Virus record (IMG/VR): IMGVR_UViG_3300048561_000014
Span: 1 to 40,480 of that record
Source: a virus
Taxonomy: Duplodnaviria; Caudoviricetes
Direction: 5' to 3' (one strand)
DNA: 40,480 nt
The stretch's first letter is position 1; each line of letters starts with the position of its first letter. Positions 1 through 40,480 of this stretch are shown piece after piece. A program made the position numbers and the translations under genes. The notes beneath the pieces are model-generated. The model made no database searches and was not told the origin of the DNA. It saw nothing but the letters and a program-made list of their open reading frames with translations.

Positions 1-214
1 ATCTTAATGGTATAACACTCACACCAAATCAGCTTAGGAAATACATACTTGCTGCGATACGCAAGACAAATAGAAAATTATTAGTTAAACAACTTAATGA
101 ACATTCCTTTATGACAACTATTGAAATATACGTAGGCAGTGTGCCTAAGATAAAAGTCGGTGACATGTTTATAATTAAATCGCATTTGTATGAAGTTACT
201 TCTAAAGCAATGGA
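1..214. repeat. Terminal direct repeat / circular overlap, left copy
   Basis: Matches 40268-40480 except for one extra T (CATTCCTTTATG here vs CATTCCTTATG at the right end). Confidence 0.95.
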
Positions 215-296
215 CAGTACCACAGTGTATCTTACTGGTATGGACAACGAAGGTCTTGAAAGGCGGTTTGAGTTTTCACACGACACATTTTCTTAA
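111..296 (+). CDS. Hypothetical early protein (61 aa)
   Basis: ORF in a co-directional run; ATGA-coupled to the 40189-40380 ORF in the right repeat copy. Confidence 0.65.
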   Translation: MTTIEIYVGSVPKIKVGDMFIIKSHLYEVTSKAMDSTTVYLTGMDNEGLERRFEFSHDTFS

Positions 297-307
297 CTAC
301 TGAAATC

Positions 308-544
308 ATGAAAGAGCTCATCCCACCACAATACATCATAGACCAGTTTAACCGCGATCGTTCTGGCAGCTACATCATGACGGACAACCTTTGGCTATAT
401 TGGAAAGGTTGCCTTTGCGCTTTGCTTGACGAAAATTATGATAAGCGTTATTCAATCGCTCAGTTAGTTGAGCGTGTTAAAGTTGAACTTGGTAAGACTG
501 ATTCAAAAATGTTTAAAGCGCAAGCCACAAAAATGATTAACTAA
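308..544 (+). CDS. Hypothetical early protein (78 aa)
   Basis: ORF track; tight packing; A-rich upstream. Confidence 0.65.
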   Translation: MKELIPPQYIIDQFNRDRSGSYIMTDNLWLYWKGCLCALLDENYDKRYSIAQLVERVKVELGKTDSKMFKAQATKMIN

Positions 545-553
545 AATAAAAAT

Positions 554-727
554 ATGGAAACAATAGATGTAACCCCAACATGGTCTGGTATACTACCAGC
601 ACTTTTATTAGTACTTGAAAATGGTGACCCTGCAGGTAAAAAAGTAGCGCGTGAGGAATTACAAAATATGGCGCGCATAGCTGATTTATTTGTAACAGCT
701 CAAAAGAATGCAGCCAATAATAGATAG
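554..727 (+). CDS. Small hypothetical protein (57 aa), not in ORF track
   Basis: Read by hand: METIDVTPTWSGILPALLLVLENGDPAGKKVAREELQNMARIADLFVTAQKNAANNR*; A-rich leader; fills the gap between neighbours. Confidence 0.75.
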   Translation: METIDVTPTWSGILPALLLVLENGDPAGKKVAREELQNMARIADLFVTAQKNAANNR

Positions 728-732
728 TTGTC

Positions 733-1542
733 ATGATCTTCCATTCAACCCCTACATATATGACAGACTACCCATTCATCGTAGTGGCACCGCGCTCAAG
801 GTTAGTAAAGATTGCCGCGGAAAAATTTTCAAACGCTCTCAGTAAAGCGTTATCACTTCATCCAAATAAATTTTTAAAAACTCAATTTGCAAGACGTATG
901 GACTTAGTATCAGCACAAGAAGAAGCGAAAAAGAAATCGCTCAAATCAGCCCACAAACAGTTTGTGGTGCTATTGAAATCAGGTGACTTCGAAGTGGAAA
1001 ACCAATTCAGCTTAGAAGATAAAGCCGATGTGTATTCAGTATTCCACAAGGGTAAGAAAGTGGAAGGACCAGCAGTAGCTAAAGTAAAGCTACCAGTAAA
1101 AGATGAAGAAGAAACACCGGTGGCTAAAGCGCCAAAGCGTGCTGAGCTGCCGACAAAGAAAGAACTCAGTAAGGAAGTAAAGCAGTCAACAAAAGAAGCA
1201 GTGGAAAAAGCTAGTCGCAAGATGAAGCCCGGTGCTATTGAAGAAGCAGTAAAAGAAATTTCACAAAACAAAAAACAAGAAATCATGAAAACAAAAACGA
1301 AGTCAACACCAGCAACTAAAGCAGCTCCTAAGAAATTGGCAAAGGCTGAAAAGGAAACCAAGCCGGTTAATAAGTCAACAGCAGATGGTAAAACAGTAAA
1401 AATTTCAACAGCGGACATGCTGAAAAATATCTCCAAAGGATATAAGTACTATACCTTGAACGGTGAGAGAAAAGGAGAGTCAACACTCCAGAAGCGTGAA
1501 GATAAAAAAGCTATCCACGAAATGAAGGAAGTAAAACCTTAA
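733..1542 (+). CDS. Lys/Ala/Glu-rich hypothetical protein with a basic low-complexity C-terminal half (start may be 760)
   Basis: 269-aa ORF; K/A/E/P-rich tracts such as TKAAPKKLAKAEKETKP. Confidence 0.7.
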   Translation: MIFHSTPTYMTDYPFIVVAPRSRLVKIAAEKFSNALSKALSLHPNKFLKTQFARRMDLVSAQEEAKKKSLKSAHKQFVVLLKSGDFEVENQFSLEDKADVYSVFHKGKKVEGPAVAKVKLPVKDEEETPVAKAPKRAELPTKKELSKEVKQSTKEAVEKASRKMKPGAIEEAVKEISQNKKQEIMKTKTKSTPATKAAPKKLAKAEKETKPVNKSTADGKTVKISTADMLKNISKGYKYYTLNGERKGESTLQKREDKKAIHEMKEVKP

Positions 1543-1569
1543 TAATTAAAACAAACAATAAAGTAATAC

Positions 1570-1658
1570 AGAAGACAGGTAGCCTAATATGTTAGGTACT
1601 GAGTGTGGACGAAATACATACCACTTTTTAAGTTATACCACTCTCAAGCCTGCCTTCT
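1570..1658 (+). ncRNA. Candidate structured intergenic RNA (three-way junction, tRNA-like, no T-arm)
   Basis: Stems 1570-1579/1649-1658 (9 of 10 bp), 1583-1587/1592-1596 and 1600-1608/1638-1646 (8 of 9 bp), followed by a T-rich tail. Confidence 0.4.
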
Positions 1659-1685
1659 TGTTTTATGCGCAATTAAAATACAACT

Positions 1686-2072
1686 ATGAAAACTCCTAAC
1701 AAACCAGCCGTGACCAAAGAATGGTTAGCCGCTAAAATCAAAGAAAATCCAACACGTGTTATAGGTCGCGCACTGCTCGCTATCTATAAAAATCAAACAC
1801 TTAACGAGCAATCTGCTTCATCTACCATTGTGCAGAATGGTGTAGGCTTCTGTAAGCCTGATGCGAGAGTAGGAACGATTGGTGCTCGTATGTACCAAGC
1901 ACACGCACGACTTGACCAATGGTGCATAGACGTATGGATGAGGCCAGCAAGAGATGGCTACCCACGCATCTGTAAGTATGCAGACCAGCTCAATGCTATC
2001 TCAGAAGAAAAGAAAAAAGAAGTCGGCAACAGACGTGGTATATTTAGCAACCTTCAAATTGTGATGATATGA
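1686..2072 (+). CDS. Conserved-looking phage hypothetical protein
   Basis: 128 aa; RALLAIYKNQT..EQ....T...NGVGF...DA pattern recalled from phage hypothetical proteins. Confidence 0.7.
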   Translation: MKTPNKPAVTKEWLAAKIKENPTRVIGRALLAIYKNQTLNEQSASSTIVQNGVGFCKPDARVGTIGARMYQAHARLDQWCIDVWMRPARDGYPRICKYADQLNAISEEKKKEVGNRRGIFSNLQIVMI

Positions 2073-2458
2073 AACTAGTATATATAGGTAAAAGGCTTAA
2101 CGCGAAAAATAATGTGTTGTACGGGTATGTGGATGAAACAGCTCCTACCGTTGATTCATATTTTTTCAGTAAGCGTTTAGTAGGCTATGAAACCATTGGC
2201 TCCAAAGTTGAATGCGAGCCTACTGAAACAGGTGTTAAAGGGGCTAAGATGACCCCTGACCGCTTTGACAATAAAGAGCTAATTGAAAAATGGTCAGTAC
2301 GCCAAGCATCTGCTGTTGCTGAAAAAGATAATATCAAGTTAATGAAGGAAGAGTCTAAGCACTCACTTGATAACCTTATTAAGGTAGTTAAAGACAATAC
2401 ACATAGTCAGAGCGAGCGTAAGAAGGTAATGTTGTACATAATATCAAAACTGTCTTAA
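2069..2458 (+). CDS. Hypothetical protein
   Basis: 129-aa ORF, ATGA overlap with upstream gene. Confidence 0.7.
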   Translation: MKLVYIGKRLNAKNNVLYGYVDETAPTVDSYFFSKRLVGYETIGSKVECEPTETGVKGAKMTPDRFDNKELIEKWSVRQASAVAEKDNIKLMKEESKHSLDNLIKVVKDNTHSQSERKKVMLYIISKLS

Positions 2459-2459
2459 T

Positions 2460-3752
2460 ATGGACTTCCAACTAAGTGACGAACAACAACGCGCCTTTGA
2501 CTTAATAGAGTCAACTGATAAATGCCAGTTAATCATTGGTAAGCCCGGAGTCGGTAAGAGTGTTTTGATTAAGCACCTGACGAGCGTAGGTCAAAAGCAC
2601 TATGTTATAGCAGCGCCAACGGGCTTAGCTGCATTGAACATAGGCGGCAAGACTCTCCACTCAATCTTTGGTATTACACCCTCAGAAGGAATTTTCCACC
2701 ATGATTACAACCGCTTCACCAACAATCCAAACATCATCAACTACATTCAGCACCGACTTAATACCCTTATCATTGATGAGATCAGTATGGTGCGCGCTGA
2801 TATGTTTGATTACATTGACAGAGAGCTTCGTGCGATTAAAAATGTTGATTTACCTTTTGGCGGTGTACAGGTAATTGCCTTTGGTGATTTCTTCCAGTTA
2901 CCTCCAGTTGCTAACAGTAGTGATGTTAAAGAGCTTAAGAAAGCTGGTTATAATTCAGAATTTATTTTTAGCTCGCGAGTTTTTCAAAATAACTTTAATG
3001 TTACAATCCTCAACCAAGTTCACAGACAAAGTGACCCAGTATTTTTAGGGCTACTTGATTCAATGCGTAATGATAAAGTAACGGCTAAACACATGGTAAT
3101 GCTGAACAAGCTTGTAGGTACTTCCAATGATCTACGTATCAAGCTCACACCATTGAATCGCCAAGCAGACGTTATTAATCAGTCAGAGCTTAAAGCAATT
3201 CAACAACCATCTGAAACGTACGAGGCTACTAAGTATGGTTACTGGCCAGCTAATCCAATAGACCAACTCACACTTAAAGTAGGTGCACAGATCATGGTGA
3301 AAAAGAATAGTGCTGACAGACCACCACAACTTAAAGGCCCGTTTGAATCGAAGGTTGTGAATGGTACGTTAGGAAAAGTTATTGAGTTACCAACCGAACA
3401 GCAACCTTATATCAAGATTGAAATGGAGAATGGCGAAACTGCTAATATATACAAGGCAAGATGGGAGAGGCGTGAAAAGGAAAAGGTAGATAATACTTGG
3501 CAGGAAAAAGTTGTCGCAAGCTATGAGCAGTACCCTGTTCAACTCGCTTGGGCAATCTCCATTCATAAGTCACAAGGTCAGACGTTTGAAAAAGTACATA
3601 TCACTCCTCAAAGTGTTTTTGCCGCCGGCCAATTTTATGTCGCGCTGTCACGTGCTAAGAGCTTGGAAGGTGTGCTGCTTGATGGGCCAGTAAGTCAGAG
3701 GACGTTTATGGTGGATAAGAGAGTGTTGAACTTTGTTAACAAATTTAATTAG
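2460..3752 (+). CDS. Pif1/RecD-like SF1B DNA helicase
   Basis: Walker A GKPGVGKS, APTGLAA, DEISMV, FGGVQVIAFGDFFQLPPV, HRQ, LAWAISIHKSQGQT, YVALSR. Confidence 0.95.
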   Translation: MDFQLSDEQQRAFDLIESTDKCQLIIGKPGVGKSVLIKHLTSVGQKHYVIAAPTGLAALNIGGKTLHSIFGITPSEGIFHHDYNRFTNNPNIINYIQHRLNTLIIDEISMVRADMFDYIDRELRAIKNVDLPFGGVQVIAFGDFFQLPPVANSSDVKELKKAGYNSEFIFSSRVFQNNFNVTILNQVHRQSDPVFLGLLDSMRNDKVTAKHMVMLNKLVGTSNDLRIKLTPLNRQADVINQSELKAIQQPSETYEATKYGYWPANPIDQLTLKVGAQIMVKKNSADRPPQLKGPFESKVVNGTLGKVIELPTEQQPYIKIEMENGETANIYKARWERREKEKVDNTWQEKVVASYEQYPVQLAWAISIHKSQGQTFEKVHITPQSVFAAGQFYVALSRAKSLEGVLLDGPVSQRTFMVDKRVLNFVNKFN

Positions 3753-3753
3753 T

Positions 3754-3921
3754 ATGGCAAGAAAAAATATCCTAGGCAATTCCTATCTCGGTCTTGACCT
3801 TGAGCCCGATCAGGAAAAGAAAATCAAAAAAATTGTAGCTGATAAAAAAATGAGCGGCAAACAATTTGTGAGGTACTTAATCAGGGAGTATATTAAAAAC
3901 CACAATCCAGATAGACCATGA
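3754..3921 (+). CDS. Small ribbon-helix-helix-like DNA-binding protein
   Basis: ATG at 3754; strand-helix-helix pattern YLGLDL...KKIKKIV...SGKQFVRYLIREYI. Confidence 0.55.
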   Translation: MARKNILGNSYLGLDLEPDQEKKIKKIVADKKMSGKQFVRYLIREYIKNHNPDRP

Positions 3922-4502
3922 GCAAGCAAGTAAGTAAACCAGTTGACCAAAAAGTGGATGCAGCCATTGTGCTGCGTTCACTTGAATCAGAAGCACAGCC
4001 GCTTTTTAAGAAGCTCAAAGCTATTACCTCCATTGAATCACAAGACGATTACGACCGCGCTCTCACACTCACCAAGAACTTAAAAGAGCTTGCCCGCCTT
4101 GCGAAGGAAAAGGAGCAGTCATTTACCATTCCACTTAATGACCTTATTAAGAAAGCCCGCGAGCTGTTTAAGCCATTTACTTCAATGGTAGAAACGACCG
4201 AAGCGAATGTTAAGGTGTTAATGTTGGAGTATGTGAAGCAGCAGCAGGACGCGCTTAAAGAGCTTGAAGAGGATTTCAGTACTGGTAAAATTAAGCGCGT
4301 GTCAACGTTCGCAAATAAGGCCGCTGAATTTTCGGCAAAAAAATCCGGCAATAGAAAAGTATGGAAGGCTATCTGCGATGATCCAAGTAAGACTCCTAAA
4401 AAGTTTCTTGTGCCGGATATACCAGCTATCACCGAGGCGTTAAAGAATGGTGAGAAAGTAAATGGATGGGTATGGCAGCAAGTAGATCAGATAGCAATAT
4501 AA
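3918..4502 (+). CDS. Coiled-coil phage protein (Gp157/Gam-like C-terminus)
   Basis: Long helical region, then RKVWK...DPSKTPKKFLVPDIPAITEALKNGEKVNG. Confidence 0.6.
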   Translation: MSKQVSKPVDQKVDAAIVLRSLESEAQPLFKKLKAITSIESQDDYDRALTLTKNLKELARLAKEKEQSFTIPLNDLIKKARELFKPFTSMVETTEANVKVLMLEYVKQQQDALKELEEDFSTGKIKRVSTFANKAAEFSAKKSGNRKVWKAICDDPSKTPKKFLVPDIPAITEALKNGEKVNGWVWQQVDQIAI

Positions 4503-4702
4503 TCGAAGTGCTTAACGATCTCACTCCTGTTGCTGTATGTGTAGATGGTGGAAAACTATTTCTGTTAGTACACCACTACAAGTACATTGACTGGAAGTTA
4601 GACTCCCCACGAGCACTTATTACTAAAGTTAAGTGGCCGGACGGCTTCGCGTATATCTCCAACCCTATAACAAACTTAAACCAAATTGTATGGCAAAAAT
4701 AA
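4466..4702 (+). CDS. Hypothetical protein (start uncertain)
   Basis: Only ORF that fills 4502-4690. Confidence 0.5.
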   Translation: MGMAASRSDSNIIEVLNDLTPVAVCVDGGKLFLLVHHYKYIDWKLDSPRALITKVKWPDGFAYISNPITNLNQIVWQK

Positions 4703-4926
4703 TTGAGACAATTGAAAGACGCTACTGGCTCATGGGCGACTTGGAAAAACTTTTCAATCGTTCAGGCAGCGCTATAAGGTACTACTGTAAGTACTTTAAT
4801 ATTACTCCTATACGCTCTGTTAACCACTACAGACGATTCACTCAGAAGGACGTTGATAAGCTCGCCAACATTATGGCGTATATTGAACAGGGGTATCATC
4901 TTAAAGCAATAAAGAATAAGTTATGA
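4690..4926 (+). CDS. MerR-family HTH DNA-binding protein
   Basis: YWLMGDLEKLFNRSGSAIRYY....ITPIRSVNHYRRFTQKDV...YHLKAIK; ATG at 4690. Confidence 0.85.
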   Translation: MAKIIETIERRYWLMGDLEKLFNRSGSAIRYYCKYFNITPIRSVNHYRRFTQKDVDKLANIMAYIEQGYHLKAIKNKL

Positions 4927-5078
4927 ACGACTTCAAAACCTACGCGCTCATCTTGTTTCTAGGCATTCAAGTGGGTGTACTGATTACTGGTATACTCTGG
5001 GCATTGAGTAACGGTAACGATTTAAAAGACTTAACCAACAAGCTAAATGGAAAAGATAGAGCTACCAAAAAAAGGTAA
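4923..5078 (+). CDS. Small single-pass membrane protein (51 aa), not in ORF track
   Basis: MNDFKTYALILFLGIQVGVLITGILWALSNGNDLKDLTNKLNGKDRATKKR*; ATGA coupling. Confidence 0.6.
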   Translation: MNDFKTYALILFLGIQVGVLITGILWALSNGNDLKDLTNKLNGKDRATKKR

Positions 5079-5484
5079 CGTAGTCATCATCGGCTACGCT
5101 GCTACTGGTAAGACAACATTCTCCAATACTCTCAAGTTTGATGGCAGCTTATACCATACTGATGATTACATACCATATGGCTTTGAGCAGGCTCTTTATG
5201 TTTTGATGGACGATCTTAAAAAAGACAAAGCACCATTAAAAGTTATCGAAGGCATACTTGGTTATCGTCTGCTTCGTAAAGGACTACAGCTACAAAACTT
5301 CTACGCTGATCTGGTGATTGTATGTGAGGCTACTAAAGAGGTACGTTATGATCGTATCAAAGCAAGAAACAAAGATGTGCAAGCTACCTTTAATCTTGAT
5401 AATGTTTGCCGGAAGATTTGGAGTGACTACGAGGCACTTTGGAATAGCTACAAACAAACACGAATTATAACTATAAAATCATGA
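5047..5484 (+). CDS. P-loop nucleotide/nucleoside kinase-like protein
   Basis: GYAATGKTT Walker A, HTDDY, VIEG, and a lid-like VRYDRIKAR segment. Confidence 0.8.
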   Translation: MEKIELPKKGNVVIIGYAATGKTTFSNTLKFDGSLYHTDDYIPYGFEQALYVLMDDLKKDKAPLKVIEGILGYRLLRKGLQLQNFYADLVIVCEATKEVRYDRIKARNKDVQATFNLDNVCRKIWSDYEALWNSYKQTRIITIKS

Positions 5485-5594
5485 TACACCCCGAAACTAA
5501 AAAAGCCTTACTCATCGCGCTCGCTGGTGCTGTGGTATTGGTAGGAATTGTTTTATTTATTGCCTGGATACTGATTAACTTATTGCAGCCATGA
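5481..5594 (+). CDS. Small membrane peptide (37 aa), not in ORF track
   Basis: MIHPETKKALLIALAGAVVLVGIVLFIAWILINLLQP*; ATGA overlaps at both ends. Confidence 0.65.
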   Translation: MIHPETKKALLIALAGAVVLVGIVLFIAWILINLLQP

Positions 5595-5938
5595 AAACAT
5601 TTGATCAGTGTAAAGATGAAGTATTCAAAGATTGGTGGTTCAAAGCATCAGAAGAAGTTAATGAACTATACAGGCAAGCAGCCGAACTTTACGCCCAAGA
5701 GGTAGCTAAGGATGCATGGGATAGAGCATGTGAGGCTATGGTTAAAGCTGAGTCTGTAGAAAGCATCAGTTTAAAGATACAGCAATTAGCAGCGGATTTG
5801 ATTAATGCTGGCCAAAAACCATATATCGCAAGCCCTATTTATGTTCGGTACATGAGAACAGTAATTGAATCGTTTGAACAGGAGTTATCTATCTGTAGAA
5901 TTAAACCACCCTATCAACCTAACCAAGAAAAGCCATGA
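5591..5938 (+). CDS. Hypothetical protein
   Basis: 115-aa ORF, ATGA-coupled. Confidence 0.65.
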   Translation: MKTFDQCKDEVFKDWWFKASEEVNELYRQAAELYAQEVAKDAWDRACEAMVKAESVESISLKIQQLAADLINAGQKPYIASPIYVRYMRTVIESFEQELSICRIKPPYQPNQEKP

Positions 5939-5947
5939 AATACCTTC

Positions 5948-6213
5948 TACTCCTCATCCTTCTATAACTATGGAAAAAGAATTTAATGTTACAAGGCTTA
6001 CAAATGGAATGGGTCACAGTCACTTAGTTGTAATAACTGAACCCGCCATTGAGGATGTTCATATTGGAACCGTTGTAATAGTCCCGTATGCTGAAGGTTT
6101 TAAAGAACCGTCTAAAGTTTTACTACAGGTTGATGAAAAAGGATTACCTAAACGAGCCAATGGTAAATTTGCCATCGTATCAAAATACATAGTAGTACTC
6201 CTCATCCTTCTAT
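5948..6213. repeat. 18-bp direct repeat TACTCCTCATCCTTCTAT at 5948-5965 and 6196-6213
   Basis: Exact copies 248 bp apart. Confidence 0.85.
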
Positions 6214-6299
6214 CCGGTTGTGCCTCATCCAAACCAAGCAAGCACAATGGTAGTGTTGATGATCGCTTACGTCAAAGGAATGAAACAGTAAAGCATTAA
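5970..6299 (+). CDS. Hypothetical protein with a C-terminal hydrophobic segment and lipobox-like LLSGC
   Basis: ATG at 5970 within ORF 5865-6299; ends ...IVVLLILLSGCASSKP... Confidence 0.6.
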   Translation: MEKEFNVTRLTNGMGHSHLVVITEPAIEDVHIGTVVIVPYAEGFKEPSKVLLQVDEKGLPKRANGKFAIVSKYIVVLLILLSGCASSKPSKHNGSVDDRLRQRNETVKH

Positions 6300-6919
6300 C
6301 GTTTCTTCCTTTTACTCACCACAAAACTTTCTTGAGCCTCCAGCCTGATTAACTTGTTCGGGCTGGTGGTTTCACGGTGCCAACTCCTCTTGCCAAAAAT
6401 CCATTTACGATCCCAATAGTCAACATACTGTACAGGCACTCGTATATCAAACCGAGGAGTATCAATCACCTTTGCTTCTATATCATTGTACTGATCTTTC
6501 AGTCTATAAGTAAACACTTTAATACTATCAGGGCATGGCTCAAACGATTCAACCATTGGTATTGAATCCTCTTCTACCAACCAATCAAACGTGCCAGCCG
6601 CTTCCAAATTGCGCAAGTCTTTTTTTAACTTGTCAAACTGTTTAAGAAATTGTAGCCGCTCGGTATCCCGCAACCTCTCAACATTCGCAAGACTTAACTC
6701 AAGTTGCTCAGACTTAGTTACTACCACTCCCACCTTATTGCGATAAATCTCCACTTCCTTCTTTGTATCAGTAGCAAACACAACAGCCTGATCGCGTTCA
6801 TTCTCCGCCAATGTGGCTTTGATTTTATAACGTGACGCGCGGACTGTTTGTATACCAATAGCAGCCAGCAGTATAACCAGTATAGCAATGGTGATTGTAG
6901 TTCTATTAATTGGTAGCAT
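6296..6919 (-). CDS. Putative spanin-like lysis accessory protein (DUF6549-like)
   Basis: N-terminal TM helix, coiled coil, beta-rich C-terminus with RKWIFGKR...SPN; last gene of the lysis block. Confidence 0.6.
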   Translation of the reverse strand: MLPINRTTITIAILVILLAAIGIQTVRASRYKIKATLAENERDQAVVFATDTKKEVEIYRNKVGVVVTKSEQLELSLANVERLRDTERLQFLKQFDKLKKDLRNLEAAGTFDWLVEEDSIPMVESFEPCPDSIKVFTYRLKDQYNDIEAKVIDTPRFDIRVPVQYVDYWDRKWIFGKRSWHRETTSPNKLIRLEAQESFVVSKRKKR

Positions 6920-7337
6920 AAATGGTATAGATTGAAATAGCCATAATCAATAACGCAAATAGTTTTGTTGGTGTGTGCAACTTCTGGTACTTCGCAAAGA
7001 ACCTATCAATCCAGCCGCTATCCTTCTCCTTAATATCAAAGTATAGCAGGCCTTTCCAAAATCCTAACTGCTTAATTTTTCCACGCACTACATTTAACCC
7101 CAATTCAAAGAATATCCACCAACTTGTTATCATAAACATTACCAGTGGTGTAAGATTCCCCCCATCGTCAATAAGATGATAACCTCCTTGCGCATCCCAC
7201 ACCCAACCAAGATATAGAATAGCAACGCATCCTCGGAGTATAAACATAACCAAGTAATCCGGCTTACGACCTTTACGATCAGTCCACACGTTGAATGATA
7301 TTGGTAGTAACCAGATCAAAAGTTTTAGCGTTATCAT
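6906..7337 (-). CDS. Multi-pass membrane protein in lysis module
   Basis: About four hydrophobic segments; lies between amidase and spanin-like gene. Confidence 0.6.
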   Translation of the reverse strand: MITLKLLIWLLPISFNVWTDRKGRKPDYLVMFILRGCVAILYLGWVWDAQGGYHLIDDGGNLTPLVMFMITSWWIFFELGLNVVRGKIKQLGFWKGLLYFDIKEKDSGWIDRFFAKYQKLHTPTKLFALLIMAISIYTIYATN

Positions 7338-7948
7338 ATAGGTTTTATTTGCTCAACAATTTTGATAGATTGGAAAAGACATTCTGCAATAGCCTCCTGA
7401 CCTGCATCACTCGCAAGGAACTCCGCTTCGGTTCTGTTGTCAAAGAAAAGATTCTCAACCAACAGAGCAGGGCAATCTGTTTTGCGAAGTACATAAAAAT
7501 CCTCCTCCTTGTCTGCATCGCCATCTGCCTGATCGGCTCTAAAGGCGAAGTATGGAAATAGCTCTTTATACTTTTCGCAAAAGAAGTACGCGACCTTATC
7601 AGATTTGTTTTGCCCTTTACTGGTAAAAACTTCAAATCCTTTCCCCTGTCCGGCATTGGAGTGAATAGATAAATAAATTGCGTTCGGATTTTTTGCAAAA
7701 ATTTTGTCGGCTATTGCTACTCTTGCAGCCAGTGGTGTATCCTCCACATCATCGTATACCAATCCAAAACTAATATCCTCAGACTTCAATTTGGCTTGTA
7801 GTTTTGTAGCTACATGGCGATTGATAACACCCTCACGTATCTCAAACCCATCTCCAAATCTGTGCATCTTAGCAGGCGCAGTGGTATATACACCATTTTT
7901 TTCCCCGCCATGTCCAGCATCTAATATCCAATAATAGCTACTCATCAT
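7334..7948 (-). CDS. Endolysin, N-acetylmuramoyl-L-alanine amidase (Amidase_3)
   Basis: ILDAGHGG, E..IN, SIHSNA, GFEVF, VLRKTDCPALLVENLFFDN; start probably 7948 or 7945 rather than 8008. Confidence 0.93.
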   Translation of the reverse strand: MMSSYYWILDAGHGGEKNGVYTTAPAKMHRFGDGFEIREGVINRHVATKLQAKLKSEDISFGLVYDDVEDTPLAARVAIADKIFAKNPNAIYLSIHSNAGQGKGFEVFTSKGQNKSDKVAYFFCEKYKELFPYFAFRADQADGDADKEEDFYVLRKTDCPALLVENLFFDNRTEAEFLASDAGQEAIAECLFQSIKIVEQIKPI

Positions 7949-8204
7949 CTTCAGATTCTTTATTGTTTCGGTCGCGGTTACTCTTTGCAATATCCTTAAG
8001 TGTATCAATCTCCTGCTTAAGGAACAGTTTCACAGTTTTATTCAGCTCATCCAATTGTGCACTAATCATTGGTAGAGTAGTGTTGATGGTAGCCTCCATT
8101 GTATCCTGTTTCTTTTTCATATCAACTATCTCTCTGATCGTATAAAACAAACCAATAAAAAGAATAGTTAAAGCCCCGTATATCCACTGGTTAATTTCAC
8201 TCAT
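7938..8204 (-). CDS. TM plus coiled-coil protein, holin/antiholin candidate
   Basis: N-terminal TM, coiled coil, acidic tail; immediately upstream of endolysin. Confidence 0.55.
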   Translation of the reverse strand: MSEINQWIYGALTILFIGLFYTIREIVDMKKKQDTMEATINTTLPMISAQLDELNKTVKLFLKQEIDTLKDIAKSNRDRNNKESEDDE

Positions 8205-8225
8205 GTCATCAAAGAAGTTTATAGG

Positions 8226-8579
8226 TTACCACTTGGTTATTACTACCTTGTCGCCTGTATTGCTGAACCTCAAATAAATTTTATAACCAGTTCTTGCAGT
8301 CGCTCTTACAACAATACCATTCGCATCAGTTGTTGCGGACAAAGAAGGGCTTGAAGTTATTGTACTGGTAGATGCGTTGACCTTTACAGTACCAGCGTTA
8401 CCAGAAGGAAATTTAATCAACACCTCAGTCTCACCAGCAGTAGAGCATTGGAGAATATGGGTGTTGGTGTTGTCAGGCGCTGTAATCTCCAATGGGTTAT
8501 AAGTCGCGAACGTGTAAGTGGTTTGAGCAAAAGCGTTTGCTGATACCAGTAAGAGAATTGCAATAAGTAAGTTTTTCAT
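8226..8579 (-). CDS. Small beta-rich protein with Sec signal peptide
   Basis: MKNLLIAILLLVSANAFA|Q; Thr/Ser/Gly-rich beta-type mature part. Confidence 0.75.
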   Translation of the reverse strand: MKNLLIAILLLVSANAFAQTTYTFATYNPLEITAPDNTNTHILQCSTAGETEVLIKFPSGNAGTVKVNASTSTITSSPSLSATTDANGIVVRATARTGYKIYLRFSNTGDKVVITKW

Positions 8580-8598
8580 AGTTGTTTTTTGTTTGTTT

Positions 8599-11553
8599 TT
8601 ATTTAGTTAAAAAGATAATTGCCACTACGCACTCAGAAGTATTGGAAGTGGTCTGAGTCATCACCCAGTCAACATTACCACTACCATCAGCTGTTCCCAC
8701 AACCTTACGTTCTACCGTTCCAGTTGTGTAGCCTACAGCACCAGCTCCGTTTACGTTAATATTTCCTGCACCTGTTCCGAAGGTATTTTTAATTAGGTAA
8801 ATCATTTCAAAACCCTGACTTGCTGAAAGCCCTGCAAAGCGGAGTGTACCTGAGTTATCTGGTGTGTGATAAACCTCCATACCTCTTACAATAGCATTTG
8901 CATTGCTTATGTAAGTTCCTGCGGTTGCATTAACAGCGTTCTGCATAGCGTGGAATGCGTTTGTAATAGCAAAACTTATTCCTGTTGCTGCATTGTTAAT
9001 ATCATCCAGGTTAGCAACCAATGTTCTTACACTAACATTGCCAGCCAAGTCCACATCGTTCCAACTTGATAAACCAGTATTGTTTGCGAAGTTGGTAATG
9101 TTGATGTTGACTCTCTTACTGTAGGTAATGTTATTCGTTACGCTTGTGGCTGTAAAACTTGCCAGCGCATTGGTAGCACCGTCCTGTAAGTTTGATCCAC
9201 TGCCTGAGTAAGCAATCGTTGTCAGGTAATCAATAGCCTCAAAATTCTCACTCATGGTGAAGTAATGCCCTGTTGTCTGGCCGCTATTGATTGTTACACC
9301 TGTAACCGTTGGAGCGGTGCCAACTATTCCGGCAATAGTAAAGCCTGAGAAAGTTGTGGCTGTTATTACCTCACTCGAGTTAAAATAGATTCTTCCTGGT
9401 TGTGCATTGGTAATCTCCCAGCCGCTCAGCGTTGGCGCTACCGCATCGGCTGTAGTTGTGAAATCTACTTTGGTTACTGCTGCCTGAGCAACATCTTCAT
9501 TCGTTACAAAAACCCCATAAAGATCGTATGCTGTTGATGGTGATAACCCCGTTATAGTTCCGGTTAATGCCGTGCCAGGATCAAGTATTGAACCTGATAC
9601 TATACCACTTGCTGCTCGTACTTGCGCAACAGTTGGAGCAGTTGCATTATTAGCCACCACCGTCCAATACAATAACCCTTCTTTGTTTGCATTAAAAGTA
9701 ATGGTGCCGCCTTGCTCTGTGAGTGATCCAACTGCAAGAGCACTACTAAACGTAGCCGCTGCCGCATCGTTAAATGTTGGTGTGATAGTTTTTCTGTCAT
9801 ACCCTGAGTAAGCACCGTGAGCGTAACCAGAAGCATTAAGGGGTAGCCCTGTATAGTCTATAAGATCAACACCTGAAACAACGGTTGTAATATCTGTTGC
9901 GCCTGTATATGCAGGACTTGATGTACTTGTTATTTCATAATCAGCCGCAGTGGTTCCGCTTCCATTAACAAATAAAATATCGGAGTAACTTGAGTAGCTT
10001 CTTACAAGATTGTTTACTGTTGGGGTGGTTGGGAATGTTCCTGCACCTGTAAAATCAAGCTCAGAGTAATCGCCACTCGTTCCGGTCTTTACGATAATGT
10101 TATTAGCCCAAACTAAGTTAGGTATTCTATACCCACCCGAACCAAATGCAATCGTGTTGCCTAACTTGTTACAAACAATCGTGTTGTTAAAGAAGTGAAA
10201 CGGATAGGTGTTTGTGCTTGTCCCATTGGTCCGAAAATAATTAAACACAGGTTCCGCTGCTCCTCCTGGTTCCGTTCCTTGAATCAGAATGTTACCATAG
10301 AAATAATTTGGTGAACTTGCCGGGGTTGTTTCAGATGCAAAAACGTTGTAAGGAGTTAATCCGGTTTTTCCATTCAAACCCATTTTTCCATTGATAGCAA
10401 AGTTTGAGAATACCCTGCAATTTGCATTACCTTCATTCCAACTAAATGCATTTTCGTGCGAGGCAGATTGCTGTAATCCCCAGGTGTCAATAAAGTTATG
10501 GTGAACACGCACATCTATACAACTGCTCCACTGAATTGCATCATTACCTGAGTCTGTAATTTCATTCCATGCGATAACTACATATCTTGATTTAGGAGGT
10601 ATGTAAGTAGACTGTGGTGTGTCGTTTGTGTAATTCAGGTAAACACCCTCTGCACCGCTTCCATTAATTCTGCAATCATAAATCGCAAGGTTGTTTGAAA
10701 TCCAATTTGTCGCGTTATATGTAACATTAACAGGAGGAATCCAGCTTATACCCGCTCGGTCTGTTGTGGCTCCAGTACGATCCATATCCAAACCCATCAG
10801 GTGTAGATCAGTAATTACTTTGGAGTTCTCACAACGAACGCCAAAGAGTGAGCCGGTAGGCATTACAAGATTATACCCTCTCGTGCCATCATCATTGTAA
10901 CCATCAAATATTACATACCGTGAACCTGTCAATACTAACCCATCACTTGCACTTATCCCAGTTTGAGTAATATCAGTATTGCCAGTTTCTTTTTGAATGA
11001 TGACCGGATTGCCAGACGTACCCCACAGATTAAGAAGGGCAACGTAACCCGTTCCACTTCCTTTTATATAAATTTTATAGTTAGGATTAGATGCCTCTGC
11101 AAAATCTGTGTAATGATTGCCACTTGCCAGATTGATAACCAGGTTAGCTTCACCCTCTGTAAACTTTGGAGTGTTAACATAAAATGCATCCTCCCACTCA
11201 ATCGGGTATTGATCGGTAGCAGTCTTTACCCAACAATACAAATCGTAAAATCCGCGAGTTGTTATAGCTGGAATGCTTTCGCTCAGCCCAGAGGTTCCCA
11301 TTCCTACAAGAAGGCCAGTCTTGTCTCTCACCTGCCATACAACACTTGTTACCGTTGGTGCTCCTGAGATGTTTGCGACAAGTGAAATCGCTGCGTTGGT
11401 TCTCTGAATGTGTTTGAATGTAAAATCTACATCAGGTATAGCAGTACTTGCAGAAGACCCGCTGGATGCCAGCGCAAAAAATATCTGCTTCTTGCTTATC
11501 TGCCCGAAGGCTAAAGCAGGTAAAAGGAGTAAGTATATGAGTAGTTTTTTCAT
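8599..11553 (-). CDS. Signal-peptide-bearing beta-helix (pectate-lyase-like fold) tailspike/adhesin with Ig/FnIII-like domains
   Basis: MKKLLIYLLLLPALAFG|Q; Asn-ladder repeats (IAWNEITDSGNDAIQ, VHHNFI, FFNNTI, WANNII); FnIII-like ITGLSPSTAYDLY. Confidence 0.75.
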   Translation of the reverse strand: MKKLLIYLLLLPALAFGQISKKQIFFALASSGSSASTAIPDVDFTFKHIQRTNAAISLVANISGAPTVTSVVWQVRDKTGLLVGMGTSGLSESIPAITTRGFYDLYCWVKTATDQYPIEWEDAFYVNTPKFTEGEANLVINLASGNHYTDFAEASNPNYKIYIKGSGTGYVALLNLWGTSGNPVIIQKETGNTDITQTGISASDGLVLTGSRYVIFDGYNDDGTRGYNLVMPTGSLFGVRCENSKVITDLHLMGLDMDRTGATTDRAGISWIPPVNVTYNATNWISNNLAIYDCRINGSGAEGVYLNYTNDTPQSTYIPPKSRYVVIAWNEITDSGNDAIQWSSCIDVRVHHNFIDTWGLQQSASHENAFSWNEGNANCRVFSNFAINGKMGLNGKTGLTPYNVFASETTPASSPNYFYGNILIQGTEPGGAAEPVFNYFRTNGTSTNTYPFHFFNNTIVCNKLGNTIAFGSGGYRIPNLVWANNIIVKTGTSGDYSELDFTGAGTFPTTPTVNNLVRSYSSYSDILFVNGSGTTAADYEITSTSSPAYTGATDITTVVSGVDLIDYTGLPLNASGYAHGAYSGYDRKTITPTFNDAAAATFSSALAVGSLTEQGGTITFNANKEGLLYWTVVANNATAPTVAQVRAASGIVSGSILDPGTALTGTITGLSPSTAYDLYGVFVTNEDVAQAAVTKVDFTTTADAVAPTLSGWEITNAQPGRIYFNSSEVITATTFSGFTIAGIVGTAPTVTGVTINSGQTTGHYFTMSENFEAIDYLTTIAYSGSGSNLQDGATNALASFTATSVTNNITYSKRVNINITNFANNTGLSSWNDVDLAGNVSVRTLVANLDDINNAATGISFAITNAFHAMQNAVNATAGTYISNANAIVRGMEVYHTPDNSGTLRFAGLSASQGFEMIYLIKNTFGTGAGNINVNGAGAVGYTTGTVERKVVGTADGSGNVDWVMTQTTSNTSECVVAIIFLTK

Positions 11554-11969
11554 ATCAGTGTAAACTCATTATTAGCTTTACGAATGTCAATTATCTCTTT
11601 GCATACACCTTCAATCAAATCCCAGAACGGATCGGCATTGGCTACGTTTGGAAATGAATTGATAGCCTTGTCTTGCAAGTACACTTCCATTGATACAGCG
11701 CCCGGTGTTCCTGGCGATACATATAACTTTGTAGTAGGGTTAATCAAACGCCCAACTGTAACATAATCATCTCGGTATGATTCAATGGAACGTTTTGCAA
11801 TGATTGATGAGTTGGCTGGTATAGCCTCAGCATCATTTTGCTCATGGAAGGAGATAACCCCTATTAATTTAGTAGGTTGCCCATCTACCACATCAATATT
11901 TCTATGCTCGTACTTTAACCTCTTGCCTGTACTTGCATCTACTCCAATGTTGAATTTTATATTTGCCAT
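11550..11969 (-). CDS. Hypothetical protein, possible fibre chaperone/adaptor
   Basis: 139 aa with no signal peptide, directly after the fibre gene. Confidence 0.6.
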   Translation of the reverse strand: MANIKFNIGVDASTGKRLKYEHRNIDVVDGQPTKLIGVISFHEQNDAEAIPANSSIIAKRSIESYRDDYVTVGRLINPTTKLYVSPGTPGAVSMEVYLQDKAINSFPNVANADPFWDLIEGVCKEIIDIRKANNEFTLI

Positions 11970-11971
11970 AG

Positions 11972-14173
11972 TTAGTTTGATTTAATTATTCTGGTTACTA
12001 AAGAGATTTCAGAATTGGCTACACCAGTACCAGTGAATGCAAGCGCAATGCTGCCACTACTATCGCTGGTAGATAGTGCCCATGAGCCAGTCATGTTATC
12101 ATTTGTTACAAGTTGGTTGTCACCTGCCTTTGCCAGCGTGCCGCTTGCCTTTGTCCATGTAGTGTAAAATATTCCACCCGCACCTGTATTGGCCCCTGAG
12201 CCTTTCGCAGTCCATAGAACTTCTATGGTTACGCTCTGGCCGTCTGATATGTCAGACGATGAATAAATATTTTCGCTATAAACTGTTGCAGAGGTAGTCC
12301 CTGTAGGCTGCCGCTCCTGATACTTACCATTCGTTTGAGTTACCTCGTATTCTTTATCTGCTTTAAATGTGAATAGTTCATTGTTGCTGCCATCAGCTAA
12401 CCTAAGTATTTTATCAGTAGAACTACCTCCACGTAAATCGTGAAAGGTATTTGATGTAATTGTGGTTCCCCCGATAAGTGTTTTACCACTTGTTGCATGT
12501 AAGAAATAGTTTACCCCGACTACACTGGTAACAGTAGGATCATAATATAAAGCGTTTACGTCTCCATCAGCCGCTGTATAAGTAGGTGTAAGTTTCAACA
12601 TACTCACTACTCCATTAGCCCCGCCTGTCTGGTTAATTGTTCCACTTCCTAAGTAAGCATTGAAAACAGCCGTACCGCTTGTAGGGGCAAAGCCTGTTTC
12701 GTTAGCTATTATATTAAGCGTTCCACTGGTAGCGGAATAGTTTCCGTTACCATTGTAAAATCTATAGTAGCCACCAGTAGGAACTGTTGTACTTGCATTA
12801 GTTCTAAACTCTAAACCAGCGTTTGTATTTGCTCTTAAACTTCCAAGTCCTCCATTGAAAAGTATTATCCTGCTTGATGAAATAGTTAAATTTCCTGAGC
12901 TTAGAGTAAGATCACCAGTAGTGGTAAGACCTGCACTTGTTACTGATAACCTTGTCGTTTTACCTCCACCATTTATTTCACTGGCAAGCTCCCACGTTCC
13001 GGTAGGGTTTGCTGCGCCTTGTAATGGTAGCACATCGGCTCTGAAAATAACACTCTGACTTGCTGCCGTTGCATTTGTTTTCCACCCCTGCCCTTCCCAA
13101 ACTATAGAAGGTGAAATTTGTTGAGCACCTGCCGCTGCTGCTGTTGTATTTCTAAGATGTATCCCTGCACCATCAGTGCGTGTTGTGCCAAGTGAAGCAA
13201 AAGAATGTTTAATCGTGTTAGATGAAGTACCAACAATGTCAATGGCTCCGGTTAAAGTTCCACCATTAGCTAAACTCCATCTTGCATCTAATGCATTTTG
13301 TAAATCTGTCTGACTTGAAAGTGTACCCGTTATTGAACCCCAAGTTCCACCTCCACCCGAAGGCGCTGCCCATGAAGGTAAACCACCTGAAAGAGTTAGC
13401 ACATGCGTATTTGTTCCAACCGGTAATCGTGTAAGGTATCCACTTGAGTTACGGTAGTAAATATCTCCGGTAGCATTAGTAGCACCAAGATTTAGTATAG
13501 CACCAGTAGCGTCAAATTCTAATTTATGGCTTGTGGTATTAGTTATTCTTATTTGCGTAGGATCAAACTCTAAAGCATAGTTACCATTTCTCAAATAACC
13601 ACTTGTGGCCAAATAAAGACTTGAAGTAAATCCAGCTTGAGTACCTGTTAAATCAACTGTGGTTGCTCGTCCCTTTAAAGCTGTAAGCTCATTTCCTGTA
13701 GTCCCTAACTCTAAATCATACGCTCCGCCTATTACCTTTGCACCTGTAAGATTCTGAGTGCCTGATAAACTTATCTTTGTACCAAGTTGCGTCTGTACAG
13801 CACTTGTTACACCTTTAATGTAACTCAATTCAGTTAATGATGGATAAGTTGCAGTTGCTAAACTTCCTAAAGTACTTGTGCCTGACCAATAGGTAAGTTC
13901 ATTGGCTACACCAGTGCCAACACTTGTTAGATATGTAGGTGTAAAGAACTCCAACGCAGTAGCGCCCGCATTGACTTTCATTAATTGCCCTGCTGTACCA
14001 ATAGTTGAAGCCCAACCGCGAAGCAGAGTAACAGTTGACTTCTTATTGGTAGTCTGTACGATTGGAACATATTCACTTCCAGTCAAACTGGTTGCACTCG
14101 TCATGTCACTAATCTTCTGGCTCTGACCGAAAAGAGTTAGTGGTAATAAAAGAATTAATAATACTTTTTTCAT
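11972..14173 (-). CDS. Tail-fibre-like protein with Sec signal peptide
   Basis: MKKVLLILLLPLTLFG|QSQKISDMTSATSLTGSEYVPIVQ; fibre-type motifs GTAGQLMKVNAGATALEF, GDIYYRNSSGYLTRLPVGTNTHVL, WGSITGTLSSQTDLQNAL. Confidence 0.8.
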   Translation of the reverse strand: MKKVLLILLLPLTLFGQSQKISDMTSATSLTGSEYVPIVQTTNKKSTVTLLRGWASTIGTAGQLMKVNAGATALEFFTPTYLTSVGTGVANELTYWSGTSTLGSLATATYPSLTELSYIKGVTSAVQTQLGTKISLSGTQNLTGAKVIGGAYDLELGTTGNELTALKGRATTVDLTGTQAGFTSSLYLATSGYLRNGNYALEFDPTQIRITNTTSHKLEFDATGAILNLGATNATGDIYYRNSSGYLTRLPVGTNTHVLTLSGGLPSWAAPSGGGGTWGSITGTLSSQTDLQNALDARWSLANGGTLTGAIDIVGTSSNTIKHSFASLGTTRTDGAGIHLRNTTAAAAGAQQISPSIVWEGQGWKTNATAASQSVIFRADVLPLQGAANPTGTWELASEINGGGKTTRLSVTSAGLTTTGDLTLSSGNLTISSSRIILFNGGLGSLRANTNAGLEFRTNASTTVPTGGYYRFYNGNGNYSATSGTLNIIANETGFAPTSGTAVFNAYLGSGTINQTGGANGVVSMLKLTPTYTAADGDVNALYYDPTVTSVVGVNYFLHATSGKTLIGGTTITSNTFHDLRGGSSTDKILRLADGSNNELFTFKADKEYEVTQTNGKYQERQPTGTTSATVYSENIYSSSDISDGQSVTIEVLWTAKGSGANTGAGGIFYTTWTKASGTLAKAGDNQLVTNDNMTGSWALSTSDSSGSIALAFTGTGVANSEISLVTRIIKSN

Positions 14174-14559
14174 TTGTGTGGAGTTGGTTCAGTTCTTCCT
14201 GCTGTGTTATCTGCCTCGGTTGTTTTCTGATCAATGATTTTATTAACTCGTGTATTCACAGCACCAAAAAATCTACTTGCTATATCATTGCTAACATAGC
14301 CAATAAATGAAAATGATACTCTCAAATAATTTTCAGCCTCTGGTTTAAACTTTACTACCTCTTTAACCAAGAACAAAGCAAGGCAGATGGTGGTAATGGA
14401 GATCAAATGACTTACATAATCCTCTTTAAAATAATCCATCGGCTTGAAGGCAACCTGTGCGAGCTTCGCTTTATCCTGAATTGATTTAATTTTAAATAGT
14501 GCATGCAAGAATGCCCCCAGCATTGCGATTGCAAAAAATTCAAAGTAAGTTAAATCCAT
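14170..14559 (-). CDS. Small multi-TM membrane protein, holin candidate
   Basis: Two to three hydrophobic helices and a charged C-terminal tail. Confidence 0.55.
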   Translation of the reverse strand: MDLTYFEFFAIAMLGAFLHALFKIKSIQDKAKLAQVAFKPMDYFKEDYVSHLISITTICLALFLVKEVVKFKPEAENYLRVSFSFIGYVSNDIASRFFGAVNTRVNKIIDQKTTEADNTAGRTEPTPHK

Positions 14560-14569
14560 AGTTTTAATT

Positions 14570-15820
14570 TTAAATTGTTGTTACTGTTCCATAAACGTTT
14601 GTGTTATATCCATCTTCCTTCTGAGTTAGCCAGCAAGTCGCAGGTTGTAATGGTTGTGAATTACTAACATCACGCGCTTCATAATTCTCTTCCTTTACCC
14701 AATACTCACCATCAATATAGATAGTATTGTGGTTGAGCACACGCTTCATAAGTTTGTGGATATGTGGTGGAGCGTATTCAATCTCAAGTAACTTTTGATC
14801 CTTAAGAGTACTGGAAAGTTTTTCAACTGTACCATCGCTCGTCTGATCGCTTTCGTTTTCTTCTGGTGTACGCTCTTTTGTGAATCTACCATCTAACCGT
14901 ATAGCAAAAATATCCTCATTGCTATAATCAATACCAGCATAGTTAGCCTTATCTCCATACTGAATGAGCACAGTATCGTCATGATCAGCTATATGTAGTA
15001 AATCAGACTTAGCAGCATAGTCGTTTAATAACATTATATCCCCTACTGGTGGAATGATTGTTATAGTGCTGCCAAAAATAAGAGATTCAAAAATAATTCT
15101 GAAGCGGTCACTGTTAGCAGACAGAGCTGGAAATGTAATGCTCAAGGAAGTAGCCATGCTTGCAGTTAACTCCACAACAACTTCTGATACGGCTGTGCCT
15201 CCTGCGTCTATAAATTGAAAGCGTAAATAATTACTACCAACTCCTCCATGAACATAAACTATTGGCACAGTGATAGGGTCAGGAACATCTCCAGATAATA
15301 AAACAGCTGGCTGATGAGCACCATAATCAGCAACAGTTGGAGCACTTTTGGCTATGTTAGTAGAACCATAAACATTAAACGCAGTATAGCTGCCATCAGT
15401 AGTCCAACCAGTATCAGGAGCTAAGTAGTAAACATTTCCAACCGAGCTTGTGATAAATAATTTTATAAATTCATTATCTGGGTAATCTGCAAAGTCAATT
15501 TCAACAGTATAGTAATCTGTATCCTCCACAAAATCTATGTAGTCAATCACTGCATCATCCTCGTCTTTTAACACAAGCTGGTAAGTCACACCAGTATCAT
15601 CAAACAACTGTATCTTAGTAACATCATCCGAGTTAAACTTTTGCTTAAAGCAAACCTGCTGCATACCAGCCACAACTTTCTCATTGAAAGACTCAACTCC
15701 ATTCAACCAAAACTTAACTGGATTTCCTTGTGGTAATGTCATGTCAAAACAATTTTTATAAATTACTATTCTCTCATCTGTGCAACCAAGCAACAGAAAT
15801 AAAATAACTAGCCTTCTCAT
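14570..15820 (-). CDS. Minor tail protein with lipoprotein-like leader (alternative start 15742)
   Basis: Position in tail module; ATGA-coupled start MRRLVILFLLLGC; second Met at residue 27. Confidence 0.65.
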   Translation of the reverse strand: MRRLVILFLLLGCTDERIVIYKNCFDMTLPQGNPVKFWLNGVESFNEKVVAGMQQVCFKQKFNSDDVTKIQLFDDTGVTYQLVLKDEDDAVIDYIDFVEDTDYYTVEIDFADYPDNEFIKLFITSSVGNVYYLAPDTGWTTDGSYTAFNVYGSTNIAKSAPTVADYGAHQPAVLLSGDVPDPITVPIVYVHGGVGSNYLRFQFIDAGGTAVSEVVVELTASMATSLSITFPALSANSDRFRIIFESLIFGSTITIIPPVGDIMLLNDYAAKSDLLHIADHDDTVLIQYGDKANYAGIDYSNEDIFAIRLDGRFTKERTPEENESDQTSDGTVEKLSSTLKDQKLLEIEYAPPHIHKLMKRVLNHNTIYIDGEYWVKEENYEARDVSNSQPLQPATCWLTQKEDGYNTNVYGTVTTI

Positions 15821-18045
15821 TCAATCAATATATTACTACTTCCATCCTCCATTAAAATAGCATTGCCATCTTCTTGAAGTATAACGTCAGCACCCGGAGT
15901 TACTGTTGATGCAGATGCTTGCAATAAAAGTAAATCAGCATAACCACCAAATATCTTATAATCAAAATCAAGAATGTGCATTGGGATGTAAGTGGTAGCA
16001 TCCTGACTTATTGCAATCGCATTTTCCTTATCTGCTAGTATCGCGTCATAAGTTACTTTACTCATAGGTACCTTACACTTAAATACTTTTGGGATGAATA
16101 AGTAGTCCGTAGTACTCACTGCAATATCTGCATCCTCCACTAACACAGGTTCTGGATCGTCAGTTGCCTCGCAGTCAGTAGTTTCAAATTGCGAATACAT
16201 TGTACGATTACCTTCACCACCAGAATAATAAAAGTATTCACTGGTGGTATGTTGTAAGCAGCCTTGAATAAAACTCTGCCATCTTTTAAATACTCGTGCG
16301 CATACATGTCGAATATTATAACGAGTGGAAGAATTTAGCAGCCCAGTAATTGCATTGAAGTCGGTACCAATTTCTGGAGTGTAATCACTACCATCTACTT
16401 TAACGGCAACCATTATAATATCCTCATCAATCTTACCATCTTTGTTTAGCTCAACTCGGTTGCGTCTGTTCTGCTCTATACCAAGTGAAGCAAGAAAGAA
16501 GGTGGAAATTATTTTTAGGTCGTTACCAATGGTTCTAAACTTTGTGCGCCAGCTTGCCAATGTTTGTGGATCATCTACACCACCAGCAGCTTCAATAAAA
16601 CGCTTTGAATATCCTACCTCAATAGTCTTGTAATGTTTTTCAAGATCATATCTGCGAGTTAATCCGCTGACGTTGGATAAAAATACAGAAGGTGTTTGAC
16701 CATAGAAGAAGGATTTATTTTCAATCTGAATCTTTTTAACTCCAGCAACCTCAGTATAACCAAGACCGGTGTTAGCAACAGGTTCAAAGCCTTTCCATAG
16801 CTCGTCAAAGCTGGTGGTAAATGGTTTATCTGTGAATGAATAACCTCTACCATGTATACCTCGGAACACTGCGTTGAGTCGCTTGCAAGTAGTAAACATG
16901 GTTGATTTAATAACACTATTCTGCCCTATAATTTTACTCAACACACTTTCAAATGCGTCTTTAATTAAGTAGGCATCAGTAGTGCTATCTGGAAATATTG
17001 TGTAAGCAGTAATTTCCAATTGAGTATAAACAGGATCATAGGGAGCGCCTAAATCAGAATCGTAGTCAGGAAAAAATGACATGGTACCAACCGCTGAACT
17101 TATAACTATTTTACCATAGATATAAAATTCATCGCCAACTAATAAATCAACTGTTAGACTTAATGTCCTTGCACCATCATCAGTGATTAATGAATTAGTG
17201 CCTGACTGAGTACTCCCAATCTGTGTTTCAGTTATAACCCCATCACTCTTTATTGCTCTATACCATTTAACGTCAAAGTTTCTTGATGAGCTAAGTATAA
17301 TGGTGTATCGTATAGATGCTTCAAAATTATAACTACCTGCAAAGTCTGCCTTAATTATATACTTACCATCAAGTGTAGGCTTAACAACGCTAAGAATAGT
17401 TCCATGTTCAACTCGTGTGCTTATCTCATCGACAACTAAAATAGCATTAGAGAAAATTAAGTACTGAGTTGTAGTACCTGATACATCAGCAGATATTATA
17501 GCAGTTTCATCAATAGTTCTGGTAATGTTGTCAGCCCAATCAATCTGTCTTTCAAACTTATTGCGTATAGCTTGACTTGGTAATGGTAAAGTAATCTTAT
17601 TAACAGCAGTGCGAGCGTTACCCTCCAAATCAACAGCAGCCTCCAGATCAACCTTAACTGTCCTGCGATTCATAAACGTTGCCCAAAAATCATTACGGAT
17701 AATTGGTGCGGCATACTTATAGAATCTGTTAGCCATACTCAACTCTTCCTTCTGGCTCACATCAATTAAGCCATCAAATATAGTTGACCATGTTGTGTTG
17801 TATCTGATTTCAATCAGGCAACGTATCTTAACTTCTGGTCCATCAGCATCTTCACAATCCATTATAAATGTACGGGCACTACCGTACCACACAAACCCAC
17901 CTTTAAAATATTCAACGAGCGAGTGGAAAGCTGGATCACGTGTTAACGATAACACAATGTCTCTCCAACCCAACGGCTGATTCACTACAGTGCCTGATGG
18001 GCTTACTGTATCATGGAAGAAAGTGAAGCGTGTTGACGGGGTCAT
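15817..18045 (-). CDS. Tail tip / baseplate hub-like protein
   Basis: 742 aa directly after tape measure; N-terminal QPLGWRD; C-terminal ILQEDGNAILMEDG repeat. Confidence 0.7.
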   Translation of the reverse strand: MTPSTRFTFFHDTVSPSGTVVNQPLGWRDIVLSLTRDPAFHSLVEYFKGGFVWYGSARTFIMDCEDADGPEVKIRCLIEIRYNTTWSTIFDGLIDVSQKEELSMANRFYKYAAPIIRNDFWATFMNRRTVKVDLEAAVDLEGNARTAVNKITLPLPSQAIRNKFERQIDWADNITRTIDETAIISADVSGTTTQYLIFSNAILVVDEISTRVEHGTILSVVKPTLDGKYIIKADFAGSYNFEASIRYTIILSSSRNFDVKWYRAIKSDGVITETQIGSTQSGTNSLITDDGARTLSLTVDLLVGDEFYIYGKIVISSAVGTMSFFPDYDSDLGAPYDPVYTQLEITAYTIFPDSTTDAYLIKDAFESVLSKIIGQNSVIKSTMFTTCKRLNAVFRGIHGRGYSFTDKPFTTSFDELWKGFEPVANTGLGYTEVAGVKKIQIENKSFFYGQTPSVFLSNVSGLTRRYDLEKHYKTIEVGYSKRFIEAAGGVDDPQTLASWRTKFRTIGNDLKIISTFFLASLGIEQNRRNRVELNKDGKIDEDIIMVAVKVDGSDYTPEIGTDFNAITGLLNSSTRYNIRHVCARVFKRWQSFIQGCLQHTTSEYFYYSGGEGNRTMYSQFETTDCEATDDPEPVLVEDADIAVSTTDYLFIPKVFKCKVPMSKVTYDAILADKENAIAISQDATTYIPMHILDFDYKIFGGYADLLLLQASASTVTPGADVILQEDGNAILMEDGSSNILIE

Positions 18046-19904
18046 GCAGATAAAGACTTTAAACGTATTAACTTACGACTACCATCCAATCTCTTTTGAA
18101 CTGCAAACACTTGCGAGCCTTGCTCATACATACGACCAGTACTTTCCTGAACTGCATTTACTATTGAGCTACCAATCTCCTTTACTGAGTTGTTTACTAA
18201 TTGCAAGTGATTCAACATTAAGAAATCATTGCCTTTACCAATATCAATACCACTACCAGCAAGCATAGCCATTGATTTTTCATGTGGTATAATTTCAGTG
18301 CCACGCTTAAGATGCGTGAGAGTTGCTTCACTTGGTGATAACATTAAACCTTGTCCGGGCACATTCATTAACTCAGCTCCTCGCTCACCGACAAACGCAA
18401 GACCTTCTGGTGAACTTGAAGTACCTTTAAAAAATCCTTGCACATTATTTATTTTTGCAACCGAGCTTAAACCATTGGCAATAACAGCAGCAACGGCAAA
18501 GAACTTAGCAACGAATGGAAGTTTAGGATCAGCTAGTGTTTGAGTAGCCGCTAAGTATGTGTTCATTATAGCATTGGCATTAGCAAAAACTTTTTGTGCA
18601 ATAGTGCCTTTCTTTAAAGTGTTAGCTAACGAGCCAAGACTATTGGAAACCATTTGAGCATAACCAAGTTGCTCTTTTCTTTTTTCGTTATCAACTGCAA
18701 CTGCATCAGTGTTGAACTTAGTAGCTTCAGCAGTGGTAATACTTGCTGCTGCCTCATTTAATTTACCAGTTATAACAGCCTCTTGAGTAGGCAGCACATC
18801 CTTAATAACAGTCTGTTGATACTCCATATCAGCAGTGCGTGCCAGTACTTCCATTCTATGTCTACCATCAACAGCTGCCTTCAACTCATTCTCAAGATCA
18901 ATTTTTTGCTTGGCAAACTTTTTAGTAGCATCATAATAATTCTGCTCTACAGTAGCCAGCGCACCAATAGCTTCTGCCTGCGCTTTCTTATTTTCAATGG
19001 TAGGATCATCACTTGCATTTTTGTTAGCTATCTCCAATTTGGTTTTAGCAAACTCCATTTCCTTATCCATCAAACCTTGCTCAAGTGCAATAGCCTGATT
19101 AACTAAATCAAGACGCGCTTGACCTTCAACCTCCATTGCCTGATTGCGTAGCTTAGCAGCATCGCGAGCTACTTCAGCACGTTGGACAATCAACTCACGC
19201 TCTTGCGTATTAAATTTTTCTTCAAGGTCAGCAATGCGGTTTCCTTCTTTAACTATGTCATCAACCCAACCTTTAACAGCAGCAGATGCATTTGGAAAAA
19301 CTTTCTCCGCTATACCACCGATCCACTCGAATGCTTTTCCTAATGTATTGAAGATCGCTTCACCAGCTAACTCAATATAGTCAGTAATCAACTCCAATAC
19401 TTCCGCACCAATAGCCATTGCACGATTAAAACGGTTTTGTCCTTCTTCGCTGCCTTTGAAGTAGGCACTCAGTGCTCCAATACCAGCAGCTAAGGCAGCA
19501 ATAGCAAGCCCGATTGGCGTCATTAAAAATGCTGCGGCTGCTTTAGCCATAGCCATAAATCCTTTTACTGCACCAACTTGTGCAGGTGCTAACTCATTAA
19601 GTGAATCAGTAGTTTGCTTAAATGCTTTGTTAGAATCTTGTTGCGTCTTCGTTTGCTTCTTTACAGTATCATCCAGTTTCTTTTCGTTACGATCAAGTAC
19701 CAGTAAATCATCAGCGAGCTTCTTAGTGTCTTTACTTGTTGCTTTAGTAACTTCACCAGACTCCTTGAAAGTCTTTTCCATGTTCTTACCTGACTGCCGT
19801 AAATTGTCAAGAGTACCAAGCACATCTTCCAAAGTACCTTGTAGCTCCTGAAGTGGTGCACTCAGGTTATCACCAAAAATATCTTCCCTGTTAATTTCGG
19901 CCAT
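18042..19904 (-). CDS. Tail tape measure protein
   Basis: Ala-rich helical protein; TPIGLAIAALAAGIGAL segment; C-terminal FKGT....GLAFVGERGAEL...GTEIIPH. Confidence 0.85.
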   Translation of the reverse strand: MAEINREDIFGDNLSAPLQELQGTLEDVLGTLDNLRQSGKNMEKTFKESGEVTKATSKDTKKLADDLLVLDRNEKKLDDTVKKQTKTQQDSNKAFKQTTDSLNELAPAQVGAVKGFMAMAKAAAAFLMTPIGLAIAALAAGIGALSAYFKGSEEGQNRFNRAMAIGAEVLELITDYIELAGEAIFNTLGKAFEWIGGIAEKVFPNASAAVKGWVDDIVKEGNRIADLEEKFNTQERELIVQRAEVARDAAKLRNQAMEVEGQARLDLVNQAIALEQGLMDKEMEFAKTKLEIANKNASDDPTIENKKAQAEAIGALATVEQNYYDATKKFAKQKIDLENELKAAVDGRHRMEVLARTADMEYQQTVIKDVLPTQEAVITGKLNEAAASITTAEATKFNTDAVAVDNEKRKEQLGYAQMVSNSLGSLANTLKKGTIAQKVFANANAIMNTYLAATQTLADPKLPFVAKFFAVAAVIANGLSSVAKINNVQGFFKGTSSSPEGLAFVGERGAELMNVPGQGLMLSPSEATLTHLKRGTEIIPHEKSMAMLAGSGIDIGKGNDFLMLNHLQLVNNSVKEIGSSIVNAVQESTGRMYEQGSQVFAVQKRLDGSRKLIRLKSLSA

Positions 19905-20502
19905 TAGTAGGTTTATTTTTATTTGCTACTATCTTACTATATTCATTGAAGCGAGCAAGTGTTACATTATCATCAACCGCAAACCCAAGTCCGGCACTTA
20001 CCTCTGCCAGTAACTCGTCTGCACTTTTACGTTTAACACTTTTCGCCATTGCTATAATCTCCTCCATTTGTGAGTTAGCCAAACCAATTTTTGTTGATAA
20101 GTTGCTGACTCTCCTTAATCCTGCGTTGATTGACTCAAGATATTTTTTATCATTATCAGTACTAATCTTGTAACCTCTCAAGCGCAAATCATTTATAATA
20201 ACTTCATCAATCTTTATTGCTATCATTAACAAACTCGCTTTCTCCACTAAGTACTTTGCGGCCAGTGCCGATTTTTTCAAAAACGTTTTGGTATAGAAGT
20301 TGAATTGGCTGTTGTCTGTTGCTTCTGCATTATCTTTAATTATCTGCAACCAAGCCTCGTTATAATCCAACCCACCAAGCAGCTCAGTCTTACCAGTGTT
20401 AACAATTTCAATGAACAGGCGAAACGGAATATTATGATAAGTCCAATTCGTCTTTAATTTTTTTAATGAAAGCAGGCAGTATGTGATCTTTAGCCAACTC
20501 AT
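19891..20502 (-). CDS. Tail assembly chaperone-like protein (start uncertain)
   Basis: Directly upstream of tape measure; usable starts lie inside the upstream gene. Confidence 0.55.
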   Translation of the reverse strand: MSWLKITYCLLSLKKLKTNWTYHNIPFRLFIEIVNTGKTELLGGLDYNEAWLQIIKDNAEATDNSQFNFYTKTFLKKSALAAKYLVEKASLLMIAIKIDEVIINDLRLRGYKISTDNDKKYLESINAGLRRVSNLSTKIGLANSQMEEIIAMAKSVKRKSADELLAEVSAGLGFAVDDNVTLARFNEYSKIVANKNKPTNGRN

Positions 20503-20848
20503 TAATCGCAACTTTATCAAGGCCGAATATTGTTTCACCATAACGCTCTACTAACATGTCTCGTTTCTCATCACTCGAATCAATTACTATTGGAAAGCTA
20601 CCAGTACGCTCAACAAAAAATCCCTGATAGAAAAATCCTTGGTCATACAATCTTATTTTTCCAGGTTTGTTTGCATATGGTGGCATTGACTTACCATCAC
20701 TTTTCTTTCCTTCCCATAGCATTGACTTGTTAGCCTCTGTTATCTGATCCTCCAATTCATAAACAACTTCAAGCTGAAGTACTTCAAGGTTTTTTCCATA
20801 CATCACCTGTAGGGATAAAAGTTTTTCATGTAGTTGTTTCAGCGTCAT
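20432..20848 (-). CDS. Neck / tail-completion protein (HK97 gp10-like)
   Basis: LWEGKKSDG..M..Y......IRLYDQGFFYQGF pattern; RYGETIFGL. Confidence 0.6.
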   Translation of the reverse strand: MTLKQLHEKLLSLQVMYGKNLEVLQLEVVYELEDQITEANKSMLWEGKKSDGKSMPPYANKPGKIRLYDQGFFYQGFFVERTGSFPIVIDSSDEKRDMLVERYGETIFGLDKVAINELAKDHILPAFIKKIKDELDLS

Positions 20849-20853
20849 AAAAG

Positions 20854-20879
20854 TAAGGGCAGCTAAATCACTGCCCTTA
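20854..20879 (-). terminator. Hairpin / probable intrinsic terminator after major tail gene
   Basis: TAAGGGCAG-N8-CTGCCCTTA 9-bp stem with a short U tract on the - strand. Confidence 0.6.
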
Positions 20880-20883
20880 TTAG

Positions 20884-21759
20884 TTAAGGAACATTAACAG
20901 TAAGCGTATTGCCTGCTTCGTATACATCTACCGATAAGCTGGCAGAAGGCACGAGCGTTACAGTACCATCCACGAAAGTAGTTCCAGCCGTTAGTGTATA
21001 ACGTCCGGGCACTGTGGTAGACTCTGCAAGTGTTTTAGTTTGCGCTGCCCCTGCATCTGTTAAGAGTAGGAAGTCAGCCGCAATCAATCCAGTCAGAGGA
21101 GTATCCTCATCGCAACTGATGAAGGCGTCAATCACAATGGTTGAAGATGAAACCGAACCAACCAGCTCAAGCGTAACGTCAACGATGCTTAGTAACTCAT
21201 TAACAAAATCCTGACCATCTACAATCAAACCTTTCTTGCTCAACTCAGTCTCGTCTTTTAAAACGAAGTACACTGGTGAGTAAGTGCCTGCCGCTCCATC
21301 ACTGATTTTAATTTTCTCAGTGTTGAGCAATCCAAGTTTGAACCCACGGATATTTCCGTTCGCCATCTCTGTGCCAATGATCTGATTTTTCTTATCAATC
21401 AAAAACACGCGGTCACCTTTACCAGAATGTGTGGTCATGTTTTTATGCATGCACAATCCGGCATTGATCATAGCACGGAAACGATACTTGCCCTGATCTG
21501 CTAAGATGTCGCTGTTGATACCTTCGTCATAAACTGATTCAGTACTAACATCTTCAATCTTATCAAACTCAGGCCACAGGTAAATTCTTTCAGCCAACAC
21601 ATCTTGCAATGCAGTCTGCCAGTTAGTACTTACCAACGCTGCCGCAGGAGTTAATGAAAACCCCGGAGGCGTAATGATCATAGCTTTGAGAGGCCCAGGA
21701 AACTTCGTGCATCTGGTCACTCCTAAATTTTCTTTATCTACACAATTTTCTGCTGCCAT
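20884..21759 (-). CDS. Major tail tube protein with Ig-like C-terminal extension
   Basis: Position after terminator-like gene; N-terminal Cys pair; beta-rich C-terminal domain (ESTTVPGRYTLT); followed by hairpin. Confidence 0.7.
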   Translation of the reverse strand: MAAENCVDKENLGVTRCTKFPGPLKAMIITPPGFSLTPAAALVSTNWQTALQDVLAERIYLWPEFDKIEDVSTESVYDEGINSDILADQGKYRFRAMINAGLCMHKNMTTHSGKGDRVFLIDKKNQIIGTEMANGNIRGFKLGLLNTEKIKISDGAAGTYSPVYFVLKDETELSKKGLIVDGQDFVNELLSIVDVTLELVGSVSSSTIVIDAFISCDEDTPLTGLIAADFLLLTDAGAAQTKTLAESTTVPGRYTLTAGTTFVDGTVTLVPSASLSVDVYEAGNTLTVNVP

Positions 21760-21764
21760 TTATT

Positions 21765-22259
21765 TTAGCATTTAGTTGTTGAATTAATTCTCAAATTTGT
21801 AATCTCAATACCATCTAACGGATCATTAAAAATATACTTCGTGTTGCCTTCTTGCTCAGTGATACCAAGGAAGTGACGGTCTGTCTTTACATGTGGTGGA
21901 TACTTGTGAGAGCCTTCCCACATAAACAGACCGGAGTTTTTCAATTGTTTAAAGAACTCTATGTACAATGGATAGAGCACAGGACGAAAAATTTTATCCA
22001 TTCGCAGCTCTTCCGTATACTGTCCTTTGGTCAGCGTAGCGATAACGATGTTCAAATTGAATTGCTGAATACCTTCCACCACATCTTCAGACGTATCAAG
22101 TTTTAGTGCGATGAGTGGGTACTTTTCAGCTCGTGTATTCAAGCGAGCAGCAATAGACTTACGATGACCGTATATGTATTTGACAGAAGTTACTCCATCA
22201 ATAGCACTCACGTCCATCGCTTCTACCACTGTACCAATATCATCGACTACATACCTCAT
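21765..22259 (-). CDS. Tail terminator / head-tail joining protein
   Basis: Synteny; KYPLIAL...LNIVIATLT...IFRPVLYPLY pattern. Confidence 0.6.
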   Translation of the reverse strand: MRYVVDDIGTVVEAMDVSAIDGVTSVKYIYGHRKSIAARLNTRAEKYPLIALKLDTSEDVVEGIQQFNLNIVIATLTKGQYTEELRMDKIFRPVLYPLYIEFFKQLKNSGLFMWEGSHKYPPHVKTDRHFLGITEQEGNTKYIFNDPLDGIEITNLRINSTTKC

Positions 22260-22936
22260 ATACCAAAAGAATTTATAAAACCTTGTGGCGTGTACTCATG
22301 CTCCACTGCATAGTCATCTTCATTTACATAAAGGAAACCATAGAGCGTGTTGTCAATACAATAGTGACCACCAGCTAACTCACTAAACTTATTGAAGGCG
22401 TTGGAGATTCTGAAAGCAGGACTAATGTCCACACCATTCTCGTTCGAAGCAACTACCATTCCGGCACCTGTGTGATTGTCATACGTATCACGCACCCATG
22501 CTTGGTAAATATATGGACGAAGTAATTCAGCCATACCAACCCACTCATAAGTTTTTTCCGCATAAACATAATCAGCACCGAAAAATAAATTTGCCCAAAC
22601 GTTATCAGTTACCTCTTCCCAGAAAGCAGAACCTTCAGCAGGTAGATTACTTGAACTACTTGTATGCACTTGTAACGAGCGCCATAACTTTCTATTGTAC
22701 GTGCGCTCATCATTAACTACATAATTGGTTGCAGTAACCCATGCTGTAAGCAATGCAATCTGATCTACCATCTCATCATAGAATGCTTTACCAAGCAACT
22801 TCTTGAGAATGTATTCTTCCTTCTCCAGCATGTAGACACTGAACTCAGACGCTATGGCTGTAGCTTCATCCGTTGTCTCCTCTATATTAGGAAGTTTGTA
22901 AGGCAGTCTCGCAAAGTCGCTTGATAAAACAAACAT
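22256..22936 (-). CDS. Head-tail adaptor with inserted CBM5/12-like module
   Basis: Synteny; LKKLLGKAFYDE; insert AWVTATNYVVNDERTYNRKLWRSLQVHTS...P...SAFWEEV. Confidence 0.65.
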   Translation of the reverse strand: MFVLSSDFARLPYKLPNIEETTDEATAIASEFSVYMLEKEEYILKKLLGKAFYDEMVDQIALLTAWVTATNYVVNDERTYNRKLWRSLQVHTSSSSNLPAEGSAFWEEVTDNVWANLFFGADYVYAEKTYEWVGMAELLRPYIYQAWVRDTYDNHTGAGMVVASNENGVDISPAFRISNAFNKFSELAGGHYCIDNTLYGFLYVNEDDYAVEHEYTPQGFINSFGI

Positions 22937-22958
22937 AATGTAATCCGTTAGATTGTAC

Positions 22959-23414
22959 TTACTTACTCCTATGAATCTTTGCCGCTATGGTTGTCACCAT
23001 CGTGCCCGTACCAACCAATTGTACTCGGTAGTATGGAAAGGGTGAGCCATTAAGTCGCCAATGATAACCAGCAGTAGCATCCGCGATTGTATAAGTCGCA
23101 AGAGCTGTTGCAGTTTCAGCAGTGGTTAACGCTTTATAAGTAGTGCCATCAACACTTCCGAGAAGTGATAACGTTCCACCAGTTGTACCACTCACATCAG
23201 TTGCGAGGACTTGGATAACCGTACTGGAGTACGCCTCGCCATTCTGCTTCAACGGAACAATATTCCCAACCGTTGCCGTACCAGTGTTAGTTGCCGTGTC
23301 AGTAGCTAACGTGGTATAGGTCGAGTTGTACATTGCAAGCGTTTGAGCCTGCACACCAGCAATCGCAAAGGCTACCAGTGCGATTGATAAAAGAATGTTA
23401 TAAAACTTTTTCAT
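22959..23414 (-). CDS. Capsid-adjacent beta-sandwich protein with Sec signal peptide (decoration-protein position)
   Basis: MKKFYNILLSIALVAFAIAGVQA|Q from ATG 23414; mature part with GTLSLLGSVDGTTY and PYYRVQLVGTGT. Confidence 0.75.
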   Translation of the reverse strand: MKKFYNILLSIALVAFAIAGVQAQTLAMYNSTYTTLATDTATNTGTATVGNIVPLKQNGEAYSSTVIQVLATDVSGTTGGTLSLLGSVDGTTYKALTTAETATALATYTIADATAGYHWRLNGSPFPYYRVQLVGTGTMVTTIAAKIHRSK

Positions 23415-23448
23415 CTTTTTAATTTTCAATTTTTACTTCATTCAACTA

Positions 23449-24696
23449 TTAAGGTGTTTCGATGTTAGCAATTGCAGTTGCAATGTTGGAAACCTTGAAG
23501 AAACCACCTTCATCAACAGTGCGGATCAAAAGCGCAGTACGCTTGCGAGCCTTGATGGTCATGGTGTCCTTAGTGAACTGATCATCCACATAACCCATTT
23601 CCAATTCAATACCACCATCTTCGTAGATAGTACCGTACTTAGAGTCAATCACAGCAAGAGTGTTGGCAGTTACTTGTGCACTTTCCACAACCCTCATTCC
23701 CATAACTGTCTCACCGTTTGGCCCAACAAATGGAGGTAACAGGTAATGACCATCAGTTCCTTTCAACACCTTATACTTGAAGATGTCAACCGGATTCATC
23801 AACACAGCAGTTGGTGAATACTTCTTGTTACCTCCCATCATTGAAGAACGGAGGGCAGCAATCAGATCATATACATTCGCGTTGTCAACAGAGGCATTGT
23901 AACTTCCAGCAGCAAACAGCGTGTCAGTTGCAGAAGTGTAAAGCCCTTTCAAGTTTGGTGCAACACCAGAACCGGAGTACAGTTGGCTGTCCTCTTTCAA
24001 AGTCATGTTGATATTCAACAGACGATTGATTTCACCTTCGATGAAGTTCACATCTTTGAATGCCTCCATAGTAACAGGAATTGAATCCATGATCTTATAA
24101 AGGTTCAAAGAACGCTCTGTCCATGCCTGTACTGATTCAGGTGCTTCGGCTGCTTCTGCTTTTACATCAGCATTACGAGTTGCAGTGCTCTCGTCTACAT
24201 ACCGGATAACTCCGTTTGAGTCAGGAGAAATTTGTACGCTACGGAACAATGGCTTAATAACTGCATTCACATAATCAAGCTGACCAATCTCAGTCAAGCG
24301 CATTGCCTGAGTAGAGGACGATACAGCCGAACGTTCCACCAAAGTCTTACGAGCTACATTAGCTGGCAGAACAATTTTGAAAGCGGCTTCGCGTCCGTTC
24401 TTTGCAATAGCCTGCAGCTTTTCTTTATTAGCATGAAGAACCGAGCCAAGTGTTTGCTCATCGTTCTTCTTACCTTCAAGGAAAGTGGTAAGCTCCAGCC
24501 CTTGCTTCTCAATCGCCTCTTGTAACTTTTCAATTACTTTCGGATCAACTGAAACAGCCTTAAGTCTTTTTTCCAATTCGTCAGCAGTGATAACCTTTGA
24601 TAAGGCTTCAGCCACTTCCGTTTTAATTACTGCCTTGGTTTTCTCACCAGCAGCACCAAAGAGTTTCTCCAACTCCTTTTGAATTTCGTCATTCAT
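23449..24696 (-). CDS. Major capsid protein (HK97 fold) with N-terminal coiled-coil scaffold region
   Basis: 415 aa; KAEAAEAPES, EDSQLYSGSGVAPNLKGL, AVLMNPVD...KGTDGHYL, FTKDTMTIKARKR. Confidence 0.92.
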   Translation of the reverse strand: MNDEIQKELEKLFGAAGEKTKAVIKTEVAEALSKVITADELEKRLKAVSVDPKVIEKLQEAIEKQGLELTTFLEGKKNDEQTLGSVLHANKEKLQAIAKNGREAAFKIVLPANVARKTLVERSAVSSSTQAMRLTEIGQLDYVNAVIKPLFRSVQISPDSNGVIRYVDESTATRNADVKAEAAEAPESVQAWTERSLNLYKIMDSIPVTMEAFKDVNFIEGEINRLLNINMTLKEDSQLYSGSGVAPNLKGLYTSATDTLFAAGSYNASVDNANVYDLIAALRSSMMGGNKKYSPTAVLMNPVDIFKYKVLKGTDGHYLLPPFVGPNGETVMGMRVVESAQVTANTLAVIDSKYGTIYEDGGIELEMGYVDDQFTKDTMTIKARKRTALLIRTVDEGGFFKVSNIATAIANIETP

Positions 24697-24713
24697 TTCT
24701 TTTTTGTTTTGGT

Positions 24714-25514
24714 TTATAAAAAGTTATTTAAAATCGCGACCCTGTTCAATACGAATGGTGGTTGAACATTTTTTTGCTGAGTGTCATCAGACGGTTCAGC
24801 TTTGCCTAATGTTGGTGTCAGTACATTAGACCCTTCAAGTACGGCAGAAGTTTCAAGCAAAGCAGCTTCACGTATTGCCCAGAAGTAACCCTTCTTCTCA
24901 GCCTCAGCTCGGTTGCCAACTTTACCAATAACCTCTTGCCATACTTTATATTCGTTTGGATATTCCTCTTCGTCATTAACAGCAAGCGAAACATTTATGT
25001 AACGCATCGCTACACTGTGCTGATCAATCTCACCATTAAGGTAAGCGTCAAAAACTTTTTCATTCATACCTCGCTTCACTTCTGATTCAAGGAAGAGTGC
25101 CGTTGTCATACCAGTCTTACCAAGTCCAAGCTCACGCCAAGAAATTTTGCGCTCAGTATAGTTGAGTGATTTGCCAACTTTACTCAGCACTGAAAAGTTA
25201 TGATCATATAAATGCGGTGCTGGTCTGTTCTTCCGTTGCTCTATTGAGTTGGAGAATATACCCTCCAGATGCACATCACCGTGTGAGTCAAGGTAGTTAT
25301 ATGTGTTGGCAATGATCGTGCGCTTCAAGCTACCACCATCTTCATCGTCTTCATAGAGGTACTTACCTTTAGCTACCTCAGGGGTAAGTGATAAAGGATT
25401 GAAGCTAGTAGCATCCGCATGCTTAGTTGCTGCCTTCTTAGCATCAATCAGTTCCGCTTTATTAGCTACCAACCATTTGAATAACTCCTTGCCGGCGATG
25501 TTAGGTGTTTTCAT
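24714..25514 (-). CDS. Prohead protease
   Basis: NTYNYLDSHGDVH, HLYDH, IDQHSVAMRY, ETSAVLEGSNVLTP; lies between portal and capsid. Confidence 0.8.
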   Translation of the reverse strand: MKTPNIAGKELFKWLVANKAELIDAKKAATKHADATSFNPLSLTPEVAKGKYLYEDDEDGGSLKRTIIANTYNYLDSHGDVHLEGIFSNSIEQRKNRPAPHLYDHNFSVLSKVGKSLNYTERKISWRELGLGKTGMTTALFLESEVKRGMNEKVFDAYLNGEIDQHSVAMRYINVSLAVNDEEEYPNEYKVWQEVIGKVGNRAEAEKKGYFWAIREAALLETSAVLEGSNVLTPTLGKAEPSDDTQQKNVQPPFVLNRVAILNNFL

Positions 25515-25597
25515 TTCTTTACAATTTGCTTTGTATCAATTTTTTTCGCGCGCTCTTTAATCTCCTGAGCAATGCGTTCTTTAATTTTCTTTTCCAT
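25511..25597 (-). CDS. Basic micro-protein (28 aa), not in ORF track
   Basis: MEKKIKERIAQEIKERAKKIDTKQIVKK*; its TGA overlaps the protease ATG. Confidence 0.55.
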   Translation of the reverse strand: MEKKIKERIAQEIKERAKKIDTKQIVKK

Positions 25598-25820
25598 ACA
25601 ATTTCTTGCGCTCTTTACGCTTTGCGTTTTGTGCTGCGAGCATTGAGCCAAAAGACGATAAGCCTTTTTTCTTTGCAACAGTTTTCACTGCGGCAGCTTC
25701 ATCTTGAGTATCCTCTACTACATCAGGAGCAATCTCATCTTGAGTATCCTCTACTACATCAGGAGCAATCTCATCTTGAGCTTTCACTGATTCTTTAGTA
25801 ATTGTTTTTTTCTTTGCCAT
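25581..25820 (-). CDS. Small charged protein with internal 12-aa acidic repeat
   Basis: QDEIAPDVVEDT x2 plus QDE; basic termini. Confidence 0.65.
   Translation of the reverse strand: MAKKKTITKESVKAQDEIAPDVVEDTQDEIAPDVVEDTQDEAAAVKTVAKKKGLSSFGSMLAAQNAKRKERKKLYGKEN
25699..25780. repeat. 36-bp tandem repeat, about 2.3 copies
   Basis: TCATCTTGAGTATCCTCTACTACATCAGGAGCAATC at 25699 and 25735, partial copy at 25771. Confidence 0.9.
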
Positions 25821-25824
25821 AATA

Positions 25825-26142
25825 TTATTGATTTAATTTTTCTTTATACACCTTGTAAATATTATCTAACGAGCCTTTGAGAATTGAAGGTACATTACCA
25901 CCAACACCTTTAACAGTGCAGAATGTTCTCCACTTAGCATCATACTGTTTTATCTGCTCGTTGATTGAGTCATCAGTTATACAATCGCCCATAAGAAAGT
26001 TGATGAATGAATTTCGAAACCTGTCATGGAGTAACCCAAGTTCATTTTGCAAACGCTCTTGCTTGCGTCTTACAATACGTGACACATGGTTAGGTTTTTC
26101 TTCTATACCTAAACTGCCATTAACACTGTTATGTTTTTCCAT
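25825..26142 (-). CDS. Hypothetical protein
   Basis: 105-aa ORF after portal. Confidence 0.6.
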   Translation of the reverse strand: MEKHNSVNGSLGIEEKPNHVSRIVRRKQERLQNELGLLHDRFRNSFINFLMGDCITDDSINEQIKQYDAKWRTFCTVKGVGGNVPSILKGSLDNIYKVYKEKLNQ

Positions 26143-26147
26143 ATTAA

Positions 26148-27386
26148 TTAAATTTTAATTCCAAACTTTCTTACCTCGTTTTTATATTCTTCAATCGTCA
26201 ACGCACCATCAACCATTGCCTTTGACATTGCATTAAATACCTGAGTCATTGCCTCACCGCGTGACTTCAAATCCTCCTGGAAGATCGGCAAGTGCATATA
26301 ATCCATTATCAATTTTGTTTTCGCACCCTTACGATATTTATTATTGATACCACTGATCCACTCATTAGCGTCTGGTATAACTGTGTCAACGTATGCCCCC
26401 TTGCGTGCTTGCTTCTGATTCTCATAAGTACTACCAGCAGTGCGCACAAATAATTCTGATGGCATACCATACGCGTCAAGTATCTTATTGAAGTCTGCTT
26501 CAGTCTCTTGAAACAACCCCATCTTATCAGGGCTGATTGCCATTTGTTGCCAGCGAAGATCAGCACTGGTAATAATCAATTGACGTTGACCATCCAATCC
26601 ACCATACTCACGTGAGTATTCTTCCTGCACGCGCTCACGTTCACCGGGCTCAAGTGGTATTGCTCCAATCTTATCGCTCGTTGCGTTACTGAGTATACCA
26701 AGCGCGCCACGATTCTTAAGCAACACTCCTCTGGTCTCATAAGCCATTTTCAAATTGTTGAGCGCAGGTGTTAACGCTTTGAGTTTTGATTCACCAGTCA
26801 AGTTAGTATTGTTATGATCGTAAACATTATCCATGTCGGCACGATCATCATTGAAGTGGAGGATGTTTGCGTTTGGTATTTTCTTTAACTGTCCACGATA
26901 TGCTAATTCATAGTAAAAAGATTCAGGTACTTCCACTTCAAAGAAGTATGGCTTGTCCTGATCATACTTTGGCTTGATCCAATTTGAAGGGATGGTATAG
27001 ATAGCGGATTTTTTCGCAAGCTCCATATCCATACCAAATGGAAGTAACTCGTATATGTATTCATTACCAAAAATACTCCGGAAAATTTTTGTCTGGCGCA
27101 AAAACTCCTGCCCGTTCTGCATCCAGTTTGGGTTGCGTAACTTCTGCACGAGTGGTGAATCAATCTCTGTACCATTATCATCCACTTCCTTTACTACACC
27201 ATTACCAAACATACGCGCACTGGTAGATATAACCGCATTGAGTTCAGGTAGCTCTAAGTATGCTTTGATATATGACAGCTCCTCCCACGCGTTGTACTTA
27301 GACGATATATAAAAATACTTACCACCTTCCTTCTTAACGCGAAAGAGGTTATTGAATGTTTGTACACCGTATTGCCAGATGGTCAT
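26148..27386 (-). CDS. Portal protein (HK97 type)
   Basis: LRNPNWMQNGQEF, FGNEYIY, NILHF, GESKLKAL, AYGMPSEL, STYENQKQA. Confidence 0.92.
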   Translation of the reverse strand: MTIWQYGVQTFNNLFRVKKEGGKYFYISSKYNAWEELSYIKAYLELPELNAVISTSARMFGNGVVKEVDDNGTEIDSPLVQKLRNPNWMQNGQEFLRQTKIFRSIFGNEYIYELLPFGMDMELAKKSAIYTIPSNWIKPKYDQDKPYFFEVEVPESFYYELAYRGQLKKIPNANILHFNDDRADMDNVYDHNNTNLTGESKLKALTPALNNLKMAYETRGVLLKNRGALGILSNATSDKIGAIPLEPGERERVQEEYSREYGGLDGQRQLIITSADLRWQQMAISPDKMGLFQETEADFNKILDAYGMPSELFVRTAGSTYENQKQARKGAYVDTVIPDANEWISGINNKYRKGAKTKLIMDYMHLPIFQEDLKSRGEAMTQVFNAMSKAMVDGALTIEEYKNEVRKFGIKI

Positions 27387-27673
27387 GATATTATTTTTAT
27401 TATGTCAAGAGATTTATAATTACGACCACTTATCTCACTTTCGCCCATTACTAATCTTGCAAGAGCTTCTTTACAATCTTCAGCAGTTTCAAAACCCATA
27501 CAAAAAACTAAATTTTCAGTCCCACGTATTTTATTAACTCTATCAATGATGGTACATAATACTGTGTGCTTTAAATTAAAAGGCTTAGTACATACAGCGT
27601 ACCTTTTATTTAAAGCCTTAACAGTATAAGGTCTTTTCTCATTTGCAAAATATATCTTGCTACCTTCTTTCAT
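27383..27673 (-). CDS. Hypothetical protein inserted between terL and portal
   Basis: AT-rich 96-aa ORF; EKRPYTVKA...YAVCTKPFNL...TIID. Confidence 0.7.
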   Translation of the reverse strand: MKEGSKIYFANEKRPYTVKALNKRYAVCTKPFNLKHTVLCTIIDRVNKIRGTENLVFCMGFETAEDCKEALARLVMGESEISGRNYKSLDIIKIIS

Positions 27674-27677
27674 TTAC

Positions 27678-28883
27678 CTAAGTAAAGTTTGACATAACTA
27701 AATACCTCGCAGCATCCCATGCATGATCTATACCAATGAAGTCTTGTTCCTGCTTTATTCCATTAATCACGCGATGCTTATAACTTGTTTGCTCTTTGCG
27801 CCACTCAGGACAATCAACAATATTGAGCCTATAATTTTTTAACAGTGATACACCATAAGCAACTGAGCCTGCTGGTTTGTTCACTCCATACACCTTGAAT
27901 CCCTTACGCCTTAAATAACTAATATGTCCAGCACTTGCACTATCACCCCAAATAATTTCATTACGCTTACCATGCGCGTCAATCATGTTTGCAATTTTAT
28001 CGGGCGCATCACAAGGCTCATAAAATAACTTTTTGAAGTATATGTCTTTGCCTATAATACAACCTTGTACGAGCACCGTTGGATCAACACTACCAAAGTC
28101 CATCGCATAAAATTGTTTCTCAACATTAGGGTACTCAATATCTTTAATCCAGTTGACATGTTGGAATACTAAACCTTCAGGTGCGCTGCGCAAACCAAGT
28201 CCATAAACATTCCACATGTAATCATCAGCAGTGCCGTTGATTATATTAGTAGGGTGTGGTCTGCGTTTAGAGGTAGGCAATTCACGATCGTTCGGATGGG
28301 TAGGCTCATAACCAAGTATCTTTCGCTTTTCCATCTCACTAACAAATGGATTGTCAAGGATAGTTGTTTTAATGAATCCAACATCGCTACGCTTACACAC
28401 CCTATCATATACCCAATGCTCTGTTACCTTTGGGTTATAATCTTGCCACCAGAATCTGCGGCACCGTTGTTCTGATTGATCAAATACTTGTTGTGATACA
28501 TCAAGCGACTCATTGATCCAAAAATAATCACATGATACACCATGATAAACAGTGTCGCTATCCGCACCGAGGAGGTTAATTTTATTCCCAAACAAATCAA
28601 AGCGGGCTACATCGGACCTATCAACGAATGGTGATGAGATACCAAACATAGGTAGCCTACGATTGAAGTCATCGTATAGCGTTGTCTTAAATGATTTGTA
28701 TGTTTCTTTGATGATATTAATCGTTGCATTGGTCTCTACTGAGCTACACAACCATATAATGAAGTCGATGTCTGCCCATGTCTTACCACTACGTGATGAA
28801 CCTTCCTGCACAACGCCAGACTTACCAGCATTGAACTGATCAACTAAATATTGGAGATTAGGGTTGATTACTATCTCGCTCAC
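27678..28883 (-). CDS. terL: Terminase large subunit (probable GTG start 28883; ORF open to 29009)
   Basis: Walker A QEGSSRSGKT, Walker B FWINE, DYNP, T..DNPF, nuclease MDFG, GDSA, DHAWDAARY. Confidence 0.95.
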   Translation of the reverse strand: MSEIVINPNLQYLVDQFNAGKSGVVQEGSSRSGKTWADIDFIIWLCSSVETNATINIIKETYKSFKTTLYDDFNRRLPMFGISSPFVDRSDVARFDLFGNKINLLGADSDTVYHGVSCDYFWINESLDVSQQVFDQSEQRCRRFWWQDYNPKVTEHWVYDRVCKRSDVGFIKTTILDNPFVSEMEKRKILGYEPTHPNDRELPTSKRRPHPTNIINGTADDYMWNVYGLGLRSAPEGLVFQHVNWIKDIEYPNVEKQFYAMDFGSVDPTVLVQGCIIGKDIYFKKLFYEPCDAPDKIANMIDAHGKRNEIIWGDSASAGHISYLRRKGFKVYGVNKPAGSVAYGVSLLKNYRLNIVDCPEWRKEQTSYKHRVINGIKQEQDFIGIDHAWDAARYLVMSNFT

Positions 28884-28985
28884 CAGCTTTTGAGTTTGTT
28901 GAACATCTTTACTATAAGTGCAACCAATAAGCAATAAAGAAAGACATAGAGCAAAAAATTTCCCATAACTTTTCATTTTAGGATA

Positions 28986-29298
28986 ACATCTATGTCTTTC
29001 ATTCTTCAATTAGTCCTCAGCTTTTGTAAAGTCTACATAATAAGACTTGCCCGGCTGTAATTGCTCAGCAGCATCTTTGTTGATAGTACTTAGTTGAATT
29101 TGACCGCCAGGTGTCCACTTATAAAAACTTTTGTTCTCCTCACTCCCATTAATAATGGGAGTTAATCGAACTGAAAAACTAGCGTCTGCTGTTTCCGTTT
29201 TTTCCACCACAGTAAATTTTGCGCGTACCATAATCATTGCTGTTCAGTTGGCCGCCTGTCCCCGCGTTTATTCATAATTGAAATACATCTATGTCTTT
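28986..29298. repeat. 14-bp direct repeat ACATCTATGTCTTT at 28986-28999 and 29285-29298
   Basis: Exact copies 299 bp apart, flanking the 75-aa ORF. Confidence 0.75.
29010..29237 (-). CDS. Small conserved-type phage protein (VRAKF...TPGG.I family)
   Basis: VRAKF, EENKSFYKWTPGGQIQL, PGKSYYVDFT. Confidence 0.8.
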   Translation of the reverse strand: MIMVRAKFTVVEKTETADASFSVRLTPIINGSEENKSFYKWTPGGQIQLSTINKDAAEQLQPGKSYYVDFTKAED

Positions 29299-29367
29299 AA
29301 AACAATATGCCCCGGCTTTTTTAACGAAGGGGCCGATGGGTGGGCTTTGTAATAGTGTTTGTGCCAT
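29272..29367 (-). CDS. Micro-ORF (31 aa)
   Basis: MAQTLLQSPPIGPFVKKAGAYCFKDIDVFQL*; part of a coupled chain. Confidence 0.4.
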   Translation of the reverse strand: MAQTLLQSPPIGPFVKKAGAYCFKDIDVFQL

Positions 29368-29369
29368 TG

Positions 29370-29426
29370 TTATTTTTTTGGCTTTTTCGGCTTAGGCATT
29401 GGCATACCTGGTTTCATTTTTCCCAT
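29370..29426 (-). CDS. Micro-ORF (18 aa), Met/Pro/Lys-rich
   Basis: MGKMKPGMPMPKPKKPKK*; A-rich leader. Confidence 0.45.
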   Translation of the reverse strand: MGKMKPGMPMPKPKKPKK

Positions 29427-29448
29427 TGTTTTTAATTTTATTAGTGAA

Positions 29449-29913
29449 TTATTTAAGTTTTACCTCGTCATTGGTTAACCACTTATGGTCTTTCATTTTC
29501 ATGCCGTCTTTCATGGTTATGTCTGAAATATTAGCAGGAAGCGAATAGCTTTTAATTGTAGCTGTGCCCCCCTTCATGCCATCCATGTGATTTATCAACA
29601 CTTCAGCTTCGCTACCTTCTTTAATCACTTTCTTTTTTGCCTCGGTAGCATCGTAGTCAATACTAAAAGTGTCCTTCAACTTCTTCTTTACATCTTTGAT
29701 TTTGTCTTGACAAAGCAACGAATGGTCAATTGCCCATGCCTTTAAGTCGTCATCATCGTAAATAGATTGAGCAGCTATTACTGTTTGCTCATAACATTGA
29801 ATAAGGTTTGCAAGTCTCTGCTTGCTGCTTTCTTTTGCCACTTTTTTATCGTTTTTAATGTTAAAATTTACTACTACTTCACAGCTACATTTTTTTGTAA
29901 ACACTGTTCTCAA
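29449..29913 (-). CDS. Protein with C-terminal DUF1541 (YdhK/CopL-like) domain; start uncertain
   Basis: KEGSEAEVLINHMDGMKGGTATI...MKDHKWLTNDEV matches the HM.GM.G..A.I...HKW...E pattern. Confidence 0.65.
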   Translation of the reverse strand: MRTVFTKKCSCEVVVNFNIKNDKKVAKESSKQRLANLIQCYEQTVIAAQSIYDDDDLKAWAIDHSLLCQDKIKDVKKKLKDTFSIDYDATEAKKKVIKEGSEAEVLINHMDGMKGGTATIKSYSLPANISDITMKDGMKMKDHKWLTNDEVKLK

Positions 29914-30062
29914 TTTAGATGATGAACAAATACTACAATACTAATCGTGTTAAAATAACTCTTCCGCAATCCCCATGTTTTACCAACAAACTTAAGCCGA
30001 TTCCTTTTTACGCGCTCGTATACATAGTAGATCATTGGTGTGTATGCGAACGTTTCTTCCAT
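29910..30062 (-). CDS. Small hypothetical protein (50 aa), not in ORF track
   Basis: MEETFAYTPMIYYVYERVKRNRLKFVGKTWGLRKSYFNTISIVVFVHHLN*; its stop overlaps the next TTG start. Confidence 0.45.
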   Translation of the reverse strand: MEETFAYTPMIYYVYERVKRNRLKFVGKTWGLRKSYFNTISIVVFVHHLN

Positions 30063-30085
30063 ACGTAAAAGTTTACTCAAGTAAA

Positions 30086-30496
30086 TTATTTTTTAGATTT
30101 CGCAAACGGCATTAACTTACTAACTTCTTCACGTGCCTCAAGTGCGCCTGACACTTCAACTGATTGCTTAGGCCTTCCATACATACGATCGAGTAGTGAA
30201 TTAGCTGCGTGCATATTCCCTCTCAACGCGCCTTTCTCCATAGCCTTAAGAATTTTTCCAACACTTGATTTTTTTATTTCTTCTGGTGAATCAATCTCAA
30301 TACCAAATACTGCTTCAAGTAAATTTTGCAACTTAACAATTTTCTTTGGCGCACCACTTCTGTTTATCCTTGGATCACCTTTAACGAATGGCTTAAGGCC
30401 TCTGTACTGATCTTTACGTATCGTACCATCTTTTTTTCTAATAACTTTTTTTTCGTGTTGAGTGTTTTTACCAACAACTTTTTTCTTCCTTGCCAT
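30086..30496 (-). CDS. terS: Terminase small subunit
   Basis: LKPFVKGDPRINRSGAPK, ALRGNMHAANSLLDRMYGRPKQSVEVSG; upstream of terL. Confidence 0.8.
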   Translation of the reverse strand: MARKKKVVGKNTQHEKKVIRKKDGTIRKDQYRGLKPFVKGDPRINRSGAPKKIVKLQNLLEAVFGIEIDSPEEIKKSSVGKILKAMEKGALRGNMHAANSLLDRMYGRPKQSVEVSGALEAREEVSKLMPFAKSKK

Positions 30497-30501
30497 TAAT
30501 T

Positions 30502-30533
30502 TTTACTTAGGTAAATAATTTTACTTGAGTATA
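30502..30533. promoter_or_regulatory. Tandem TTTAC-N4-GTA(A/T)A palindromes upstream of terS; further copies at 30072-30085 and 27673-27686
   Basis: TTTACTTAGGTAAA (30502), TTTACTTGAGTATA (30520), TTTACTCAAGTAAA (30072), TTTACCTAAGTAAA (27673). Confidence 0.5.
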
Positions 30534-30642
30534 GTTTCATAGCCATTCTGTTAGCATACATTTTTACTGAGCCGCGCCGACATCCCCATTCAACTAGTAG
30601 AATATACTCATTTTTCCTGACATATAAAACCCTTCAATTCCA

Positions 30643-30879
30643 TCGGTTACTCGGTTACAACTTTTCTTCTGTATTACTTTCTATACAACTACTCTTTTAT
30701 AAAATCTTATAGACTGTAACCCTGTAACCGATGTTACCGACTTAGTAATCAAGCAGTTAGCTATCACTCGGTTACAGAAAAAAACTGTAACCGACGGTAT
30801 CAGCTGACCGAATTTTTACCTTTTTTCTTACTTTTGATCGGTTACAACTTTTGCTTTTTAAGTTTTTGTAACCGATCAA
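30643..30879. repeat. Iteron/palindrome array (TCGGTTAC / GTAACCGA), putative replication origin
   Basis: About nine motif copies in both orientations; perfect inverted repeats 30768-30777/30785-30794 and 30834-30847/30866-30879; non-coding, next to the primase-helicase stop. Confidence 0.75.
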
Positions 30880-30886
30880 GGCCATT

Positions 30887-33301
30887 TTAGCCACCAGAAA
30901 TGTTAGGATTTATACCATTTATAATGCCTACATAAACCCCTCGTGATGGTACTCCAGCTATCTTATAAATCGACTCTTTAACGCCGTATAGTTCTAAGTC
31001 AGCAACAAAATGCTTACGTAGTTGTATCTTGCCGGGCGGATAGCCTTCAACATCCTCCAGCCAAACCTTGTATTCCCTGTACATCTCAGACAAATTAGTA
31101 AGTACAATTCTGTCAACACCCTTATTAGCGCGCCGTAATTTTTCATCAGCTGTCGTTTTGTTACTTAGATCAGTTGATGGCTTAAGTACAATGTACTTCT
31201 GATTAAACCAACGTACTGCATCGCGATTGTTTAAATGAAAGTCAAGCGTAGCCTTCTTCATCTCACCAGTAACTTTAATGCGCCCACCATTTTCAATTAG
31301 ATGCTTCATCCCTACATTCATAACATGATTGAAGATGCCGGCTAATTCGTTTTCATAGATAGCTGGTATCACTGTATTGTCTTTCTCTACCTGTACATCC
31401 ATGTTGATAGTAACAAAACGCCTCGCTACAGCAGCATTAAAAACTGAGTAGTTGTAAGGGTTCATTGCGAGCATTAAGCGCCCGTAATTTACTACAGGTC
31501 TTCGCGTAACGTGCATCTGCCAGCCAATAATAGGTTCTTGAGCGGCGACCTTTAAAAGCATTTCTAAGTGCTTGAATGGCTGCGAATCAAAATCATAAGC
31601 GAGTAGTTTATTCTCCATCTGCATGGCTTGAGTAGCCGCGTCTGGTTGGCCGGAAAAAAGCGTGCCTGCGGAAATTGCCGCACAATTATCTATACCTATA
31701 ACTCGTCTTGTTATATCTATCAATGAACTCTTACCAGTACTCGTCTCACCAGCTAGCATCATGATGATGTCGGCTTTATGCTTAGTCAGACAGCTCGCAA
31801 CGAATGCATAATAAGCCTCGTGCAATGCCTCATCAGGAATTTGCTTACTCATCCAATCATCAAAGCGTGGGCATGTTGCTTGCGGCTCGTAGCAGTAAGG
31901 TAGTATGGTGGTAAAGTAATAACCAGCTTCGTGATCTAACAGCTTACGCTTGCCAGTTTTTAAATTGATGTGTAATATACCATTCTCCATATTAACATAT
32001 ACACCGTCCTTAAGATTACCAGTGAGCGGCTCGATTGCATCACGATGAGTAACGAGTGCAATTTCTTCCAGCATCATCTTTAGGTATGGTATAGTGCGTA
32101 AGCGTTTTATAAAGCGTGGGTCTATTGTCGAACGATCTACAAAGCTGTTAATCATTTCCACCACTTCACGCGGCCCCCGCTTAACCCAATGCGTTTGCTC
32201 AAAGATGTAGAAACTACTTTTATCAATAGTGATAATCGGATTGTATTTTAGAAATTCACTTACGACCGTGTGGCTGTGCTCACCCATTGTCTCCTTCTTG
32301 AGTAACTCCAATTGAAACTCTTTTGTCTCAGATGGTGGATGTAGTTGTAACGTCTGAAGCGTTTTTAAGTCTGTTAGTCCAGCATCTTGGCATATCTTAA
32401 AGAACGTGCGGATGGTAATTTTTTCATCTCTTTTTCTTGTATCATCATCAACATAACGACTGTACACCTCTTCAATAGTATCGGCATTGTAGCTAGCTGA
32501 AAACTGCGATACACGATTAAACATGTCAAAGCCCTTAGTTCCAAACGCACTGGCAAATGCTTTACCAATCTTAAACCATTGCGGATTATCCCCAGTAATG
32601 TCAAGTCCTTGTTGTTCTAACTGCTTAACGTAGGCTTCTGTCTGCTCCCATACTTCTTTATCAATCTCTGGTGCTTTACGCGCTGATTTTTTGCGCTCAA
32701 CAATTTTTCCTCTATAAGGCTCAATAAAGCTAAGGAGCTTGTTATGCTCCTTAGGCTTCATTGCTTTCATCTTAAGTATCTCACCGTGAATCAAATTGTA
32801 CTTCTTAGAGTTAGACAAGTAACTCGCCATAAACCTCTTTGAGTAGTACAGCTCAATCCAGTTGTTTGAAACAGGTTTACCATCAACAATCTTTTTTATA
32901 CCTGTCCAGTCAGGATTATTTGGTAGGCGTTCTTCGTATAAGAAGTAAATATGGTAACCACTCGATTTGGTAGTTTCAACAACAACATAATCTCCTAACG
33001 CTTTGATAATAGTAGCAACCAGCTTTTCCACTTCAGCACGTTCAACGCTGTCTTTCTTTGTATCTAAATCAATGCAGCATAGATTGCCGTGGCCAAGATA
33101 GAAACCACAGTGTGAGCGGGCAAGTATCTTCGCGTTAAATGTATTTTTATATACAGCCAACGCAGGGTCTTGCATCTCGTTTACATAACCCCACTTTTTT
33201 GTCGCAAGGTTTTTCCAACCTATTGGGGCGTTAGTTGAGCGAGATGCTTGGAGTATTACAAACCCACGTTTGTGCAGTGCTTCAAACTCTTTCTCCCGCA
33301 T
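30887..33301 (-). CDS. Primase-polymerase (AEP) + PriCT-2 + D5-like SF3 helicase
   Basis: CIDLD, ETTKSSGYHIYF, WFKIGKAFASAFG...FNRVSQFSASY, YEPQATCPRF, Walker A GETSTGKSS. Confidence 0.9.
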   Translation of the reverse strand: MREKEFEALHKRGFVILQASRSTNAPIGWKNLATKKWGYVNEMQDPALAVYKNTFNAKILARSHCGFYLGHGNLCCIDLDTKKDSVERAEVEKLVATIIKALGDYVVVETTKSSGYHIYFLYEERLPNNPDWTGIKKIVDGKPVSNNWIELYYSKRFMASYLSNSKKYNLIHGEILKMKAMKPKEHNKLLSFIEPYRGKIVERKKSARKAPEIDKEVWEQTEAYVKQLEQQGLDITGDNPQWFKIGKAFASAFGTKGFDMFNRVSQFSASYNADTIEEVYSRYVDDDTRKRDEKITIRTFFKICQDAGLTDLKTLQTLQLHPPSETKEFQLELLKKETMGEHSHTVVSEFLKYNPIITIDKSSFYIFEQTHWVKRGPREVVEMINSFVDRSTIDPRFIKRLRTIPYLKMMLEEIALVTHRDAIEPLTGNLKDGVYVNMENGILHINLKTGKRKLLDHEAGYYFTTILPYCYEPQATCPRFDDWMSKQIPDEALHEAYYAFVASCLTKHKADIIMMLAGETSTGKSSLIDITRRVIGIDNCAAISAGTLFSGQPDAATQAMQMENKLLAYDFDSQPFKHLEMLLKVAAQEPIIGWQMHVTRRPVVNYGRLMLAMNPYNYSVFNAAVARRFVTINMDVQVEKDNTVIPAIYENELAGIFNHVMNVGMKHLIENGGRIKVTGEMKKATLDFHLNNRDAVRWFNQKYIVLKPSTDLSNKTTADEKLRRANKGVDRIVLTNLSEMYREYKVWLEDVEGYPPGKIQLRKHFVADLELYGVKESIYKIAGVPSRGVYVGIINGINPNISGG

Positions 33302-33554
33302 AAATAGATACTTTAGAATTTCCTATCCTAGCAAGTAACTCAAGTTGTGATGTGAGCGAAGCACCATGCTTATCATAGTATTCACCATCAGACTCAAGTT
33401 TGAAATTAGTTGTTATACCATTTGAAGTAACATGTAAAACCTTAGCTGATGAAGGTGCTACCTCTTTGAATTTTCTGAGTGATGCTAGCTGAGCGCGTTC
33501 ATTTTTCTTAAAGTACGCTTCACTAAAGTTGAATGGTTGTTTTTGCTTGTTCAT
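33282..33554 (-). CDS. Hypothetical protein
   Basis: 90-aa ORF in operon. Confidence 0.6.
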   Translation of the reverse strand: MNKQKQPFNFSEAYFKKNERAQLASLRKFKEVAPSSAKVLHVTSNGITTNFKLESDGEYYDKHGASLTSQLELLARIGNSKVSIYAGERV

Positions 33555-33575
33555 AAATATGGGGGTTTAAATAGT

Positions 33576-34208
33576 TTACTTTTTAATTGACTTGCGCACG
33601 TACCTCATCACCTTAAGTGATAAGTCAGTAACGTTGTCTGTCTTGAACTGCTTGTACACCGATTCGCATAGCTTAATATACTCTTCTGCTTCCGGTGGTG
33701 TAAATAGAAGTGTTATCCTTGCCGTTTCAATTTCCTTTGCTTCGTCTGCTATCTTACGAGCTGCCGTTGGGTTGATAACCTTCTCATTTTTTTCCATCTC
33801 GGCTAGCTTAGCAAGCGCGACCTGAGGCATATCAAAGCCCCATTTCTTGAAGAACGCGGCAGTGTCGCCAAGTTCTTCCTTGATTCTCAGCACATCAACC
33901 TCTCCAGCACGTGCCATGTCATACATAGCAGAGAACTCACTGAATTCTTTTGGCGTTAGCTTGCGGTTGGGTATAGACGCATCAATTTTTTTGATACCCA
34001 TTTCCTTTGCTTTCTCTACCCTTGTATTACCATCTATAAGAGTGTAGTCCGCATTGAGTATTACAGCACCGGCCAATCCATAACTATCAACAGAGGTTTT
34101 GAAGCGCGCTGTGCCGTCCTCTGTTTTTAATTTGAAGTTGTTTGGTGTTGGCTTAATCTTGGCGATGTCAATCTTTATGACTGACCATTGAATTTGTGGT
34201 TTTTTCAT
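33576..34208 (-). CDS. ParB/Srx-like N-terminal domain protein
   Basis: IKPTPNNFK...SVDSYGLAGAVILNADYTLIDGNTRVEKAKEMG. Confidence 0.8.
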   Translation of the reverse strand: MKKPQIQWSVIKIDIAKIKPTPNNFKLKTEDGTARFKTSVDSYGLAGAVILNADYTLIDGNTRVEKAKEMGIKKIDASIPNRKLTPKEFSEFSAMYDMARAGEVDVLRIKEELGDTAAFFKKWGFDMPQVALAKLAEMEKNEKVINPTAARKIADEAKEIETARITLLFTPPEAEEYIKLCESVYKQFKTDNVTDLSLKVMRYVRKSIKK

Positions 34209-35062
34209 AGTTGTAAGTTAATAGAGGGTTTTGGTTCTTTAAATTTTATTAGCTCAAGTCCGTATTCGTTTATGCCTTCAGGAATTTTAATTCCTTTTTT
34301 CAATATAGGTTCTTGCTTGAAGGACGAGTAATCAACCTCATGGTGCCATCTGTTGTATCTTCTTACCTTTTTAACAAGTTTTGGATGTTGCTTAATAAGG
34401 CTATCAACAAACTCTTCCCTTTCATCACCTGTATTGTATATAGTTGAAGTATTACCACCTTTCATTACAAGGGTGGCTATTTTACCGCATAAGAAAGAGT
34501 TAAAAAGTATAGTACACCACCCACCTTTTAATACTCTCAAGCTTAAATCAGTATCCTCATTATACTTACCTCTCCACTTTAAATTAATTCTATGGTTAAT
34601 AAGGATACAGGAATATATGCGTGTATTAAGTTGGAAGGGTGATTTCTTTTGTCTACTTGGTACAAAGTACCTATATTGAAAACCTGCCAATCCAATATTC
34701 TCATACCTATCAACAAATTCCTCAGCAATCTTAAAGACTGTACCAGTGTTAAATGGGTACTTTTGATTATGGTTGAGCCTGTAAAAATATTTAATATTGT
34801 CATCAAGTATCCAGTGCTTCTTAGCACCTGATTTAATAGCGTGCTCAAAAACAAAGTTGCGTACGGGTATAGAGCCCTGACCAAGATTGCTGAATGGTGT
34901 TACAAGTATTTTTTTGGAGTTTATTACTTTAGCATAATCAAGGTACTCTTGAGGCTCTACAACAATAGTATAAGGCACATTCATGTATTCAAGCGTGCGT
35001 GAGGTAAGTCTGGTATCAGCTCTACCTTTTGATATAATGTAAACAGGATATTTAGGATTCAT
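34205..35062 (-). CDS. TAGT/GREB1-like glycosyltransferase
   Basis: YPVYIISKGRA, IVVEPQEY..Y, PVRNFVFEHA, HWILDDNI, YSCILI, WRGKYNEDTDLSLRVLK, KGGNT; ATG 35062. Confidence 0.85.
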   Translation of the reverse strand: MNPKYPVYIISKGRADTRLTSRTLEYMNVPYTIVVEPQEYLDYAKVINSKKILVTPFSNLGQGSIPVRNFVFEHAIKSGAKKHWILDDNIKYFYRLNHNQKYPFNTGTVFKIAEEFVDRYENIGLAGFQYRYFVPSRQKKSPFQLNTRIYSCILINHRINLKWRGKYNEDTDLSLRVLKGGWCTILFNSFLCGKIATLVMKGGNTSTIYNTGDEREEFVDSLIKQHPKLVKKVRRYNRWHHEVDYSSFKQEPILKKGIKIPEGINEYGLELIKFKEPKPSINLQL

Positions 35063-35066
35063 ATTC

Positions 35067-35306
35067 TTATTTCTTTTTATCTGACCATCTGTGGTCTGTT
35101 TCACTTACAGCCTTTCTGAATGGTAAATGAATATACTTTGTTTTAGCATTTATTTCCTGTCCTATTATCTTAGACAGCTTTAGCATTTCTTCCTTAGAGT
35201 CAAAGTGGACAATAATTGATTTGACAGGATTAACATTCTCCTGTACAAACTCAGGCATGCCCTTCCAATGATGCTTAGGGTTAAACTTTTTTTCTTTGTT
35301 TTTCAT
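35067..35306 (-). CDS. Small protein between the two glycosyltransferases (W.GMPEF motif)
   Basis: HWKGMPEFVQE..PVKSIIVHF...IIGQEINAKTKYI. Confidence 0.7.
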   Translation of the reverse strand: MKNKEKKFNPKHHWKGMPEFVQENVNPVKSIIVHFDSKEEMLKLSKIIGQEINAKTKYIHLPFRKAVSETDHRWSDKKK

Positions 35307-35311
35307 AAGGG

Positions 35312-36061
35312 TTAGTTTTTATATTTTGACCATATTTTTCCAAAATTCTTTAAGGCTAGATAGCCTTGGGAATTACGATGTATCTGACATTTAATATCTG
35401 GATTGAGTTTTAGGAACTCGTTGATTGCCTTTATTCTTTTCTCATCATTAGCGTATATCTCATAGTATCCACCTTTTTGCTTTAAAGGTGTTTGAAAAAC
35501 AAATGCGTACTCCTCACACTTTATTGTTTTATAACCATGCTTAAGAACTTGGAGCTGGTAGTCCATGTCCACATACATAGTCCCTCTAAACCTTATGCTA
35601 CTATTAGTTATAAGGAAGAATGAGGTTAATGAAGTGTTGTACCTTATTGGCTTAGTCACAGACTTTAAAAAATTGTCTGTTCTAATACCAGTAATACCTG
35701 CAAGAGTAGTGGAATCAGATATGGATTCAAGAGCCTCAAAAATAAGTTTTAAATCCTTATGGATGATTTTAGATTTATCATGATGAAACACCTTATTAAT
35801 ATCATCATCAAGCTGCCAATGCTTTTTAAACCCATTCTTAGTAGAGTGGTCTATACAAAAGTTTCTGGCATTTGTTGAAGTGCCATAGTTTGATGAGTGC
35901 ATCCTTAAAATGTTTTTATAAGGTACATGCTTACCGTACTCCAAGTACTCGTTTGATTCAACAACCACAAAAAAATTATCGATACCATTAGCCAGCAGCA
36001 ATTTAACGGTTTTTTGATTTGATGCCCTACCTTTACTTGGTATATAGATTGGATATCTCAT
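35312..36061 (-). CDS. Second, divergent TAGT/GREB1-like glycosyltransferase
   Basis: YPIYIPSKGRA, VVVESNEY..Y, ARNFCIDHS, HWQLDDDI, DMDYQLQVLKHG, KGGY. Confidence 0.8.
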   Translation of the reverse strand: MRYPIYIPSKGRASNQKTVKLLLANGIDNFFVVVESNEYLEYGKHVPYKNILRMHSSNYGTSTNARNFCIDHSTKNGFKKHWQLDDDINKVFHHDKSKIIHKDLKLIFEALESISDSTTLAGITGIRTDNFLKSVTKPIRYNTSLTSFFLITNSSIRFRGTMYVDMDYQLQVLKHGYKTIKCEEYAFVFQTPLKQKGGYYEIYANDEKRIKAINEFLKLNPDIKCQIHRNSQGYLALKNFGKIWSKYKN

Positions 36062-36062
36062 A

Positions 36063-37793
36063 TTATTGTTTTAATAGGTTCGTTGCAATTCTTGGCTCTA
36101 CTTTAATCAGTCCAGGCACACCAGTACAGTAGTCAGCAGCTTTTTCCATAATACCTTTAAGCACTTTGAGTGCTTTATTAGCCTGAGATTTTTTAACCTC
36201 CAACACCAACTGGTCATGGAGAGTAAGTACCGGAGTGTTGAAAGGTTCTGGTAATGAAATCATACTTAGCTTCACCATGTTAGCGCCGCAGGATTGTATA
36301 GGATTATTTTTACCAATGTTACTCAGCATCCAATCCTCAGGGTCACGCAATGTGCGCCTACGTTTAAATGGATCGGCTGAATAACTAATGCGGTCACGAA
36401 TAGCAGCATCACCATTCTGCCCCAGCCATCTAGCGAGCTTGGGCACAGAGCGTTTGAATTTATAAACAAGTTTCTGCGCATCCTTCATGCCCATCTTTGT
36501 TTTCTTGGAGATGTTGCCCGGCCCACCACCATAGATAATAGTGAAGTTGGTAACCTTGGCGTACTCGCGCAACTTTGTATGCTCTTTACATTTACACTTC
36601 TTAGGAAACGTGCAGCCCTTTTCGTAACCTTTCACCCACTCATCTTGAAATACCAGTGATGCTGTAAGCGAATGAACGTCCTCGCCACGTAGAATAGCCT
36701 TTATCCATGTTTCTTCTTTAGACGCAGCTGCTGCAATACCAATCTCCTGACTTGAGAAGTCACCGTCAATAAATACATAACCGTTAGCAGGAACAAATGC
36801 AGCGCGGTGCTGCCCGTCCCTAGGTATCTGTTGGAGGTTTGGATGAGAGCACGAGAAGCGGCCAGTGTTTAGTATCTGCTCAAAGTCTGCTCTTACTCTA
36901 TTATCAGGATCAACTGCAGAGCCTTTTTCATCATCTTCAAGCCACTTACTACCGAATGTAGTTGTAGATTGATATACATTACGAGCTTGAGCGAACAGGT
37001 GGAGTGCTTTGTTATTATATACTGGAGTGAGCTCATCAAGTTCTTGCAGTGTAGTTAATGGTATGCCAACACTTTGAAAATACTTCTTTACTTGTTGATG
37101 GCTGTTCCAATTACTGACCTGAGGTGGTAACTTCTTTATAATAGAGTTATACTCTGCTAAGTTTTGTTTGGCAATACTCAACCAGATATTTTTATCAAAG
37201 CCAATCCCACGTGCTACCATATCCACCACAACTTCCACCAATTTATTTTCCAGATGGGCTACACGCATCAAATCAAGTTTAGCAAGTCGATATTCTTGCA
37301 TAGCTTGTAGCTGTAGTAAATAACGAACGTCATCAATAGCATACTCTTTTTCTTCTTTAGTGAGTGGTTTATCTACAGGGCGATTGGCGAACGTTGCGCC
37401 TATTGTTTTATCTAACTTAGCAAGACCGTAACGAGCGAGTGTATATTTAAGTGAAGAACTAAGCTGCTCGCGAATGTTTTCATCTTTCTCAGACCGTGGC
37501 AGGTTGTCACCAAGGATAATCTGCTCCATTAGCCTCGTATCCCATACACTGCGTATGTCTATATTATAAAGCCGCTTAATCCACAACATGTCGAACTTCG
37601 CATTGTGAATGACTTTAGTAGTCTGCGGATCAGATAATAATGGAAAGAGCTGTTTAAAATCCTTTGGCTCATACAACTTAAGAGTTTTACCAGTGTTGAC
37701 CGAGATGCAAAATATTTTGCAATTTTTATCCCAAGGCTTTGGGTGTAGTCCTGTTGTCTCTATATCAATAGCGATGAATGTGCGTTTACTCAT
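36063..37793 (-). CDS. polA: Family A DNA polymerase with 3'-5' exonuclease
   Basis: Exo DIETTG, HNAKFD, YAIDD; TGRFSCSHPNLQQIP; motif A DFSSQE; motif B REYAKVTNFTIIYG; motif C LHDQL. Confidence 0.95.
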   Translation of the reverse strand: MSKRTFIAIDIETTGLHPKPWDKNCKIFCISVNTGKTLKLYEPKDFKQLFPLLSDPQTTKVIHNAKFDMLWIKRLYNIDIRSVWDTRLMEQIILGDNLPRSEKDENIREQLSSSLKYTLARYGLAKLDKTIGATFANRPVDKPLTKEEKEYAIDDVRYLLQLQAMQEYRLAKLDLMRVAHLENKLVEVVVDMVARGIGFDKNIWLSIAKQNLAEYNSIIKKLPPQVSNWNSHQQVKKYFQSVGIPLTTLQELDELTPVYNNKALHLFAQARNVYQSTTTFGSKWLEDDEKGSAVDPDNRVRADFEQILNTGRFSCSHPNLQQIPRDGQHRAAFVPANGYVFIDGDFSSQEIGIAAAASKEETWIKAILRGEDVHSLTASLVFQDEWVKGYEKGCTFPKKCKCKEHTKLREYAKVTNFTIIYGGGPGNISKKTKMGMKDAQKLVYKFKRSVPKLARWLGQNGDAAIRDRISYSADPFKRRRTLRDPEDWMLSNIGKNNPIQSCGANMVKLSMISLPEPFNTPVLTLHDQLVLEVKKSQANKALKVLKGIMEKAADYCTGVPGLIKVEPRIATNLLKQ

Positions 37794-37970
37794 ACGGGGG
37801 TTTTGTTTGCTAGGACTACTATAATACTAAAAAAAGAGCAGACTAAAAAAATTTCTGAAAAAGTAATATTTTATTGTTTTTCCAGAATGTTTTTATATGT
37901 CGAAAAATTTTCTATATTAGTAAACGTTAGCTAACAAAATTTATTATTAACAATTTAAACAAAACGCAAA
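37794..37970. promoter_or_regulatory. AT-rich divergent control region between polA (-) and SSB (+)
   Basis: Strand switch point; non-coding and very AT-rich; exact promoter elements not resolved. Confidence 0.5.
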
Positions 37971-38516
37971 ATGTCAAAAAACGCAAAGGTCGCAAAGTCA
38001 GACAGCTTTATCTCAGATGGTGCAGTATCCGGTGGAGCTGCTAACTATCTCAAGCTGCAAGGTGAAACAACTATCCGTATTATATCTAAGCCTGTTGAAG
38101 GCTGGATTGACTGGGTAGATAAGAAGCCAATTCGTACTCCGTTGTCAGATGGAGAGCCAGAAGCAGCAGACGATGAAAATCCGCCAAAGAAGTTTATTGC
38201 GATGGTAGTGGTAGACTGTGATGATGATTCAATCAAAGTATTGGAACTCACTCAGCAGTCTGTTATTAAAGCCATTCGTGCGCTGGCAGCCAACCCAGCA
38301 TGGGGCAATCCTTTCAGCTACGATTTGAATATTGAGAAGAAAGGTGAGGGATTAAAAACTAAGTACACCGTAACACCATCGCCAAAGAAAGCATTGGGTA
38401 AAGATGTTATCAGGGCAGCGCAAGCCAAACCTTGTAATCTTGAAAAGCTATTCGAAGGTGAGGACCCTTGGAAGGTTGAGAAAGGTGAAGAGGTGACTGA
38501 GTATTTTTTTAAGTAG
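37971..38516 (+). CDS. Single-stranded DNA-binding protein (gp32-like OB fold)
   Basis: YLKL..ETTIRI, KVLELTQQSV, WGNPFSYDLNIEKKGEGLKTKYTVTP; acidic/aromatic C-terminus. Confidence 0.75.
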   Translation: MSKNAKVAKSDSFISDGAVSGGAANYLKLQGETTIRIISKPVEGWIDWVDKKPIRTPLSDGEPEAADDENPPKKFIAMVVVDCDDDSIKVLELTQQSVIKAIRALAANPAWGNPFSYDLNIEKKGEGLKTKYTVTPSPKKALGKDVIRAAQAKPCNLEKLFEGEDPWKVEKGEEVTEYFFK

Positions 38517-38562
38517 AGAACGTGGGTGGTATTTTTTATGTGACCACGGATTGTTAGGGGGT

Positions 38563-38596
38563 GAAGGCGGGGTGGTTCCCGCCTTCTTTATTTTTT
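38563..38596 (+). terminator. Intrinsic terminator after SSB
   Basis: GAAGGCGGG-gtggtt-CCCGCCTTC followed by TTTATTTTTT. Confidence 0.85.
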
Positions 38597-38607
38597 AAAC
38601 TTAGTAT

Positions 38608-39219
38608 ATGACCAAAAATTCTACTGGCTTTGAACCGAGTGATAAATTAGCACTCCAGTACATTAAAGAAAAAGGTTATGCATCTTACAGCTCGCTTAAG
38701 AATGTGCGCGACTGTGTTGACCCAAGTAAAAAAACAAGTGCTGTATGGTTTGATGTGGGAACGGAAGTACATTCAAGGTTCTTGGAAAAAAAGAAACCAA
38801 TTTTAAAACTAAGCACTGAGGATACCAAGTCAGTGGTAGCAATGGTGGAGGCGTTAGAGCTGCACCCAGTAGTTAGGCGACTGATGTTTAAGGCGCAGGT
38901 CGAACAGTATTTCAAACAAAAACTTTGGGGGCTTATGGTGAGTGGTTATATTGATATACTACCACCAAAGGATGTTGCTGATTTAAAAACCACTCGACAT
39001 AAAAACCAACATGACTTTGCAGCTAATATGGATTTCCTACAAGCTGCTATGTATCGCGCGGTTACTAAACGAAAGGACTTTTATTATATTGGTATACAGA
39101 AAGAGAAACCGTTCAACGTATTTATCTTTAATGTTCACCAGTATCCAGATAGAATCAAGCAAGCGGATGAGGAGTTGAAGTATTTAATTAAGTATGTAAA
39201 GAAACAAACAGGACTATGA
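38608..39219 (+). CDS. PD-(D/E)XK exonuclease (RecE/ExoVIII-like)
   Basis: SYSSLK, GTEVH, VEQ, GYIDIL...ADLKTT, QAAMY. Confidence 0.85.
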   Translation: MTKNSTGFEPSDKLALQYIKEKGYASYSSLKNVRDCVDPSKKTSAVWFDVGTEVHSRFLEKKKPILKLSTEDTKSVVAMVEALELHPVVRRLMFKAQVEQYFKQKLWGLMVSGYIDILPPKDVADLKTTRHKNQHDFAANMDFLQAAMYRAVTKRKDFYYIGIQKEKPFNVFIFNVHQYPDRIKQADEELKYLIKYVKKQTGL

Positions 39220-39401
39220 CTACACCACAGAAGATAAAAAGATTGCGGCACTTAAAGCGCAGGAAGGACTACAACTCTATTAAGATGGAGAGAGTGAAGG
39301 CAGCACGTGTGAAGATAGATACTGAGATCAGTAAGATACTATCCTCCATACCATCTAACGACCGCGATCTATACCGCGACCCGCTTAAGAAGCTCGTATG
39401 A
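39216..39401 (+). CDS. Small basic hypothetical protein
   Basis: ATGA-coupled at both ends. Confidence 0.6.
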   Translation: MTTPQKIKRLRHLKRRKDYNSIKMERVKAARVKIDTEISKILSSIPSNDRDLYRDPLKKLV

Positions 39402-39823
39402 TTATACTGGTAGACACGCGCGAACAATTACCATATTGGTCAGAGAACCGAGCCACGTTGATTGTCGGTGATTATACTACCAAGAAGCTGCTTAACTCAT
39501 TTCATATTGAGCGCAAGTCATTACAGGATTTATATGGTACACTAACGAGCGGCAATAACAGGTTCAAGTATGAGCTGTTCCGCGCGGCCTACCACTCTAT
39601 AAGATTGGAAGTATATGTTGAAGGTAGCCGCGCTGATTTTATTAATAAGAATTTTCCAAAAGGTCAAGACCGTAAGTTCAGTACGGATGGCTTAGATAGG
39701 CTCATCAAGACCTTCGAGAAGAAGTATCACCTCACATTCCATTGGTGTAAGAACAGACAGCACACCAAGAAGCTGGTAATGGAAAGACTGGCTACAGAGG
39801 AGCGGAACCCAAAAAAACGCTAA
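39398..39823 (+). CDS. ERCC4-domain nuclease (probable junction resolvase)
   Basis: VDTREQ, GDY, IERKSLQDL, VEG. Confidence 0.9.
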   Translation: MIILVDTREQLPYWSENRATLIVGDYTTKKLLNSFHIERKSLQDLYGTLTSGNNRFKYELFRAAYHSIRLEVYVEGSRADFINKNFPKGQDRKFSTDGLDRLIKTFEKKYHLTFHWCKNRQHTKKLVMERLATEERNPKKR

Positions 39824-39884
39824 AAAGCTCATTTTTAGCCCAAAAACGCATAAAAATATTTTAAAAAAATCTCACTTTTTGTAC

Positions 39885-39912
39885 TTGCCTTAAGGAAAAA
39901 GTAGTACATTTA
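39885..39912 (+). promoter_or_regulatory. Bacteroidota-type promoter candidate for early genes
   Basis: TTG (39885-39887), 17 nt, TACATTTA (39905-39912), one mismatch to TAnnTTTG; A/T-rich upstream tract. Confidence 0.5.
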
Positions 39913-39988
39913 CATATCAGTTAAACGCAACTGAGCTCAGTCAGCAAAAAGATTAATTAAATTCAACTAACAATTAAATACACTCTAT

Positions 39989-40192
39989 ATGAGCAGCGCA
40001 GAAAGAACCGAAATGAGAACACAGTTACTTAACAAACTAAGAACTGCTAACAGTAAAAACAAACAACGTATACATTACAGGGCATTATTAGCCAACGCCT
40101 TAGGTGTAGAATTGACTGAGTCTGAGTTATTCCACTTTAACAGGGTCCAGAAGTCAATGGTTGCAACGGCTAAACATCTAGGCGTTTTATGA
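39989..40192 (+). CDS. Hypothetical early protein
   Basis: 67-aa ORF, first after the promoter candidate. Confidence 0.6.
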   Translation: MSSAERTEMRTQLLNKLRTANSKNKQRIHYRALLANALGVELTESELFHFNRVQKSMVATAKHLGVL

Positions 40193-40380
40193 GCACTCTC
40201 CAATTCACCACAAGTTACCTGCTCCATATCGGAGCGGGTAATTTACATAGCGTTGAGATGTTTGCCTATCTTAATGGTATAACACTCACACCAAATCAGC
40301 TTAGGAAATACATACTTGCTGCGATACGCAAGACAAATAGAAAATTATTAGTTAAACAACTTAATGAACATTCCTTATGA
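40189..40380 (+). CDS. Hypothetical early protein
   Basis: 63-aa ORF, ATGA-coupled at both ends. Confidence 0.6.
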   Translation: MSTLQFTTSYLLHIGAGNLHSVEMFAYLNGITLTPNQLRKYILAAIRKTNRKLLVKQLNEHSL

Positions 40381-40480
40381 CAACTATTGAAATATACGTA
40401 GGCAGTGTGCCTAAGATAAAAGTCGGTGACATGTTTATAATTAAATCGCATTTGTATGAAGTTACTTCTAAAGCAATGGA
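40268..40480. repeat. Terminal direct repeat / circular overlap, right copy
   Basis: ATCTTAATGGTATAAC...AAAGCAATGGA repeats positions 1-214; implies a complete genome of about 40,267 bp. Confidence 0.95.

What the first reader, a model, noticed from the sequence alone, without database searches (positions are those of the whole stretch)
8226..23414. Four virion-module proteins carry Sec signal peptides cleaved before Gln: candidate export-dependent virion decoration system
Seen: four late-operon genes begin with clean n/h/c-region leaders, each followed by Gln: 23414 MKKFYNILLSIALVAFAIAGVQA|Q, 14173 MKKVLLILLLPLTLFG|Q, 11553 MKKLLIYLLLLPALAFG|Q and 8579 MKNLLIAILLLVSANAFA|Q. Portal, capsid, adaptor, tube, tape measure and hub have no leader. 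Established: tailed phages assemble in the cytoplasm and their fibres and decoration proteins normally lack signal peptides. Bacteroidota SPase I substrates frequently expose an N-terminal Gln that glutaminyl cyclase converts to pyroglutamate (the Q-rule). Inference: this phage may send its outward-facing parts through Sec, let them fold and be modified in the periplasm, and add them to particles at lysis. Alternatively they are exported non-virion factors such as receptor decoys, superinfection blockers or exit depolymerases. I know of no described system like this, but cannot check the literature here.
Basis: partly seen in the sequence, partly recalled or inferred. Interest (0 to 1): 0.92.

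Follow-up and report, generated by a model that had tools for sequence, protein, structure and literature searches.

The report
Phage cement and fibres get exported
An uncultured tailed phage, likely of Bacteroidota bacteria, carries secretion-type leaders on its predicted capsid cement, tail fibre, tailspike and a small fourth late protein, so these parts are likely exported to the periplasm and would join the particles only at lysis, although tailed phages are thought to be built wholly in the cytoplasm.

Summary
Confirmed and extended. The four leaders (S1 23414, S2 14173, S3 11553, S4 8579) are real: shuffles pass my rule 0.1-0.4% of the time, and 0 of 379 cytoplasmic orthologues do. S1 is a predicted jelly-roll. 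It follows the capsid gene in 77 of 80 relatives and heads a family of 1,218 clusters that keeps leader+Gln, even in 27 of 150 members fused behind a cytoplasmic protein. A cultured homologue with the leader, phage Pan5 gp7, is annotated 'cement'. S2 and S3 (S4 weakly) have leaderless homologues in virion modules. The leader-bearing forms avoid the host's periplasmic O-glycosylation motif (S2 19 vs 95 expected, leaderless 72 vs 111), which independently points to real export and against glycosylation as the purpose. Cellulophaga phi10:1 gp091-094, annotated as MS-detected virion proteins, carry such leaders. Best reading (0.6): Sec export, periplasmic storage, late attachment at lysis. Attachment is not shown. 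This scan found the same pattern before in other phage genomes; my literature searches found no description of the route.

The parts
22959..23414 (-). S1, 151 aa: Sec/SPI-type leader (23346-23414), then a 128-aa single jelly-roll; candidate capsid cement or decoration protein, between capsid and adaptor genes
   Evidence: Model pLDDT 89; VIA Z 8.9 XepA, 7.3 BPP-1 cement, 6.9 KHP40 cement, CBMs 6.7-7.5; after capsid gene in 77 of 80 loci; homologous to Pan5 gp7 'cement', E 2e-13
11972..14173 (-). S2, 733 aa: leader (14126-14173), then a mosaic Gly/Thr-rich tail-fibre-like protein whose first 40 mature residues are an anchor-like domain also found without a leader
   Evidence: 59 of 120 listed homologues have a leader, 58 with Gln; leaderless forms of the same N-terminal domain
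8599..11553 (-). S3, 984 aa: leader (11503-11553), short disordered N-peptide, Ig/PKD-like domain, beta-helix, Fn3-like and further beta domains; tailspike or depolymerase-like receptor-binding protein
   Evidence: Model pLDDT 74.5; Foldseek top hits GH28 exopolygalacturonase, fibronectin III, tailspikes; 7 of 16 homologues (this one included) have leader+Gln
8226..8579 (-). S4, 117 aa: leader (8526-8579), small beta-rich protein; possible minor head or tail accessory (weakest case)
   Evidence: 3 close homologues, all with the leader, one fused behind a charged peptide; weak hits (E 2e-4 to 4e-3) to leaderless 90-94-aa head-region proteins; atlas neighbours are phage hypotheticals
14570..15820 (-). 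416-aa tail-tip-position protein with a lipoprotein-type leader and a second, internal ATG at 15742; likely a two-start gene
   Evidence: Lipobox leader in 11 orthologues (window included), a Cys-less hydrophobic leader in a 12th; all 12 have ATG or GTG where leaderless orthologues start
15817..18045 (-). 742-aa leaderless hub-like virion protein ending in a repeated 'EDG' hairpin motif; candidate docking site for the S2 anchor domain (inferred)
   Evidence: phrog_15220 virion structural protein, E 4e-52; motif upstream of 6 of 10 rows of the S2 anchor domain in fetched loci, some rows being the same contig
11550..11969 (-). 139-aa leaderless protein between S2 and S3; possible adaptor or chaperone (untested)
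   Evidence: No leader, no family
14170..14559 (-). 129-aa membrane protein directly upstream of S2, holin-like by hydropathy only
   Evidence: Hydrophobic segments; no family
23449..24696 (-). HK97-type major capsid protein, no leader
   Evidence: PF05065, E 6e-29
7334..8204 (-). Holin-like 88-aa protein and leaderless amidase endolysin; implies lesions that join cytoplasm and periplasm at lysis (inferred)
   Evidence: Amidase_3, E 2e-25; no leader; holin label from hydropathy and position only
27678..29009 (-). Terminase large subunit with an in-frame lipoprotein-type leader (ATG 28976) ahead of a GTG at 28883 that matches the start of orthologues
   Evidence: Same arrangement in L005 and L007; 2 of 38 orthologues pass the leader rule

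Best explanation
The four proteins carry cleavable secretion-type leaders and are likely outward-facing virion accessories (predicted capsid cement, fibre, tailspike and a small beta protein) that are likely exported by the host Sec system, cut before Gln, stored in the periplasm, and would be added to finished particles when lysis joins the compartments. Shown: leaders, synteny, operon coupling, homologue patterns and motif avoidance. Predicted: folds. Established for Bacteroidota: SPase I cleavage before Gln and pyroglutamate formation on the periplasmic face (PMC5837995), and O-glycosylation only of exported proteins (PMC8550257). Inferred: no type IX secretion signal was found, so the proteins stay in the periplasm; a leaderless endolysin needs large holin lesions, which would let the pools mix; cements and tailspikes can bind finished particles spontaneously (recalled: lambda gpD, T5 pb10, P22 tailspike). 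The purpose is unresolved; for S2-S4 it is probably not glycosylation.
For: Leader+Gln in 67 of 67 distinct S1 homologues from 80 viral loci, with leader identity 32% against 51% for the mature part. Among the best 150 family representatives: 113 leader+Gln, 27 fused with the h-region and Gln kept internally, 2 leader only, 8 none, mostly truncated. No conserved internal start in S1: ATG in 9 of 42, none of ATG/GTG/TTG in 11 of 42. Motif D[ST][AILVMT]: dereplicated S2 homologues 19 observed/95 expected with leader (25 proteins) against 72/111 without (34), p 2e-4; S3 D[ST] ratio 0.34 (7) against 0.75 (8), p 0.004; E[ST] and [ST]D controls show no difference. S1 follows the capsid gene in 77 of 80 loci and its fold matches known cements. 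Cultured Pan5 gp7 is an S1 homologue with leader+Gln, listed as 'Cement', identified by cryo-EM or AlphaFold2. A leaderless S3 sits among tail genes of a crAss-like phage. phi10:1 gp091-094 and phi18:3 gp087 have leader+Gln and are annotated as MS/MS virion proteins. Genes are packed at -4 to 35 nt with no separate promoter-like box in front of S1-S4, and no integrase family was hit.
Against: No particle, proteome or cleavage site was observed for this phage. The S1 fold does not separate cement from carbohydrate-binding modules or XepA (Z 6.7-8.9), and the Pan5 footnote does not say which method applied. The phi10:1 proteins are not detectably homologous to S1-S4, and MS of phage preparations can include co-purifying proteins; I could not read that paper. 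Lipoprotein-type leaders precede the terminase and a tail-tip protein, so in this lineage a leader can front a cytoplasmic function. S1 has ATG/GTG/TTG after the cut in 31 of 42, more than the roughly half expected, though at scattered places. Motif depletion also occurs in leaderless tube orthologues (15 vs 52), and related sequences are not independent. In 2 of 16 prophage-type loci S1 precedes the tube gene and in 1 it has no capsid neighbour. Cultured relatives Arctus_1 and mumin9-1 build the same module with no S1 and leaderless fibres.
Confidence: 0.6

Rival explanations
1. The proteins are exported but never join virions; they are released at lysis as soluble lectins, depolymerases or receptor decoys that clear capsule or keep progeny off debris.
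For: S3 looks like a secreted polysaccharide-degrading enzyme. The top S1 structural match is XepA, an exported PBSX lysis-cassette protein. S4 lies next to the lysis genes, and S1 sits with unrelated capsid types and sometimes before the tube gene.
Against: S1 keeps the post-capsid slot in 77 of 80 loci. S2 and S3 replace leaderless fibre and spike genes slot for slot and keep their anchor domains, and the window has no other fibre or spike candidate. Leader-bearing phi10:1 proteins are annotated as virion MS hits.
Confidence: 0.2
2. Each gene makes two forms: a cytoplasmic one from an internal start or from incomplete export supplies the virion, and the exported one is surplus or has a second role, as seems likely for the 416-aa protein and the terminase.
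For: Internal ATG/GTG is conserved in 12 of 12 leader-bearing 416-aa orthologues and in 3 terminases. 31 of 42 S1 genes have some ATG/GTG/TTG soon after the cut. Leaderless homologues of S2-S4 show that the domains can fold in the cytoplasm.
Against: Those S1 codons are not aligned, and 11 of 42 have none. The window's S3 has none in about 38 codons after the cut. The first internal Met of S2 lies inside the conserved anchor motif. 20 of 27 fused S1 forms have no Met at the h-region.
Confidence: 0.12
3. The hydrophobic leaders act as membrane tethers for assembly at the inner face of the membrane and are removed by a phage protease, without translocation.
For: 27 of 150 S1 representatives carry a cytoplasmic post-capsid domain in front of the h-region, which would tether it to the membrane. 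PMC10367356 suggests prohead-protease cleavage for capsid-protein leaders in Porphyromonas phages.
Against: A basic n-region with AxA-Gln is the SPase I signature, and that enzyme's active site is periplasmic (PMC5837995). Avoidance of a periplasm-only glycosylation motif in leader forms needs export.
Confidence: 0.08

Closest known systems
Pseudanabaena phage Pan5 gp7 'cement protein' (GenBank ON968456; PMC9837993)
   Same: Homologous to S1 (E 2e-13), directly after the capsid gene, same leader with Gln21; gp18 and gp19 in its fibre region also have leader+Gln.
   Different: The passages and supplement part I read do not mention the leader; capsid type differs; the deposited host is a cyanobacterium, while its virion genes match Chitinophagaceae prophages among my 19 loci and its starts are A-rich without an obvious Shine-Dalgarno site (true host inferred, not shown).
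Jelly-roll capsid cements: Bordetella phage BPP-1 Bbp16 (3j4u_H), Helicobacter phage KHP40 cement (7dou)
   Same: Single jelly-roll of similar size (Z 7.3, rmsd 3.2, 109 aligned; Z 6.9, rmsd 3.0, 99 aligned); post-capsid gene slot.
   Different: No sequence match to PDB chains; those cements are made in the cytoplasm without leaders (recalled).
Cellulophaga phage phi10:1 gp091-094 and phi18:3 gp087
   Same: Fibre-slot genes with leader+Gln, annotated as structural from MS/MS.
   Different: Not detectably homologous to S1-S4; no S1-like gene after the phi10:1 capsid gene.
Bacteroidota Q-rule SPase I substrates (PMC5837995) and Q-rule genes of Porphyromonas prophages (PMC10367356)
   Same: Same leader anatomy and Gln at +1.
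   Different: Those phage genes are of unknown function and were read as host-modifying; here the genes fill virion slots of an apparently virulent phage.
Inovirus coat proteins, spanins, SAR endolysins and moron envelope proteins (recalled)
   Same: Phage proteins that use the host Sec route.
   Different: Those are membrane-assembled coats, lysis proteins or host-envelope modifiers, not soluble accessories of a tailed particle.

Membership tests
Bacteroidota Sec/SPI Q-rule substrate | Basic n-region, hydrophobic core, small residues at -3/-1, Gln at +1 | tested here: met
   (own rule, not SignalP)
Bacteroidota Sec/SPI Q-rule substrate | Bacteroidota host | tested here: inconclusive
   13 of 19 genome loci with S1 are Bacteroidota records, 1 more is Roseivirgaceae, 5 lie in other or doubtful bins; the window's own host is unknown
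Bacteroidota Sec/SPI Q-rule substrate | Cleavage and pyroglutamate shown | not testable with these tools
   Needs N-terminomics
Jelly-roll capsid cement (Bbp16-like) | Single jelly-roll fold | tested here: met
Jelly-roll capsid cement (Bbp16-like) | Gene next to the major capsid gene | tested here: met
   77 of 80 viral loci
Jelly-roll capsid cement (Bbp16-like) | Sequence family match (PF21190 or other) | tested here: inconclusive
   No Pfam or PHROG hit; atlas cluster at 0.90 with 11% Bbp16 members is a lead only
Jelly-roll capsid cement (Bbp16-like) | Binds the outer capsid surface | not testable with these tools
   Pan5 annotation only
Beta-helix tailspike / depolymerase | Parallel beta-helix domain | tested here: met
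   S3 model and Foldseek
Beta-helix tailspike / depolymerase | Trimer attached to the tail; enzyme activity | not tested
   No complex model or assay
Type IX secretion substrate | C-terminal sorting domain | tested here: not met
   No Pfam or NCBIfam hit in S1-S4
Moron / lysogenic conversion gene | Own promoter, in a temperate phage | tested here: not met
   Coupled genes, no -7 box directly before S1-S4; no integrase family among 46 proteins; contig completeness not proven
Bacteroidota O-glycoprotein | D-S/T-[AILVMT] motif in an exported protein | tested here: inconclusive
   S1 has one site, kept near the N-terminus in 94 of 108 relatives; S2, S3 and S4 have none against 2.9, 4.1 and 0.4 expected

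The most novel reading that the evidence does not exclude
A broad class of Bacteroidota tailed phages splits virion assembly across the inner membrane: the core is built in the cytoplasm, while cement, fibres and spikes mature in the periplasm as pyroglutamate-capped proteins and snap on at lysis. The leader is an evolutionary switch that fibre genes gain and lose, with matching loss of host glycosylation sites, and in fused forms the cleaved leader leaves a capsid-linked domain tethered to the membrane.
Probability: 0.5. Interest if true: 0.92.

Novelty: categorically new. Interest (0 to 1): 0.82.

Why it matters
Tailed phages are taken to assemble wholly in the cytoplasm, and exported proteins in late operons are read as lysis or moron functions. 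If these parts reach the particle, there is a second assembly compartment and a last assembly step tied to lysis. That would change how Bacteroidota phage genes are annotated, how their receptor-binding proteins should be expressed or swapped, and possibly how they escape cytoplasmic defence sensors (speculative). The S1 family has 1,218 clusters, and a cultured member with purified particles (Pan5) already exists, so the claim can be tested at once.

Tried and rejected
The window's S1, hub and S3 gave no tblastn hit in cultured phages; S2 gave one weak hit; cultured S1 members came only through distant prophage queries. PDB sequence searches gave nothing useful for S1, S3, the 416-aa protein or Pan5 gp7. 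Foldseek on S1 against PDB gave only generic beta-sandwiches. Export for glycosylation was rejected for S2-S4. Export for disulfides was rejected: S1 and S2 have no Cys, and leaderless S3 forms have as many or more. All-or-none leaders per genome was rejected: MD05 has leader S1 with leaderless fibres, and L058 has leader S1 with a leaderless S4-like gene. A single origin of the fused S1 form is not supported, but the tree is poorly resolved: 20 changes on the tree, 3 forced. RNA-library contigs of three studies cover capsid-S1-adaptor, which does not show transcription. No terminal repeat was found. Literature searches without a description of the route; passages of PMC13314943, PMC12309495, PMC5723332 and PMC10172136 held nothing on exported virion parts. 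The library lacks most subscription papers, and the Cellulophaga proteomics paper was not held.
Full report
Setting. The window is the whole held assembly, one 40,480-base contig. It encodes terminase, portal, prohead protease, an HK97-type capsid, a tape measure protein and an amidase on the minus strand, with DNA polymerase A, primase and two glycosyltransferases. No integrase family was hit among 46 proteins. It is a siphophage-type genome found in bioreactor metagenomes. The host is likely Bacteroidota: starts are A-rich without an obvious Shine-Dalgarno site, capsid relatives are Flavobacterium phages, and 14 of 19 genome loci with an S1 relative are Bacteroidota records.

Observation. 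The four leaders are as described. With a simple leader+Gln rule (SignalP was not available), 4 of 21 window proteins pass, shuffles pass 0.12-0.44% of the time, and 0 of 379 distinct orthologues of ten cytoplasmic genes pass. The genes are packed into the late operon, S2 and S3 by stop-start overlap. The Q-rule averages 71% of SPase I substrates in Bacteroidetes (PMC5837995, passages).

S1. Eighty viral loci gave 90 homologues, 67 distinct, all with an h-region and small residue followed by Gln; leaders average 32% pairwise identity against 51% for the mature part, over 44 representatives less the fused ones. A profile search found 1,218 clusters. Of the best 150, 113 have leader+Gln, 2 a leader without Gln by my rule, 8 none (mostly truncated), and 27 are fusions in which a 55-100-residue charged protein precedes an intact h-region and Gln. 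That front domain is the small protein encoded separately after the capsid gene in nine other loci (E 2e-20 to 2e-6); 20 of 27 fusions have no Met at the h-region. The export signal therefore survives fusion. S1 follows the capsid gene in 77 of 80 loci; the other 3 follow a 356-360-aa gene. Of 16 genome loci counted, 6 follow the same capsid type, 7 follow 332-365-aa genes (two shown homologous to the Pan5 capsid), 2 precede the tube gene and 1 has no capsid neighbour. The mature model (pLDDT 89) is a single jelly-roll; matches include XepA (Z 8.9), BPP-1 cement (7.3), KHP40 cement (6.9) and carbohydrate-binding modules (6.7-7.5), which do not separate the roles. Two cultured phages carry S1 with leader+Gln right after the capsid gene: Pan5 gp7, annotated 'cement', and LS06-2018-MD05 gp76. 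[quoted passage not shown] Their deposited hosts are a cyanobacterium and a Rhodobacteraceae label; I infer co-cultured Bacteroidota hosts but did not show it.

S2-S4. Of 120 listed S2 homologues (552 found), 59 have a leader and 58 the Gln; the rest start like ordinary fibres, several with the same anchor domain that follows the cut in S2. That domain often lies downstream of a protein ending in a repeated EDG motif, here the hub (6 of 10 rows, some duplicated contigs); docking is untested. S3 models as Ig-like domain, beta-helix, Fn3-like and further beta domains, resembling polysaccharide hydrolases and tailspikes. Of 16 homologues, 7 have the leader, 8 I count as leaderless (P0287 first treated as truncated, then as leaderless because its length matches that class) and 1 is undetermined; on a 15-row tree the state changes at least 3 times. 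A leaderless S3 lies among tail genes of a crAss-like phage (label from gene sizes and motifs, my reading), and a near-identical relative of this phage has a different, also leader-bearing protein in the S3 slot. S4 has three leader-bearing homologues and weak leaderless relatives in head regions.

Independent sign of export. Bacteroidota glycosylate D-S/T-[AILVMT] only after export (PMC8550257, passages). The window's S2 and S3 have 0 sites against 2.9 and 4.1 expected. After dropping 4 ambiguous rows and dereplicating to 59, S2 leader forms have 19 of 95 expected and leaderless forms 72 of 111 (p 2e-4); S3 D[ST] ratios are 0.34 and 0.75 (p 0.004); E[ST] and [ST]D controls do not differ. Against: leaderless tube orthologues are also depleted (15 vs 52), and rows are related. 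S1 instead keeps one site near its N-terminus (94 of 108), though a reversed control motif is equally enriched, so this may be plain conservation. Earlier scan notes reported enrichment in other phages; that does not hold here for S2-S4.

A caution. The 416-aa tail-tip gene has a lipobox leader in 11 orthologues and a Cys-less one in a 12th, while 11 other starts examined have none; all 12 carry ATG or GTG where leaderless forms begin, with rare GTG used in the three Val cases. The terminase shows the same in three genomes. These look like two-start genes. S1-S4 differ: no aligned internal start, none at all in 11 of 42 S1 genes (2 of 44 skipped), ATG in 9 of 42 as background predicts, though any-start codons (31 of 42) exceed the roughly half expected.

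Mechanism. Sec export and SPase I cleavage before Gln (inferred from anatomy, supported by motif avoidance); pyroglutamate capping (established for the phylum); retention in the periplasm, as no type IX signal was found; mixing with finished particles when holin lesions open for the leaderless amidase (inferred); spontaneous binding (recalled for other cements and spikes). I give this 0.6, exported non-virion factors 0.2, dual forms 0.12, and membrane tethering 0.08.

Precedent and novelty. phi10:1 gp091-094 and phi18:3 gp087 have leader+Gln and GenBank notes of MS/MS detection in virions; I checked only gp087 of the three phi18:3 genes named in earlier notes, and none is detectably homologous to S1-S4. 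Arctus_1 and mumin9-1 have the same module with no S1 and no leaders, so export is optional for the virion type. PMC10367356 (passages) notes five Q-rule phage genes of unknown function; PMC5723332 (passages) counts signal peptides without assigning them. Searches found no description of exported virion parts in tailed phages; the library lacks most subscription papers. This scan noted the pattern before in other genomes but not this S1 sequence. New here are the cement family with a cultured member, leader-preserving fusions, the leader switch with motif loss, and the two-start lipoprotein leaders.

Noticed in passing
window 14570-15820 and 27678-29009: Lipoprotein-type leaders in frame ahead of conserved internal starts in a tail-tip protein (12 orthologues) and the terminase (3 genomes); purpose unexplained, perhaps a way to dump surplus coupled translation or to make a membrane-bound form.
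   Followed up: partly
L032 9773-10432, L068 6526-7200, L074 9836-10474, L079 9677-10327, L008 4972-5436: Small charged cytoplasmic proteins fused in front of an intact signal peptide of S1 or S4, giving a predicted membrane-spanning precursor.
   Followed up: yes
window 33576-36061: Two TET-associated glycosyltransferases (PF20691), a 79-aa gene and a ParB-like gene beside DNA polymerase A suggest DNA hypermodification.
   Followed up: no
L125 (Pan5) and L126 (LS06-2018-MD05): Both look like Bacteroidota phages (Q-rule leaders; Pan5 virion genes match Chitinophagaceae prophages) though deposited with cyanobacterial and Rhodobacteraceae labels. Pan5 gp18 has a leader and 14 glycosylation motifs, the opposite of S2 and S3 here.
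   Followed up: partly
window 15820-15936; L105, L107, L114, L116, L121, L124, L126: A repeated EDG hairpin motif ends the hub or a small protein upstream of fibre genes with the S2-type anchor domain; a possible general fibre-docking pair.
   Followed up: partly
L026, L030, L039, L059-L061, L066, L067, L069: Two tandem S1 paralogues after the capsid gene, both with leaders; 2-domain S1 proteins of 255-300 aa also occur among the representatives.
   Followed up: no
L121 5324-6766, L105 13907-15460: Spike-slot proteins with lipoprotein-like leaders followed by the same KKxxF N-peptide that begins mature S3.
   Followed up: no
window 25581-25820: 79-aa charged protein with a tandem internal repeat of 11 residues whose copy number varies among close relatives.
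   Followed up: no
window 5865-6919: [quoted passage not shown]
   Followed up: partly
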